NCBI RefSeq assembly: GCF_003334765.1
Contig: NZ_QOWT01000022.1
Length of the DNA stretch: 64,000 nucleotides
Reading direction: 5' to 3' (one strand)
Source: Escherichia coli
GTDB lineage: Bacteria > Pseudomonadota > Gammaproteobacteria > Enterobacterales > Enterobacteriaceae
In this document: piece after piece, positions 1-64,000 of the stretch
Position numbering within the stretch: position 1 is the first letter of the stretch
How the letters are laid out: every line of letters starts with the position of its first letter
Position numbers and translations under genes: made by a program
The notes under the pieces: generated by a model
Seen by the model: the letters and a program-made list of their open reading frames with translations, nothing else
What the model was told of the DNA's origin: nothing
The model's database searches: none

Positions 1-1325
1 ATCCCGCCATCTGCGAATCCCTCAATATTTCTTATTGCATCCCCCTGTGAAGATAATAATTGTCGCCCGGCATCCACTCCACGTCCGTCATCCCAGCCAC
101 GAATAAATTCACCGCGTAAATCAGGCAATTTATTTGTCGGATAAACCTTTGCCAGTTCCGGGTATTCTTCAGCAGAAAAAGCCGCACCATTGCATTTTAG
201 CCAGCCTGTTGGCGGAGTGGCGGAAGGCCACGGGACAGGCACACCAACGGGTAATGCCGAACCTTCTCCCAAACCAAGGTATGTGAGAAGACCAGCTACA
301 TCCTTTCCACTCAAATTAGTCAGCGTATTGTCCAGCGGTTGTTTACCTGCCAGCGCATTAAGCATTGTCGTGGCAAAGTTCGGATCATTCCCCAGTGCCG
401 CCGCCAGTTCGTTCAGTGTATCCAGTGCCGCAGGTGCAGAACCCACCATTGCCGCAATCGCCGATTTCACAAAAGCCGTAGTGGCAATCTGTGTATTGTT
501 GACCGACTGCGCCGCCGTGGGGGCTGTTGGCGTTCCGGTGAGTGCCGGATTCGACAGCGGCGCTTTCAGTGCCAGCGCATTGTTAATGGTGGTACTGAAT
601 TTCGGGTCATTGTTAATGGCTGCGGCTATTTCTTTCAGCGTGTCCAGCGTGGCTGGCGCACCATTAATCAGGGCCGTCAGTGCCGCCTGAACAAATGCGG
701 TGGTCGCAAGCTGAGTGGTATTATTCCCCGCCGCTGGCGTTGGCGCTTTGGGGGTTCCGGTAAATGTCGGACTTTCTTTGGGTGCATACTGTGAATGCGG
801 GTCCAGTGCGGCAAGATGTTTTGCTATCAGGTCATCCACGTACACCTTCAGCTCCAGTGCCTTGTCATCCACATACTTGCGGGTTGCCAGCACTACAGCA
901 GGGTCGATTTTCAGGATGATATTGCCCGTACTGCTGGTAATCAGCACCATGCGCACGGTCTGGGTACGCCCACTGCCTTCAGCCAGTTGCGGCTTATAGC
1001 TTTCCGGGCAGTTACCCACGGCAATCAATGCCCCGGACTCATCAAACAAGCCCACTTCACGTATCCACCAACCGCCCTCGTTTTCAGGGATCACCTGTTC
1101 AGCAATAATCTGGCTGCTGTTCTGCGGGTCGATATAGAGCATATTCAGCGCAGCCCGGCGTTTCTCATTTACCAGTGCTGTCTGCTTTGCGTCCGGCGTT
1201 GGTAATGTTCCGCCGCCATCGCCGACCGCCATATGGGTAATTTTTAAAGGCACACCGAGCGCGGCGGCGCTGGCAAGTTTCGCCGCGCCAATATCCGTCA
1301 GCAGGGTATAAAATTTTGTGCTCAT
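1..1325 (-). CDS. Tail fibre protein (P2 gpH-like), N-terminal part only; 3' end lies beyond the window edge
   Basis: Hand translation of minus strand from ATG at 1325-1323 gives MSTKFYTLLTDIGAAKLA... with the conserved P2-type tail-fibre N-terminal domain; frame stays open to position 1; start overlaps gpI stop as ATGA; not in the ORF track because no stop lies inside the window. Confidence 0.8.
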   Translation of the reverse strand, partial: MSTKFYTLLTDIGAAKLASAAALGVPLKITHMAVGDGGGTLPTPDAKQTALVNEKRRAALNMLYIDPQNSSQIIAEQVIPENEGGWWIREVGLFDESGALIAVGNCPESYKPQLAEGSGRTQTVRMVLITSSTGNIILKIDPAVVLATRKYVDDKALELKVYVDDLIAKHLAALDPHSQYAPKESPTFTGTPKAPTPAAGNNTTQLATTAFVQAALTALINGAPATLDTLKEIAAAINNDPKFSTTINNALALKAPLSNPALTGTPTAPTAAQSVNNTQIATTAFVKSAIAAMVGSAPAALDTLNELAAALGNDPNFATTMLNALAGKQPLDNTLTNLSGKDVAGLLTYLGLGEGSALPVGVPVPWPSATPPTGWLKCNGAAFSAEEYPELAKVYPTNKLPDLRGEFIRGWDDGRGVDAGRQLLSSQGDAIRNIEGFADGG

Positions 1326-1927
1326 GGATTCACTCTCATTGTGTCAATAACATGGACCGCCCCGCCTTCATGCGCGGTGCCGCCGGAAATAATTGTTTCG
1401 TTGATATACGGATAGATCGTGATTTCTTCGCCAAGATAACTGGCGGCTCCCACCCAATGCGGGCCGCTGGTCTGCAGATTGATGGACATGCCGATCATGT
1501 GACGGCTACATGGTTTGGCATCGCTTATCAGTCGCTCAAGTTCCAGATAGGTATCTTCAGTGATGCCCTGATCCTGCACGCCGATATCCAGGCGAAACGT
1601 GCCTGGTGTTTCTCCGGTCTGCCACCACTCAATAATGCGGATCAGAAAGCCGAACGGCTCCACCACCCGCCGCACGGCACTGGTGGTTCCTTTATGCTGA
1701 TGAATATAAAAAGCATCCTTCACCACCTGGCGTTTGACACTTTCCGTCCAGTCCTCGTCCCAGCGATCCACAGAGAACGCCCAGGCGAGATAAGGCAGGA
1801 AACTGACCGGACAGGTCGTTGGATTCCACAAGTCACGCAGCGGCACCTGCAAATCAGAAATCCCGCTGCAGGTTTGCGCCAGTCGGCGCTCCAGTGAAGT
1901 TGAACCCGGTGGCAGCAGACTATTCAT
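1322..1927 (-). CDS. Baseplate assembly protein (P2 gpI-like)
   Basis: 201-aa ORF; position between J and H; ATGA-type overlaps with neighbours. Confidence 0.75.
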   Translation of the reverse strand: MNSLLPPGSTSLERRLAQTCSGISDLQVPLRDLWNPTTCPVSFLPYLAWAFSVDRWDEDWTESVKRQVVKDAFYIHQHKGTTSAVRRVVEPFGFLIRIIEWWQTGETPGTFRLDIGVQDQGITEDTYLELERLISDAKPCSRHMIGMSINLQTSGPHWVGAASYLGEEITIYPYINETIISGGTAHEGGAVHVIDTMRVNP

Positions 1928-2828
1928 CCGTTCCTCCGTTGGTTACGCTCCACTGCGTACATGATGCCGCCTGTGTTTTGTTCAGGACCACATCCGCCAG
2001 CGGCGAAGCCAGCTCCACACGCTGCACACCCTCAACATGCAGGGCGGCAAAGATGGCGCTACGGCGAATATCCCGGCCAAGACGCGTCTGACTGGCGATG
2101 TACTTCTGCAGACTGGCTTTTGCCGCTGCCATTACCGGCTCTGCTTCCGGTCCCGGATAGAGAAAAATGGTGGCTTCCACGCGGTACGGGATGATTTCTG
2201 CGCTGCGAACCGTCAGACGGTCAGCCACCGGGCGGACGTTCTCACTGTTCAGGGCTTTCTCCACCACATCCAGCAAGTCTTTTTCTGCTGTTCCATCGCC
2301 TTCGCGGCTAAGGACAGTCAGCACCACCTCTGCAGGTGCCGGACTGGTTGCACTGGCATCCGCCACCCGACCGTCGGCGCTTCGGGCATGAAATTCATAA
2401 GCTGCAGTTGGCCCCGCAACTGAAAGCCCTTCAAAGGCTGCAGGCACACGCAGGCGTAACGCTTCATCGCTTTCCATCACAGCTGCAACGGGCGGCACAG
2501 CGTCATCATCAGCAGGCGTCACCGTCAGGCGTTTCACGTTGTAGTTGGCAGCGAGCTGGTCAAGATCGCCGCCCATCGCATAAGCCACCATCACCGCCTG
2601 CGCGGCTTCGTTAATGCGCTGGCGCAGAAGCAACTCACGGTAAGCGTTCTCCTGCAACAATTTGGTGACGGGTTCAGATTCCAGTTCCAGCGTGCGGATC
2701 ACTGCTTCCTGCTCATCTTTCGGATGAAGCGCCACAAATTCTGCCTTGCGTTCGGCAAGCAGCGTCTCAAAGTCCGGCACATCCACAATCTGCGGCGCAG
2801 GCAACTGCGAAAGGTCAATCACTGCCAT
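1920..2828 (-). CDS. Baseplate assembly protein (P2 gpJ-like)
   Basis: ORF 1920-2867; start chosen at internal Met (MAVIDLSQLP...) giving 302 aa, the P2 gpJ size as recalled; position in W-J-I order. Confidence 0.75.
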   Translation of the reverse strand: MAVIDLSQLPAPQIVDVPDFETLLAERKAEFVALHPKDEQEAVIRTLELESEPVTKLLQENAYRELLLRQRINEAAQAVMVAYAMGGDLDQLAANYNVKRLTVTPADDDAVPPVAAVMESDEALRLRVPAAFEGLSVAGPTAAYEFHARSADGRVADASATSPAPAEVVLTVLSREGDGTAEKDLLDVVEKALNSENVRPVADRLTVRSAEIIPYRVEATIFLYPGPEAEPVMAAAKASLQKYIASQTRLGRDIRRSAIFAALHVEGVQRVELASPLADVVLNKTQAASCTQWSVTNGGTDE

Positions 2829-3174
2829 TCTCTGCTCCTGTTGATACGGAAAGGGAAACAGGCACACCGTTATTACGCCGCCCGGTCAGCTCCACCACCA
2901 TTGAACCGTCAAAATCGCTGTTGATGGTGATGGAATCCAGCGTCAGCCGTGGCTCCCAGCGACTCAGCGCCACATACACTGCCGACATGACCTGCAGGCG
3001 TAATGCCGGATTTTGTGGCTGGTCTATCAGTGCCGACAGCAGAGAACCATATTCCCGACGGGCAATACGGCTACCCTGCGGTGTCAGCAGAATGTCCCGC
3101 ACCGACTGGCGCAGATGGTCAATATCAGTAATGGCTTTGCCGCTGGTATTGTTCATCCCGCTATAAAGCGTCAT
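2815..3174 (-). CDS. Baseplate assembly protein (P2 gpW-like, GPW/gp25 family)
   Basis: 119-aa ORF; start overlaps gpV stop as ATGA; position between V and J. Confidence 0.75.
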   Translation of the reverse strand: MTLYSGMNNTSGKAITDIDHLRQSVRDILLTPQGSRIARREYGSLLSALIDQPQNPALRLQVMSAVYVALSRWEPRLTLDSITINSDFDGSMVVELTGRRNNGVPVSLSVSTGAENGSD

Positions 3175-3749
3175 ACCGGACCTCCGGTTGTGTCGCCGCC
3201 TTTCAGGACGCCAGTATGCTGATGCGCATCAACCACAATCCCGTTAGAGCTCATCGCTCCACCGCCCTGGGTAACGCCACCATTGATCACCACTTCGCTG
3301 TTAATACGCGTGCGGTCAGCCTCCAGCATAAACTCACTGGTTTTCAGGGTGATATTGTCAGCGGCCTCAATGACCATTGATTTGATGCCCCTGACATACC
3401 AGCGCCCGGTGGCGGGTTCGTATTCAAACCAGCCGCCGTCAGGATGTTCTGTCACGCAGGCGTCCGCCGACGTCGAAGGTGGCGCGAACTGATTCGAATA
3501 GATGGCGGGTAACGCAAAGGCGGTTTCCAGATTGCCGCCCAGACTCAGCAGCACCACCTGCTCACCTTCCGATGGTCGCCACCATGTGCGGGCATTACCC
3601 GCGCGCAGCGTCAGCCAGTTAATCCAGTTGGTTTCAAGGTCGCCCGTTTTCACCCGACAAAGCCAGTTTTCCCGGTCCACTTCGGTGACTACACCTATGC
3701 GGATCAGATTGGTGATAAGGCGCATGATTTCGGTTAGTTGTGCGTTCAT
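3171..3749 (-). CDS. Baseplate spike/assembly protein (P2 gpV-like)
   Basis: ORF 3171-3992; phage-like sequence begins at internal Met (MNAQLTEIMRLITNL...) at 3749; the upstream in-frame part is AT-rich insert DNA and unlikely to be coding. Confidence 0.7.
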   Translation of the reverse strand: MNAQLTEIMRLITNLIRIGVVTEVDRENWLCRVKTGDLETNWINWLTLRAGNARTWWRPSEGEQVVLLSLGGNLETAFALPAIYSNQFAPPSTSADACVTEHPDGGWFEYEPATGRWYVRGIKSMVIEAADNITLKTSEFMLEADRTRINSEVVINGGVTQGGGAMSSNGIVVDAHQHTGVLKGGDTTGGPV

Positions 3750-3852
3750 AGATATATGATGACAGCTGAAAACTTGTTTATAACTTCTTGCAAATTGTGG
3801 TATCGATGGTACAAATTGATAAAAGGATAAAAAACAACCAATAGGTGGATAA

Positions 3853-4659
3853 ATGAGTGTTATGAATCCAATAAGTTCTAATATATTTAATGCTGAATTT
3901 TTAAACACCCCGGCAGCGGCACTTGCCGCATGGATTTCCATTATTGGAGCTGTTATAACTTTGGTGACGATAGTTATAAGAGCACTATTCAAATATAGAA
4001 AATCTCATGATGTAATTTTGAAAAAATCAGGAATACCTGCGTTTATATTGAATTTTTTTCTTATACGAATATCATTAAAAAGGCTGCCTACTATCACATG
4101 GGCTGAAAAATCAATCACGGTTCTCTTTTCACTTCTTTTTTTGTGTGCAATTTATATTTTTGGTCCAGTTTTCATCCAAGCCATTAGAACCCCACCAAAT
4201 AGCACATTGCTTTATTGGATAAAATCCGGTGAATCATTTTATATGTCAAAAAAACTGGCGACTGCAGCTACAATATTAACCACTCCTGATTGGGAAATAT
4301 CAAAGGATGATTGCGAAGAGTCATCCTCTGCCAGTACAGAGAAGTACAAATCATTAACTATCGAACATAAAGAAATTCTTTGTAAACTACTAACCACTGA
4401 TGAAGGGAATGCTTACATTGATGAAGAAGTCAAGAATTTCGTTAAAGACAAATTCTTTATCTATTCCTTTGCCCCAACAACCATATTTATTCTATTATGG
4501 ATTTCTTTGGGTTTTATACTGACCATTCACTATTCTAAAAAAGTTAGGAAATATATTCTGACTGAACAAAAAAATGCAATTCATTGGGCATATGGTGAAT
4601 TCAAGACAGAAGGAATCTATTCAATATATCAAGAGTTAGAACGTAAGACTCACCATTAA
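3853..4659 (+). CDS. Hypothetical polytopic membrane protein (moron inserted between tail genes S and V)
   Basis: 268-aa ORF, strongly AT-rich unlike flanking tail genes; several hydrophobic segments (e.g. AALAAWISIIGAVITLVTIVI, ITVLFSLLFLCAIYIFGPVF, TTIFILLWISLGFILTI); no recognisable domain. Confidence 0.6.
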   Translation: MSVMNPISSNIFNAEFLNTPAAALAAWISIIGAVITLVTIVIRALFKYRKSHDVILKKSGIPAFILNFFLIRISLKRLPTITWAEKSITVLFSLLFLCAIYIFGPVFIQAIRTPPNSTLLYWIKSGESFYMSKKLATAATILTTPDWEISKDDCEESSSASTEKYKSLTIEHKEILCKLLTTDEGNAYIDEEVKNFVKDKFFIYSFAPTTIFILLWISLGFILTIHYSKKVRKYILTEQKNAIHWAYGEFKTEGIYSIYQELERKTHH

Positions 4660-5047
4660 GACCCAACAAACGACGCTCTGCGTAACGCACTTCCGGTCCT
4701 TTGCGGCTGACGCGATCGCGCAGGCCATAATGGTGAACGCGGGCAATGCGCTGCACCTTACCTTCAAACTGCACGCTGGCAGAATCGGCGCTGGCGGCAG
4801 TTTTCAGGTATTTGGTGGTGCGCAGCTTTGCAAACATCTGACGTTTGATGCGGCCTTTTTTACTGCGCGCCGTGACCTTGCGCGGTTCATAACTGCTGCC
4901 ATCTGGATTGCGCTGCATCCTGATATTCTGCTGCTGTGTCCGGCGCAGTTCCTGCGCCAGCTGGCGCATCATGCGGCTTCTTGCGACTGGTTCCAGATTC
5001 GCCAGTAAGGCACTAAGCCAGTCGTCCACCTTCTGCAGTTCAGCCAC
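4601..5047 (-). CDS. Tail completion / virion morphogenesis protein (P2 gpS-like); last ~19 codons encoded by AT-rich insert DNA
   Basis: 148-aa ORF with basic gpS-like sequence; position next to R; 3' end 4601-4659 overlaps the convergent moron ORF. Confidence 0.7.
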   Translation of the reverse strand: MAELQKVDDWLSALLANLEPVARSRMMRQLAQELRRTQQQNIRMQRNPDGSSYEPRKVTARSKKGRIKRQMFAKLRTTKYLKTAASADSASVQFEGKVQRIARVHHYGLRDRVSRKGPEVRYAERRLLGLNGESYVLTLDILNRFLLS

Positions 5048-5498
5048 GTTTCACCGTCCACATTTCTTCAGGTTCATCGGGTTCTGCTACCGCTTCAACG
5101 CTCGACACACTGCCGTCAGTGCTGACCAGCACACGTTCCGTCAGTTGCAGGTTAAGGCTGATATCACAGACATCGTTGCGCAGAATATCCACCTCAAAGG
5201 TAAATAGTTTTTCCCGTAACGCCGGGTTATTGATGGCATCGGGCTGGTTATCCCGCAGCCACAGCAAAACCGGGGCCATCAGCAGATTCTGGTCGCCGCT
5301 GAAATCCTCAATCACCACGTTCAGGGTGTAACCACGCAGCCCTACGAGTTCACTAAAGGCAGTATCTTTCACCTGATGGAGCCGGACCTGAACCAGGAAA
5401 TTTACGGCCTGCCGGAATATCTGTCCGCCATTCCGTCCGCCTTGCTGAACGAGTCCGCTACGCTGTTCCGGCGTAAATACTACATCAATGGCAGTCAT
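5040..5498 (-). CDS. Tail completion protein (P2 gpR-like); N-terminus possibly not native
   Basis: 152-aa ORF; C-terminal ~100 aa look gpR-like (YTLNVVIEDFSGD...LTERVLVS); N-terminal ~40 codons are antisense to the portal fragment. Confidence 0.65.
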   Translation of the reverse strand: MTAIDVVFTPEQRSGLVQQGGRNGGQIFRQAVNFLVQVRLHQVKDTAFSELVGLRGYTLNVVIEDFSGDQNLLMAPVLLWLRDNQPDAINNPALREKLFTFEVDILRNDVCDISLNLQLTERVLVSTDGSVSSVEAVAEPDEPEEMWTVKRG

Positions 5499-5906
5499 GC
5501 AGGGTTCATCATGTATATGACCGACGCCGCGCAGAACCAGGAGGACGTGAACAACATCCGCCAGGCCATGAAAAGCGCTAAAGGACCGGGCAACTTCCGC
5601 AACCTGTTTATGTATTCACCCAACGGCAAAAAGGACGGGATTCAGATAATCCCGCTGTCAGAGGTAGCGGCAAAGGATGAGTTTCTGAACATTAAGAACG
5701 TGAGCCGAGACGACATGATGGCTGCACACCGCGTTCCGCCGCAGATGATGGGGATTATGCCGAGTAATGTTGGGGGATTTGGGGATGTGGAAAAGGCGAG
5801 TAAGGTGTTTGTCCGTAACGAATTGATACCGCTGCAAAAGCGAATTAAAGAAATTAATGAATGGTTGAGTGATGAAATAATTTCTTTCCAACCATATGAA
5901 TTATAA
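5376..5906 (+). pseudogene. Portal protein fragment (P2 gpQ-like, C-terminal portion only)
   Basis: 176-aa ORF ending ...NVSRDDMMAAHRVPPQMMGIMP...; portal-like C-terminus, about half the expected length; directly abuts gpR on the opposite strand with no capsid, terminase or lysis genes between. Confidence 0.6.
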
Positions 5907-5907
5907 T

Positions 5908-5934
5908 AAAGTAGGGCAAATAATGCCCTACTTT
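5908..5934. terminator. Bidirectional stem-loop between convergent portal fragment and 285-aa cargo gene
   Basis: Perfect inverted repeat AAAGTAGGGC-(AAATAAT)-GCCCTACTTT flanked by A/T runs. Confidence 0.6.
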
Positions 5935-6785
5935 AACCAAATATTATAATCCAATCTTCCTACGTATCTTGAAAAAACAGCCAGAGCAATTGCTTGCCCT
6001 ACACTTGTTAATTCAATTCCTTGATAGTTGCTCTTTGAAAATTTTTCTAAAAATGCAGACACATGAGGGGCAACTAACTTAAGATTTGAAATATATGCAC
6101 TCTTATCTTTTATATCAGTCGGATATTTACTCATAAAATAGTCTTCAACATCCATCCCTAAAAAAGTATTCCATGAACAAGCCCCTGCATATTGAATGTG
6201 ATATATCTGGGCTTGAGACAAATTAAACCCATTAGTATACATTGATTCAAAGTTTCTAAAATTGTGCTCCAACAAATCCAATCGAACACCATTAACAGGG
6301 TCTTTGATCTCAACATTCTTGAGAAGAAAAACTATCGTTATAAGTGATATTTGTTGCTGTGTTAACTTGGGAACGACGGTAACTGCCTCCGTTAAAACTA
6401 TATCTCTAAAATCGTCATTGTTATTGGAGACTCGTTCAACTAACAACTGAGAAAGCACATCCATATTAGCTTTCTTTCCCTTCCTGGCTGATGACTTTAA
6501 TGCCTCAGTCAATGTAGCCTGAACGTCCGGATCGCAAAATTTATCAATAATCAATCTATCAACGTTTTTTGTTAAATCCGAAACGACACGCTCTTCAAAA
6601 TCTTTTGCATTCTCTTGAGCTGCAGCATAAGCAACATCTTTCAATTTTGGAAACTGATTTTCGAAGAGAATGTTGAATAGTTCTCTAACCTCGGAAAACG
6701 ACATCCCTGAAACATTTACATTATTTCCAGCTTGAATTGCATACGAATTATTACCTATTTGTTGCTTTTGCTTATCACTAAACAT
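5928..6785 (-). CDS. Hypothetical protein, 285 aa (AT-rich cargo, cos-proximal)
   Basis: Long ORF in AT-rich DNA; no domain recognised; N-terminal low-complexity motif IGNNSYAIQAGNNVNV. Confidence 0.65.
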   Translation of the reverse strand: MFSDKQKQQIGNNSYAIQAGNNVNVSGMSFSEVRELFNILFENQFPKLKDVAYAAAQENAKDFEERVVSDLTKNVDRLIIDKFCDPDVQATLTEALKSSARKGKKANMDVLSQLLVERVSNNNDDFRDIVLTEAVTVVPKLTQQQISLITIVFLLKNVEIKDPVNGVRLDLLEHNFRNFESMYTNGFNLSQAQIYHIQYAGACSWNTFLGMDVEDYFMSKYPTDIKDKSAYISNLKLVAPHVSAFLEKFSKSNYQGIELTSVGQAIALAVFSRYVGRLDYNIWLK

Positions 6786-6794
6786 ATATCCTCC

Positions 6795-7040
6795 TTATTT
6801 TTTATCACCTGTATTTATACAATCAATTTTAATATCACCTCTAGCCTGGACAGCAGTTGAATTATCACCAACTGATTGGCTCATAGAATTATATTTATTT
6901 TTTGTAGTGATAAGTAATCCAGCTAAAGCGCTAACTGCAGCCAAAAATGCAACAATAGAATCAAAACCAGGATCCATATAAAGCCATAATCCTGCAATCG
7001 ATGCCAGCATACATGTAATGACTATTGCAAAAATTTTCAT
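6795..7040 (-). CDS. Small membrane protein, 81 aa, two predicted TM helices; co-oriented 9 bp upstream of the 285-aa gene
   Basis: Hydrophobic segments IFAIVITCMLASIAGLWLY and IVAFLAAVSALAGLLIT; C-terminal tail VGDNSTAVQARGDIKI resembles the N-terminus of the downstream protein. Confidence 0.55.
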   Translation of the reverse strand: MKIFAIVITCMLASIAGLWLYMDPGFDSIVAFLAAVSALAGLLITTKNKYNSMSQSVGDNSTAVQARGDIKIDCINTGDKK

Positions 7041-7108
7041 AAATTCTCCTTCTAATGGAAGTGGTTATACCGAAAACAATTTCCTTTTACAACCACGCAC
7101 AGCGCGCG

Positions 7109-7127
7109 CTCGTATCCCCGCCACGCC
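7109..7127 (-). other. cos-like site (P2/186-type cohesive-end sequence)
   Basis: Minus strand reads GGCGTGGCGGGGATACGAG, close to the P2/186 cos overhang as I recall it (GGCG[A/T]GGCGGGGAAAGCA-); sits in a GC-rich island inside AT-rich DNA. Confidence 0.45.
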
Positions 7128-7345
7128 TGCCCGCTTTGTGTAGTGGTTTTCATGCACCTGCATGACATAAGTAAAAGCCCGCCAGAACTGGCGGGACTGA
7201 GCAAAAACGATCCTTTTGCGATCATTCATTTTCATGCGCTATAGTCATGCAACAAACGCATACGAACCATATGGTTAGATTACTCATCAAGTCAGATGGA
7301 TTTTCAGGCAGATTGCCACAGCAATTGTAAAGGAGCGAGATTGAA

Positions 7346-8347
7346 ATGGGTGGAGAGACTTCGGCTATACAACGAGTCGCGGGTAAGATTTCTGATGATA
7401 TTTTCTCAGTGTTCAAATGGGATCGTGCCGCTAGAGCGGACATGAATTGGGATTGTTGCCAAGAGGCTCATTCCAAGAAAACACATCCAAGCGATGTTGT
7501 ATTTTTCTACATAGATCCATATGAGGAGGAAATGGTCTATCTCAACACAGACCTCAAAAGCTATGCAGAAGGTACTATTGGGAAAAAAATAGTCGAGGGA
7601 GCTTTAACATCGCTTGCTTTAGCTACCGAGTGTGCAAATGTCAGTGAAGAATGGCGATTGAAATATGTTCATGATGATTCTTTAGGTTATAACGTAAGAG
7701 GGTTATTATTCTTATATAACCATGATAATTTATATGATAAAGACTTCTATGAGAATATTACAAAAAAATTAGATCACTCATCTATAAATTGCCCTCCAAA
7801 CATCAAACTACATTTGCTTGACCCTTATAAAATATCAGATTTGATAAACATATCTTCTGACATAACTAAGTTAATTGGTTCAGGCAAACTTCCTCAACCT
7901 GATAAGTTCACATATTATTATCCAGATCTTTCCCTAACAAGAATAAAGCACCCTATTAATCAGACAACACCTGCAACAATTGAATTATTAACATCACCAT
8001 ACATTATAATAAAGCATGAGGCTTTCAGTTGGCTCAGGGATAAAAACCCTGAGGGATATGTTGTTTATTACAATCAACCGGGGGATTCAGTAGACGAATT
8101 CGTTTACTTCTTTGATATGTTATCAACTTATCAGATATTAACCGAAGGTAAACCAATCGTATTACGCCATTGTCACATTCACCCAAATGAAAATGCCATT
8201 CATCATTTTGAAAGAGCGAAAAAGAAATACAGCACAGACTGGCTCTTAGGCGAGGATGAAAGACTTTTTCTTAAAATTGACTTCGACAAGACAGACAAAA
8301 TTGTTGTTGAATATAATCTTGAACAAATCGGCATGGAGCAACGATAA
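7346..8347 (+). CDS. Hypothetical protein A, 333 aa (first gene of three-gene cargo operon)
   Basis: ORF with AGGAG-like RBS ~10 nt upstream; AT-rich; stop overlaps next start (TAATG); no Walker A, RT or TIR motif seen. Confidence 0.7.
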   Translation: MGGETSAIQRVAGKISDDIFSVFKWDRAARADMNWDCCQEAHSKKTHPSDVVFFYIDPYEEEMVYLNTDLKSYAEGTIGKKIVEGALTSLALATECANVSEEWRLKYVHDDSLGYNVRGLLFLYNHDNLYDKDFYENITKKLDHSSINCPPNIKLHLLDPYKISDLINISSDITKLIGSGKLPQPDKFTYYYPDLSLTRIKHPINQTTPATIELLTSPYIIIKHEAFSWLRDKNPEGYVVYYNQPGDSVDEFVYFFDMLSTYQILTEGKPIVLRHCHIHPNENAIHHFERAKKKYSTDWLLGEDERLFLKIDFDKTDKIVVEYNLEQIGMEQR

Positions 8348-9426
8348 TGGCTAAAAAACTATATTTCGCAACTGATAAAAATATTTATGATGCATTACAT
8401 CATAAAAGGATAACCGCTGCAAAGTTGCATGAATTATTGTTGAATCGAGGTGTGTTTTTATCACCAGAACTCGACAAGGAAATACTAATCGAGGAAATAT
8501 CCAAACTTCCTCACGGATTTAATGAATTAGAACACATAAAAAAACTGGTCAAAACATATGACCCAAGGGAAAGCACTACTAGTGTGAGCTTCCAAACCTC
8601 AACAAATCAGGCCGAATTAAAAAGTGCTGCTGAAGCACTAAAAAAAACATGCTCCCCTAGTAAAGGTCAAAGCCTGAATATTGTAGCTAAAAAAGATGGC
8701 TCGCTTACAGTAGAATACAAATATGAAGAAATAGACCTGTCTAAAACTGCATTACGTCAGATCGACAAGCGGAATGTTATAATAGAACTTCGCCCTGGAG
8801 CTGACAAAGTTGAAGTACGTATGCCTCAAAACCCCGAGGCAAAAAAAGTTATTGAGAGCTTGCAAAACGAGCTATCTAAAATCAAGTCCGAACCTATCGA
8901 GCGCTTCGAAATATCATTACTAGCAATAACTGATCCTACATTGCGAAGTCAGTTTTTTCAGGAATTAATGAATGGTCTACGCGGTTATGAGACTGATGAC
9001 GTAACAAAAGTCGAATTAAATCGCAGTACTGATGCTAGTGAGGATGAAGACAAGGAAGAAACTATTGATACCGGATTTGTTAAGAAAGCCGTCCTTAATG
9101 GTGAAGGGGTAAATAGTTCAGCTATATTTTCTCAACTACATGAGAAAGGTTATTATATCGGGCGTATTGCATGGTCTTCAAAGCCGACAAGTGGAATTGG
9201 AGACAGAATCAACGTCGAAGCATTTTTCAAAGACTCAGAAAAATGCTGTGACTTTGCCTATCAAATTAAAGGTATAAACAATCAAAAAGAAGACGGTTTC
9301 AATGTAACCATTCGCGCGGCAACGGCACAAGAGAAAAAACATATTAGTGAATTAATTGAGTCCGCCGCTGAAAATGCCTATAATATAATAATAGGATCAG
9401 AGGTGAACGAAGATGAAAAAGGTTAA
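8347..9426 (+). CDS. Hypothetical protein B, 359 aa (second gene of three-gene cargo operon)
   Basis: ORF coupled to gene A by a 1-nt overlap and to gene C by a 14-nt overlap; acidic stretch DASEDEDKEE; no recognisable domain. Confidence 0.7.
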   Translation: MAKKLYFATDKNIYDALHHKRITAAKLHELLLNRGVFLSPELDKEILIEEISKLPHGFNELEHIKKLVKTYDPRESTTSVSFQTSTNQAELKSAAEALKKTCSPSKGQSLNIVAKKDGSLTVEYKYEEIDLSKTALRQIDKRNVIIELRPGADKVEVRMPQNPEAKKVIESLQNELSKIKSEPIERFEISLLAITDPTLRSQFFQELMNGLRGYETDDVTKVELNRSTDASEDEDKEETIDTGFVKKAVLNGEGVNSSAIFSQLHEKGYYIGRIAWSSKPTSGIGDRINVEAFFKDSEKCCDFAYQIKGINNQKEDGFNVTIRAATAQEKKHISELIESAAENAYNIIIGSEVNEDEKG

Positions 9427-10096
9427 ATGGCTTAAGTTAAACATACGGCTTGAGTTTGAAACAGCCGTTAGACGTCTTTCTCTTGATTCTTTTACAGAGG
9501 ATAAAGGGAAAGGGTTCATTTTTGATAAAATACGCCATGATTTTGCAAATGGTCGCTTTGTCGAGCGTATTGTTTATCATGATAAAATATTAAGCTTTGA
9601 CGGAAGCGAAACTACCGTTGAAAGAATCGAATATCGCACCACAAATTTTAGCGTGGCTTTAGACTCTCTTCCTGTAATGCAGATTACTAACCCACCCAGA
9701 ACTTTAAAGCCTTTTTCGCAGGCTTTGGTAAAAAATCTTGGCTTAGGTGTTAGTTTGGAAGAAATTGACATAAACCCTATAGACTGGCTTAATGAAATAT
9801 CTTCAAGTGTAAATATCAATTTAACACAACTTGATATTTCAAGGGTTAGAGTTTCTGATTACGCCACAGCTAAAATGCAAATAATTGGCAGCAATGATCT
9901 TAGGAAGTATTATAAAGAAGAATTAGAGGGTAAAAAAATAAGAATTGACAGGCTTGTTTGCTCTGTTAATTCATTAGAATATTCCGGTAAGCTCAAGATC
10001 ACCAATAGCGGCCTTGCTTATATTGATGTTAGAAATGAGAATGAGTTTACGAAAATCGTTTTTGATACGTTAAAAAAAGTCACCCTTCAATCATAG
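9413..10096 (+). CDS. Hypothetical protein C, 227 aa (third gene of three-gene cargo operon)
   Basis: ORF starting inside the end of gene B; followed by a strong hairpin; no recognisable domain. Confidence 0.65.
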   Translation: MKKVKWLKLNIRLEFETAVRRLSLDSFTEDKGKGFIFDKIRHDFANGRFVERIVYHDKILSFDGSETTVERIEYRTTNFSVALDSLPVMQITNPPRTLKPFSQALVKNLGLGVSLEEIDINPIDWLNEISSSVNINLTQLDISRVRVSDYATAKMQIIGSNDLRKYYKEELEGKKIRIDRLVCSVNSLEYSGKLKITNSGLAYIDVRNENEFTKIVFDTLKKVTLQS

Positions 10097-10152
10097 ATGG
10101 CTTATAAGGAGTTACTTCACCTAACGCCTCGCCTTACTCGTTGTTCAACCTC

Positions 10153-10183
10153 GTAGGCGTCAGAATCAAGTTCTGACGCCTAC
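10153..10183. terminator. Bidirectional stem-loop between cargo operon and DinI-like gene
   Basis: 13-bp perfect inverted repeat GTAGGCGTCAGAA-(TCAAG)-TTCTGACGCCTAC. Confidence 0.6.
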
Positions 10184-10191
10184 AATGTTTC

Positions 10192-10425
10192 TTAATGCAG
10201 CCAGCTATCGTCCTCCCAGACCTGCTGCATTATTTCCATCACTCGCTTTTTGTCTTCATCCAGTTTTAACCCGCTCAGCTCAACGCCATTGGCGCTGCCC
10301 TTACGGATACGAATTGCTGTTTTGGGATACAGAGGGCGCAAATTACGGTAAAGCTCGGATTCAAGGGCGTCCAGGGTAGACTGGCTAATCTTCTGCTCTT
10401 TATCGATCATTATTTCAATGCGCAT
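10192..10425 (-). CDS. DinI-like protein
   Basis: ORF 10192-10497; internal Met begins MRIEIMIDKEQ..., 77 aa, alignable by eye to E. coli DinI (MRIEVTIAK...WESADDW); downstream of a LexA box. Confidence 0.7.
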   Translation of the reverse strand: MRIEIMIDKEQKISQSTLDALESELYRNLRPLYPKTAIRIRKGSANGVELSGLKLDEDKKRVMEIMQQVWEDDSWLH

Positions 10426-10435
10426 AAAAGCCACC

Positions 10436-10624
10436 TCAGCTGATGACATCCATTGAGCGGTTGTATTCGTGGGTTCTGATTTTTGCCATGAGTTCATCTG
10501 TCAGTTCAGAAACCCACTGCAGAGCCAGCCCCTTCTCTTCATCACTACACTCACTAGCCGCTACAAGCTTAAGAAAAAAATCAATGCGCTGGAGCTTCAA
10601 AGACTCCAAAAAATAGTCCTGCAT
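10436..10624 (-). CDS. Small protein, 62 aa, first gene after the LexA box (possible Tum-like antirepressor)
   Basis: ORF ~40 bp downstream of the LexA box; position corresponds to the SOS-controlled tum module of 186-like phages; functional call is by position only. Confidence 0.35.
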   Translation of the reverse strand: MQDYFLESLKLQRIDFFLKLVAASECSDEEKGLALQWVSELTDELMAKIRTHEYNRSMDVIS

Positions 10625-10664
10625 CTTTCCTCCTATGACACCAAAGCAACACTGTATACATAAC

Positions 10665-10683
10665 CACTGTTTGTATTTACAGT
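10665..10683. promoter_or_regulatory. LexA operator (SOS box) upstream of the tum-like/DinI-like module
   Basis: ACTGTTTGTATTTACAGTA fits CTG-N10-CAG; AT-rich promoter-like context. Confidence 0.7.
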
Positions 10684-10775
10684 ATATAATAATATTACTG
10701 ATGTAAAACGTTTTTTACGTTCATCAGCCTGATATGCCTGGTATTATTAAGAGCACGAATTGTTAACCTGCGTAA

Positions 10776-13190
10776 TTAATACAGGTTCCGCCACTTATCA
10801 TCTTCCTGCAAACGCTGGTTCCGATAGAAGATACGCAGGCCTGCTCCTGACGGAATACTGCCACCACGTAGGAGTAAATCGACCTCTTTCTCGCTGCCAT
10901 CAAATCCTCTGGACTTCAGCTCATAGACGAGCTGCTGTCGCTGATGATCTGTAATTCGCTGTTTGTAGTCTTTACGCCGTTTCAGCTTAACTAGGCGTAA
11001 CCTCGCTGCCAGTTCCCGGCGCTCTTTTTTGCTCATACTGTGCAGGTAATCGTGCAATTCCTTGTCATCCATGCGGGTAATGTCCGTTCTGGTGTCCCCA
11101 TCAGCTGATTTATCTTTATCCTGTTGGTTCAAATTTTCAGCAAGGGGACAGTTATTGCCACGAGTCCAAGGGGCGCAAGCGCCCTGGTCGGCTGCCGCCT
11201 CCTGAACGTCAACGGCTTTACGAACCATTTTCCACTTCACTGCATGAGTGCAGATCTTGCCCTCTGCAATGGGTGACCAGATGCCATAAATACGAATGCC
11301 GTGATCGCCATAGGCGGTCGGCTCTTCGTTGATTTCATAAGCGGTTCTGATGAGGTGATATTTACGGGGAACCAGTACGCCGCCCTGCTTCATGATGTAG
11401 GTGGCAAAACAACCAGCATCAGCAGCAGCCAGAATGGCATCAAGACGCGGGTTATCCAGTACCGGCGCACCTGCTTTTTTGTCACCCTGTTGCCTTGCCG
11501 CCTGACCAGCCAGCAAGCGAAGTTCACGGTAAGCCTGACGCCCCGGAATACCAAAGAAGCGGAATTGCTGAACACGATGCAGAGACGCCCAGGCATTAAC
11601 GTATTCAGCGTTATCACGCAGGGATTTACCCGTTTCCTTGCTGATCTCGCCAGCCAGACCACGCCCGTCAATGTTCTTACTGATGTATTTCGCGATGTAG
11701 CTTGTTGGCGTACCTTTGCGCGGGTTTATCAGCTCAGACTTAAAGCGTGGCCCCGTGTTATTGCCCAGCTCCTCGCGGTCTTCACGGATGGCAAACTTAC
11801 GCAACAATGCAGTAATGGCGCGGCGGTCTTTTTTGCGCATGAAACACAACAGGTGCCAGTGAACTGTGCCGTCATGATGCGGTTCAGCCACCCGCACGCC
11901 ATACCAGCGCAACCCGGCTTTGTGCATAGCCTTACGAAATGCAGCAAACATGCCGACCAGATAATCGCTGCTTTGTCTTACCGTCGCGTTTGTCCAGGTC
12001 GGGTTTGGTCTGCCGTTATTGAGCGTGGAATGGAAACGCGACGGACAGGTGATAGTGTAGAAAACGGCACAGTCACTGCGCATTTCTGCGATAAGCTCCA
12101 GACCTTTAACACAGGCCATCATCTCATTGCGGCGATGCGCCGGGTTGCTGCTGCTGGCGTTTACCACATCCTCCATGTCCAGCGTGTCGCCGTCTTCGTT
12201 CACCAGTTCATGAGAACGGAAAAACTCCAGCGACTTACGGCGCTGCTCACGTTTATGCATCACGGCTTCATAGCTGACATAGGGAGATGCTTTTTTGCTG
12301 ACCAGGCAAACAGCACGCAACTGCTCTTCCCGCCATTCGCAACGCATCTTCCATAATTTCCGGTACCACCAATCGGCGCACAACATACGCGCCAGCGAAC
12401 CCGGAATGAGTTCATAGGGCACGGGTTTACGGCGGTTTCTTTTCCGACGAAGTTGCTCAAACGCAGGCGGGATAACATCCAGTCGCAGGGTTTCTGCTGC
12501 CACCTTTTCCCATGTCTTGCGGATTTCTTCTGGCTTAACATCATCGGTGGCGTACAAATCACCACAAGCGGCATCAAGACACATGCTCATATGCGCAGCG
12601 ACAAGAGTAGACAGGCGTTTCACCTGATCCTGACTCATTTCAGGCAGAATCAGCAGGCCGTCCAGCCCTACATGGCTTGCCATAAAACGAAAAGATGCAG
12701 ATAGCTGGCTGTCGCGTACATGCTCCAGTCGCTCCAAACATGGCTTAATCGTCTCACGCAAATAGCGGGAATAAGCCTTTGGCCTGCCCAGGCTGCTGAA
12801 GTATTCAATACGTTGCATCAGCGGCTTGCTGATATGGGAAGGCTGGGCATTGACGTCCGCCAGAATGACCATATCTGGATTAAAACGCTGCTGCTCATGC
12901 GCCAGCTTTGCCCGACTAATGAGCTTATCCTGCTCCATTTCGCGCTGGACAGGATCACGGGATTCATTAAAGAAATAACGCTCCCAGACCTGATCACTCA
13001 GTGCCTCGCGGCGCAGGTGTTCCTGTTCGTTATCGGCAGCGTACAGAGCGATCAGGTTTGAAAGCGCAGAAACCGGCGCAACTTCCGCCGGGTCCAGATA
13101 AGGGTTAATGGCCTTTTTCGGGCTGTTCCATGAGAACGCTGCGGCAGCCTCGTTAAAGCCGCAGCAGTTGTTCATATCGGCATGGCTCAT
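10776..13190 (-). CDS. Replication initiation protein A (P2/186 gpA-like rolling-circle replicase)
   Basis: 804-aa ORF, the size and position of P2-family gene A; start overlaps Dam stop. Confidence 0.75.
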
Positions 13191-14044
13191 GCACGTACTC
13201 CGTACACGGCAGAACTATCCACGCCACGCGAATAATCAAATCCCACCCAGCAGCGCGGCCCGGAAACAGCAATGATTTCTGTTGCTGATTTACCCTCGCC
13301 AGCTGCCACACCGATGCTGCGTTTTACCTTGATATAGTGGTGAGTAAAATTGCGATACAGCGAACGGATCAGGGATGTATCACTGTTAGAAACAATGACC
13401 GGATGTCCTTCTGATGACCGATGTTCAAGAACGGATGCCAGGTGATACTGGTCATCTTCAGTGAAACCATCAGTGTGATAGCCGGAAAACGTACCGTCAT
13501 ACGGCGGATCGCAATACACCACATCCCCCGCCTTCAACATCGCCAGCGTTTCATCAAAGCTGGCGCAGATAAACGTTGCTCGCTGGGCTTTTTCTGCAAA
13601 TGCGCGAATTTCTTTTTCAGGGAAATACGGATTTTTATAATTACCGTAGGGAATGTTGAAATGCCCGCTCTTGTTATAGCGACATAAACCACGGTAACCG
13701 TGACGATTGAGATACAGGAAATATACCGCTTTCATGAAATCAGTAATTTCAGTTGAGTAATTAAACTCCTGCCTTATGTTGTAATAAGCCCCCCCCCTGT
13801 TTGCGATCTCAAATAAAACTCTGGCGCGAGATATAAACGATTCACAATCAGCAGCAACCTTTTTATAGAGGTTGATTAAATCAGGATTAATATCCGCAAC
13901 AAGATAGCTGGGGTACTCCGTCTCCATCATCACTGCACAGGAACCCGCGAAAGGTTCAACCAGTCGCGGGCCAGCAGGAAGATGCTTTTTCAGTTCGGAC
14001 ATAATGGCGGTTTTATTTCCCGCCCATTTCAGGATGGTGCTCAT
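13187..14044 (-). CDS. DNA adenine methyltransferase (Dam-like, D12 class)
   Basis: ORF 13187-14104; start chosen at internal Met ([11 protein letters not shown]...); motifs EPFAGSCAV and DPPY typical of Dam-type N6-adenine methyltransferases. Confidence 0.85.
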
Positions 14045-14268
14045 ACAGCACCTCCGTTGTAATGTTTGCCTTTCAGCTCTGCGATTTCCTGACAGGTAAT
14101 GCAAAGCTGCACACCCGGAATGGCACGGCGGCGTGCTGGCGGAATTGGCGCTTCACACTCAATGCAAAGCACGCGGGACACGCCCGGCGTTTTGGCACGG
14201 GCAGCACGGATATGACGCTGGCGTTCTTCTTCAACGCGCTGCTGTACGAGATCCATTGCATCAGCCAT
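14041..14268 (-). CDS. TraR/DksA-family C4 zinc-finger protein
   Basis: 75 aa with CIEC...CITC cysteine pairs. Confidence 0.7.
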   Translation of the reverse strand: MADAMDLVQQRVEEERQRHIRAARAKTPGVSRVLCIECEAPIPPARRRAIPGVQLCITCQEIAELKGKHYNGGAV

Positions 14269-14507
14269 TAGTGGATCTCCTGCGCTTCGTTCTGGATTGC
14301 TTCAGCTGCCACACGCAGCAGTTCAGCCGCTTCAACGTGGTTTAGCTGGCGGGATGTGATATGGCACGCAAGGCTATCAAGGCGAGCTGCCATTGCTTCA
14401 GCTCTTGCCCGACGTTCTTCCAGACGAGCCTCTGTCAGTAAAATATTAAGTCCTGCGTCATCCGGTCCGGTTTTAGTCGAGAGGGTTTCAATATTACGCA
14501 TAATCAA
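14268..14507 (-). CDS. Hypothetical phage early-region protein, 79 aa
   Basis: ORF packed in the early operon between the TraR-like gene and upstream genes. Confidence 0.5.
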   Translation of the reverse strand: MIMRNIETLSTKTGPDDAGLNILLTEARLEERRARAEAMAARLDSLACHITSRQLNHVEAAELLRVAAEAIQNEAQEIH

Positions 14508-14568
14508 TTCTCCTGAATTTAGATAAAGGAATGCCCGGCGGGTTTACGCCATGAATTTCATTAATTGG

Positions 14569-14910
14569 TTAATTCGGCATGGCTAGCCGTCTGGGAAATA
14601 AGCTCACCACTGCACGAAGATGATTCATTACTTTAATCAACTCCCGCTTTTCGTCAGTGGTCAGCTCATTAATGCTGATGCTATGACGTTCAGCTGGAAT
14701 TTTTGCTATAAAGAATATAGCAGCCAGTGCTCGTTTATTTCGTTCATAATTAATATCCCGTGGATCACGCATATCTTTAATAAACCGCTCAAGCTCTGAC
14801 TCAATATTCAGGCCAAAAACTTTCGCCCTTAACTCTGCAATGTGATTAAGTCCATTCAGGCGTTCACCGGGGCTTAATGGAACAGTTGCTGCAGCGCCAT
14901 TAATTGCCAT
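14569..14910 (-). CDS. Hypothetical phage early-region protein, 113 aa
   Basis: ORF in early operon; no recognisable domain. Confidence 0.5.
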   Translation of the reverse strand: MAINGAAATVPLSPGERLNGLNHIAELRAKVFGLNIESELERFIKDMRDPRDINYERNKRALAAIFFIAKIPAERHSISINELTTDEKRELIKVMNHLRAVVSLFPRRLAMPN

Positions 14911-15027
14911 ACTTCATATCCCCCAAACGCAGCTATCGTTCTTTGTTCTTACGGTAACGCTCAAGAGGAGATACATTTTTTCGTATCGTCTCTTTAACCT
15001 GCTCTCCCCGTAAAAACGTCCCATCCT

Positions 15028-15324
15028 TTAACGTGAAAAAGTAACTGCCATCGCCCGACAATGACGGATAGCAACAGAGCAAATCATCTTCAGGTACTGA
15101 ATAACTCTCCCCTCTGTAACGAAACTGATAAACCACTTCACTTTCTGCCGCATACATTTGGACTTTCTCCGTTTCCTCGTGGTCAATTCAGACAGCAATT
15201 CATCTTGTGAATGACATGGATGCCAGCGTTTTCCATCCTCACCCGTGATCCAGCCGTGACCGTAGTGCATTGCCGGGCTTTGTTTTACCAGCAGCGATGC
15301 AAATGATGGTTCTTTCGTCAGCAT
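15028..15324 (-). CDS. Hypothetical early protein immediately downstream of cII (candidate Fil/Dhr-like); boundaries uncertain
   Basis: ORF 15028-15354 with start placed at internal Met (MLTKEPSF...); overlaps a second out-of-frame ORF 14933-15157, so only one is likely real. Confidence 0.35.
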   Translation of the reverse strand: MLTKEPSFASLLVKQSPAMHYGHGWITGEDGKRWHPCHSQDELLSELTTRKRRKSKCMRQKVKWFISFVTEGRVIQYLKMICSVAIRHCRAMAVTFSR

Positions 15325-15331
15325 AAGCACC

Positions 15332-15841
15332 TCACAGCAAACCGAATGAAGCACCGAGGCCAGTCACGGTATCAACTGCACTCGCCATCGCAGGATTAGC
15401 CTGTAAACGGGCCTGCAATGAAACAGCAGCCAGCGCCATCAGTCGTGTTACAGAGTTAATGCTGCTGATAGCATCACGACGACCGGCACTAGTTTTTACA
15501 TCACCAGATACCGCACCTGCTGCAACACGCCCGATCTCTGCAGTTGCGCTCATGACGTAATGCGGCAGTTTCTCTTTTGCTACCTCATTAATCGGTACAC
15601 ATGGCAGACAATGAATCTGTGCCAGAAAACCATCTACCAACGTTGAATCTTCAGTCAGATCGGTAAGCAGCCAGATTTCTGGTGCGGTTAATAAATGAGG
15701 TTGAGCTGGGTTCAGCTTGTTCCGCAGAATCTGCACATTCATGCCCGCACGTTCTGCCAGTTGCACCAGATTGTGGCGCAGTGCGAATGCACGACAGGCT
15801 TCATCAAAATGTGGATGTTTGGAAACTTGGTAATCAAACAT
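15332..15841 (-). CDS. cII: Phage regulatory protein CII (186-type, CP76 family)
   Basis: ORF 15332-15850; start at [19 protein letters not shown]... gives 169 aa; sequence matches what I recall of 186 CII. Confidence 0.75.
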
Positions 15842-15905
15842 GGTTTTCAACTCCGAACTTATCGCAAAATCGAACTCAGCGTCTTATTGCGAAAATAGAC
15901 GTCTA

Positions 15906-16109
15906 TTAAGCAGACAAAGCATCAACAGTCAGAGCAGCCAGGTTAATCATTACCTTTTCACGTTTTTTGTCTTTACGAAGACGATGACGAGGTAGTCGGC
16001 CATCAGCCAACATGTCGTTAATCGTATCAATAGAAAGGCCAGTCAGTTCGCTATAACGTTCGATTGTGACATGTGGTGTATTCAGAGTAATTGAAATGTT
16101 AGGTGTCAT
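15906..16109 (-). CDS. Apl/Cox-like excisionase and transcriptional regulator
   Basis: 67-aa ORF divergent from the repressor gene, first gene of the early operon. Confidence 0.6.
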
Positions 16110-16254
16110 AAGGCAACATTCCTTCTAGATATGGCTTGTGGCGAGCCGTTGTTTGTCGTGATTAGTAGTGAAGGCTCCAAAAGAACACTTCTGGTTCAAC
16201 TTTAAGATCGCTTTTGGAATCTGTCAACGAATTTTGGATTTCTTTGGAGGACTT
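16110..16254. promoter_or_regulatory. Lysis-lysogeny switch region between apl and cI
   Basis: Intergenic region between divergently oriented apl-like and CI-like genes; operators and promoters expected by analogy with 186 but not mapped. Confidence 0.5.
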
Positions 16255-16824
16255 GTGGATTTCAATAGCGGCGGTAAGAAAGCCATAGAACGTTTAGTTG
16301 AAGCATATGGGTTCGGTACCCGTCAGGCTCTATGTGATCATTTAGGTGTTTCTAAGAGCACCATGGCAACGCGCTATATGCGTGATATTTTTCCAGCAGA
16401 TTGGGTAATCCAGTGCGCCCTTGAAACGGGCACCTCGCTTAATTGGCTAACAACAGGGCATGGTTCAAAGCAAGCATCAGCAAATACAAATACTATAGAA
16501 GTAGAAAAATATTTATTGTCTGATGGAGCATTGCAGAAAGACGGTTTTTATATTTTTGATAAGGGATTTCTACCCTCTACGTTTAAAAAACCTTTTGTCA
16601 TCACAGATAACAATTCTGAATTTATTTGTGATAAAGAATTTGATGATATACGTGATGGTAAATGGGTAATAAGTATTGATGGCGAAATAACGATCCGTGA
16701 CATTACTCGTTTACCCGGTGGAAGAATCTTCGTCGAGGGTGGAAACAGAGCCTTCGAATGCAAGATAGAAGACATTGAAATAATTGGTAAAATTATAAGT
16801 TTAACAGTCAAGTATGTTAAATAG
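16255..16824 (+). CDS. cI: Immunity repressor (186 CI-type)
   Basis: ORF 16168-16824; start placed at GTG 16255 preceded by GGAGGA; product ...ERLVEAYGF...QCALETGTSLNWLTTG... fits the 186 CI N-terminal HTH region; length ~189 aa. Confidence 0.7.
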   Translation: MDFNSGGKKAIERLVEAYGFGTRQALCDHLGVSKSTMATRYMRDIFPADWVIQCALETGTSLNWLTTGHGSKQASANTNTIEVEKYLLSDGALQKDGFYIFDKGFLPSTFKKPFVITDNNSEFICDKEFDDIRDGKWVISIDGEITIRDITRLPGGRIFVEGGNRAFECKIEDIEIIGKIISLTVKYVK

Positions 16825-16839
16825 TACCGGGAGGAAACT

Positions 16840-17031
16840 ATGCTTGGTAAGGTATTTTTTGTGGTTTTGTCATGTTCTTTGTTATTAAACCCACTAACTA
16901 CCTATGCTAGAAATTATCCCTGCTCAGGGAAAAAGGGAGGTGTTTCTCACTGTACCTCAGATGGCAAATTCGTTTGCAATGATGGAACTATTAGTAAATC
17001 CAAAAAAATCTGTACTAAAAACTCACGATAA
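16840..17031 (+). CDS. Small cysteine-rich secreted peptide, 63 aa, between cI and int
   Basis: N-terminal hydrophobic signal-like segment [23 protein letters not shown] followed by ~40 residues with four Cys; AT-rich. Confidence 0.45.
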
Positions 17032-17219
17032 CTTTTGCTTTTATATCTGCGTCTAAAATAAAAATGAGCCGCAGGTTAACCGCAAAAGTTACATGCTCAC
17101 ATAGCAAAAAGAATAGCCAACTTAATTATGGCTTCAGTGAGATGTATGGTCGTAGGATTTCATACATTGACACTGGTTATACATACAGTGAAAATGCTCT
17201 CTACTGGAGGGCATTTTTT

Positions 17220-18296
17220 ATGGCAGTACGAAAACTCACCACTGGGAAATGGCTTTGCGAATGTTACCCCGCCGGACGAAGTGGGCGTCGTGTGCGTAAA
17301 CAATTCGTCACCAAAGGCGAAGCACTGGCTTTTGAGCGCCACACGATGGAAGAAACCGAAGCAAAGCCCTGGCTGGGTGAATCAGTGGATCGTCGAACAC
17401 TGAAAGACGTGGTTGAGCTATGGTTCAAACTACATGGTAAATCTCTGACAGCTGGGCAGCATGTCTATGACAAATTGCTGTTGATGGTTGACGCTCTGGG
17501 CAATCCTCTTGCAACCGATCTCACCTCTAAAATGTTTGCCCACTATCGAGATAAACGCCTGACAGGCGAGATCTACTTCAGCGAGAAATGGAAGAAAGGA
17601 GCAAGCCCGGTCACCATTAACCTGGAGCAAAGCTATCTAAGTAGTGTTTTTAGCGAACTATCCCGTCTGGGCGAATGGTCGTATCCGAACCCACTGGAGA
17701 ACATGCGAAAATTCACCATCGCAGAAAAAGAGATGGCATGGCTTACCCATGAGCAGATTGTTGAATTGCTGGCTGATTGCAAACGTCAGGACCCAATTCT
17801 GGCACTGGTAGTTAAGATATGCTTAAGCACAGGCGCACGCTGGCGTGAAGCCGTAAATCTTACCCGCTCACAGGTGACCAAATACCGAATTACCTTTGTC
17901 AGAACGAAGGGGAAGAAAAACAGAAGCATCCCTATCAGTAAAGAGCTTTACGAAGAGATCATGGCGCTTGATGGGTTCAATTTCTTCACAGACTGCTATT
18001 TTCAATTTTTATCCGTGATGGAAAAAACGTCTATCGTGCTCCCTCGCGGTCAACTCACACACGTTCTGCGCCATACGTTTGCGGCGCACTTCATGATGTC
18101 GGGTGGAAACATTCTGGCCTTACAAAAAATTCTCGGACACCACGATATAAAAATGACTATGCGTTACGCACATCTGGCACCGGATCATCTGGAAACGGCG
18201 CTCCGTTTCAATCCTCTGGCAACGCTGCCAAGTGGCGACAAAGTGGCGACAAAGTGGCGGCAGCGGTTGGCATTACCCCGTAATAACCACCACTGA
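17220..18296 (+). CDS. int: Tyrosine integrase (P2/186 type)
   Basis: ORF 17064-18296; start chosen at MAVRKLTTGKWLCECYP...; C-terminal region HVLRHTFAAH...MRYAHLAPDHL typical of tyrosine recombinases; 3' end abuts host DNA. Confidence 0.9.
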   Translation: MAVRKLTTGKWLCECYPAGRSGRRVRKQFVTKGEALAFERHTMEETEAKPWLGESVDRRTLKDVVELWFKLHGKSLTAGQHVYDKLLLMVDALGNPLATDLTSKMFAHYRDKRLTGEIYFSEKWKKGASPVTINLEQSYLSSVFSELSRLGEWSYPNPLENMRKFTIAEKEMAWLTHEQIVELLADCKRQDPILALVVKICLSTGARWREAVNLTRSQVTKYRITFVRTKGKKNRSIPISKELYEEIMALDGFNFFTDCYFQFLSVMEKTSIVLPRGQLTHVLRHTFAAHFMMSGGNILALQKILGHHDIKMTMRYAHLAPDHLETALRFNPLATLPSGDKVATKWRQRLALPRNNHH

Positions 18297-18301
18297 CCAC
18301 C

Positions 18302-18339
18302 AACCTAACTTATTGTTTTTAATCTAACTTATTGTTTTC
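18302..18339. repeat. Tandem 19-bp direct repeat just downstream of int (candidate att or arm-site region)
   Basis: AACCTAACTTATTGTTTTT followed by AATCTAACTTATTGTTTTC, 17/19 identical. Confidence 0.5.
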
Positions 18340-18387
18340 ATTAACCCGTTTACATAAATGGGTTTTTTGTTATCTAAAACTTATCTA

Positions 18388-18924
18388 CTACCCTGCAACC
18401 CTCTCAACCATCCTCAAAATCTCCTCGCGCGATAGCGGCTTACGGTCGGTGACAAAATGCAGCGTCATCCCCTCAATAAACGCATCAAGCGCGCGGGCGG
18501 TTCCGGGTTCAAACCATTGTTCGAGCGTTTGCTGACTGCGCTGCATCCAGTTTTGCATTACCGTTTTTAATAGCGGTTTTCGGCTAGCCAGCGCGTAGAG
18601 CTGGTACATCAGCTCCATGTTATCCGGCGTTGCAACCTGTGAGCTGTAGATCATATCGGTGATAGCCTGGCATGCGCCCGGAGCATCACTAACATCGCTA
18701 AAAAATGCCTGATATTGCCGGGACATGATCTCAGTAAAACTGCTGAACGCCTCCAGTAACAACTCATCAATTCCTGAAAAATAGTAGGTCATCGATCCCA
18801 ACGGTACCCCGGCAAGGGTAGCAATTTTGCGGTGCGTAACAGCATGTATTCCGTAAAGTTTCACCGCCTCCAGCGTGGCCTGGATAATTTTTTCTCGCCG
18901 TTGCGGATCGTTAGCGCGACGCAT
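18388..18924 (-). CDS. rcdA: TetR-family transcriptional regulator RcdA (YbjK)
   Basis: ORF 18388-18954; start at [14 protein letters not shown]... gives 178 aa. Confidence 0.85.
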
Positions 18925-19007
18925 GTCATTTCCTCTCTCTGCAATTGTGTACAAATGTACACAACCTTGCTAATGTTGTCTTCCCTCTTCTTATTTTGAC
19001 GTGATCT

Positions 19008-20216
19008 ATGACCGTAAATTCTTCACGTAATGCATTGAAACGCCGAACCTGGGCGCTGTTTATGTTCTTCTTTTTGCCAGGCCTGTTAATGGCGTCCTGG
19101 GCAACCCGTACGCCTGCTATCCGCGATATTCTCTCTGTCTCGATCGCTGAAATGGGCGGTGTTCTCTTTGGTCTGTCGATCGGTTCGATGAGCGGTATTC
19201 TCTGCTCGGCGTGGTTAGTGAAACGCTTTGGGACACGTAATGTCATCCTGGTCACGATGTCCTGCGCATTGATCGGGATGATGATATTAAGTCTGGCACT
19301 CTGGCTGACATCGCCCCTGCTCTTTGCCGTTGGTCTCGGCGTCTTTGGGGCAAGTTTTGGTTCTGCGGAAGTGGCGATAAACGTTGAAGGTGCTGCCGTT
19401 GAGCGAGAAATGAATAAGACGGTTTTGCCGATGATGCACGGTTTTTATAGCCTGGGCACGCTGGCAGGCGCAGGTGTCGGGATGGCACTGACGGCCTTTG
19501 GCGTTCCGGCAACGGTGCACATTTTATTGGCGGCGCTGGTAGGTATCGCACCTATTTATATCGCCATTCAGGCAATCCCTGACGGTACGGGCAAAAATGC
19601 TGCCGATGGCACCCAGCATGGCGAAAAAGGCGTACCTTTTTATCGCGATATCCAGTTGCTGCTGATAGGTGTTGTGGTGCTGGCGATGGCCTTTGCCGAA
19701 GGTTCTGCCAACGACTGGTTACCCTTATTAATGGTTGACGGTCACGGTTTTAGCCCTACTTCCGGCTCGCTGATTTATGCCGGTTTTACCCTGGGGATGA
19801 CCGTTGGACGCTTCACCGGCGGTTGGTTCATCGACCGTTACAGTCGCGTTGCCGTGGTTCGGGCCAGTGCACTAATGGGGGCGTTGGGTATTGGGCTGAT
19901 TATTTTTGTCGATAGCGCCTGGGTCGCTGGGGTGTCTGTTGTACTCTGGGGACTGGGTGCCTCGCTGGGCTTCCCGCTGACCATTTCTGCCGCCAGCGAT
20001 ACCGGCCCCGATGCACCAACCCGCGTCAGTGTGGTAGCAACGACCGGTTATCTGGCTTTCCTCGTCGGGCCGCCGCTGCTGGGCTATCTCGGCGAACATT
20101 ATGGATTACGTAGTGCAATGCTGGTTGTACTGGCGCTGGTTATTCTCGCGGCTATTGTCGCGAAAGCCGTCGCCAAACCCGATACCAAAACGCAGACGGC
20201 GATGGAGAATAGTTGA
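19008..20216 (+). CDS. ybjJ: MFS transporter YbjJ
   Basis: 402-aa multi-TM ORF; synteny. Confidence 0.85.
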
Positions 20217-21031
20217 TGAGCATTAAATTAATTGCGGTAGACATGGATGGTACTTTCTTAAGCGATCAAAAAACCTATAACCGTGAGCGGTTTATGGCTC
20301 AGTATCAGCAAATGAAAGCACAAGGAATTCGCTTTGTAGTCGCCAGCGGGAATCAATATTATCAGTTGATCTCTTTCTTCCCTGAAATTGCTAATGAAAT
20401 TGCCTTTGTGGCTGAAAACGGCGGCTGGGTAGTGAGCGAAGGCAAAGATGTTTTTAATGGCGAGCTATCGAAGGATGCGTTTGCTACTGTCGTGGAACAT
20501 TTGCTGACGCGCCCGGAAGTGGAAATTATTGCCTGCGGAAAAAATAGTGCCTATACACTCAAAAAATATGACGATGCCATGAAAACGGTGGCGGAAATGT
20601 ATTATCACCGTCTGGAATACGTCGATAACTTTGACAACTTAGAGGATATCTTCTTTAAGTTTGGCCTGAATCTTTCCGATGAACTGATTCCACAAGTACA
20701 AAAAGCATTACATGAGGCCATCGGCGATATTATGGTGTCGGTCCACACCGGCAACGGCAGCATCGATCTGATTATCCCCGGCGTACATAAAGCCAATGGC
20801 CTTCGCCAACTGCAGAAATTATGGGGAATAGACGACAGCGAAGTGGTGGTCTTTGGCGATGGCGGTAACGATATTGAGATGCTGCGTCAGGCAGGCTTTA
20901 GTTTTGCAATGGAAAATGCCGGTAGCGCGGTCGTCGCAGCGGCAAAATACCGCGCAGGCTCCAATAACCGTGAAGGCGTACTGGATGTGATCGATAAAGT
21001 TCTTAAACACGAAGCGCCATTTGACCAATAA
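20216..21031 (+). CDS. ybjI: HAD-family (Cof-like) phosphatase YbjI
   Basis: Motifs DMDGTF and GDGGND; 271 aa. Confidence 0.85.
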   Translation: MSIKLIAVDMDGTFLSDQKTYNRERFMAQYQQMKAQGIRFVVASGNQYYQLISFFPEIANEIAFVAENGGWVVSEGKDVFNGELSKDAFATVVEHLLTRPEVEIIACGKNSAYTLKKYDDAMKTVAEMYYHRLEYVDNFDNLEDIFFKFGLNLSDELIPQVQKALHEAIGDIMVSVHTGNGSIDLIIPGVHKANGLRQLQKLWGIDDSEVVVFGDGGNDIEMLRQAGFSFAMENAGSAVVAAAKYRAGSNNREGVLDVIDKVLKHEAPFDQ

Positions 21032-21116
21032 AACCGGCAGCACGCCCGGCAACACAATGCCTGAATGAAGGCTGCATAATTCGCGGAAATTAACCCGCTG
21101 CATTATTTCAGGCGAA

Positions 21117-21401
21117 ATGATTATGAAAAATTGTCTACTGTTGGGCGCGCTTTTAATGGGCTTTACTGGTGTGGCGATGGCGCAAAGTGTCACCGTCGAT
21201 GTGCCGAGTGGATACAAAGTGGTTGTGGTTCCTGATTCAGTCAGCGTTCCACAAGCGGTCAGCGTCGCGACTGTGCCGCAAACCGTCTATGTGGCTCCTG
21301 CGCCAGCTCCGGCTTACCGCCCGCATCCTTATGTTCGCCATCTTGCCAGCGTAGGTGAAGGGATGGTTATCGAACACCAGATTGACGACCATCACCATTA
21401 A
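21117..21401 (+). CDS. ybjH: Small secreted protein YbjH
   Basis: 94 aa with signal peptide; synteny. Confidence 0.75.
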   Translation: MIMKNCLLLGALLMGFTGVAMAQSVTVDVPSGYKVVVVPDSVSVPQAVSVATVPQTVYVAPAPAPAYRPHPYVRHLASVGEGMVIEHQIDDHHH

Positions 21402-21441
21402 TTCGAGAATGCCTGATCGCACAAAGCAGTCAGGCATTTTT

Positions 21442-22674
21442 TTACCCTTCGTGAGAATTTCCCATCTGTTTATCTTTTAAAAAGATAACCATCAGCGACA
21501 GCCACAAAATTCCGTTGACAAGGTTGAAGAGATTAAACAGTCCGTTGCCCCCGTTCAGCCAGGCATGTTTGCTGATTTCAATACCAACGGTAAAGATCAG
21601 CATTTGCAGCATTCCCATCGCGGCAGAAACCGTACCTTTACTCATATCGCTGGCAAACAGGGTTAATCGCACCAGTCCCGCATTCGCCAGACCAATACCG
21701 AAAGCATAAATACTTAACCCGGCAGTCATCCATAAATACGCGTGCGATGAGATAACCGTTGCCGCAGCAGCGACCAATAGACCAATCATAATCGGCCAGC
21801 CGCCCATAATAATCAGCGAACGTACGGTGCGGCGCGAGGTCAGACGCGCTAACAGCAAGTTACCCGCAATTAACGCCCCGAAAATAGGCACTTGCAGCAA
21901 GCCATATTCATAGCTGCTCAACTGCTCGCCGGTAATGATGATAATCGGCGACTGGGCGATCCACGCCAGCAACGGCAGACTAACGAATCCCAGCGCCAGC
22001 GCCCCCGCCACAAAGCGGCCGTTCTTCAGCACCAGCTTATAGTCACGACCGAGTTCTTTCAGTGACAGTTTCTCGCCTATACGCGTGGCGGTTTCAGGCA
22101 TGGCTCGTTGCAGACCGAAAAAGGAGATCGCTGCCAATGCGGCAAACAAAACAAACATCCCCTCCCAGGGCAGCACATGGATCCACGCCGCGCCCACCAG
22201 CGGACCAAGTAGCGGAGCAATCAGCGCCACGTTCGCCATCAGCGCGGTGATCTTGATACAAACCGCCTCTTCGAAGGATTCCTGAATTGCGGCGTATCCC
22301 ACAGCGCCAATGAAACAGAGGCTTATGCCCTGCAAGAAGCGCAACAGGGTGAATTGTTCAATGTTTTGCGCCAGCAATATTGCCAGACAGGTGACGATAA
22401 ACCACACCACTCCCGCCAGCATCACCGGACGGCGACCAATACGATCCGACAGCGGCCCCAGCAGCCATTGTAAAAACATCCCGCCCGCCAGATACGCGGT
22501 CATCGAAGTAGGAACCCAATCAATGCCCGCCTGATATTGTTCCACCACGGCCAACATACCGGGTTGAATCATATCGTTGCCGATATAGGTTGAAAATTCG
22601 TAAAGCACCAGACAGAGAGGGAAAAGTAACGCCTGACGTCCAAGCCTGGCACCGGAAGCTAATTTATTTTGCAT
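21442..22674 (-). CDS. mdfA: Multidrug efflux MFS transporter MdfA (Cmr)
   Basis: 410-aa multi-TM ORF; synteny next to ybjG. Confidence 0.9.
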
Positions 22675-22958
22675 GCAATTTCTTCGCCAATAATAATCGC
22701 GCAGAGTTTAATAAAAGCGCAGCTAACGAGAAAGCGAATTTTGTAGCTGAAACCACGGTTAAGCACATTCTTACATTATTACGAGTATAGCTACGCTTTC
22801 TTTAAGTTTTATTTAACCTATGCCCGTTACAATCACCCACCGTAAACAGGCCGCTTGAGGGAAATAAGACGATGCCGCTTTACCCAGTTTAACCTGCACT
22901 TTATTCTCAACGACTTGCCTGTATTGGCTCCCTTTTAATCACTTTGCGTCGGGAAGTT

Positions 22959-23555
22959 ATGCTGGAAAATTTGAATCTCTCTCTATTCTCTCTTATTAAC
23001 GCGACGCCAGACTCGGCTCCGTGGATGATCTCGTTGGCGATTTTTATTGCTAAAGATTTGATTACCGTGGTGCCGTTGCTGGCCGTGGTACTTTGGTTGT
23101 GGGGGCTTACAGCACAACGGCAACTGGTGATAAAAATCGCTATCGCGCTGGCGGTCAGCCTGTTTGTGTCCTGGACGATGGGACATCTTTTTCCGCACGA
23201 CCGACCCTTTGTCGAAAATATCGGCTATAACTTCCTGCATCATGCGGCGGATGACTCATTCCCAAGCGATCACGGTACGGTGATTTTCACCTTTGCACTG
23301 GCATTTTTATGCTGGCATCGCCTGTGGTCCGGCTCACTTTTAATGGTGCTGGCCGTCGTCATTGCCTGGTCGCGCGTTTATCTTGGCGTCCACTGGCCGC
23401 TGGATATGCTCGGTGGATTGCTGGCAGGTATGATTGGCTGCCTTAGTGCCCAGATTATCTGGCAAGCGATGGGGCATAAACTCTATCAACGTCTGCAATC
23501 GTGGTATCGCGTCTGTTTTGCATTACCGATCCGCAAAGGCTGGGTGCGTGACTGA
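22959..23555 (+). CDS. ybjG: Undecaprenyl-pyrophosphate phosphatase YbjG (PAP2 family)
   Basis: ORF 22944-23555; start at MLENLNL... gives 198 aa. Confidence 0.85.
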   Translation: MLENLNLSLFSLINATPDSAPWMISLAIFIAKDLITVVPLLAVVLWLWGLTAQRQLVIKIAIALAVSLFVSWTMGHLFPHDRPFVENIGYNFLHHAADDSFPSDHGTVIFTFALAFLCWHRLWSGSLLMVLAVVIAWSRVYLGVHWPLDMLGGLLAGMIGCLSAQIIWQAMGHKLYQRLQSWYRVCFALPIRKGWVRD

Positions 23556-23612
23556 TCTCTGCTAAAAAGTGTAGTATTGAGCGGCTCGCTTCAATAACTA
23601 TTCAGAGGGATT

Positions 23613-24371
23613 ATGGAAACACGTCGCGAAGAGCGTATCGGGCAGCTGCTGCAAGAATTAAAACGCAGCGATAAGTTACATCTTAAAGACGCCGCCGCCC
23701 TGCTTGGGGTTTCGGAGATGACGATTCGTCGCGATCTGAACAACCACAGTGCGCCCGTCGTTTTGCTCGGCGGCTATATTGTTCTGGAACCGCGCAGTGC
23801 CAGCCATTACCTGTTAAGCGATCAAAAATCCCGCCTGGTGGAAGAAAAACGCCGGGCGGCAAAACTGGCTGCGACGCTGGTAGAACCCGATCAGACCCTC
23901 TTTTTTGACTGTGGCACCACCACGCCGTGGATTATTGAAGCGATTGATAATGAAATCCCTTTTACCGCCGTTTGTTATTCGCTAAATACCTTTCTGGCGC
24001 TGAAAGAGAAACCCCATTGCCGCGCGTTTCTTTGCGGTGGTGAATTTCACGCCAGCAACGCCATTTTCAAACCCATCGATTTTCAGCAAACGCTGAATAA
24101 TTTTTGCCCGGATATCGCTTTTTATTCTGCGGCGGGCGTGCATGTCAGTAAAGGCGCTACCTGTTTTAATCTTGAAGAGTTGCCGGTAAAACACTGGGCC
24201 ATGTCGATGGCGCAAAAGCATGTGCTGGTTGTCGACCACAGTAAATTTGGCAAGGTGCGTCCGGCGCGCATGGGTGACCTGAAACGCTTTGATATTGTGG
24301 TGAGCGATTGTTGCCCGGAAGATGAGTATGTGAAGTACGCGCAGACGCAGCGCATTAAGTTGATGTATTAA
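23613..24371 (+). CDS. deoR: Deoxyribose operon repressor DeoR
   Basis: 252 aa with N-terminal HTH; synteny. Confidence 0.9.
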   Translation: METRREERIGQLLQELKRSDKLHLKDAAALLGVSEMTIRRDLNNHSAPVVLLGGYIVLEPRSASHYLLSDQKSRLVEEKRRAAKLAATLVEPDQTLFFDCGTTTPWIIEAIDNEIPFTAVCYSLNTFLALKEKPHCRAFLCGGEFHASNAIFKPIDFQQTLNNFCPDIAFYSAAGVHVSKGATCFNLEELPVKHWAMSMAQKHVLVVDHSKFGKVRPARMGDLKRFDIVVSDCCPEDEYVKYAQTQRIKLMY

Positions 24372-24417
24372 TGACGTATAACCGGATGACGTTTCGCGCC
24401 ATCCGGTTATCAGAAGA

Positions 24418-25620
24418 TTAAGAGAACCAGCTGCCGAACCACTGATGGAATTTCATCATCACGAAATCCCACACCCGACCAAAGAATCCGCCCTCTTCCA
24501 CATTTTCCATCACGATCAGCGGACGCTGCTCAATGGATTTACCGTTAAGCTGGAAATCAATGGTCCCGACAACCTGACCTTTTTTCAGCGGTGCGGTAAG
24601 CTGCGGTTCCGTTAACGTATAACTCGCTTTCAGGTTTTTCAGCTGCCCACGCGGTATGGTCACTGAGCCCGCTTCACCTGCCCCGAGATTCACTTCGCTC
24701 TTATCACCAAACCAGACGCGCTGAGTCACAAAGGTGGCATCAGGTTTAATTGGCGTCACGGTTTCAAAGAAGCGGAAACCCCAGGTCAATAATTTCTCAG
24801 ACTCATTAAAACGGATACGGTCGGTTTTCGCCCCCAACACTACGGAGATTAAACGCATATCGCCCTGGGTAGCCGAAGCAACCAGATTATATCCCGCGCC
24901 TGCCGTGGTTCCTGTCTTCATGCCATCAACATTCAGATTGCTGCTCCACAGCAGACGGTTACGGTTAGGCTGACGAATTTTGTTGAAGGTGAACTCTTTC
25001 TCTTTATGAATGGCGTACTCTTCCGGCACATCGTGGATCAATGCTTTACCCAGCAATGCCATATCGCGCGCGGTGCTGAACTGCCCCGGCGCATCCAGGC
25101 CGTGCACCGTCTGGAAGGTAGTGTTGGTCAGACCCAGTTTTTTGGCATAACCATTCATCAGACCAATAAATGACTCCTGGCTCCCGGCAACGTAATCAGC
25201 CAGCGCAATACAGGCGTCATTACCGGACTGGATAATCACACCTTTGTTCAAGTCTGCCACCGAAACCTGATCGCCCGGTTTGAGGAACATTACCGATGAA
25301 CCACGCAGTGCCGGATTTCCCGTCGCCCAGGCATCTTTACCGACCGTCACCATATCGGTGAGTTTAATCTTATCGGCCTTAAGCGCCTGCCCAACCACAT
25401 AGCTGGTCATGATTTTAGTCAGGCTCGCGGGATCCAGTTTCTCATCCGCATTGCCTTCTGCCAGCACTTTACCGCTGGCGTAATCCATTAAAATCCATGC
25501 ACGCGCATCCACGCTCGGCGCTTCAACGGTTTGTTCCGCCGCGAATGCCGTTGGGGCAAAAAGGAATAAAAATGCAGAACCCGCTGCAAGACCACGAAGG
25601 AGAGAGGAGTATTGCGTCAT
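24418..25620 (-). CDS. dacC: D-alanyl-D-alanine carboxypeptidase DacC (PBP6)
   Basis: ORF 24418-25641; start at [10 protein letters not shown]... gives 400 aa; SxxK motif SLTK. Confidence 0.9.
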
Positions 25621-25866
25621 AAATGCCACCCGAGTATCCATTCAAAAAAAATACGTTATATCGCCGTATGATAAGTTTGGTGATTAATAACGCACACACA
25701 AACTTAAAGAAACCGTAAGTTGGTAAAGTTTTTAAAGTTTATGCAATATCCTGCCGCTTCGCTGCTTCTGGTGTCATTTTTTTGCCAGCTGTTGCTTAAA
25801 AGTTAACTTTACTTCACCATCGGAGTCCTGTTCAGCCTGTGGCTGCCTGTCGGAAAAGGGGTGAGT

Positions 25867-26493
25867 ATGATTACGCTGTGGGGTCGGAATAATTCAACTA
25901 ACGTAAAAAAAGTATTGCTGACGCTCGAAGAACTGGAACTACCTTATGAGCAAATTCTCGCGGGCCGTGAGTTTGGGATAAATCACGATGCTGATTTTCT
26001 GGCGATGAACCCTAACGGGCTGGTGCCGTTGTTGCGTGACGACGAAAGTGATCTCATTCTTTGGGAATCAAACGCCATTGTCCGCTATCTGGCGGCACAG
26101 TACGGGCAAAAACGCCTGTGGATCGACTCACCGGCACGTCGTGCGGAAGCGGAAAAATGGATGGACTGGGCAAACCAGACGCTCAGTAATGCTCATCGCG
26201 GGATCCTGATGGGATTAGTCAGAACACCACCGGAAGAGCGCGATCAGGCCGCCATTGATGCCAGTTGCAAAGAGTGCGACGCCCTGTTTGCCCTGCTCGA
26301 TGCGGAACTGGCAAAAGTAAAATGGTTCTCTGGCGACGAGTTTGGTGTGGGCGATATCGCTATCGCACCGTTCATCTACAATTTGTTTAACGTTGGCCTG
26401 ACCTGGACACCGCGTCCAAATCTGCAACGCTGGTATCAGCAACTCACTGAACGCCCCGCAGTGCGCAAAGTGGTGATGATTCCCGTTAGCTAA
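25867..26493 (+). CDS. gstB: Glutathione S-transferase GstB (YliJ)
   Basis: 208 aa from MITLWGR...; synteny. Confidence 0.85.
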
Positions 26494-27605
26494 TTGCGTG
26501 GGCTAACTTTAAGTAATTCCCCACTGGACTCGTCGGTGAGAACGTATAAATAACCGTCGGGTCCAGTGCGAACATCACGAATTCGCTGCCCTCTGTCCGT
26601 TAAAATACGGCCATCTTCTGTCACTTTGTCGCCGTTGACGCTCATCACAATGACATCTTTATCTTTCAGCGCGCCAATAAATAATTTTTGCTGCCACTGG
26701 GGGAATTTATCGCTGTTATAGAAGGCCATGCCGCTCACAGCGGGCGAATCTTTCCAGTAAAAAACAGGTTGCTCGGTCCCGGCGACGATCTCCCCTTTCG
26801 CTTCCGGTATCTTAAAGCCTGAATAGTTGATTCCCCAGGTTGCCAGCGGCCAGCCGTAGTTTTTGCCTTTTTGCGGGATATTAATTTCATCACCACCGCG
26901 CGGGCCATGTTCATTCAGCCACAGTGCATTACTCCACGGATTCATCGCCATTCCTTGCGGATTACGAATGCCATAAGACCAGATCTCGGCGCGCGCACCG
27001 GATTCCTTTATAAAAGGATTATCATCCGGGATTTCGCCCTGGTCGGTCAGACGCACCAGTTTGCCCTGTAATTTATCCAGATCCTGCGCCGTCGGGCGCT
27101 GATTGTTTTCGCCCAGAGCAATAAAAAGATAACCTTTACCGTCGAATACCAGCCGCCCGCCAAAATGGTTGCCGGTAGACAGTTTTGGCATCTGGCGAAA
27201 GACGGTGCGGAAGTCGGTCACTTTTGAGAGATCATCACTTAAGCGGCCATAACCCACAGCAGTTCCGGCTTTGCCATCATCGCCAACTTCGGAATAACTT
27301 AACCAGATGCGGCGAGACTGAGCAAAATCAGGCGCTAAAACCACGTCCAGCAGGCCGCCCTGCCCGTGCGCCCAAACGTCCGGAACTCCGGAAAGCGGCG
27401 CAGATAATCCTTTTCCTGCTTGCCAGTGACGCAACTCGCCGCCGCGCAGAGTGATTAACATACCGTGATTATCGGGTAAAAAGGCCAGTGCCCAGGGATG
27501 GTCGAGTTTGTCTTGCAGTACTTCGACATTTACCGTTGCAGGAGCCGCCCAGAGAGCGGAAGAAAGACAAATAAGGGGCACAAGGAAAAAGGATTGTCGA
27601 TGCAT
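26490..27605 (-). CDS. yliI: Soluble aldose sugar dehydrogenase YliI (PQQ-dependent)
   Basis: 371 aa with signal peptide; synteny. Confidence 0.85.
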
Positions 27606-27715
27606 AACGCCTCCGGATTGACTCTGGCTTAAAGCGTAGTCAGTGGAGGAGATAACAAATTCATTTTTACAAAAACTTAAACATGAAGGGGGAGACGCTT
27701 TCTCCCCCTTAGTTT

Positions 27716-28099
27716 TCAGGCCTTCTCAAGCATGGCGTGCTTCTGCAGGCTCTGGATACTCAGCGTTAAGCTCATCAGACAATTTTCAAGCTTATCGGCG
27801 TTGACGGTAATAACAGTCGGGCAATCATGGTGCCCACTCATCAAACATACTGCGGCTGTCGCTAATGCTTCTTCAGCATGATGAAGAGCACTCCACTCTT
27901 CCTGATCCAGATGAAGATTCAACCGCAGCGATTTATCGTGCAGTTCGCGATTCAGTTTAAAAAAGTTATCTCGTAGATGATTGCTTTCGCTGACGGACAT
28001 GTATCCTTTTGCCTTCCTCAGTTGCACGTATGCGGCGAGGTCAACGCGTGCGTCGATCAACCGGTTCAGCAGATCGATTCGCTGTCTGTCAACGAACAT
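27716..28099 (-). CDS. bssR: Biofilm regulator BssR (YliH)
   Basis: ORF 27716-28132; start at MFVDRQRIDLL... gives 127 aa. Confidence 0.85.
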   Translation of the reverse strand: MFVDRQRIDLLNRLIDARVDLAAYVQLRKAKGYMSVSESNHLRDNFFKLNRELHDKSLRLNLHLDQEEWSALHHAEEALATAAVCLMSGHHDCPTVITVNADKLENCLMSLTLSIQSLQKHAMLEKA

Positions 28100-28311
28100 A
28101 CTTCGATCCTCCTCTTCCCAGCCTTGTTGCAATTAAATAGTATGGCTATTTTTTGAGCAAAATGCTGTCCAGGATCAATTCTTCACGCCGAATTAACAAA
28201 ATTTACATTTCCTTCGCCTCCGCCAGCGAATGAGATTGCGATACAAATTTTATCCAGAACTCTGTAGAATCCCTGCCCTGACCTTTCCTGTAACTGAATA
28301 TTTTTTAAGCT

Positions 28312-29637
28312 ATGAGCAAAGTAACTCCCCAGCCGAAAATCGGCTTTGTTTCCCTTGGCTGTCCGAAAAACCTTGTTGATTCAGAGCGTATTCTCACCGA
28401 ACTCCGCACTGAAGGTTATGACGTGGTACCGAGCTATGACGATGCGGACATGGTGATCGTCAACACCTGCGGCTTTATTGACAGCGCGGTACAAGAATCA
28501 CTGGAAGCCATTGGTGAAGCGTTGAATGAAAACGGCAAGGTTATTGTGACCGGTTGTCTGGGGGCAAAAGAAGATCAGATCCGCGAAGTCCACCCGAAAG
28601 TGCTGGAAATCACCGGGCCTCATAGCTATGAGCAGGTTCTGGAGCACGTTCATCACTACGTGCCAAAACCGAAACACAACCCATTCCTGAGCCTGGTGCC
28701 AGAACAAGGTGTGAAACTGACGCCGCGTCATTATGCCTATCTGAAAATTTCTGAAGGCTGTAATCACCGCTGCACCTTCTGCATTATTCCGTCTATGCGC
28801 GGCGACCTGGTGAGCCGTCCGATTGGCGAAGTGTTAAGTGAAGCGAAACGTCTGGTAGATGCGGGCGTTAAAGAGATTCTGGTGATCTCGCAGGATACTT
28901 CCGCCTATGGCGTTGATGTTAAACATCGTACTGGCTTCCACAACGGCGAGCCGGTAAAAACCAGCATGGTCAGCCTGTGCGAACAGTTATCGAAACTGGG
29001 GATCTGGACACGTCTGCACTACGTTTACCCTTATCCGCATGTGGACGACGTCATCCCACTGATGGCAGAAGGCAAAATCCTGCCGTATCTGGACATTCCG
29101 TTGCAGCACGCCAGCCCGCGCATTCTCAAACTGATGAAGCGTCCGGGTTCTGTAGATCGCCAACTGGCGCGCATCAAACAGTGGCGCGAAATCTGCCCGG
29201 AACTGACCCTACGCTCAACCTTTATTGTCGGCTTCCCTGGCGAGACAGAAGAAGATTTCCAGATGCTACTCGACTTCCTGAAAGAAGCGCGTCTGGATCG
29301 CGTTGGCTGCTTTAAATACAGCCCGGTTGAAGGTGCAGACGCCAATGCCCTGCCTGACCAGGTTCCGGAAGAAGTTAAAGAAGAACGCTGGAACCGTTTC
29401 ATGCAGCTGCAGCAGCAGATTTCCGCCGAGCGCCTGCAAGAGAAAGTGGGCCGTGAAATTCTGGTGATTATCGACGAAGTGGACGAAGAAGGCGCGATTG
29501 GTCGCAGCATGGCAGATGCACCGGAAATCGACGGCGCGGTTTATCTCAATGGTGAAACCAACGTTAAGCCGGGTGATATCCTGCGTGTGAAAGTCGAGCA
29601 CGCCGATGAGTACGATTTGTGGGGTAGCCGGGTTTAA
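28312..29637 (+). CDS. rimO: Ribosomal protein S12 methylthiotransferase RimO
   Basis: 441 aa radical-SAM MTTase with CxxxCxxC motif (CNHRCTFC). Confidence 0.9.
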
Positions 29638-29683
29638 TTAATTCAGGCCGGGCAAAATCATTTGTCCGGCCTGCGAATAATGA

Positions 29684-31012
29684 TTACTGCCAGCTAATCT
29701 GTGCCCTGCCGTTTTTCTTACTCTTATACAGCCGCTCATCCGCCAGCATTTTCAAGCGTTCGACGGTAGGACATTCATTTGAATGTGCTACACCGATACT
29801 GGTACTTAAATTAATGCTTCCCACCTGGAAATGAACGATTTCTTTTAGAATCGATAGCAACTCTTCCAGCGTTCCACCCGTATAAATCACCGCAAATTCG
29901 TCACCGCCGAAGCGGTAGACTTTACCTTTATCTACCGGGATCTGTGATTTAAGGATTTTCACCACTTTCATCAACACTTCATCGCCCAGCAAATGACCGA
30001 AGGTGTCGTTAATGTTTTTGAATTTATCGACGTCAAACAGGCACAAATAACCGCCTTTTTCCGGCAGCGCTTTTAAATCTTCGTCAAAGGATTTTCTGCC
30101 CATTGCTTTGGTCAGGTCGTCCAGGAACGCCGAGTTATACATACTGTAGAGTTTTTTGACATCGGCAGCCGAAAAGAAAAGCCCGCCATCCAGTACGCGT
30201 TCAAAATGGTTATTAATGATGGCTTCTTTCTCCACAATACCACGATTAATCACTCTGCGTACCAGATAGAGGCAACTGGCACCCGATATCACTGCCACCA
30301 ATGCGGCAAAGAAAATAATCAATGTACAAACCCGCAAATAAACATCTTTTTTATACGCAAATACATACAATCCGGTCGGCAAATAGGCGAAGTGCTCCAT
30401 CGCTTCCGAAACGGTGAAGATGGCGTTTTTAGCATTATATTCATCACCGGTCACCGGTTTACCGTTCTTAAATAGAGAGAACATCAGGTTCTCGCTGTCC
30501 ATCGCCAGCGATTTTGACAGTAAAGAAAAACGCTCCAGACCAAGCAAAAATATCAGACTACGATTGTGAGTTACCGGATAGAGGTAATAGACGAAGGTTT
30601 TACCGTCAAAAGAGATAAACCCTGTATTTTTGACATGTCGATACTTCACAACCTGCATAATATCTGCACAATAATTTTTCTCGAACTCCTTTACCTGAAT
30701 ACATTCGTCACTGGAAATCAGATAAGGACCGACATCGTACAAATAAGAGGGGGAAACCGAGTCGGCGTAAGCTGTGCGCAAACCAACCAACAGCTGTTCC
30801 TCCGTGGGATTTAGCGTGTTGATAAGATCAATTGCCACGCTACGCCGATATTCAGCAATATTTGCCACCGCAAAAGCAGTATCAATAACGGACTGTTTCA
30901 GGCTATACACCCGTTCCTTTACCATTTGAGTGTAGATCCCGCAGGCAACTGCTGAAATCATGATAAAAATCAGCAGACTGACTGTAAGTACGAACTTATT
31001 GATTCTGGACAT
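29684..31012 (-). CDS. dgcI: Diguanylate cyclase DgcI (YliF)
   Basis: 442 aa, TM region plus GGDEF domain (RFGGDEF). Confidence 0.85.
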
Positions 31013-31019
31013 ACGTAAA

Positions 31020-33368
31020 CTACTCTTTTACTAATTTTCCACTTTTATCCCAGGCGGAGAATGGCATGGGTTTCTGGTACAGATACCCCTGAGCCTGAAC
31101 ACATCCTAATTTGATTAATTCGCGCGCAACGTCTTCGCTCTCTACGCCTTCCGCAATCACCGGGATCCGGTTATAGCGTGCCAGGTCGAAAATAATGCGC
31201 ACAATTTTTCCCGCAGTACCGAAAATATCGCCGGTGAATTGCGAGTCCACCTTTATGCTGTCTGGATTAATTTCATAAAAACGTTTCAGGTTTGACAAAC
31301 CGGTGCCAAAGTCATCAATCGATATCCGTACCCCTTGTTTACGCAGTTGTTCAATATTGAGATAAAAATGTTCATTAATTCGCTCGATCACGGTTTCAGT
31401 GATCTCAACACAGAGGCTGTTCGCCTTCAGGCCATTTTCTTTCATGATGGTGGTAAAACGCTCATGAAAGTGTGGTTCGTTTAACTGCCAGGGCGAAACA
31501 TTAATATGCAGTAAGAAATCATCCTTCAGCGACGCACGCTGACTAAAATGTCTGAATTCACCCATTGCCGTTTTAATAATCTGATAACCCAGCTCATTGA
31601 TAAACCCGATATCTTCAGCAATGGTAATGAACTTCAGCGGTGAAATGATCCCCCGCTCCGCAGACACCCAACGGCACAACGCCTCCGCGCCCAGAATGGC
31701 GCGGGTGTTAATATCAACGATCGGTTGATAGACGAGGAATAGTTCGCCAATTTCCATTGCATGGCGAATATTACGCGCAATCCAGATATTCTCTTCTATT
31801 TCGTTGAGTTTCGCGTCATCACAGAAAATAAACTCTGAGAACATATGGTCACGGATACTGGAAATCGCCAGTTTCAGTTTTTCTGCGTAACTCCAGGCGT
31901 TTTCCCCCTGCAAAGGTTCACAAATGGCAGACTTATGGATGCGCAGATTGCGGTAGCCAAAGCTGCTGTCAAAATCGTTTACCATCGCTATTTTACGGGT
32001 AAATGTCTGTACATTTTCCCGACACAGAAGTAAATAGAGATCGGCATTGAATGTCACGATATCGCAGCATTGCGCATATTTCTCGGCAATTCGCTGACAC
32101 AATTTCCTGACGATTTTATTGCGCTCATCAACACCAAACACCGCTTCCACGGCTTCCAGACCACACAGTTTGATGATCCCCACAGCCAGATACTGATTAT
32201 TGTTAGACTCAATAATCGCCATATTTTTAATAAAACCACTTTCCTGATCGTAAGAGATCAGTGAGAGCAATTTATTTGACCGTTCAATTTCGGCATCTTT
32301 CATTTCCGCGATCGAATTTTTGATGCTGATAATCTCTTTCGCATCGCCTTCACGAATTTTCAGAGCCTCGATTTGATCCGTTGAGTCAGGCAAAAACGCC
32401 AGCGTATTAACCAGCTCTGTCATTTCAGAAAATTGCCGACGGAACACACGAGTGGTCATTAAATAAACCACCAGCAATACGATAATAATGAACGCAAACG
32501 GCAGATAAAAAAGTTTATCTGATGCGTTCAATAAATTACCGCCAGGATAATAAAAATAGATTTCGAATAATGCGTTGTTTGGCACCGCTGATGTTTTTTC
32601 GATATATTCAGTATCGACAGAATCAATAATATTATAATTACCTTCGCTATTATAAATAATCAGTTTTTCACGAGCGAGTTGATTCTTGGCAATGATCTCA
32701 TGGCCTTGTTTCAAAAATAGAACTTCATCATTAGCGCTGATTTGATCAAGATACTCGTTCAGATATCGCCAGTTTAAATCGACATGAATTTTATCCACCG
32801 CTAACAAATCGTGATCTTTGCCGTTGATGTGTAGCGTAAAAGAGATACATTTTTTACCCGGACGATCAAAGCAATTGTATGCCGGATTCCAGCTGTTGTT
32901 AGAGTCATCTGAAGCCACCGACCACGGTCGTTTCGATGGGTTAAAATCGGCAAAAATAACCCGCCCTGACTCGTCGACAAGCGGTCCATTTACTTGTTCC
33001 TGATGATAAACAACGATTTTATCATTCGCCCTCCGCGAAAAAAGATAATATTTATTATCATCAAGTACCAGTCCCACCGAGTCTAAAAATGGCATCATTT
33101 CCATTTTAAGAATCACGGCGCGTTGAATCTCCTCTGTATTTTTTAATAAATACAGTGAGTCCTTTAATGTCAGGGCCGAACGTTCAATATCTTTAAAGAA
33201 ATAGCCAACGTTTTTCTGAATAAGTTCAAAGCGGCTATCGGCACGTTTTACCGCGCGCTCCGATACCAGTTGATAGTTAATGATGAAAAAAAGACCAATA
33301 AATGACAGTGCTGCCAATAAAAATAAAATTATCAGCCTTATCTTTATCTTTTCGTATAAACTCAGCAT
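31020..33368 (-). CDS. pdeI: c-di-GMP phosphodiesterase PdeI (YliE)
   Basis: ORF 31020-33446; start at [10 protein letters not shown]... gives 782 aa; EAL domain. Confidence 0.85.
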
Positions 33369-33545
33369 GTTAATACATTTAACAAAATAACTATCTGAAC
33401 GCTGTGCCGCTGCAAAAATTGTCCCTTGCTGCGGCTTTTTAACCAAATTACCCGATTCTACAAAATCAGCAGAAAGTTACAACACTTGCTTAGGGCAATA
33501 ATTTCCTGTGAGGTGATTACCCTTTCAAGCAATATTCAAACGTAA

Positions 33546-34457
33546 CTATCCTTTAATTTTCGGATCCAGCGCATCGCGTAAACCATCGCCCAACAAATTG
33601 AACGCCAGTACGGTCAGAAAAATAGCCAGGGCCGGAAAAACAGCGACATGCGGCGCGATAACCATATCCGCTCGAGCCTCATTGAGCATTGCTCCCCACT
33701 CTGGTGTCGGCGGCTGCGCACCGAGGCCGAGAAATGAGAGGCTGGCGGCAGAGATAATCGAGGTACCAATGCGCATGGTGAAAAACACCACGATAGAAGA
33801 GACGGTCCCAGGCAGGATATGACGCAACAAAACGGTCATATCGCTGGCACCAATACTGCGTGCTGACTCAATAAAGGTTTGCTGTTTCAACACCAGCGTG
33901 TTGCCGCGCACCAGGCGGGCAAACGCGGGGATGGAAAAAATGGCGACTGCAATAATCACGTTAGCAATGCCGCTTCCCAACACCGCAACAACAGCGATCG
34001 CCAGTAAAATACCCGGGAAGGCAAACAGCACATCGCAAATGCGCATGATCAGCCGATCCCACCAGCCTTCATAATATCCAGTGAGCAAGCCCAGCAACGT
34101 CCCGATCGCCGCACCGATAAACACGGCAAACACGCCCGCCGCCAGCGAGATTTGCGCACCAACCAGGACACGGCTGAAAATGTCACGCCCCAGTGAATCG
34201 ACGCCAAACCAGTGCTGCAAAGAAGGTCCGTTATTCAGATTGTCATAATCAAAATAATTTTCGGCGTCATAGGGAGCGATCCAGCGTGCAAAAATGGCCA
34301 CCACAATCAATAAAATAACGAATAATGCGGCGGTCATCGCCATATGCTGACGGCGAAATCGTCGCCAGAATTCATGCCACGGTGTACGTACCTGGTCAGG
34401 TTTGACCAGTGGCATGGCGTTTAACACCGCCTGACGTCGCCAGTTAAATAGTCGCAT
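33546..34457 (-). CDS. gsiD: Glutathione ABC transporter permease GsiD
   Basis: 303-aa permease; synteny. Confidence 0.9.
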
Positions 34458-34459
34458 CC

Positions 34460-35380
34460 TTACTTGTACCTGATAGCCGGGTTAATGGCGGCGTAAAGCA
34501 CATCCACCACTAAGTTGATAAGAATAAATTCCAGCGAGAAAAGCAGAATTTCCGCCTGAATCACCGGGTAATCACGCATTTCTACGGAGTCAACGAGTAA
34601 GCGTCCAAGTCCCGGCCAGTTGAAAACTTTCTCCACAACGATGGAACCACCGAGCAAAAAGCCAAACTGTAAGCCCATCATGGTCACTACCGGGATCATC
34701 GCGTTACGTAGCCCGTGTTTGAGGACAACCCAGGTTTCGCTCACCCCTTTCGCCCTCGCGGTACGCATATAATCTTCGCTTAAAACATCGACAAACGACG
34801 CGCGGGTAAAGCGCGCCATCACGGCGGCCACTGCCGCGCCGAGCGTCAGGGAGGGTAAAATGTAGTGCTGCCAACTGTCTGCTCCCACGGTAGGCAGCCA
34901 GCCCAGTTCAACGGAGAATACCTGAATTAAAAGCATCCCCAGAGCAAATGCCGGAAACGAGATCCCCGACACCGCAATGGTCATACTCAATCGATCCGGC
35001 CAACGGTTACGCCAGACGGCGGCGATAATTCCCGCCGCCATACCAAATATAACCGCCCAGACCATACTGGTTATGGTCAGCCACAGCGTTGGCATAAAGC
35101 GGCTGGCAATCTCATCGGCAACCGGACGACGCGACACCATCGACAGGCCAAAATCCCCCTGCACAGCATTGCTGATATAGTGCCAGAACTGGTGATACAG
35201 CGGCTGATCCAACCCCAGCTGCTGACGCACCAGTTCTATAACCTGCGCATCAGCTTCGGGCCCGGCAATCAATCGCGCCGGATCGCCGGGCAGCATATGG
35301 ACAAATAAAAACACCAGCACCGAGACGATAAACAGCGTCGGAATCAACCCCAGTAAGCGTTTGATAACGTAATTAAGCAT
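34460..35380 (-). CDS. gsiC: Glutathione ABC transporter permease GsiC
   Basis: 306-aa permease; synteny. Confidence 0.9.
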
Positions 35381-35397
35381 TCCACTCCCTGCGTTGC

Positions 35398-36936
35398 TTA
35401 TTGCAAATCCGCGTCTTCAAAGCTGAAGCCGGTGTCTGGCATGATCCAAAAACCGGTCAGGTTTTTACTGTGTGCCGACACCAGTTTTTCTACCACCAGC
35501 GGGATCCACGGCGATTCTTGCCAGATGATATCCTGCGCCGCCTTATATAAGCGGGTCTTTTCCGCCGGATCATTAGTTTTCAGTGCCTGAGCCAGGAAGT
35601 CATCCACCTGTTTATTGCTGTAAAACGCGGTATTAAACAGCGTCGGTGGCCAGTTCTGCGAGGCAAACAGCGGCGATAGTGCCCAGTCCGCTTCGCCGGT
35701 TGAAGCCGACCAGCCAGTGTAGAACATCCGCACGCCGCTCTCTTTTTGCCCTTTACCTTCAACTTCTGCCGCCCGCTGTCCGGCATCCATCGCAGTCACC
35801 TGGGCTTTAATCCCGACCTGCGCTAACTGCTGCTGGGTAAATTGCAGCACTTTCTGCGCGGTGCTGTGGTTATGTGACGACCACAGCGTGGTACTGAAAC
35901 CGTTGGGATATCCCGCCTCTTTCAGTAATTCGCGCGCTTTCACTGGATCGTAAGGCCACGGTTTATAACTTTGCGCGTAGGCGATACTTGGCGGTACCAC
36001 ACCAGTAGCTGGCGTTGCATAGCCCGCAAAGGCAACTTTCACCAGCGCCGGACGGTTAATGGCGTAATTCAGCGCCTCACGGACCTTCGGGTTATCGAAC
36101 GGCTTTTGCGTCACGTTCATACTGATATAACGCTGCATAATTGACGGACTGGCCATCAACTCGATATTTTTGTTTTTCTCCAGCAGTGTGGCCTGCTCGT
36201 AAGGAATGGGGAAAGCAAACTGCGCTTCACCGGTTTGCAGCATTGCCGCGCGGGTGTTGTTATCCGCCACCGGACGCCAGGTTATGCTGTCCAGTTTGGG
36301 CAATCCTGGCTGCCAGTAACCCGCGAATTTTTTCACCTTCACAAAATCGGTCTGATTCCAGGTATCCAGTTCATACGGTCCGGTTCCCACCGGATAAAAA
36401 CCAATCTCCTTGCCATATTTTTCCAGCGCTGCCGGTGAAATCATCGCGGTCGCCGGATGGGCAAGAATATTAATAAACGCTGAGAACGGCTGTTTGAGGG
36501 TAATCTTTACCGTTGTCGGATCGATCGCTTCCGTTTTAGCAATATTCTTATACAGGTTATAGCGTTTAAGATGATTCGCCGGATCGCTGGCCCGGTCCAG
36601 ATTCGCTTTCACCGCCGCGGCGTTGAAATCGGTGCCATCCTGGAATTTAATGCCTTCCCGCAATTTCACGGTGTAAGTAATGCCGTCATCGGAAACGGTA
36701 TAACTCTCCGCCAGCACGTTTTTCAGTTTCATCTCTTTATCCAGACCGAACAGCCCCTGGTAAAACGATTTCGCTACGGCCTGAGATAACGTGTCATTTG
36801 CGTCATACGGATCGAGCGTGGTGAAATTCGATCCTACCGCCACCACCACATCTTTGGCAGCGAATGCACAAGATGCCATCAACGCTGTCGCAATGCCCAG
36901 CGCCACTAACCCACTACGGTGTACAGCTCTTGCCAT
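35398..36936 (-). CDS. gsiB: Glutathione-binding periplasmic protein GsiB
   Basis: ORF 35398-37203; start at [21 protein letters not shown]... gives 512 aa with signal peptide. Confidence 0.9.
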
Positions 36937-36955
36937 TTTATTCTCCGCCTGAATG

Positions 36956-38827
36956 TTATCTACGCATGAATGCGTATTCTGATTGTGGTTGTGCGACGTA
37001 ATGCCCCGGCCCGACGCATTGCAACGAGACGGCTGCCACCTCTTCGCCACGCAGATGAATATTGCTGGGAAGATCGTCCGACAGCAGTACACGCTGCGGT
37101 CGTTGTCGGGACGGTTCAGCGACCGGAACTGCCGCCAGTAATTTACGCGTATAAGGATGCTGCGGGTTTTCGAAGACCGCGCGCCGTGGACCAATTTCAA
37201 CAATTTGCCCGAGATACATCACCGCCACACGATGACTAATCCGCTCTACCACCGCCATATCGTGGGAGATAAACAGATACGCAATGCCGAAATCACGCTG
37301 GAGATCGAGCAACAAGTTGATAATCTGCCCGCGAATAGAAACATCCAGCGCCGAAACGGCTTCGTCGGCAATGATCACTTTTGGATTCAATGCCAACGCG
37401 CGAGCAATGCAGATGCGCTGGCGCTGACCGCCGGAAAACTCATGCGGGTAACGCCAGGCATGTTCAGGTAACAGGCCCACGCGCTCCAGCAACCACGCAA
37501 CGCGTGCAGCCGCGTCTTTACCTGGCAATAAACCGTGTACACGCAGCGGTTCGATAATCGAATCACCGATGGTCTGACGTGGGTCCAGCGAAGCGTAAGG
37601 GTCCTGAAAAATAAACTGAATATCCCGGCGTAATGCCTGAAGTTTGCCGGGTGACAAGGTATCGATTCGCTGACCGTTAAAGATAATTTCGCCGCCCTGC
37701 GATTCGACCAGGCGCAGCAACGCCCGCCCGGTAGTGGATTTACCGCTGCCAGACTCGCCCACCAGCGATAGCGTTTCGCCAGGCCAGAGATCAAAACTGA
37801 CTTTCTCAACGGCATGCACTTCCCGCGTTACGCGATTCAACAAACCGCTGCGCAAAGGGAAACGGGTGACAAGATTACGCACTCGTAAAACAGGTTCGCC
37901 ATCCACCACCGTTTTCTGCTCGATGGGGGGGGCCTGTTTCGCTGGATGTTCAAGCGATATCAACGGGAAACGTCGGGGATAATCTAACCCTTTCATCGCA
38001 CCAAGTTGCGGAACAGCAGCTAACAGCGCACGGGTGTAAGGATGTTGCGGTGCATGAAAAATCTGTTCGACGGTACCCGTTTCCACCGCCTCGCCCTGAT
38101 ACATCACCAGTACCCGATCGGCAATCTCTGCCACCACGCCCATATCGTGAGTGATAAAGATAACGCCCATCGACATCTCTTTTTGCAATACTTTGATTAA
38201 TTGCAGGATCTGCGCCTGAATAGTGACATCCAGCGCGGTGGTTGGCTCATCGGCAATCAGCACCGCCGGGCGGCATGACAGCGCCATCGCAATCATCACT
38301 CGCTGGCGCATCCCGCCAGAGAGTTGATGCGGATAACGTGAAAGAATGGTTTGTGCCTCAGGAATGCGTACCTGATCCAGCATCCGCTTCGCCTCGACCA
38401 TCGCTTCTTCACGACTGGCGTTCTGATGCAGACGAATTGATTCGGCAATCTGTTCACCCACAGTAAATACCGGGTTCAGCGATGTCATCGGCTCCTGAAA
38501 TATCATCGCCATATCCGCACCGCGAACATGGCGCATTTGTGCAGCGTTCTGCTCGCTAAGTTCAATCACTTCGCGACTGCGCCGCTGCAACAGCATTTTA
38601 TCGCACTGTACTAAACCGCCCGCCTGTTCCAACAGGCGCATCAATGCCAACGCAGTCACTGACTTACCGGAGCCGGATTCGCCAACAATTGCCAGCGTCT
38701 CACCGCGTTGCAGACTAAAAGAGAGATTGCGGACCGCAGCTATTTTCTGCTGGTCCTGCATAAAGGCAATATTCAGATTTTCAACCGCCAGCACATTACC
38801 GGCATCAAGTTCATCACTGTGTGGCAA
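36956..38827 (-). CDS. gsiA: Glutathione ABC transporter ATP-binding protein GsiA (probable TTG start)
   Basis: Two ABC domains (two GESGSGKS Walker A motifs); 623 aa if initiated at TTG 38827-38825, which reproduces the K-12 N-terminus MPHSDEL as I recall it; no in-frame ATG at that position. Confidence 0.85.
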
Positions 38828-39779
38828 CGGTGTCCCCTTTTTCACGGTAGATACCGGTGGTTGGCGTATCGCCTGCGTAGCCCCAGGCGCGATACATTCC
38901 TTCGGTGTTAAACGGTAGCGCGACATTCCCTTCATGGTCGATAGCGATTAAGCCACCGCTACCGCCAAGCGCAGGGAGTTTTTCCATTACTACCCGCTCG
39001 CAGGCTTCCGCGAGACTTAATCCGCCGTAATCCATTAACGCGGCGATGTCATATGCCGCCAGCGCGCGGATGAAGACTTCGCCCGTGCCGGTACAAGAAA
39101 CCGCCACACTGGCGTTATTGGCGTAGCATCCGGCACCCACTAAGGGACTATCGCCAACTCGTCCGGGTAATTTATTGGTCATTCCGCCTGTGGACGTGGC
39201 TGCCGCCAAATTGCCGTCTAAATCCAACGCCACGGCCCCCACGGTGCCCATTTTCTGTTTTTCATCCAGTGGCGCACCGCTATGGTCGAGGACGGTTGCC
39301 CCTTCCTTGCGCGCTGCCAGTAGTTGTTCATAACGCAAAGGCGTGGAGAAAATCTCCGGCGAGACGCGCTCCATGCCACGAGCAAACGCAAAATTTTCTG
39401 CCCCTTCGCCAATCATCATCACATGCGGGCTTTGCTCCATCACCAGCCGGGCGGCAAGAACCGGATTACGCAGATGACTAACGCCCGCCACCGCACCGGC
39501 TTTCAGGGTGTTACCATCCATCACACAGGCGTCCAGTTCATGGGTTTCATCACGCGTAAAGACAGCGCCAATTCCGGCGTTAAACAGTGGACACTCTTCC
39601 AGCAGACGCACCGCTTCCGTCACCACATCCAGCGCACTTTCGCCCGCTTCCAGCATTTTCTGCCCGGTTTCAACAATGGCAGACAACGCCTCGATGTAGC
39701 GTAATTCCTGTTGCAGACTCATCTGCGCGCGGCTAATTGCACCTGCGCCACCATGAATTGCAATGACTGCTTTGCCCAT
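38814..39779 (-). CDS. iaaA: Isoaspartyl peptidase / L-asparaginase IaaA
   Basis: 321 aa Ntn-hydrolase; synteny. Confidence 0.9.
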
Positions 39780-39982
39780 AGTATTCGTCCATTAAGGGTG
39801 GTTCGCCACTTTTGCTATAAATATCAGAATTTTTATGAATTACTCATTCAATTTTTGAATATAGAAAGATGGATATGGCATGTAAAGGCAGGACCCAGCG
39901 CTACGCCCGAGGTGGCATACAGTCTGTGGCGTTTTTCTGACATAATAGGCAAATTCGATTTTGCCTCCGCAGGAGTGTTTTC

Positions 39983-41218
39983 ATGGAATTTACCACCGGA
40001 TTGATGTCGCTCGACACCGCGCTTAATGAGATGCTTTCTCGCGTCACCCCACTGACCGCCCAGGAAACGCTGCCACTGGTACAGTGTTTTGGTCGTATTC
40101 TGGCGAGCGATGTCGTTTCGCCGCTTGATGTTCCGGGGTTTGATAACTCCGCAATGGACGGCTACGCGGTGCGTTTAGCCGATATTGCCTCCGGGCAACC
40201 GCTGCCCGTTGCCGGTAAATCCTTTGCCGGTCAGCCATACCATGGTGAATGGCCTGCGGGTACCTGCATTCGTATTATGACCGGTGCGCCGGTGCCGGAA
40301 GGCTGCGAAGCGGTGGTGATGCAGGAGCAGACTGAACAAATGGACAATGGCGTGCGTTTTACTGCTGAAGTGCGTAGCGGGCAAAATATTCGCCGTCGCG
40401 GTGAAGATATCTCTGCAGGTGCGGTTGTTTTCCCGGCGGGAACTCGCCTGACTACCGCAGAGCTGCCAGTAATTGCTTCACTGGGGATTGCCGAAGTTCC
40501 GGTGATTCGTAAAGTGCGTGTAGCGCTTTTTTCTACCGGTGATGAACTCCAGTTGCCCGGTCAGCCGCTGGGCGACGGCCAAATCTACGATACCAACCGT
40601 CTCGCCGTACACCTGATGTTAGAACAGTTGGGATGCGAGGTAATTAACTTAGGGATTATCCGCGACGATCCCCATGCCCTGCGCGCCGCATTTATTGAAG
40701 CCGACAGCCAGGCGGATGTGGTGATCAGTTCCGGCGGTGTTTCAGTGGGTGAGGCGGATTACACCAAAACGATTCTTGAAGAGCTGGGGGAGATCGCCTT
40801 CTGGAAGCTGGCGATTAAACCAGGTAAACCGTTCGCGTTCGGTAAACTCAGCAATAGCTGGTTCTGCGGCCTGCCGGGCAACCCGGTTTCAGCGACGCTG
40901 ACCTTCTATCAACTGGTACAGCCTTTGCTGGCAAAACTAAGCGGTAACACCGCCAGCGGCCTGCCCGCGCGCCAGCGCGTACGCACAGCGTCCCGCCTGA
41001 AAAAAACGCCAGGACGTCTTGATTTCCAGCGCGGCGTGCTGCAACGCAACGCCGATGGCGAACTGGAAGTGACGACCACCGGACATCAGGGTTCACATAT
41101 ATTTAGCTCCTTTAGCCTCGGCAACTGCTTTATCGTGCTGGAACGCGATCGCGGCAATGTGGAAGTGGGCGAATGGGTGGAAGTAGAACCGTTTAACGCG
41201 TTGTTCGGAGGCCTGTAA
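39983..41218 (+). CDS. moeA: Molybdopterin molybdenumtransferase MoeA
   Basis: 411 aa; stop overlaps moeB start. Confidence 0.9.
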
Positions 41219-41967
41219 TGGCGGAACTCAGCGATCAGGAGATGCTGCGCTACAACCGGCAAATCATTCTGCGCGGCTTTGATTTTGACGGCCAGGAGGC
41301 GCTGAAAGATTCTCGCGTGCTGATAGTGGGCCTGGGCGGCCTCGGCTGTGCAGCCTCGCAGTATCTGGCAAGCGCCGGTGTCGGTAACCTGACGCTGCTC
41401 GACTTCGACACGGTTTCGCTCTCGAATCTGCAACGCCAGACACTGCACAGTGATGCCACGGTCGGGCAACCGAAGGTGGAATCCGCCCGTGACGCCCTGA
41501 CGCGGATCAACCCACATATCGCGATTACGCCAGTCAATGCACTGCTGGATGACGCAGAACTTGCAGCATTGATTGCTGAACACGATCTGGTGCTCGACTG
41601 TACGGATAACGTTGCGGTACGTAATCAACTGAACGCAGGCTGTTTTGCCGCGAAGGTACCGCTGGTTTCCGGCGCGGCAATTCGTATGGAAGGTCAAATC
41701 ACCGTCTTTACTTATCAGGACGGTGAACCGTGCTATCGCTGCCTTAGCCGTTTGTTTGGTGAAAATGCATTAACCTGCGTGGAAGCAGGCGTAATGGCAC
41801 CGTTGATCGGCGTAATTGGTTCGTTGCAGGCAATGGAAGCGATCAAAATGCTGGCAGGTTATGGCAAACCGGCCAGCGGGAAAATCGTCATGTACGATGC
41901 GATGACCTGTCAGTTTCGCGAAATGAAACTGATGCGTAATCCGGGGTGTGAGGTGTGTGGGCAGTAA
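41218..41967 (+). CDS. moeB: Molybdopterin-synthase adenylyltransferase MoeB
   Basis: 249 aa, ThiF/MoeB fold with GLGGLG and C-terminal CxxC. Confidence 0.9.
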   Translation: MAELSDQEMLRYNRQIILRGFDFDGQEALKDSRVLIVGLGGLGCAASQYLASAGVGNLTLLDFDTVSLSNLQRQTLHSDATVGQPKVESARDALTRINPHIAITPVNALLDDAELAALIAEHDLVLDCTDNVAVRNQLNAGCFAAKVPLVSGAAIRMEGQITVFTYQDGEPCYRCLSRLFGENALTCVEAGVMAPLIGVIGSLQAMEAIKMLAGYGKPASGKIVMYDAMTCQFREMKLMRNPGCEVCGQ

Positions 41968-42042
41968 TTGCCACCTCCAGGCCTGATAAGACGCGGCACT
42001 CCGCCACGTCATCAGCAATTTATGAGGATGCAGAACGTCCGG

Positions 42043-42705
42043 TTAAATCGACGTTCTGCCAAACGCTCCCTGCCAGTCCTGCTCAAACTTCGCCACAGCG
42101 GCATCAACCGCCGGATAGCTAATCATCTGTTGTGCCACATCCAGTGGCAGAGTAATTGATTCACATCCTGCCAGTAAGCAGTCCAGCGCCTGACGCGGGG
42201 TTTTGAAACTCGCTGCCAGCACTTTCGCCTGCGGCGCATGCATTTTCAATAACTGGTGTAAGTCGGTCACAGTCTGAATGCCGCTACCGCCCTGAGCATC
42301 AATACGATTAACGTAAGGCGCAACATATTCCGCACCTGCCAGCGCCGACAGCAGCCCTTGTGCTGCGCCATATACCGCGGTTCCCAGCGTCGGAATCCCT
42401 TCCGCTTTTAACATCTTAATAGCTGCCAGCCCCTCGGCGGTCACCGGAACTTTCACCACGATATCCGCAATAATAGAACGCAGCTTAAGCGCGTCATTAA
42501 CCATCCCTTCGGCAGTGGTAGCCATTACCTGGGCAAACAGACGCCCCTGACCGCCCATCGCTTCATGAAGTTGCGGAAGCACAACATCCAGCGGTTTTTT
42601 ACCCGCGGCGATAATGCTTGGGTTAGTGGTCACACCCGCCAGCGGAAAAATACGTGACAGCGCCTTCACCGCAACAACGTCTGAAGTATCCAGATACAGT
42701 TCCAT
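42043..42705 (-). CDS. fsaA: Fructose-6-phosphate aldolase 1
   Basis: ORF 42043-42777; start at [10 protein letters not shown]... gives 220 aa. Confidence 0.9.
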
Positions 42706-42835
42706 AACCATCCTCAAAATGTACTTTTTGTCTGAATGTAGACTATCACGGGAAAACTCTCTGAACAGTTGACGCACATCAATCTAACTTTCATTCGAAA
42801 GTATTTTAATGCTTGAACGAAATAGAGAGGCAACT

Positions 42836-43735
42836 ATGATTTTCAATATTCAGCGCTACTCGACCCATGATGGCCCCGGTATCCGCACGGTCGTATTTCT
42901 TAAAGGCTGTTCGCTGGGCTGCCGCTGGTGTCAGAACCCGGAAAGCCGCGCCCGCACGCAGGATCTGCTGTATGACGCACGACTGTGTCTGGAAGGCTGC
43001 GAGCTGTGCGCTAAGGCCGCGCCGGAAGTGATTGAGCGCGCGCTGAATGGTTTGCTTATTCATCGGGAAAAGTTAACCCCGGAGCATCTGACGGCGTTAA
43101 CCGACTGCTGTCCGACACAGGCATTAACCGTGTGTGGTGAAGTGAAAAGCGTTGAGGAGATCATGACGACCGTTCTGCGCGATAAACCGTTTTACGATCG
43201 CAGCGGCGGCGGTTTAACGCTTTCGGGTGGTGAGCCCTTTATGCAGCCGGAAATGGCGATGGCGCTACTGCAAGCCAGCCACGAGGCAGGCATTCATACT
43301 GCGGTAGAAACCTGTCTGCATGTGCCGTGGAAATATATCGCCCCTTCTCTGCCCTATATCGATCTGTTTCTTGCCGATTTAAAACACGTTGCCGACGCGC
43401 CGTTTAAACAGTGGACCGACGGTAACGCCGCCAGAGTGCTGGATAACCTGAAAAAACTCGCCGCAGCGGGCAAAAAAATCATTATCCGCGTGCCGCTGAT
43501 TCAGGGCTTTAATGCCGACGAAACCTCTGTAAAAGCCATTACCGATTTTGCCGCCGACGAGCTGCACGTTGGCGAAATTCATTTTCTGCCCTACCACACG
43601 CTGGGCATCAACAAATATCACTTACTTAATCTGCCCTATGACGCCCCGGAAAAACCGCTTGATGCGCCAGAACTGCTCGACTTTGCCCAGCAGTATGCCT
43701 GCCAGAAAGGGTTAACCGCGACCTTACGAGGATAA
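42836..43735 (+). CDS. ybiY: Glycyl-radical enzyme activating protein YbiY (PflE)
   Basis: ORF 42809-43735; start at [18 protein letters not shown]... gives 299 aa; CxxxCxxC radical-SAM motif. Confidence 0.85.
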
Positions 43736-43740
43736 CAACC

Positions 43741-46173
43741 ATGACCACACTGAAACTGGACACGCTCAGCGACCGCATTAAAGCGCACAAAAATGCGCTG
43801 GTGCATATTGTGAAACCGCCAGTCTGTACCGAGCGCGCGCAGCACTATACCGAGATGTATCAACAACATCTCGATAAGCCGATCCCGGTACGTCGCGCGC
43901 TGGCACTGGCGCATCACCTGGCGAATCGCACCATCTGGATCAAACACGATGAGTTGATCATTGGCAACCAGGCAAGCGAAGTTCGCGCCGCGCCGATCTT
44001 CCCGGAATATACTGTCTCGTGGATCGAAAAAGAGATTGATGATCTGGCAGATCGTCCCGGTGCTGGCTTTGCGGTGAGCGAAGAGAACAAACGCGTTCTG
44101 CATGAAGTGTGCCCGTGGTGGCGCGGTCAGACCGTACAGGATCGCTGCTACGGCATGTTTACCGATGAGCAAAAAGGTCTGCTGGCGACCGGAATCATTA
44201 AAGCGGAAGGCAATATGACCTCCGGCGATGCGCACCTGGCGGTGAATTTCCCGCTGCTGCTGGAAAAAGGGCTTGATGGTCTGCGCGAGAAAGTAGCGGA
44301 ACGTCGCTCGCGCATCAACCTGACGGTGCTGGAAGATTTACACGGTGAGCAATTCCTGAAAGCGATTGATATCGTGCTGGTGGCAGTCAGTGAACACATT
44401 GAACGTTTCGCTGCCCTGGCGCGTGAAATGGCCGCGACCGAAACCCGCGAAAGCCGTCGCGATGAACTGCTGGCGATGGCAGAAAACTGCGATCTTATCG
44501 CCCACCAGCCGCCGCAGACTTTCTGGCAGGCGCTGCAACTGTGTTACTTCATCCAGTTGATTTTGCAGATCGAATCTAACGGTCACTCAGTATCGTTTGG
44601 TCGTATGGACCAGTATCTCTACCCGTACTATCGCCGCGACGTTGAACTCAACCAGACGCTGGATCGCGAACACGCCATCGAGATGCTGCATAGCTGCTGG
44701 CTGAAACTGCTGGAAGTGAACAAGATCCGCTCCGGCTCACACTCAAAAGCCTCTGCGGGAAGTCCGCTGTATCAGAACGTCACTATTGGCGGGCAAAATC
44801 TGGTTGATGGTCAACCAATGGACGCGGTGAATCCACTCTCTTACGCGATCCTCGAATCCTGCGGTCGCCTGCGTTCCACTCAGCCTAACCTCAGCGTGCG
44901 TTACCATGCAGGAATGAGCAACGATTTCCTCGACGCCTGCGTACAGGTGATCCGTTGCGGCTTCGGGATGCCGGCGTTCAACAACGACGAAATCGTGATC
45001 CCGGAATTTATTAAACTCGGTATTGAACCGCAGGACGCTTATGACTACGCAGCGATTGGTTGTATAGAAACCGCCGTCGGTGGCAAATGGGGCTATCGCT
45101 GTACCGGCATGAGCTTTATCAACTTCGCCCGCGTGATGCTGGCGGCGCTGGAAGGCGGGCATGATGCCACCAGCGGCAAAGTGTTCCTGCCACAAGAAAA
45201 AGCGTTGTCGGCAGGTAACTTCAACAACTTCGATGAAGTGATGGACGCGTGGGATACGCAAATCCGTTACTACACCCGCAAATCAATCGAAATCGAATAT
45301 GTCGTCGACACCATGCTGGAAGAGAACGTGCACGATATTCTCTGCTCGGCGCTGGTGGATGACTGTATTGAGCGAGCGAAAAGTATCAAGCAAGGCGGCG
45401 CGAAATATGACTGGGTTTCTGGCCTGCAGGTCGGCATTGCCAACCTCGGCAACAGCCTGGCGGCAGTGAAGAAACTGGTGTTTGAACAAGGTGCGATTGG
45501 TCAGCAACAGCTTGCTGCCGCACTGGCAGATGACTTCGACGGCCTGACTCACGAGCAGCTGCGTCAGCGGCTGATTAACGGTGCGCCGAAGTACGGCAAC
45601 GACGATGATACTGTCGATACGCTGCTGGCTCGCGCTTATCAGACCTATATCGACGAACTGAAACAGTACCATAATCCGCGCTACGGTCGTGGTCCGGTTG
45701 GCGGCAACTATTACGCGGGTACGTCATCAATCTCCGCTAACGTACCGTTTGGCGCGCAGACTATGGCAACACCGGACGGGCGTAAAGCCCACACCCCGCT
45801 GGCAGAAGGCGCAAGCCCGGCCTCCGGTACTGACCATCTTGGCCCTACTGCGGTCATTGGCTCAGTGGGTAAACTGCCTACGGCAGCGATTCTCGGCGGC
45901 GTGTTGCTCAACCAGAAACTGAATCCGGCAACGCTGGAGAACGAATCTGACAAGCAGAAACTGATGATCCTGCTGCGTACCTTCTTTGAAGTGCATAAAG
46001 GCTGGCATATTCAGTACAACATCGTTTCCCGCGAAACGCTGCTGGATGCGAAAAAACATCCCGATCAGTATCGCGATCTGGTAGTGCGTGTCGCGGGCTA
46101 TTCCGCGTTCTTCACCGCGCTCTCTCCAGACGCTCAGGACGATATCATCGCCCGTACTGAACATATGCTGTAA
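43741..46173 (+). CDS. ybiW: Glycyl radical enzyme YbiW (PflD-like)
   Basis: 810 aa; C-terminal glycyl-radical motif RVAGYSA. Confidence 0.9.
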   Translation: MTTLKLDTLSDRIKAHKNALVHIVKPPVCTERAQHYTEMYQQHLDKPIPVRRALALAHHLANRTIWIKHDELIIGNQASEVRAAPIFPEYTVSWIEKEIDDLADRPGAGFAVSEENKRVLHEVCPWWRGQTVQDRCYGMFTDEQKGLLATGIIKAEGNMTSGDAHLAVNFPLLLEKGLDGLREKVAERRSRINLTVLEDLHGEQFLKAIDIVLVAVSEHIERFAALAREMAATETRESRRDELLAMAENCDLIAHQPPQTFWQALQLCYFIQLILQIESNGHSVSFGRMDQYLYPYYRRDVELNQTLDREHAIEMLHSCWLKLLEVNKIRSGSHSKASAGSPLYQNVTIGGQNLVDGQPMDAVNPLSYAILESCGRLRSTQPNLSVRYHAGMSNDFLDACVQVIRCGFGMPAFNNDEIVIPEFIKLGIEPQDAYDYAAIGCIETAVGGKWGYRCTGMSFINFARVMLAALEGGHDATSGKVFLPQEKALSAGNFNNFDEVMDAWDTQIRYYTRKSIEIEYVVDTMLEENVHDILCSALVDDCIERAKSIKQGGAKYDWVSGLQVGIANLGNSLAAVKKLVFEQGAIGQQQLAAALADDFDGLTHEQLRQRLINGAPKYGNDDDTVDTLLARAYQTYIDELKQYHNPRYGRGPVGGNYYAGTSSISANVPFGAQTMATPDGRKAHTPLAEGASPASGTDHLGPTAVIGSVGKLPTAAILGGVLLNQKLNPATLENESDKQKLMILLRTFFEVHKGWHIQYNIVSRETLLDAKKHPDQYRDLVVRVAGYSAFFTALSPDAQDDIIARTEHML

Positions 46174-46318
46174 TCTCCTCGGCCCGGCGGCGTCGTCGCC
46201 GGGCTAAATCATTCACATCATCAATTTCATCCTTACTTTCATTCGAAATATAATTTGTGCTCTGCGTCACATTGTTATTACACTGTTACGGTTTCATTTT
46301 CGAGCCAGGAGCACACCT

Positions 46319-47134
46319 ATGAGCGTAAAAGTTATCGTCACAGACATGGACGGTACTTTTCTTAACGACGCCAAAACGTACAACCAACCACGTTTTATGG
46401 CGCAATATCAGGAACTGAAAAAGCGCGGCATTAAGTTCGTTGTTGCCAGCGGTAATCAGTATTACCAGCTTATTTCATTCTTTCCTGAGCTAAAGGATGA
46501 GATCTCTTTTGTCGCGGAAAACGGCGCACTGGTTTACGAACATGGCAAGCAGTTGTTCCACGGCGAACTGACCCGACATGAATCGCGGATTGTTATTGGC
46601 GAGTTGCTAAAAGATAAGCAACTCAATTTTGTCGCCTGCGGTCTGCAAAGTGCATATGTCAGCGAAAATGCCCCCGAAGCATTTGTCGCACTGATGGCAA
46701 AACACTACCATCGCCTGAAACCTGTAAAAGATTATCAGGAGATTGACGACGTACTGTTCAAGTTTTCGCTCAACCTGCCGGATGAACAAATCCCGTTAGT
46801 GATCGACAAACTGCACGTAGCGCTCGATGGCATTATGAAACCCGTTACCAGTGGTTTTGGCTTTATCGACCTGATTATTCCCGGTCTACATAAAGCAAAC
46901 GGTATTTCGCGGTTACTGAAACGCTGGGATCTGTCACCGCAAAATGTGGTAGCGATTGGCGACAGCGGTAACGATGCGGAGATGCTGAAAATGGCGCGTT
47001 ATTCCTTTGCGATGGGCAATGCTGCGGAAAACATTAAACAAATCGCCCGTTACGCTACCGATGATAATAATCATGAAGGCGCGCTGAATGTGATTCAGGC
47101 GGTGCTGGATAACACATCCCCTTTTAACAGCTGA
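46319..47134 (+). CDS. ybiV: Sugar phosphatase YbiV (SupH), HAD/Cof family
   Basis: 271 aa; motifs DMDGTF and GDSGND. Confidence 0.9.
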
Positions 47135-47285
47135 CCTCTCTACCGGAGCCGTGCGCTCCGGTTTTCCCTTCTTTTTACATCCTGTACATCACATCAAATC
47201 ATTAAACTTGCATTAACTTATTTATAACTTATATTGTCACATGCAAATCAGAATGGTTTCGAATGAAAGTTAATGAGAGGTGGTT

Positions 47286-48551
47286 ATGGCTTCTACTTTT
47301 ACCAGCGACACATTGCCTGCCGATCACAAAGCAGCTATCCGTCAGATGAAGCACGCGCTGCGGGCGCAGCTTGGCGACGTCCAGCAGATCTTTAATCAGC
47401 TAAGCGATGACATTGCCACGCGAGTGGCTGAAATCAACGCACTCAAAGCACAGGGCGATGCCGTCTGGCCGGTGCTGTCTTATGCCGATATCAAAGCAGG
47501 TCATGTTACTGCAGAGCAGCGCGAACAGATTAAACGTCGCGGTTGTGCGGTGATAAAAGGCCATTTCCCCCGCGAACAAGCGCTAGGCTGGGATCAGTCG
47601 ATGCTGGACTATCTGGACCGCAACCGCTTTGACGAGGTCTACAAAGGCCCCGGCGATAATTTCTTCGGGACGCTCAGCGCTTCACGTCCCGAGATTTACC
47701 CCATCTACTGGTCGCAGGCGCAAATGCAGGCCCGCCAGAGTGAAGAAATGGCGAATGCGCAGTCGTTTCTCAATCGTCTGTGGACATTTGAAAGTGATGG
47801 AAAGCAATGGTTTAACCCGGATGTGAGCGTCATCTACCCTGACCGTATCCGCCGCCGTCCGCCCGGAACGACCTCCAAAGGTCTTGGAGCGCATACCGAC
47901 TCCGGGGCACTGGAACGCTGGCTGCTTCCAGCGTATCAGCGCGTTTTCGCCAACGTCTTTAATGGCAATCTGGCGCAATATGATCCCTGGCATGCGGCAC
48001 ATCGTACGGAAGTTGAAGAGTACACGGTGGACAACACCACCAAATGTTCCGTGTTTCGGACATTCCAGGGCTGGACAGCGCTCTCTGATATGCTGCCTGG
48101 TCAGGGGCTGCTGCACGTCGTGCCCATTCCTGAAGCTATGGCGTACGTACTGTTACGTCCGCTGCTTGATGATGTGCCGGAGGATGAACTGTGCGGCGTA
48201 GCGCCCGGAAGAGTATTGCCGGTATCAGAGCAATGGCATCCACTGTTGATTGAGGCGTTAACCAGCATTCCAAAACTCGAAGCCGGAGACTCCGTCTGGT
48301 GGCACTGCGACGTCATCCATTCCGTTGCCCCCGTTGAAAATCAACAAGGTTGGGGCAACGTGATGTACATTCCTGCGGCACCGATGTGCGAGAAAAATCT
48401 TGCCTACGCGCACAAGGTGAAGGCCGCACTGGAAAAAGGCGCATCGCCGGGCGACTTCCCGCGCGAGGACTATGAAACAAACTGGGAAGGACGCTTTACG
48501 CTTGCCGACCTCAACATTCACGGTAAGCGAGCGTTGGGCATGGATGTTTGA
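47286..48551 (+). CDS. ybiU: DUF1479-family protein YbiU
   Basis: ORF 47280-48551; start at MASTFTSD... gives 421 aa. Confidence 0.85.
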   Translation: MASTFTSDTLPADHKAAIRQMKHALRAQLGDVQQIFNQLSDDIATRVAEINALKAQGDAVWPVLSYADIKAGHVTAEQREQIKRRGCAVIKGHFPREQALGWDQSMLDYLDRNRFDEVYKGPGDNFFGTLSASRPEIYPIYWSQAQMQARQSEEMANAQSFLNRLWTFESDGKQWFNPDVSVIYPDRIRRRPPGTTSKGLGAHTDSGALERWLLPAYQRVFANVFNGNLAQYDPWHAAHRTEVEEYTVDNTTKCSVFRTFQGWTALSDMLPGQGLLHVVPIPEAMAYVLLRPLLDDVPEDELCGVAPGRVLPVSEQWHPLLIEALTSIPKLEAGDSVWWHCDVIHSVAPVENQQGWGNVMYIPAAPMCEKNLAYAHKVKAALEKGASPGDFPREDYETNWEGRFTLADLNIHGKRALGMDV

Positions 48552-48633
48552 GAATTAATGGAAGTGAATTGATGTGGGATTAAGAAAATCGATTCGACGT
48601 TACTCAGATTGCTGACAAATGCGCTTTGTTAAT

Positions 48634-48731
48634 GCCTGATGCGGCGTTAACGCCTTATCCGGCCTACAAAGTCCTGCAGATTCAATATATTGCAGGTACT
48701 GCGTAGGCCTGATAAGCGTAGCGCATCAGGC
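48634..48731. repeat. REP/BIME elements between ybiU and ybiT
   Basis: GCCTGATGCGGCGTTAACGCCTTATCCGGCCTAC and inverted GTAGGCCTGATAAGCGTAGCGCATCAGGC are typical E. coli REP palindromes. Confidence 0.8.
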
Positions 48732-48791
48732 TATTTTGCATTTGTCATCAGCCGCCGTCACCCCGACAGTATCGGGGTGACGGATAATCAC

Positions 48792-50384
48792 TTACTCGAT
48801 CCCTTTACTACGCAGGTAATCTTCGTAATTACCGCTAAAGTCGATCACGCGTTCCGGGGTGATTTCCAGAATGCGGGTCGCCAGGGAGCTTACGAACTCA
48901 CGGTCGTGTGAAACAAAGATCAGCGTGCCCTGATACAGTTCCAGTGCCATGTTCAGCGACTCAATGGATTCCATATCCAGGTGGTTGGTCGGTTCGTCCA
49001 TGATCAGAATGTTCGGCTTCTGCATCATTAACTTACCAAACAGCATCCGCCCTTTTTCCCCACCGGAAAGCACTTTAGCTGGCTTTTTGATGTCGTCCTG
49101 GCTGAACAGCAAACGACCGAGAATACTGCGTACCGCCTGCTCGTCATCGCCTTCCTGCTTCCACTGGCTCATCCATTCGAACACGGTCAGATCATTTTCA
49201 AACTCATATTCGTGGTCCTGAGCATAGTAACCAATGCGCGCGTTCTCAGACCATTTTACGGTGCCGCTGTCCGGTTGCAGATCGCCCACCAGCGTTTTCA
49301 GCAGCGTTGATTTACCGACGCCGTTGGTACCCAGTACCGCCAGTTTTTCACCCACTTCCAGCAGCAGGTTGAGATTTTTAAACAGCGGACCGTTATCAAA
49401 CCCTTTGGTCAGACCTTCCACTTCCAGCGCGTTACGGAACAGTTTCTTATCCTGTTCAAAACGGATGAACGGGTTCTGACGGCTGGAGGCTTTCACCTCT
49501 TCCAGTTTGATTTTATCAATCTGGCGCGCGCGCGAAGTTGCCTGGCGAGATTTCGAGGCGTTGGCGCTAAAGCGGCTAACGAAAGATTGCAACTCAGCAA
49601 TCTGCGCTTTCTTCTTGGCGTTATCGGCCAGCAGACGTTCACGCGCCTGGGTCGCCGCCGTCATGTACTCATCGTAGTTACCCGGATAAACGCGCAGCTC
49701 GCCGTAATCCAGATCCGCCATGTGGGTACAGACCATGTTAAGGAAGTGACGGTCGTGCGAGATGATGATCATGGTGCTGTCACGCTCGTTCAGCACCTGT
49801 TCCAGCCAGCGAATGGTGTCGATGTCGAGGTTGTTGGTCGGTTCGTCGAGCAGGAGAATATCCGGATCAGCAAACAGCGCCTGCGCCAGAAGCACACGCA
49901 GCTTCCAGCCAGGAGCAACTTCACTCATCGGGCCGTAGTGCTGTTCCACTGGAATTCCCACGCCAAGCAACAGTTCACCGGCGCGAGCTTCCGCAGAGTA
50001 ACCGTCCATTTCGCCGTATTTAACTTCCAGATCGGCCACTTTATAGCCGTCTTCTTCACTCATTTCCGGCAAAGCATAGATGCGGTCGCGCTCCTGCTTC
50101 ACTTCCCACAACTCTTTATGCCCCATGATCACCGTATCCAGCACAGTGAACTCTTCAAAGGCAAACTGATCCTGACGCAGTTTACCAATGCGCTCGTTGG
50201 GATCGAGGGAAACGTTACCCAGCGTCGGCTCAAGGTCGCCGCCGAGGATCTTCATAAAGGTGGATTTACCACTACCGTTCGCGCCAATCAGGCCGTAACG
50301 GTTGCCGCCGCCAAATTTGACGGAAATGTTTTCAAACAACGGCTTACTGCCGAACTGCATGGTGACGTTACTGGAAACTAACAC
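48792..50384 (-). CDS. ybiT: ABC-F family ATPase YbiT
   Basis: 530 aa with two ABC cassettes. Confidence 0.9.
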
Positions 50385-50602
50385 AGGCGTATCCTGAAAA
50401 GAGATATGACAAACCGCGCATTATGCCATAAGTCTGAAAGAAGATCCTGCTCCTCGCTTAAGGTCTACACTCAAGCCAAAGGCAAAAAATGTGATTTCGT
50501 ACACATCTGATTTCACTGTGAGCTGGAATGAACTTATAATGCGCTTCCAATACTCTAATATTCTCAACCCAATGGCCTGCCAGGCACAAAATCTCGCTTA
50601 AC

Positions 50603-51523
50603 ATGAATATGAAATTGAAAACATTATTCGCAGCGGCCTTCGCTGTTGTCGGCTTTTGCAGTACCGCCTCTGCGGTAACTTATCCTCTGCCAACCGACGG
50701 GAGTCGCCTGGTTGGTCAGAATCAGGTGATCACCATTCCTGAAGGTAACACTCAGCCGCTGGAGTATTTTGCCGCCGAGTACCAGATGGGGCTTTCCAAT
50801 ATGATGGAAGCGAACCCGGGTGTGGATACCTTCCTGCCGAAAGGCGGTACTGTACTGAACATTCCGCAGCAGCTGATCCTGCCGGATACCGTTCATGAAG
50901 GCATCGTCATTAACAGTGCTGAGATGCGTCTTTATTACTATCCGAAAGGGACCAACACCGTTATCGTGCTGCCGATCGGCATTGGTCAGTTAGGCAAAGA
51001 TACGCCTATCAACTGGACCACCAAAGTTGAGCGTAAAAAAGCAGGCCCGACCTGGACGCCGACCGCCAAAATGCACGCAGAGTACCGCGCTGCGGGCGAA
51101 CCGCTTCCGGCTGTCGTTCCGGCAGGTCCGGATAACCCGATGGGGCTGTATGCACTCTATATCGGTCGCCTGTATGCTATCCATGGCACCAACGCCAACT
51201 TCGGTATCGGCCTGCGTGTAAGTCATGGTTGTGTGCGTCTGCGTAACGAAGACATCAAATTCCTGTTCGAGAAAGTACCGGTCGGTACCCGCGTACAGTT
51301 TATTGATGAGCCGGTAAAAGCGACCACCGAGCCAGACGGCAGCCGTTATATTGAAGTCCATAACCCGCTGTCTACCACCGAAGCCCAGTTTGAAGGTCAG
51401 GAAATTGTGCCAATTACCCTGACGAAGAGCGTGCAGACAGTGACCGGTCAGCCAGATGTTGACCAGGTTGTTCTTGATGAAGCGATTAAAAACCGCTCCG
51501 GGATGCCGGTTCGTCTGAATTAA
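50603..51523 (+). CDS. ldtB: L,D-transpeptidase LdtB (YbiS)
   Basis: 306 aa with signal peptide; YkuD-type active site SHGCVRL. Confidence 0.9.
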
Positions 51524-51540
51524 TCTTCAAAACTTAAAGC

Positions 51541-51572
51541 AAAAGGCGGACTCATAATCCGCCTTTTTTATT
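51541..51572. terminator. Rho-independent terminator after ldtB (bidirectional with ybiR)
   Basis: AAAAGGCGGA-(CTCATAA)-TCCGCCTTTT stem-loop followed by TTTTATTT. Confidence 0.7.
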
Positions 51573-51581
51573 TGCCAGACC

Positions 51582-52700
51582 CTAGTTGGCCGGGAGTATA
51601 ACTAACAAAACATATCCCACCAACGCCGCCCACAACAGCATCGGTATTGAATAGAGATGGAAACGCCACCAGATGCGGCGATCGTTCGCCATACGTAGCG
51701 CAATCAAATTTGCCAGCGATCCGGGTAATAACCCAAAGCCACCTACGTTTACCGCCCATACCAGTAATAAAGACGGCGGCACATAGTTCAGCAACAATAT
51801 GGTACTCGGCACGTTACTGATCACCTGCGATAAACCGATTGCCGTTAACCATAACCCGGGTTCAGATAGATGACTCACGTTACCCAACACGCCTTGCAAC
51901 GCTGGAAGCTGGGTCAGTAAATGGACGTCGATAAACATCGCCATAAACACCAGCAGCAGCGTCCAGTCCACACTGAGCACCACGCGACGTGCCAGCAGCG
52001 CAAAGCCTGCCGCCACAATCACCAGTCCCCACAGCTCTTGTTTGAACTCCAGCGCCGTCAGAAAGACGATATACAGCCCCAGACAACTCCACACCAGCCG
52101 CGGTTTCCACTCCGGTGTTTGCACCCCCGTATGGTATTGCATCGCCTTTCCAGGGAAACAACACCAGCACAGGAGCAGGAGCGTCAGCATCATTGCGCCA
52201 GCCAGCGGTGCCATTTGGGCAATAAATCCGGCAAACGAAAGACCAGAACGTCCCCAGATAAGAATATTTTGCGGGTTGCCAATTGGCGTCAGTAGCGAAC
52301 CAGCGTTGACTGCCAGCGCCTCAAAAATAATCAGCCGATTAACCGGGATCTCACACAGTCTTTTTAGCGTGATAGTCAGCGGAACAACAATAAACAGCGC
52401 GACATCGTTGGTCAGAAAGGTAGAAAGCAGCGCCGCCGCCAGCACCATAAACATCGCCAGCCGACGCTCCGTAGCAAAGCGGCGCACCATTTTGCGCCCC
52501 AGCACATCAAAATAACCGCTTAACTCCACACCTTTGGTCAGCAGCATCAGGCCGCTTAAGGTGATGATGGTGTGCCAGTCGATAGCAGCAGGCCAGGATT
52601 TCGGTGCAAAGGGCACGAAAAAGCTTAATCCGATACCAACAAGAATTAATAACTGAAAAAAACGATCGCCTTGCAGCGTGCGTAAAAAAGGCAGGCTCAT
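51582..52700 (-). CDS. ybiR: Putative transporter YbiR
   Basis: 372-aa multi-TM ORF; stop overlaps mntR start. Confidence 0.85.
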
Positions 52701-53164
52701 TTGGCACCGTGTTTCTGGGTAAACAAACGAAAAGCGTCGAGCGTCTCTTCACTAACATGGTGCTCCATGCCTTCCGCGTCGCGACGGGCGATTTCCGGAC
52801 TGACGCCCAACACCAACAAGAAATTTTCGACTATCTGATGTCGCTCGCGGCTTTCCTGCGCCAGCTTCTCTCCTTCTGCCGTTAAAAACACGCCACGCCA
52901 GGGGATCATTTCAATCAGCCCCATGGTTGCCAGCCGCTTAAGCATTTTAGCCACCGTCGGTTGCGAAACTCCCAGACGAGCAGCCATGTCCACCTGACGA
53001 GCTTCCCCCACTTCCCTGATCAAGTCAGAAATCAGCTCAACGTAATCATCAATAAGCTCGCGCCGATGCGCCTCTCTGACCTGGCGGAACCCTTCAACGT
53101 GCTCTTCCACGTTCACTAACTGCGTCACTTTTTTTGCTGTTGGCGTACCTGCGCGACGACTCAT
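52697..53164 (-). CDS. mntR: Manganese transport regulator MntR
   Basis: 155 aa DtxR-family repressor. Confidence 0.9.
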
Positions 53165-53749
53165 TGTGCTTCCTCATTATGGTGACGCATACATAGCGTT
53201 CTCATTTCGTGCGCACATTGTAAACCAGAGTTGCGAAGGTACAAAAAATTAACGTTTTAGCAATAGCTATATAATATAGCCTGTGCTATATCTGTATGTA
53301 ATGCAATCATCCCTCAAGGATCGACGGGATTAGCAAGTCAGGAGGTCTTATGAATGAGTTCAAGAGGTGTATGCGCGTGTTTAGTCATTCTCCCTTTAAA
53401 GTACGGTTAATGCTGCTCTCTATGTTGTGCGATATGGTCAACAACAAACCGCAGCAAGATAAACCTTCCGATAAATAGCGGCGTCGCGGTACGCCGCTTC
53501 ACTCCTGCTTTCATGCAGGCATAACGCGTTTTGGTCTGAAAAACCCCACTTTTTGTCGGATTTGCAATCCCCTTCGCAAAAGATTTGTTCGTCAGTAGTT
53601 GACCTGAACGGCGGCTCGCTCTATCTTCTTGCAGCCCTGCGTATATTGCGGCTCGCGGATGCGGACCCCTTTCCACTCTTCACGCACTCTTGCAGGTATT
53701 GACCCTTGACGCCAGGGTAAGCACATGGCGTTTGTTACGATAGTGGCAT

Positions 53750-55333
53750 ATGAATTTAACCCTCAAAGAATCGCTTGTTACCCGTAGCCGGGTATTTAGC
53801 CCGTGGACTGCGTTCTACTTTTTACAGTCGCTATTAATTAACCTCGGCTTAGGTTACCCCTTCAGTTTGCTCTACACCGCTGCGTTTACGGCTATTTTGC
53901 TTTTGCTATGGCGAACATTGCCTCGCGTACAAAAAGTTCTGGTCGGTGTCAGTTCGCTGGTGGCGGCTTGTTATTTCCCTTTTGCTCAGGCCTACGGCGC
54001 GCCTAATTTCAATACATTGCTGGCATTGCACTCCACCAATATGGAAGAGTCGACCGAAATCCTGACGATTTTTCCGTGGTACAGCTACCTGGTCGGCTTA
54101 TTTATTTTTGCGCTCGGCGTAATAGCAATCAGGCGAAAAAAAGAGAATGAAAAAGCGCGCTGGAATACCTTCGACAGCCTGTGTCTGGTATTCAGTGTGG
54201 CGACATTTTTTGTTGCTCCCGTGCAAAACCTGGCCTGGGGTGGCGTATTTAAACTGAAAGATACTGGCTATCCGGTATTTCGTTTTGCTAAGGATGTCAT
54301 CGTCAATAATAACGAGGTGATTGAAGAGCAAGAACGGATGGCAAAACTTTCCGGAATGAAAGATACCTGGACGGTCACTGCCGTTAAGCCGAAGTATCAG
54401 ACCTATGTGGTGGTGATCGGTGAAAGCGCGCGTCGCGATGCCCTCGGTGCCTTTGGCGGTCACTGGGACAATACCCCGTTTGCCAGCAGCGTTAACGGTT
54501 TGATATTTGCTGACTACATTGCCGCCAGTGGCTCCACGCAGAAATCGCTTGGCTTAACGCTCAATCGCGTTGTCGATGGCAAACCACAGTTTCAGGATAA
54601 CTTTGTCACCCTGGCAAATCGCGCGGGCTTCCAGACCTGGTGGTTTTCCAACCAGGGTCAAATCGGCGAATACGATACCGCTATCGCCAGCATCGCCAAA
54701 CGAGCAGATGAAGTGTACTTCCTGAAAGAAGGTAATTTTGAAGCAGATAAAAACACCAAAGACGAAGCGTTACTGGATATGACCGCTCAAGTGCTGGCGC
54801 AAGAGCACTCGCAACCGCAGCTGATTGTTCTACATCTGATGGGCTCACATCCGCAGGCCTGCGACAGGACACAAGGAAAATACGAAACCTTTGTGCAATC
54901 GAAAGAAACGTCGTGCTATCTCTATACCATGACGCAAACGGACGATTTACTGCGCAAGCTGTACGATCAGTTACGCAACAGCGGCAGCAGCTTCTCGCTG
55001 GTTTACTTTTCTGACCACGGTCTGGCCTTTAAAGAGCGCGGTAAAGACGTGCAATACCTTGCCCATGATGATAAATATCAGCAAAATTTCCAGGTGCCTT
55101 TTATGGTCATTTCCAGCGACGATAAAGCGCATCGTGTGATTAAAGCCCGCCGCTCAGCCAATGACTTCTTAGGCTTTTTCTCCCAGTGGACGGGGATTAA
55201 AGCGAAGGAAATTAACATCAAATACCCGTTTATATCTGAGAAGAAAGCCGGGCCGATATACATCACCAACTTCCAGTTACAGAAGGTGGATTACAACCAT
55301 CTCGGAACCGATATTTTCGACCCGAAACCTTAA
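53750..55333 (+). CDS. opgE: Phosphoethanolamine transferase OpgE (YbiP)
   Basis: 527 aa, N-terminal TM region plus sulfatase-like domain. Confidence 0.85.
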   Translation: MNLTLKESLVTRSRVFSPWTAFYFLQSLLINLGLGYPFSLLYTAAFTAILLLLWRTLPRVQKVLVGVSSLVAACYFPFAQAYGAPNFNTLLALHSTNMEESTEILTIFPWYSYLVGLFIFALGVIAIRRKKENEKARWNTFDSLCLVFSVATFFVAPVQNLAWGGVFKLKDTGYPVFRFAKDVIVNNNEVIEEQERMAKLSGMKDTWTVTAVKPKYQTYVVVIGESARRDALGAFGGHWDNTPFASSVNGLIFADYIAASGSTQKSLGLTLNRVVDGKPQFQDNFVTLANRAGFQTWWFSNQGQIGEYDTAIASIAKRADEVYFLKEGNFEADKNTKDEALLDMTAQVLAQEHSQPQLIVLHLMGSHPQACDRTQGKYETFVQSKETSCYLYTMTQTDDLLRKLYDQLRNSGSSFSLVYFSDHGLAFKERGKDVQYLAHDDKYQQNFQVPFMVISSDDKAHRVIKARRSANDFLGFFSQWTGIKAKEINIKYPFISEKKAGPIYITNFQLQKVDYNHLGTDIFDPKP

Positions 55334-55338
55334 AAACA

Positions 55339-55367
55339 AAAATCCGCCCCGAGAGGCGGATTTTTTA
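55339..55367. terminator. Bidirectional Rho-independent terminator between opgE and ompX
   Basis: AATCCGCC-(CCGAGA)-GGCGGATT stem followed by TTTTT. Confidence 0.7.
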
Positions 55368-55381
55368 TATCACCAAAGTGA

Positions 55382-55897
55382 TTAGAAGCGGTAACCAACA
55401 CCGGCAATCCAGGTGCCTACGTCAACGCTACGAATACGGCTCTGCTCGTAAGAGAAGTCCAGAGCAACGTTTTCCATCGGGTTGAACTGCAGACCCGCAC
55501 CGTAGGAGAAACCGTAGTCGCTGGTGTCGTGTTTGTAGGTCGGGTATTCAGTGGTCTGGAATTTACCATAACCCACACCCACTACACCGTAGATGCTTGC
55601 CCAGTCGTTAATGCGGTAAGCCGGACCAGCAGTGATGCCGTAGTACTGGTTTTTGTTGTAGTCACCAGAGCTTGCAGTACGGCTTTTCTCGGTGTAAGTG
55701 AAAGAACCGATCACACCCAGCGGGCTGTTGTCTTCTTCATAGCGGTATTTCAGGTTGAAACCGCCCATTTTGTTCATTTGGCCCTGAGCGTCGCTCTGTG
55801 CGTAACCGCCAGTTACAGTAGAAGTCGCAGCTACGGAAGTACCTGCGGTGAAAGCCAGAACTGCGGCCAGTGCTGAAAGACATGCAATTTTTTTCAT
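55382..55897 (-). CDS. ompX: Outer membrane protein OmpX
   Basis: ORF 55382-55903; start at MKKIACLSALAAVLAFTAGTSVA... gives 171 aa, ends in the beta-barrel signature ...GVGYRF. Confidence 0.95.
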   Translation of the reverse strand: MKKIACLSALAAVLAFTAGTSVAATSTVTGGYAQSDAQGQMNKMGGFNLKYRYEEDNSPLGVIGSFTYTEKSRTASSGDYNKNQYYGITAGPAYRINDWASIYGVVGVGYGKFQTTEYPTYKHDTSDYGFSYGAGLQFNPMENVALDFSYEQSRIRSVDVGTWIAGVGYRF

Positions 55898-56249
55898 AAC
55901 CACCTCAAATGTGATTCAAATAAGTCCTAAGTTTTAAATATATCAAAAATTAATGGGAAACTCTTCGCGATTTGTGATGTCTAACGGGCCATTTCATGTA
56001 ACAGAACGTTTCCATACACCGCTATCCATCTAAATTTAAATCACTTTTTCAGAGAACTGCGTAAGTATTACGCATGTTTTCCCTGTCATTCATCCAGATT
56101 ATTCCTAATCACCAGACTAATGATTCCATCAATCCTGGCGCATTTTAGTCAAAACGGGGGAAAATTTTTTCAACAAATGCTCAACCAGCATTGGGTATAT
56201 CCAGTACACTCCACGCTTTACTTAAGTCTAGATATTTGTGGGAGAAAGG

Positions 56250-57137
56250 ATGCCTGGTTCATTACGTAAAATGCCGGTCTGGTTACCAATAGTCATATTG
56301 CTCGTTGCCATGGCGTCTATTCAGGGTGGAGCCTCGTTAGCTAAGTCACTTTTTCCTCTGGTGGGCGCACCGGGTGTCACTGCGCTGCGTCTGGCATTAG
56401 GAACGCTGATCCTCATCGCGTTCTTTAAGCCATGGCGACTGCGCTTTGCCAAAGAGCAACGGTTACCGCTGTTGTTTTACGGCGTTTCGCTGGGTGGGAT
56501 GAATTATCTTTTTTATCTTTCTATTCAGACAGTACCGCTGGGTATTGCGGTGGCGCTGGAGTTCACCGGACCACTGGCGGTGGCGCTGTTCTCTTCTCGT
56601 CGCCCGGTAGATTTCGTCTGGGTTGTGCTGGCGGTTCTTGGTCTGTGGTTCCTGCTACCGCTGGGGCAAGACGTTTCCCATGTCGATTTAACCGGCTGTG
56701 CGCTGGCACTGGGGGCCGGGGCTTGTTGGGCTATTTACATTTTAAGTGGGCAACGCGCAGGAGCGGAACATGGCCCTGCGACGGTGGCAATTGGTTCGTT
56801 GATTGCAGCGTTAATTTTCGTGCCAATTGGAGCGCTTCAGGCTGGTGAAGCACTCTGGCACTGGTCGGTTATTCCATTGGGTCTGGCTGTCGCTATTCTC
56901 TCGACCGCTCTGCCTTATTCGCTGGAAATGATTGCCCTCACCCGTTTGCCAACACGGACATTTGGTACGCTGATGAGCATGGAACCGGCGCTGGCTGCCG
57001 TTTCCGGGATGATTTTCCTCGGAGAAACACTGACACCCATACAGCTACTGGCGCTCGGCGCTATCATCGCCGCTTCAATGGGGTCTACGCTGACAGTACG
57101 CAAAGAGAGCAAAATAAAAGAATTAGACATTAATTAA
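56250..57137 (+). CDS. rhtA: Threonine/homoserine exporter RhtA (YbiF), DMT family
   Basis: ORF 56238-57137; start at MPGSLRKMPVWLP... gives 295 aa. Confidence 0.85.
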   Translation: MPGSLRKMPVWLPIVILLVAMASIQGGASLAKSLFPLVGAPGVTALRLALGTLILIAFFKPWRLRFAKEQRLPLLFYGVSLGGMNYLFYLSIQTVPLGIAVALEFTGPLAVALFSSRRPVDFVWVVLAVLGLWFLLPLGQDVSHVDLTGCALALGAGACWAIYILSGQRAGAEHGPATVAIGSLIAALIFVPIGALQAGEALWHWSVIPLGLAVAILSTALPYSLEMIALTRLPTRTFGTLMSMEPALAAVSGMIFLGETLTPIQLLALGAIIAASMGSTLTVRKESKIKELDIN

Positions 57138-57291
57138 ATTTACATTTCTGCATGGTTATGCATAACCATGCAGAATTTCTCGCTACTTTTCCTCTACACC
57201 GTCTTTATATATCGAATTATGCAAAAGCATATTTATTCCGAAAATTCCTGGCGAGCAGATAAATAAGAATTGTTCTTATCAATATATCTAA

Positions 57292-57939
<648 letters not shown>

Positions 57940-58149
57940 ATCCATCGCTGATGGTGCAGAACTTTAGTACCCGATAAAAGCGGCTTCCTGACAGGAGGCC
58001 GTTTTGTTTTGCAGCCCACCTCAACGCACTTATTTAGTGCATCCATCTGCTATCTCCAGCTGATTAAGTAAATTTTTTGTATCCACATCATCACACAATC
58101 GTTACATAAAGATTGTTTTTTCATCAGGTTTTACGCTAAATAATCACTG

Positions 58150-58201
58150 TGTTGAGTGCACAATTTTAGCGCACCAGATTGGTGCCCCAGAATGGTGCAT
58201 C
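58150..58201. promoter_or_regulatory. NtrC (NRI) binding sites upstream of glnH
   Basis: Palindrome GCACCAGATTGGTGC and adjacent TGGTGCA half-site resemble NtrC sites. Confidence 0.55.
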
Positions 58202-58272
58202 TTCAGGGTATTGCCCTATAAATCGTGCATCACGTTTTTGCCGCATCTCGAAAAATCAAGGAGTTGCAAAAC

Positions 58273-58288
58273 TGGCACGATTTTTTCA
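58273..58288 (+). promoter_or_regulatory. Sigma-54 promoter glnHp2
   Basis: TGGCACGATTTTTTCA, -24 GG / -12 element spacing, ~55 bp upstream of glnH start. Confidence 0.6.
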
Positions 58289-58327
58289 TATATGTGAATG
58301 TCACGCAGGGGATCGTCCCGTGGATAG

Positions 58328-59089
<762 letters not shown>

Positions 59090-59227
59090 TAACGCTACAC
59101 CTGTAAAACGCACTGGCAGTTCCCTCTCCCCTATGGGGAGAGGATTAGGGTGAGGGGCGCAAACCCGCTCCGGGGCCATTAATTACCCTGAATTTGATTA
59201 TTTACACCACGGTAACAGGAACAACAT

Positions 59228-59887
59228 ATGCAGTTTGACTGGAGTGCCATCTGGCCTGCCATTCCGCTTCTGATTGAAGGTGCCAAAATGACCCTGTGGA
59301 TTTCGGTCCTCGGTCTGGCAGGCGGTCTGGTAATCGGATTGCTGGCAGGTTTTGCACGCACCTTCGGAGGTTGGATAGCCAACCACGTCGCGCTGGTCTT
59401 TATTGAAGTGATCCGCGGCACACCTATCGTCGTCCAGGTGATGTTTATTTATTTCGCCCTGCCGATGGCGTTTAACGACTTACGCATCGACCCATTTACT
59501 GCGGCGGTGGTCACCATCATGATCAACTCCGGCGCGTATATTGCGGAAATCACGCGTGGTGCGGTGCTGTCTATCCACAAAGGTTTTCGTGAAGCAGGAC
59601 TGGCGCTCGGTCTTTCACGTTGGGAAACCATTCGCTACGTCATTTTACCGCTGGCACTGCGTCGTATGCTGCCGCCGCTGGGTAACCAGTGGATCATCAG
59701 CATTAAAGACACCTCGCTGTTTATTGTGATCGGCGTGGCGGAACTGACCCGTCAGGGGCAAGAAATTATTGCCGGTAACTTCCGCGCCCTTGAGATCTGG
59801 AGCGCCGTGGCGGTGTTCTATCTGATTATTACCCTGGTGCTGAGCTTTATTCTGCGTCGTCTGGAAAGAAGGATGAAAATCCTGTGA
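59228..59887 (+). CDS. glnP: Glutamine ABC transporter permease GlnP
   Basis: 219-aa permease; stop overlaps glnQ start. Confidence 0.95.
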
Positions 59888-60606
59888 TTGAATTTAAAAA
59901 CGTCTCCAAGCACTTTGGCCCAACCCAGGTGCTGCACAATATCGATTTGAACATTGCCCAGGGCGAAGTCGTGGTGATTATCGGGCCGTCCGGTTCCGGT
60001 AAATCGACCCTGCTGCGCTGCATCAACAAACTGGAAGAAATCACCTCCGGCGATCTGATTGTCGATGGCCTGAAGGTTAACGATCCGAAAGTTGACGAGC
60101 GCCTGATTCGCCAGGAAGCAGGTATGGTGTTCCAGCAGTTTTACCTCTTCCCGCATCTGACAGCGCTGGAAAACGTCATGTTTGGCCCGCTACGCGTGCG
60201 TGGCGCGAACAAAGAAGAGGCGGAAAAACTGGCACGTGAGCTGCTGGCGAAAGTCGGTCTGGCAGAACGTGCACATCACTACCCTTCCGAACTTTCTGGT
60301 GGTCAACAGCAGCGTGTGGCGATTGCCCGCGCGCTGGCGGTGAAGCCGAAAATGATGCTGTTTGATGAACCGACTTCCGCTCTTGACCCGGAACTGCGCC
60401 ATGAAGTGCTGAAGGTTATGCAGGATCTGGCTGAAGAAGGGATGACGATGGTGATCGTGACCCACGAAATCGGTTTTGCCGAGAAAGTAGCTTCGCGGCT
60501 GATCTTTATCGACAAAGGCCGGATTGCGGAAGATGGCAATCCGCAGGTGTTGATCAAGAACCCGCCGAGCCAGCGCTTGCAGGAATTTTTGCAGCACGTC
60601 TCTTAA
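59884..60606 (+). CDS. glnQ: Glutamine ABC transporter ATP-binding protein GlnQ
   Basis: 240 aa; Walker [10 protein letters not shown] and LSGGQQQR signature. Confidence 0.95.
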
Positions 60607-60617
60607 TAAGACACATT

Positions 60618-60717
60618 GCCTGATGCGCTACGCTTATCAGGCCTACAGGATATCTGGCAACTTATTAAAATTGCATGAACTTGTAGGACGGATAAGGCGT
60701 TCACGCCGCATCCGGCA
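60618..60717. repeat. REP elements between glnQ and ybiO
   Basis: GCCTGATGCGCTACGCTTATCAGGCCTAC and GTAGGACGGATAAGGCGTTCACGCCGCATCCGGCA are typical REP palindromes. Confidence 0.8.
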
Positions 60718-60866
60718 AAAAAGCCCGCACGTTGTCAGCAACCTGCTTAATATCCCTTCCTCCCTTTCACCCGAAAGGGAGGCACACCAGATTCCTCTCA
60801 TTTAAAATCGCCCCTCCTCCAGCATCTATACTTATCTTTTTGCTCTATTTTCTCACTGGAGGAGTC

Positions 60867-63092
60867 ATGCGGTGGATCCTGTTCATCCTCTTCTGCCTGC
60901 TGGGCGCACCTGCCCACGCGGTATCCATACCCGGCGTTACAACCACAACGACAACGGACTCAACGACTGAACCGGCCCCGGAACCGGATATCGAACAAAA
61001 AAAAGCAGCCTATGGCGCACTGGCGGATGTGCTGGATAATGACACCTCGCGTAAAGAGTTGATCGACCAGTTGCGCACCGTTGCCGCTACGCCCCCTGCT
61101 GAACCGGTACCAAAAATAGTGCCGCCGACGCTGGTCGAAGAGCAAACCGTGCTGCAAAAGGTCACCGAAGTCAGCCGCCATTATGGTGAAGCCCTTTCCG
61201 CCCGCTTCGGGCAACTTTATCGCAATATCACCGGCTCCCCGCATAAGCCGTTTAATCCACAAACCTTCAGCAATGCGCTGACCCATTTTTCAATGTTAGC
61301 GGTATTAGTGTTTGGTTTTTACTGGCTGATTCGCCTGTGCGCACTGCCGCTGTATCGCAAAATGGGTCAGTGGGCGCGGCAAAAAAATCGTGAGCGCAGC
61401 AACTGGTTGCAGCTTCCGGCGATGATTATCGGGGCGTTTATTATCGACCTGCTGTTACTGGCCCTGACATTATTTGTCGGCCAGGTATTAAGCGACAACC
61501 TGAATGCAGGCAGTCGCACCATCGCTTTCCAACAAAGTTTGTTTCTCAACGCCTTTGCCCTCATTGAATTTTTCAAAGCCGTACTACGCCTGATTTTTTG
61601 CCCAAACGTGGCGGAGCTGCGCCCGTTCACGATTCAGGACGAGAGCGCCCGTTACTGGAGTCGTCGCCTGAGCTGGTTAAGCAGTTTGATAGGTTATGGC
61701 CTGATTGTGGCCGTGCCGATTATCTCTAATCAGGTGAATGTACAGATAGGTGCGCTGGCGAACGTCATCATTATGCTGTGCATGACCGTCTGGGCGTTGT
61801 ACCTGATCTTTCGTAATAAAAAAGAGATTACCCAGCATTTGCTCAACTTCGCGGAGCATTCGCTGGCCTTTTTCAGCCTGTTTATCCGCGCCTTTGCGCT
61901 GGTGTGGCACTGGCTGGCAAGCGCCTATTTTATCGTGCTGTTTTTCTTTTCGTTGTTCGATCCGGGCAACAGCCTGAAATTTATGATGGGTGCAACGGTG
62001 CGCAGCCTGGCGATTATTGGTATCGCAGCGTTTGTTTCCGGTATGTTTTCCCGCTGGCTGGCGAAAACCATCACTCTCTCGCCACATACTCAGCGTAACT
62101 ATCCGGAGCTGCAAAAACGGTTGAATGGCTGGCTGTCGGCGGCGCTGAAAACGGCGCGTATTCTGACAGTCTGCGTGGCGGTAATGTTGCTGTTGAGCGC
62201 ATGGGGATTGTTCGATTTCTGGAACTGGCTGCAAAACGGCGCGGGGCAGAAAACCGTAGATATCCTGATCCGTATCGCACTCATTCTTTTCTTCTCGGCG
62301 GTTGGCTGGACGGTGCTCGCCAGTTTGATCGAAAACCGGCTGGCTTCGGATATTCATGGCCGCCCGCTACCCAGCGCCCGCACGCGTACCCTGCTTACGC
62401 TGTTTCGTAACGCGCTGGCGGTGATTATCAGTACCATCACCATCATGATTGTGTTGTCGGAAATCGGCGTCAATATCGCGCCATTGCTGGCAGGTGCCGG
62501 GGCATTAGGTCTGGCTATCTCGTTTGGTTCGCAAACGCTGGTGAAAGATATTATCACCGGGGTATTTATTCAGTTTGAAAACGGCATGAACACTGGAGAT
62601 TTGGTGACTATCGGGCCGTTGACCGGCACAGTGGAACGGATGTCGATTCGCTCCGTGGGCGTACGACAGGATACCGGGGCGTATCACATCATTCCGTGGT
62701 CTTCGATAACCACCTTTGCTAACTTTGTCCGCGGCATTGGTTCGGTGGTGGCAAATTATGATGTTGATCGCCATGAAGATGCTGATAAAGCCAATCAGGC
62801 ACTGAAAGATGCGGTAGCGGAATTAATGGAAAACGAAGAAATTCGCGGGCTGATTATTGGTGAACCGAATTTTGCCGGGATTGTCGGCTTAAGCAATACC
62901 GCGTTTACACTGCGTGTTTCGTTCACCACGCTGCCACTCAAACAGTGGACGGTACGCTTTGCCCTCGACAGCCAGGTGAAAAAACATTTCGACCTGGCGG
63001 GCGTTCGCGCGCCAGTGCAGACTTATCAGGTGCTGCCTGCTCCGGGCGCGACCCCGGCTGAACCGTTACCGCCGGGGGAACCAACGCTTTAA
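60867..63092 (+). CDS. ybiO: Mechanosensitive channel YbiO (MscS family)
   Basis: ORF 60732-63092; start at [18 protein letters not shown] (signal peptide) preceded by GGAGG gives 741 aa. Confidence 0.9.
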
Positions 63093-64000
63093 CGCTGGCG
63101 ATTGACAAAACGGCGGCGCTGCTCGTCGTTCATAAAGGTCCAGGCAATAAAGCGACTCTGCTTTTGCCCCTGGGCCATCTCTTTTTTAACCACCTTCACC
63201 GCGCCCACGTCCGTCAGGGCACGATACAACGGCGGTAAGTTTTCACCACGAGATACCAGTGATGTAAACCACATCACCTGCTTCGCGAAGCCTTTGCTCT
63301 CTTCAATCATCTTTTTGATAAAGGTGACTTCACCGCCTTCACACCACAACTCCTGTTGCTGGCCGCCAAAGTTCAGTGCATCGTCTTTGTTCAGCCCCAG
63401 GTTACGGCGTTTACGCTCACTACCTGCCCGTGCCGCAGCGGCGGAATCGTGGAATGGCGGGTTACACAAGGTCGCGTCGTATTGCTCGTTTTTATGGATG
63501 ATGCCGTTAAAAATCGCCCCACTCTCTTTTTGCCGACGCAGACGAATGGCGCGGTTAAGCCCCGGATTAGAACTGATAATCGCCTGCGCACTGCTTAACG
63601 CCTGGCTGCTGGTTTCACTACCGGTAAAACGCCAGCCATATTCATGTACGCCAATCAGCGGATAAATACAGTTCGCACCAACGCCGATATCCAGAATGCT
63701 GGCATTCGCTGGAATTGTTCCGCTTGCTTCTGCCAGTAAATCGGCAAGGTGATGAATATAATCCGCCCGGCCCGGTACTGGTGGGCAGAGAAAACCGTCG
63801 GGGATATCCCAGTTCGCTACGGCGTAAAAATGGGCCAGCAACGCCTTATTGAGCGCCTTCACCGCCAGCGGATTGGCAAAGTCTACGCTTTGCTCCCCGG
63901 CGGGTGTAAGCGTGAGGAATTGCCTGAGTTCAGGATTGACCTGACAAAGCGTGGCGAGATCGTAGCGGCTGTGATGACGGTTGCGCGGATGCAACCCCGG
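63089..64000 (-). CDS. rlmF: 23S rRNA m6A1618 methyltransferase RlmF (YbiN); 5' end beyond the window edge
   Basis: Product ...[26 protein letters not shown]... with DPPF-like motif NPPFH; frame stays open upstream of the listed Met to the window end. Confidence 0.85.

Follow-up and report, generated by a model that had tools for sequence, protein, structure and literature searches.

Int-side junction of a probable 186-type prophage at the 3' end of rybB in Escherichia coli, with a third copy of an 11-bp tandem repeat

Where does the prophage beside rcdA end and the Escherichia coli chromosome begin, and what are the two sets of tandem repeats found at the end of its integrase gene? These questions were addressed in a 64-kb stretch of E. 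coli DNA (contig NZ_QOWT01000022.1), which is hereafter called the window. The original prediction had placed 11-bp repeats at 18230–18262, the int stop at 18296 and 19-bp repeats at 18302–18339, with rcdA about 90 bp beyond int. All of these positions could be confirmed, and the stop codons of int and rcdA were 91 bp apart. The features were as follows.

17220–18296, plus strand: int, a 186-type tyrosine integrase of 358 amino acids with the stop codon TGA at 18294–18296 (ORF, translation and homology)
18230–18240 and 18241–18251, plus strand: two copies of the 11-bp tandem repeat, AAGTGGCGACA each, read in the sequence; putative Int arm-type sites
18252–18262, plus strand: the third copy, AAGTGGCGGCA, likewise a putative arm-type site
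18302–18320 and 18321–18339, plus strand: the 19-bp tandem repeat pair, AACCTAACTTATTGTTTTT and AATCTAACTTATTGTTTTC, identical at 17 of 19 positions
18388–18924, minus strand: host gene rcdA, whose stop codon starts at 18388, 16 bp from the att core

The 11-mer array was detected by TRF with a period of 11, 2.7 copies and a score of 60. Within the 64 kb it was the only three-copy tandem with a period of 9–25 bp and at most one mismatch, and the 19-mer pair was the only two-copy tandem with a period of at least 17 bp and at most two mismatches. Since no comparable tandem was obtained in 20 first-order Markov simulations, both arrays exceed chance. An Rfam scan by E value over 17900–18700 returned only two sub-threshold CRISPR-DR matches, lying over the int end and the 11-mers, which were rejected as chance (19.4 and 15.9 bits against gathering thresholds of 45 and 39; E values of 0.19 and 1.8).

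The window was 100% identical to K-12 from 18358 rightward, on the rcdA side, which places the prophage–host boundary beside this gene, as had been proposed. The DNA left of 18358 was missing at this locus from K-12 and from about 79% of E. coli genomes, and ran on into ogr-side phage DNA in a Klebsiella phage KP12 clone that has a free attP. Proximity to rcdA is the one point in favour of reading the repeats as host sequence, with the true junction further left, inside or before int. Both repeat sets are absent from prophage-free K-12 together with the other DNA left of 18358, and both are continuous with ogr-side phage DNA in the KP12-clone attP; the chance that they are host sequence is negligible, and their assignment to the phage in the original prediction is upheld.

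The att core was defined by comparing the K-12 attB, the intact KP12-clone attP and both junctions of FDAARGOS_1249, the far junction of the prophage in the window lying outside the 64 kb. FDAARGOS_1249 carries a complete 35-kb lysogen in which the core duplication could be seen, and its junction equals that of the window minus one 11-bp copy. The alignment with K-12 that had been suggested as a check for the core yielded a 14-bp sequence, which the FDAARGOS_1249 junctions also hold and which was the sole identity common to attB, attP and both lysogen junctions. Judging from this comparison, the crossover must lie inside 18358–18371.

18358–18371, plus strand: common att core ATGGGTTTTTTGTT, 14 bp, identical in attB, attP and both junctions
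18372–18384, plus strand: extended imperfect core on the host side, ATCTAAAACTTAT in attB and GCCTGAAATTTAT in attP, identical at 9 of 13 positions

Over the 27 bp of core and extension, attB and attP agreed at 23 positions. The core begins 19 bp past the 19-mers and 95 bp past the 11-mers. An inverted repeat of attP, CATAAAT...ATTTATG, was considered as a core-type site pair and dropped, because its 19-bp spacing is too wide for the overlap region of a tyrosine recombinase; the left copy is also missing from attB.

Integrases of the 186 type commonly target tRNA or tmRNA genes. ARAGORN found neither in the 64-kb window, the K-12 attB region, the full lysogen or attP, which agrees with the absence of a tRNA at the site noted in the original prediction, and RybB was the only Rfam family at attB. 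The K-12 rcdA–ybjL interval had been described as uninterrupted; it is indeed free of a prophage, but it is not empty, as it contains the sigma-E sRNA gene rybB. This gene had escaped notice because the window does not reach the prophage end at which it is situated. RybB (RF00110) scored 105.3 bits in K-12 (E value of 1e-22), and the last model position coincided with the last base of the core. The final 14 nt of rybB, namely the 3' half of the terminator stem and the U-run, constitute the core. Host and phage cores do not differ, so that recombination restores a complete rybB at the far junction; in the related lysogen, the ogr-side junction scored the same 105.3 bits as K-12, and comparison of that junction with the K-12 attB showed insertion at rybB with the gene left intact. 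A comparison with known P2-family attB sites had also been suggested, and rybB is indeed listed as an insertion site of P2-like prophages (PMC3032704). We consider it very likely that 18225–18390 is the int-side junction of a 186-type prophage of the P2 family, inserted at the rybB 3' end in the ybjL–rcdA interval, a confidence that applies to the account as a whole. The junction had been called attR; by the usage for phage 186, in which Apl "binds to attL", and by the annotation of 4LV2017, it is attL.

The core also forms part of a second structure on the phage side.

18343–18371, plus strand: terminator-like hairpin AACCCGTTT-ACAT-AAATGGGTT followed by a T-run (terminator scan)

The RNA fold of the hairpin was –9.0 kcal/mol with z = –3.1. 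Its left half is phage DNA, its right half and the T-run are the att core, and it is also present in the free attP. It is likely the terminator of the cI-int lysogenic transcript, as predicted from its fold. Integration would recombine the 14-bp core, which in the host belongs to the rybB terminator (descending stem, then U-run) and in the phage to the terminator behind int (descending stem, then T-run). The hairpin made of phage DNA and core would still end the int transcript just ahead of rcdA. The minus-strand hairpin was also tried as a terminator of rcdA, and was set aside as weak (–5.5 kcal/mol, z = –1.0, with no T-run).

The repeats had been proposed to mark either the att core or Int arm sites. 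Neither set is the core; the 11-mers, however, are very probably arm-type sites, as their match to known arm-site sequences suggests. The copy AAGTGGCGGCA at 18252–18262 is the exact reverse complement of tgccGCCActt, the arm-site consensus of 186-type integrases (Nilsson et al. 2011, PMC3448106). In the GenBank annotation of phage 186 (NC_001317), the Int arm-type recognition sequences are given as YAYCGCCAYTY, three on the left and two on the right; the 11-mers fit this pattern, and the int side of phage 186 has the tandem GAATGGCGATA-AAGTGGCGGTA. The gap between arm sites and core was 95 bp in the window, in the KP12 attP and in phage 186. The other attP arm carries the following element in the same orientation and outside any ORF.

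7176–7195 of the related lysogen (L004) and 5513–5534 of the attP sequence (L006): ogr-side 11-mer dimer ATGGCGACAAATTGGCGGCA

At least two direct arm-type repeats accordingly lie on each side of the core, the ogr side being read in the related lysogen and the KP12 attP. The N-terminal domain of Int would bind the tandem 11-mers. Int carries W11, E14 and Y16, which we read as the 186-type arm-domain discriminators of PMC3448106, assuming a 5-column offset from the alignment numbering of that paper.

The integrase itself had 56% identity to the phage 186 Int over residues 1–333 (E value of 1e-138), and the PHROG integrase families spanned residues 4–337. The catalytic domain is complete, including the catalytic Tyr (RHTFAAHF...MRYAHL). 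The ORF-list start at 17064 is an over-call; PGAP begins the homologue at MAVRK. The conserved protein stops near residue 333–337 (about 18220–18230), and the final ~21 residues are translated from the attP arm, into which int reads through. The 11-mers had been said to extend the integrase C-terminus. This holds in length, in that the two-copy allele encodes 350 amino acids ending in ...SGDKVAAAVGITP before the stop and the three-copy allele 358 ending in ...SGDKVATKWRQRLALPRNNHH, but the added tail is attP-arm read-through and not a functional domain. The 11 bp of the third copy shift the reading frame of the tail, and Int becomes 8 residues longer, a 7-residue tail being swapped for one of 15 residues. 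The tail is predicted to be dispensable, with no functional-domain role; the arm-site DNA encodes it because the int frame of the phage lineage continues into the arm sites.

That the int ORF reads through the 11-mers and gains residues from the third copy could instead suggest that the array was born at the phage–host join, as the original prediction supposed, or that it serves to encode a functional C-terminal extension. The 11-mers, however, sit 95 bp within phage DNA, occur in the free attP of the KP12 clone and recur on the other arm, where no ORF covers them. Homology to the 186 Int and to the PHROG integrase profiles ends before them, at residue 333–337. In UMNK88 and M37H, a cargo ORF lies between int and the 11-mers, Int ends in ...NPLATLEV or ...NPLATLPTSIASF, and the 11-mers are non-coding yet conserved. 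An origin at the join or a coding function is hence very hard to credit, and the claim of an origin at the join has to be given up in favour of arm-type sites.

The 19-mers lie in the bend region between the arm sites and the core, and were present in every attP variant aligned. Each contains an IHF-like element, and the prophage also encodes a candidate directionality protein.

18306–18318 and 18325–18337, minus strand: IHF-like elements AAACAATAAGTTA, each with 1 mismatch to WATCAANNNNTTR
18286–18292 and 18296–18302, plus strand: ACCACCA twice with 10-bp spacing, a speculative candidate Apl/Cox excisionase site
15906–16109, minus strand: Cox/Apl-like excisionase and switch repressor (phrog_575, "Cox-like excisionase and repressor", E value of 1e-29)

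Two IHF sites 19 bp apart could not be occupied simultaneously. The IHF consensus is degenerate, and 71 motifs with at most one mismatch were counted on both strands of the 64 kb. The 19-mer array lies 19–56 bp from the core, compared with 27–56 bp for the IHF footprint of phage 186; the analogy of position is approximate, since that footprint (21057–21086) only partly overlaps the best consensus match in 186 (21050–21062). A mirror IHF-like site could be found on the ogr-side attP arm. From motif and position, IHF binding is the most likely role of the 19-mers, at about an even chance.

The Cox/Apl gene is flanked by CI and CII homologues, and its product is expected to be the directionality factor for the int-side arm. 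Sites of Cox/Apl proteins are usually direct repeats, as in P2, WPhi and 186, and these proteins bind the early switch region too. The 19-mers, being direct repeats in a prophage with a Cox-like excisionase, might accordingly be excisionase sites and not IHF sites, and phage 186 has five Apl sites on the same arm, 45–91 bp from the core and partly overlapping the IHF footprint. The Apl sites of 186, however, are farther from the core than the 19-mer array, whose 19-bp period is not helically phased, unlike the ~10-bp period of those sites. No 7-mer or longer word from the 19-mer core was found in the apl-cI intergenic region, the sole match, ACCTAAC, being at the repeat edge. Excisionase binding by the 19-mers is possible but rather unlikely on these grounds, and IHF is preferred. 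When the arm (18225–18372) was compared with the switch region (16095–16185) for a common Apl/Cox motif, only the incidental 7-mers GTGGCGA, CGACAAA and ACCTAAC were shared, and the switch region had no internal repeats of 6 bp or more. The ACCACCA pair lies where phage 186 has its five Apl sites and is nearly invariant among the attP variants aligned; no motif matching it was found in the apl-cI switch region.

The number of int-side 11-mers was three in the window and two in all relatives. The three-copy array was found in none of the 1,120 lysogens among 5,426 complete E. coli genomes and in no JGI metagenome contig; in IMG/VR it was found in one contig, against at least 120 two-copy contigs. 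That contig, UViG 3300045988_157682, agrees with the window in the three copies and in the host flank; as 3 of 8,872 positions differ between them, the two are separate sequence records. The absence from the 1,120 lysogens and the JGI contigs, and the fact that short tandem repeats are error-prone in some assemblies, would fit a sequencing or assembly artefact with a real number of two; with the UViG sharing three copies, and with an 11-bp unit exceeding the usual homopolymer or indel error, an artefact is improbable. The distal copy (18230–18240 or 18241–18251) is a rare slippage duplication. Replication slippage would have added one 11-mer in this genome, and the two core-proximal arm sites and their 95-bp spacing would stay untouched, with only the frame of the tail shifted; we infer that the third copy is neutral. 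One-unit slippage alters both the arm-site number and the tail frame, and might provide a heritable switch for tuning or locking excision, an idea to which we attach very little probability. If such a switch were true, the three-copy allele might mark a lineage with a stabilised or otherwise altered prophage.

The int-side arm was found at the rybB site in 1,120–1,126 of the 5,426 complete genomes (~21%). The P2-like prophages Rybb*W, Rybb*B and Rybb*Cr are listed with "rybB ncRNA" as their site of insertion (Archer 2011, PMC3032704), and PhiECO1, PhiECO2, PhiECO3 and PhiSEN1 have one common insertion site (Nilsson 2011, PMC3448106). The coordinates of PhiECO2 in ATCC 8739, given in Table 1 of the latter, coincide with the arm match found in that genome, and on this the equation of the two sites rests. 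The literature already describes this insertion site, the phage family and the arm-site consensus. All of these prophages (Rybb*W, Rybb*B with retron Ec86, Rybb*Cr, PhiECO1-3 and Salmonella PhiSEN1) occupy the same site between ybjL/rybB and rcdA, with the same int-side arm, including that of ATCC 8739 (Crooks, PhiECO2), and the same 186-type integrase and switch (CI, Apl/Cox, CII). The gene order of the window (int, small ORF, cI, apl, cII, ..., dam, replication gene A) is that of the annotated lysogens. The window differs from them in having three int-side 11-mers instead of two, an Int of 358 and not 350 amino acids, and other hot-spot cargo (Hp1-Hp3 genes).

Coliphage 186 (NC_001317) likewise has tandem 11-bp arm sites of the same consensus on both arms, the 95-bp int-side gap and a target at the 3' end of a structured-RNA gene that is rebuilt on integration; its IHF and RDF region is placed between the arm sites and the core, where the putative one of this prophage would also lie. 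Its target, however, is tRNA-Ile (ileY) with a 36-bp common sequence, whereas that of this prophage is rybB with 14 identical bp; its lysogenic terminator lies across the core on the B side, whereas the hairpin here straddles the core; it has orf69 between int and the arm sites, into which int runs directly here; and its binding was footprinted, whereas binding in this prophage is deduced. Other P2-family phages use cyaR (Wphi2, the K-12 ogr-D' remnant) or ssrA (Fels-2, SopEPhi) (PMC3032704 Table 2; PMC3448106). They too integrate into a regulatory RNA gene other than a tRNA gene, at its terminator or 3' end, and do not inactivate it, but with other core sequences and other integrase specificities. 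In Klebsiella 4LV2017 (Elveevirus), the Kp48xx series and the KP12 clone, the int 3' end, 11-mers, 19-mers, hairpin and core were 95–97% identical to those of the window; 4LV2017 has attL annotated at the same core and the KP12 clone shows the intact attP, while the host is Klebsiella and the 11-mer copies number two.

The third 11-mer is the sole unusual feature of this junction. The finding has limited importance beyond correct annotation, with about one fifth of complete E. coli genomes carrying a prophage here. Useful corrections are the exact placement of the core at 18358–18371 and the recognition of the Int "extension" as read-through into regulatory DNA. As a minor natural variant, the rare third arm site could be used for testing the effects of arm-site number or of the Int tail on recombination.

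The tandem 11-mers, the tandem 19-mers, the int stop and the adjacent rcdA described in the original prediction were all confirmed in position:

18230-18262: three tandem 11-mers, AAGTGGCGACA, AAGTGGCGACA and AAGTGGCGGCA
18294-18296: int stop codon TGA
18302-18339: two tandem 19-mers, AACCTAACTTATTGTTTTT and AATCTAACTTATTGTTTTC
ending at 18388, minus strand: rcdA ORF

The long ORF has an ATG further upstream, but the integrase proper begins with MAVRKLTTGKW... at 17220. No other tandem repeats like these two arrays occur in the 64 kb, and since none comparable arose in 20 Markov-simulated sequences, they are not a product of chance. ARAGORN found no tRNA or tmRNA across the window, as had been claimed. 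Between the arrays, ACCACCA occurs twice with 10-bp spacing (18286-18302), where phage 186 has Apl sites; the pair is nearly invariant among attP variants (4LV2017 reads ACCGCCA). A 63-aa ORF between cI and int (16840-17031, plus strand), with a signal-like hydrophobic N-terminus and several cysteines, matched phrog_6000 (unknown function, E 2e-34); its relatives are annotated as 'YdcA family protein' or hypothetical.

When 18100-19000 was searched by megablast in 5,426 complete E. coli genomes, K-12 (100% identity) and most strains matched solely from 18358 rightward, while 1,126 genomes matched the whole stretch, with 'phage integrase' annotated there. The core was defined by comparing the window with the K-12 ybjL-rcdA interval, with both prophage ends of the related lysogen FDAARGOS_1249 (a complete 35-kb P2-like prophage whose int-side junction is that of the window minus one 11-mer) and with the intact attP of a Klebsiella phage KP12 clone, in which ogr directly follows int. 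ATGGGTTTTTTGTT was exactly common to attB, attP and both lysogen junctions (alignment A1); because the window follows attP to its left (..CATTAACCCGTTTACATAA) and K-12 to its right (ATCTAAAACTTATC..), the common core could be placed at 18358-18371. This is the outcome of the alignment to K-12 and to the other prophage end that had been proposed, the far end being supplied by FDAARGOS_1249. A weaker likeness runs 13 bases past the core, attB and attP being identical at 23/27 positions, and attL is annotated on the core sequence in Klebsiella phage 4LV2017. In phage 186 the int-side junction is called attL, so the earlier label 'attR' reflects window orientation only. A one-mismatch IHF-consensus element, TATCTAAAACTTA (18371-18383, plus strand), lies in host DNA directly right of the core, where the 27-bp extended core is imperfect.

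Scanned with Rfam, the K-12 interval yielded the host target, the RybB sRNA gene (RF00110, L001:2436-2514, 105.3 bits, E 1e-22). The RybB model ends exactly on the final core base, so the 14 bp of the core make up the descending side of the terminator stem of RybB and the U-run. RybB scored the same at the ogr-side junction of the lysogen as in K-12, indicating that integration rebuilds rybB. Since rybB is situated at the other prophage end, outside the window to the left, the window itself gave no RybB match. The original prediction missed this target, whose 3' end Rfam places at attB. Although no tRNA is involved, insertion is therefore still at a structured RNA gene, at its 3' end, in keeping with what is known of such integrases.

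Five lines of evidence point to the 11-mers as integrase arm-type sites, at which we infer that Int binds. The arm-repeat consensus of 186-type phages is tgccGCCActt (Nilsson et al. 2011, PMC3448106), and the third copy, AAGTGGCGGCA, is its exact reverse complement. The GenBank annotation of phage 186, whose attP architecture is closely parallel, lists 'Int arm-type recognition sequences' (consensus YAYCGCCAYTY), three left and two right of attP, with GAATGGCGATA-AAGTGGCGGTA in tandem at an 11-bp period on the int side. The dimer recurs in the same orientation on the other attP arm of this phage (ATGGCGACAAATTGGCGGCA), and the core-proximal 11-mer lies 95 bp from the core edge in the window, KP12 attP and phage 186 alike. 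Int shares 56% identity with 186 Int, and we read its W11, E14 and Y16 as putative counterparts of the 186-type arm-domain residues named in PMC3448106. In UMNK88 and M37H the integrase stops earlier (...NPLATLEV* and ...NPLATLPTSIASF*) and a small cargo ORF separates int from the 11-mers, yet the stretch from the 11-mers to the core is conserved. This places the 11-mers in a non-coding attP module, into which the int frame of the window's lineage merely runs on; likeness to 186 Int and to PHROG integrase profiles ends at residue 333-337. The cargo ORFs (110 aa, L002:2637-2969, UMNK88; 89 aa, L003:2211-2480, M37H; both annotated hypothetical) occupy the slot of orf69 in phage 186, from int stop to 11-mers. 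About 350 of ~1,120 lysogens match 18196-18296 solely from the 11-mers onward, so variation in the cargo slot or at the int 3' end is frequent.

Of the earlier proposal that the repeats mark the attR core or Int arm sites, the arm-site part holds for the 11-mers. Neither array can be the att core, since the join lies 95 bp to the right of the 11-mers and 19 bp to the right of the 19-mers. The repeats did not originate at the phage-host join, as their distance from it and the place of the 11-mers in the attP module show.

The third copy was found to be rare. Whole-length matches to 18196-18296 occurred in 769 genomes, all at 89.1% identity, equivalent to an 11-base gap, and a 71-base query of three copies and right flank had no full-length match among 1,120 lysogens. 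The three-copy string was absent from JGI metagenome contigs and present in one IMG/VR contig, versus at least 120 contigs for the two-copy string. As that contig carries the same allele (3 of 8,872 positions differ from the window; same host flank), the allele is apparently genuine and restricted to a single lineage. Its most economical origin is slippage in the tandem array. The extra copy disturbs neither the two proximal sites nor their spacing, and turns the Int tail from ...KVAAAVGITP* (350 aa) into ...KVATKWRQRLALPRNNHH* (358 aa); this tail is probably dispensable, because relatives vary freely past NPLATL.

The 19-mers were conserved in all attP variants aligned, the differences falling mostly at bases 1-5 of the unit. 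On the minus strand each unit holds AAACAATAAGTTA, which departs from the IHF consensus WATCAANNNNTTR by one mismatch; there are 71 such matches on both strands of the window, 2 of them within these 38 bp. The ogr-side arm of attP has a third one-mismatch element of this kind, in mirror orientation. The array spans 19-56 bp from the core, and the 186 annotation places the int-side IHF footprint at 27-56 bp and five Apl sites at 45-91 bp. Because of this positional comparison, candidate IHF sites (about even odds) were preferred over Apl/Cox sites; however, the consensus is degenerate and sites 19 bp apart cannot both hold IHF. Putative Apl/Cox sites appear unlikely, and a search for a motif common to this arm and the apl-cI switch region, the early regulatory region of the prophage, was negative.

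Between the 19-mers and the core, phage DNA reads AACCCGTTT-ACAT-AAATGGGTT followed by TTTTGTT, a terminator-like hairpin (-9 kcal/mol, z = -3.1) whose right half is the core. It was found in attP as well and probably ends the cI-int transcript.

Elsewhere in the window, three adjacent ORFs (333, 359 and 227 aa; 7346-10096, plus strand) matched PADLOC Hp1, Hp2 and Hp3 (PDLC03004-6) over full length (E 1e-157 to 1e-248) and PHROG families of unknown function. They occupy the cargo hot spot of P2, flanked by replication gene A and by the portal/capsid module, and differ from the cargo of the FDAARGOS_1249 prophage. Across the window, Rfam gave a single family that exceeded its gathering score, the ES036 (CssrF) sRNA (48668-48710, plus strand, 41.6 bits), unrelated to the junction. 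The nearest prophage copies to 278-18400 were in NZ_CP148585.1 (Z1322HEC0001) and NZ_CP148400.1 (Z1323HEC0009), records of ~55 kb with 99.9% identity, in which ~25 kb corresponds to the ~18-kb query, so ~7 kb is extra DNA. Plasmid records were matched at 3-5 places in the searches.

Archer et al. 2011 (PMC3032704) tabulate 'rybB ncRNA' as the site occupied by P2-like prophages of E. coli W, B and Crooks, of which the one in B carries retron Ec86; their table assigns cyaR and ssrA to other elements. PhiECO1 (HS), PhiECO2 (ATCC 8739, 3023202-3058101), PhiECO3 (CFT073) and PhiSEN1 share one integration site (Nilsson et al. 2011), and the junction match in ATCC 8739 (3057922-3058011) is consistent with where PhiECO2 ends on the right. 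The prophage belongs to a described family and occupies a described site; its third arm site, a rarity, is a minor oddity.

What the first reader, a model, noticed from the sequence alone, without database searches (positions are those of the whole stretch)
38814..38835. gsiA appears to initiate at a TTG codon overlapping the end of iaaA
Seen in sequence: the reading frame upstream of the recognisable GsiA N-terminus has no ATG at the expected position; a TTG at 38827-38825 yields the K-12 N-terminus MPHSDEL... as I recall it and a 623-aa product, and it lies within 12 nt of the iaaA stop. This is ordinary core-genome biology but relevant for correct annotation.
Basis: partly seen in the sequence, partly recalled or inferred. 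Interest (0 to 1): 0.15.

Follow-up and report, generated by a model that had tools for sequence, protein, structure and literature searches.

The report
gsiA starts at a TTG codon
The glutathione-importer gene gsiA does begin at a rare TTG start codon, 14 bases inside the end of the neighbouring gene iaaA, but the curated E. coli K-12 annotation already records this and a published ribosome-profiling experiment supports it, so it is ordinary.

Summary
On the minus strand, TTG 38827-38825 opens a 623-aa frame ([11 protein letters not shown]...). It lies 11 nt upstream of the iaaA stop (TGA 38816-38814), giving a 14-nt overlap. One detail is wrong. The frame stays open 40 codons upstream and holds in-frame ATGs at 38935 and 38926 and a GTG at 38845.

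K-12 MG1655 annotates this TTG (NP_415350.2). The 2006 record used GTG codon 12, and the 2014 record moved the start by -33 nt. Tetracycline ribosome profiling (Nakahigashi 2016) gave signals of 46/140/71 at the TTG against 0/0/3 at the old start.

My own checks agree:
- Only the TTG has a good Shine-Dalgarno sequence (AAGGGG, 6-nt spacing, -7.8 kcal/mol).
- In 12 Enterobacterales lineages codon 1 is always TTG, GTG or ATG. Codon 12 drifts among GTG, GTT and GTA.
- Four lineages have in-frame stops 4-9 codons upstream.
- The 45-nt junction is identical in 5158 of 5426 E. coli genomes.

The overlap looks derived. The ancestral iaaA stop (TAA, inside the SD) reads AAA in E. coli, E. albertii and Citrobacter.

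No N-terminal peptide has been reported, and two other initiation datasets show no peak. Interest is low.

The parts
38825..38827 (-). gsiA start codon TTG (UUG, read as fMet)
   Evidence: Read from the sequence. Same as the K-12 annotated start 867520. TetRP signal 46.3/140.5/70.6. The homologous codon is TTG, GTG or ATG in all 12 lineages.
38834..38839 (-). Shine-Dalgarno sequence AAGGGG, 6 nt upstream of the TTG. It lies inside iaaA codons K314-G315-D316 and is part of an A5G4 homopolymer run (38834-38842).
   Evidence: Duplex with the 16S 3' tail is -7.8 kcal/mol, the best of all in-frame candidates. A purine-rich SD (-6.0 to -12.0 kcal/mol) sits at the same position in 11 of 12 lineages.
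36956..38827 (-). gsiA coding sequence, 623 codons plus stop: the glutathione ABC transporter ATP-binding subunit with two fused ABC ATPase domains
   Evidence: NCBIfam NF007613 GsiA equivalog scores 1376 bits (cut-off 1077) and aligns residues 1-623 to profile positions 1-623. ORF list.
38814..39779 (-). iaaA coding sequence (321 aa, isoaspartyl dipeptidase proenzyme); stop TGA at 38814-38816
   Evidence: ORF list; K-12 annotation.
38814..38827 (-). 14-nt iaaA/gsiA overlap; gsiA is in the +1 frame relative to iaaA
   Evidence: Read from the sequence; the annotation coordinates overlap at 867520-867533.
38838..38840 (-). iaaA codon 314, AAA. The homologous triplet is the iaaA stop TAA in Salmonella, Lelliottia, Leclercia and one metagenomic lineage (L096). 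Reading through it adds 8 residues (KGDTVATQ) to IaaA and creates the overlap.
   Evidence: Junction comparison.
38792..38794 (-). Rejected start: GTG codon 12 (612 aa), the start in the 2006 K-12 annotation
   Evidence: TetRP signal 0/0/2.98. SD duplex only -2.3 to -3.0 kcal/mol. The codon is GTT or GTA in 6 of 12 lineages.
38924..38935 (-). Rejected starts: in-frame ATGs at 38935-38933 and 38926-38924 (659 and 656 aa), inside iaaA
   Evidence: No usable SD (-1.5 and +0.2 kcal/mol with at least 3 nt spacing). The GsiA profile matches only residues 37-659 of the long ORF. In-frame stops lie 4-9 codons upstream of codon 1 in four lineages.
38843..38845 (-). Rejected start: in-frame GTG 6 codons upstream (629 aa)
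   Evidence: SD -3.0 kcal/mol. The codon is GCG in E. albertii and in E. coli strain L003, and GGG in Citrobacter and Salmonella.

Best explanation
gsiA is translated from the UUG at window 38827-38825 (minus strand), giving the 623-aa ATP-binding subunit of the GsiABCD glutathione importer. 30S subunits are positioned by the Shine-Dalgarno sequence AAGGGG (38839-38834), which sits 6 nt upstream inside the last codons of iaaA. The start lies 11 nt before the iaaA stop, so ribosomes finishing iaaA on the shared mRNA pass over the gsiA initiation region and terminate just after it. That passage should keep the site unfolded and may allow some re-initiation (translational coupling). UUG is a weaker initiator than AUG, so the arrangement probably sets a modest GsiA output. 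Shown: the codon, the SD, the overlap, the curated annotation, the in vivo initiating-ribosome signal and the cross-species conservation. Inferred: the contribution of coupling, the reduced efficiency, and the origin of the overlap by a TAA-to-AAA stop loss in iaaA.
For: (1) K-12 MG1655 annotates gsiA at 867520..869391, starting at this TTG and overlapping iaaA by 14 nt. The accession is version .2.
(2) Nakahigashi et al. 2016 (PMC4909307), Table S2 row 8: yliA has a new TTG initiation at -33. TetRP signal is 46.3/140.5/70.6 at the TTG and 0/0/2.98 at the 2006 start, and the site equals the 2014 re-annotation.
(3) The SD duplex of -7.8 kcal/mol with 6-nt spacing is the best of six in-frame candidates. 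Only 1.8% of TTG triplets in the window have one this strong.
(4) In 12 Enterobacterales lineages the homologous codon is TTG (6), GTG (5) or ATG (1), never a non-start codon. Eleven of the 12 have an SD just upstream.
(5) Codon 12 varies GTG/GTT/GTA, as an internal Val codon would.
(6) In-frame stops lie 4-9 codons upstream in Lelliottia, E. fergusonii and two metagenomic lineages. Variovorax and Bordetella orthologues next to an iaaA homologue have stops 16-17 codons upstream of the match and an ATG that leaves a similarly short tail.
(7) The NCBIfam GsiA equivalog aligns 1-623 to 1-623.
(8) 85 of the 120 best protein clusters are 623 aa with the 11-residue tail.
(9) The 45-nt junction is identical in 5158 of 5426 complete E. 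coli genomes, and none of the four sampled variants (L003, L091-L093) changes the TTG.
(10) E. fergusonii lacks iaaA but keeps TAAGGAG, 6 nt, then TTG.
Against: No N-terminal peptide for GsiA was found in the TetRP study (empty column), nor in the supplements held here for TRAINSPOTTER or the Salmonella N-terminomics study. The TetRP 'confirmation' field reads 'nt', which I take to mean no lacZ fusion was tested. INRI-seq, run in vitro on an isolated fragment, gave 0 CPM in 5 of 5 replicates at this TIS, and Ribo-RET gave 0. These are weak negatives, because INRI-seq misses about 30% of annotated TISs and Ribo-RET about 82%. Annotations and the NCBIfam model are not independent of one another. 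TetRP screened only NTG codons within 60 nt of the old start, so the ATGs at 38935 and 38926 are excluded only by comparative and SD arguments.
Confidence: 0.93

Rival explanations
1. GsiA starts at the GTG at 38794-38792 (codon 12), giving a 612-aa protein. This was the 2006 K-12 annotation (U00096.2).
For: This start keeps the whole conserved ABC domain. PDB and NCBIfam homologues (Rv1281c, DppD, OppD, YejF) begin to align only at GsiA residues 9-13, so residues 1-11 are a non-conserved tail. It was the annotated start until 2014. One database cluster (P0015) is called from this codon.
Against: TetRP signal here is 0/0/2.98 against 46/140/71 at the TTG. The SD is absent (-2.3 to -3.0 kcal/mol). 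The codon is GTT or GTA, which cannot initiate, in 6 of 12 lineages. INRI-seq lists no alternative TIS in gsiA.
Confidence: 0.03
2. GsiA starts at an upstream in-frame codon inside iaaA: ATG 38935 (659 aa), ATG 38926 (656 aa) or GTG 38845 (629 aa). This would add 6-36 residues encoded in an alternative frame of iaaA.
For: The frame is open for 40 codons upstream and these are canonical start codons. A longest-ORF rule would pick 38935. A few database entries are called long (P0020, P0024, P0114). TetRP did not screen beyond 60 nt, so the two ATGs were not tested directly.
Against: There is no SD at a usable spacing. The GsiA family profile matches only residues 37-659 of the 659-aa ORF. The ATGs fall inside the iaaA codons for the DHEGNV stretch (read), so iaaA coding can account for them; 38926 is ACG in Citrobacter. 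GTG 38845 is GCG or GGG in E. albertii, Citrobacter, Salmonella and one E. coli strain. In-frame stops 4-9 codons upstream in four lineages make any extension non-conserved. GTG 38845 lies within the TetRP search range but was not listed as a candidate.
Confidence: 0.01
3. The TTG is the start, but in E. coli it is reached mainly by ribosomes that have just translated iaaA (termination and re-initiation across the 14-nt overlap) rather than by free 30S subunits binding the SD. GsiA output would then depend on iaaA translation.
For: The iaaA stop lies 11-14 nt downstream of the start, on one mRNA. UUG is a weak initiator (general knowledge). The isolated initiation region gave no INRI-seq peak in vitro, while gsiB, gsiC and gsiD did. 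In vivo TetRP shows a clear peak.
Against: A well-placed SD is conserved in 11 of 12 lineages. E. fergusonii uses the same SD and TTG with no iaaA upstream. O157:H7 carries iaaA Q116stop about 620 nt upstream yet keeps an intact gsiA. INRI-seq misses about 30% of all annotated TISs. The region is not unusually structured (z = -0.78), so no unfolding by upstream ribosomes is obviously needed.
Confidence: 0.25

Closest known systems
gsiA (b0829, formerly yliA) of E. coli K-12 MG1655, NP_415350.2, as annotated in NC_000913.3 / U00096.3
   Same: Identical sequence at the junction, the same TTG start, the same 623-aa product and the same 14-nt overlap with iaaA. The window is collinear with MG1655 842,347-887,989 with 5 SNPs.
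   Different: Nothing at this locus. The strain is not MG1655 itself: it has SNPs and a prophage at rybB that MG1655 lacks.
gsiA of Salmonella enterica, Lelliottia, Leclercia and [Enterobacter] lignolyticus
   Same: Orthologous genes with 618-623-aa products, the N-terminus (M)PHS..., an SD 5-7 nt upstream of the homologous start codon, and iaaA immediately upstream.
   Different: The start codon is GTG rather than TTG. iaaA ends 5-11 nt before the start, with its TAA or TAG stop inside or next to the SD, so there is no overlap.
Other E. coli start sites re-annotated by TetRP, for example ybeZ (TTG, +39) (Nakahigashi et al. 2016, Table S2)
   Same: They are in the same class: a start moved between the 2006 and 2014 K-12 records to a non-ATG codon and independently supported by tetracycline-arrested ribosome footprints.
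   Different: ybeZ also has an N-terminal peptide ('new annotation'). gsiA has none.
Translationally coupled overlapping gene pairs in bacterial operons (for example the classical ATGA or TGATG overlaps of the trp operon; from general knowledge)
   Same: The downstream start and its SD are embedded in the 3' end of the upstream gene on one transcript.
   Different: The overlap is 14 nt rather than 1 or 4 nt, the start is UUG, and functional coupling has not been shown for iaaA-gsiA.

Membership tests
GsiA, glutathione ABC transporter ATP-binding protein (NCBIfam NF007613 equivalog) | Whole-protein score above the curated cut-off, with an end-to-end match to the profile | tested here: met
   1376.3 bits against a cut-off of 1077; residues 1-623 align to profile positions 1-623.
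GsiA, glutathione ABC transporter ATP-binding protein (NCBIfam NF007613 equivalog) | Two fused ABC ATPase domains, each followed by an oligo_HPY C-terminal region | tested here: met
   Two stretches match DppD/OppD-type and DppF/OppF-type models (12-277 and 308-591). Orthologues carry precomputed Pfam hits in the order ABC_tran, oligo_HPY, ABC_tran, oligo_HPY.
GsiA, glutathione ABC transporter ATP-binding protein (NCBIfam NF007613 equivalog) | Operon context iaaA-gsiA-gsiB-gsiC-gsiD | tested here: met
   K-12 annotation of the identical sequence.
GsiA, glutathione ABC transporter ATP-binding protein (NCBIfam NF007613 equivalog) | Glutathione import activity | not testable with these tools
   Rests on the published work on yliABCD (Suzuki et al. 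2005, cited from general knowledge and through PMC10355420). That paper is not held in the library.
Genes initiated at a non-AUG (UUG) codon | An NTG codon preceded by a Shine-Dalgarno sequence at about 5-9 nt | tested here: met
   AAGGGG, 6-nt spacing, -7.8 kcal/mol.
Genes initiated at a non-AUG (UUG) codon | Initiating ribosomes mapped to the codon in vivo | tested here: met
   Published TetRP data: 46.3/140.5/70.6 at the TTG against 0/0/2.98 at the previous start. Ribo-RET and INRI-seq show no peak.
Genes initiated at a non-AUG (UUG) codon | The codon is held to the start-codon set (ATG/GTG/TTG) across orthologues | tested here: met
   TTG 6, GTG 5, ATG 1 in 12 lineages. The neighbouring Val codon 12 drifts freely.
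Genes initiated at a non-AUG (UUG) codon | The mature protein's N-terminus is (f)Met-Pro-His or Pro-His, shown by protein chemistry | tested here: inconclusive
   No peptide in the TetRP N-terminomics column, TRAINSPOTTER or the Salmonella supplements held here. The N-terminal tryptic peptide is 28 residues long, which may hinder detection (read).
Translationally coupled overlapping gene pair | The downstream start lies within or next to the upstream stop on the same strand | tested here: met
   14-nt overlap, 38814-38827.
Translationally coupled overlapping gene pair | Downstream translation depends on translation of the upstream gene | not testable with these tools
   The hints are indirect and point both ways: INRI-seq is negative on the isolated fragment, while E. 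fergusonii lacks iaaA and O157:H7 has iaaA Q116stop with an intact gsiA.

The most novel reading that the evidence does not exclude
The 14-nt overlap in E. coli, E. albertii and Citrobacter arose when the ancestral iaaA stop (the TAA inside the gsiA Shine-Dalgarno TAAGGRG) changed to AAA. That change extended IaaA by 8 residues and moved iaaA termination to just downstream of the gsiA UUG. In these lineages GsiA synthesis would then depend substantially on iaaA translation. Lineages with a truncated iaaA (O157:H7 Q116stop) would make less glutathione importer. The A5G4 run that forms the SD would be a mutational hotspot producing IaaA-GsiA fusions.
Probability: 0.2. Interest if true: 0.2.

Novelty: already known. 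Interest (0 to 1): 0.06.

Why it matters
The practical value is for annotation. A longest-ORF rule would aa, an ATG-only rule 601 aa or longer forms, and the 2006 K-12 record called 612 aa. The right answer is 623 aa from a TTG hidden inside iaaA. This has been settled in the curated K-12 record since 2014 and is propagated by PGAP. gsiA is the only TTG-initiated gene among the 60 complete annotated CDSs of this span (53 ATG, 6 GTG, 1 TTG), so it is a mild rarity rather than a surprise. The comparative picture, with the stop codon inside the SD lost in one clade to create the overlap, is a neat small example of how gene overlaps arise. It opens no new question.

Tried and rejected
It returned mostly distant paralogues and only two enteric orthologues, so I switched to a protein search followed by exact-protein contig look-ups.
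- A literature search for gsiA with 'start codon' and TTG found nothing. A search for gsiA with iaaA found only passing mentions.
- The TRAINSPOTTER N-terminomics supplements and the Salmonella riboproteogenomics supplements do not mention gsiA.
- No supplements are held for the Ribo-RET preprint. Its values were read second-hand from INRI-seq Table S2.
- Suzuki et al. 2005 is not held, at least under the PMC id I guessed.
- The PDB has no GsiA structure. Homologues align only from residues 9-13, so structures cannot separate codon 1 from codon 12.
- The RNA fold of -50..+50 around the start is not unusual (z = -0.78), so no structural element is proposed.
- Rfam and tRNA scans found nothing at the junction.
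- I considered programmed frameshifting at the A5G4 run as the source of the 940-aa fusions and rejected it. The DNA of L098 and L099 carries 1-nt deletions that explain them. gsiA is in the +1 frame, and I saw no canonical slippery site for that shift.
Full report
**1. The observation**

On the minus strand the window reads ...CGT GAA AAA GGG GAC ACC GTT GCC ACA CAG TGA in the iaaA frame. One base further along, the gsiA frame reads ...ACA CCG TTG CCA CAC AGT GAT GAA CTT GAT GCC.... The TTG is at 38827-38825 and the iaaA stop TGA is at 38816-38814, so the genes share 14 nt (38814-38827). Translation from the TTG to the stop at 36958-36956 gives 623 residues beginning (M)[21 protein letters not shown].

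One statement needs correcting. The frame is open for 40 codons upstream of the TTG (in-frame stop TAA at 38950-38948). It contains ATGs at 38935 (659 aa) and 38926 (656 aa) and a GTG at 38845 (629 aa). Downstream there is a GTG at 38794 (codon 12, 612 aa) and an ATG at 38761 (codon 23). The TTG is therefore not the only possible start and has to be justified.

**2. Curated annotation**

The window is the reverse complement of E. coli K-12 MG1655 from 842,347 to about 887,989, with 5 SNPs. It is identical to K-12 across the junction. NC_000913.3 annotates iaaA at 866568..867533 and gsiA at 867520..869391 (1872 nt). That is the same TTG with the same 14-nt overlap, under protein accession NP_415350.2. 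RefSeq/PGAP uses the same start in all seven other strains I opened. PGAP propagates starts between genomes, so this agreement is weak as independent evidence.

**3. Experimental evidence**

Nakahigashi et al. 2016 (DNA Res 23:193, PMC4909307) mapped initiating ribosomes arrested by tetracycline (TetRP). Their Table S2, row 8, lists yliA (ECK0819) with a new initiation site at -33 nt and a TTG start codon. The TetRP signal was 46.3/140.5/70.6 in three samples at the TTG and 0/0/2.98 at the 2006-annotated start. The column comparing the new site with the 2014 annotation reads 0, and the listed protein begins [11 protein letters not shown]. A shift of -33 nt from the TTG places the 2006 start at GTG codon 12 (window 38794).

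So the K-12 record was changed between U00096.2 (2006) and U00096.3 (2014) from GTG12 to this TTG, and TetRP supports the change independently. There are limits. The 'confirmation' field is 'nt', which I read as no reporter fusion tested. The N-terminal-peptide column is empty. TetRP screened only NTG codons within 60 nt of the old start, so ATG 38935 and 38926 were not examined.

Two other datasets show no peak. INRI-seq (in vitro, on isolated fragments; PMC9825163, Table S2) gives 0 CPM in five replicates at 867520. The Ribo-RET column (Meydan 2019) is also 0, and no alternative gsiA TIS is listed. These methods fail to detect about 30% and 82% of annotated TISs respectively, so the negatives carry little weight. 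I found no gsiA entry in the supplements held for two N-terminomics studies.

**4. Sequence-intrinsic evidence**

The TTG is preceded by AAGGGG (38839-38834) with a 6-nt spacer. The predicted duplex with the 16S rRNA 3' tail is -7.8 kcal/mol. The five other in-frame candidates range from +0.4 to -3.0 kcal/mol. Only 38 of 2140 TTG triplets in the window (1.8%) have an upstream duplex this strong. The 100-nt region around the start is not unusually structured (MFE -29.8 kcal/mol, z = -0.78).

Homology alone cannot separate codon 1 from codon 12. PDB homologues (Rv1281c 8j5q_D, DppD, OppD) and sister NCBIfam models align only from residues 9-13, so residues 1-11 are a non-conserved tail. The GsiA equivalog NF007613 (623 positions) aligns 1-623 to 1-623, and only to residues 37-659 of the longest ORF.

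**5. Comparative evidence**

I collected the junction from 12 Enterobacterales lineages. The codon homologous to the E. coli TTG was:
- **TTG (6):** E. coli, E. albertii, E. fergusonii, Citrobacter werkmanii, C. amalonaticus and one metagenomic lineage.
- **GTG (5):** Salmonella, Lelliottia, Leclercia, [Enterobacter] lignolyticus and one metagenomic lineage.
- **ATG (1):** Enterobacter sp. Bisph1.

It is never a non-start codon. The Val codon 12, only 33 nt away, is GTG in 6, GTT in 4 and GTA in 2. Eleven of the 12 lineages have an SD (-6.0 to -12.0 kcal/mol) directly upstream. In-frame stops lie 4-9 codons upstream of codon 1 in Lelliottia, E. fergusonii and the two metagenomic lineages, which rules out a conserved N-terminal extension. 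GTG 38845 is GCG or GGG in E. albertii, Citrobacter, Salmonella and even one E. coli strain.

More distant orthologues in Variovorax and Bordetella also sit just downstream of an iaaA homologue. They have in-frame stops 16-17 codons upstream of the match and an ATG that leaves a similarly short tail before the first beta-strand. Of the 120 best protein clusters, 85 are 623 aa with the 11-residue tail. Within E. coli, the 45-nt stretch from GTG 38845 to 38801 is identical in 5158 of 5426 complete genomes. The four variants sampled (L003, L091-L093) leave the TTG untouched.

**6. How the overlap arose (inference)**

In Salmonella, Lelliottia, Leclercia and one metagenomic lineage (L096), iaaA ends ...Y-R-E-TAA. 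That TAA is the first triplet of the gsiA SD (gaaTAAGGAG or gaaTAAGGGG), 10-11 nt before the start. Three other lineages (Enterobacter sp. Bisph1, L097 and [E.] lignolyticus) also end iaaA before the gsiA start, with spacers of 5-13 nt. E. fergusonii has lost iaaA altogether but keeps TAAGGAG, 6 nt, then TTG. In E. coli, E. albertii and the two Citrobacter species the triplet is AAA (window 38840-38838, iaaA codon 314). IaaA then runs on for 8-9 more residues (KGDTVATQ in E. coli) to a TGA inside gsiA. The non-overlapping state is more widespread and is shared with distant outgroups, so the overlap is most simply a derived stop-loss. Whether it arose once or spread by recombination I did not resolve.

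**7. Mechanism**

The best-supported reading is SD-directed initiation at UUG on the iaaA-gsiABCD transcript. Ribosomes finishing iaaA terminate 11-14 nt downstream of the start, so termination and re-initiation coupling is possible, but it is neither demonstrated nor clearly needed. E. fergusonii manages without iaaA. O157:H7 carries iaaA Q116stop (CAA to TAA) about 620 nt upstream while its gsiA stays intact. The INRI-seq negative on the isolated fragment is the only hint of dependence, and it is weak. I put coupling as a substantial contributor at about 0.25.

**8. Comparison with what is known, and verdict**

This is the K-12 gsiA start as curated since 2014 and supported by published TetRP data, so it is already known. 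In the K-12 annotation of this span gsiA is the only TTG start among 60 complete CDSs (53 ATG, 6 GTG). That makes it a mild rarity, in line with the roughly 88% ATG usage quoted for E. coli. The missing piece is direct protein-level confirmation of the N-terminus.

Noticed in passing
L005 1822-2787 (E. coli O157:H7 NZ_CP133128.1); homologous to window 39779-38814: In O157:H7, iaaA is flagged as a pseudogene. Codon 116 is TAA rather than CAA (Q116stop), about 620 nt upstream of an intact gsiA. This is a natural test case for whether gsiA translation needs iaaA translation.
   Followed up: partly
L098 about 1236-1251 and L099 about 988-1003; homologous to window 38834-38842: The 940-aa IaaA-GsiA fusion proteins in the database (P0002, P0004) come from 1-nt deletions in the A5G4 run that forms the gsiA SD. 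L098 has A5 to A4 and L099 has G4 to G3. The two independent alleles give the same junction ...REKG|TPLPHSD.... They may be real mutations or homopolymer sequencing errors.
   Followed up: partly
L087 967-1200 (E. fergusonii): E. fergusonii has no iaaA between moeA and gsiA. A 233-nt intergenic region leads straight to TAAGGAG, 6 nt, then TTG.
   Followed up: partly
P0018 (protein database): A 900-aa Asparaginase_2 plus ABC-transporter fusion that is 96% identical to E. coli GsiA is labelled Trichuris trichiura. This probably reflects E. coli contamination in a whipworm assembly.
   Followed up: no
L003 2774-4868 (E. coli strain ExPEC, NZ_CM172609.1): In this strain gsiA is split into a 1533-nt 'ATP-binding cassette domain-containing protein' CDS plus a partial pseudogene, so it is disrupted or rearranged.
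   Followed up: no
window 1-18357: This stretch is absent from the MG1655 span, and collinearity breaks inside rybB (K-12 position about 887,990). It encodes a tyrosine integrase at the boundary (17064-18296, +), a protein matching the PHROG family 'nicking at origin of replication' (10776-13190, -) and a DNA methyltransferase (13187-14104, -). This looks like a prophage integrated at rybB, so the strain is close to K-12 but is not MG1655.
   Followed up: partly
window 48668-48710 (+): This is the only Rfam hit above gathering score in the window: the ES036 (CssrF) sRNA family, 41.6 bits.
   Followed up: no
window 38839 (L092, L093; E. coli strains MS8324 and AREA_504): This variant changes A to G at -12 within the SD (GAAAAAGGGG to GAAAGAGGGG). 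It changes IaaA K314 to R and creates a GAGG core.
   Followed up: no
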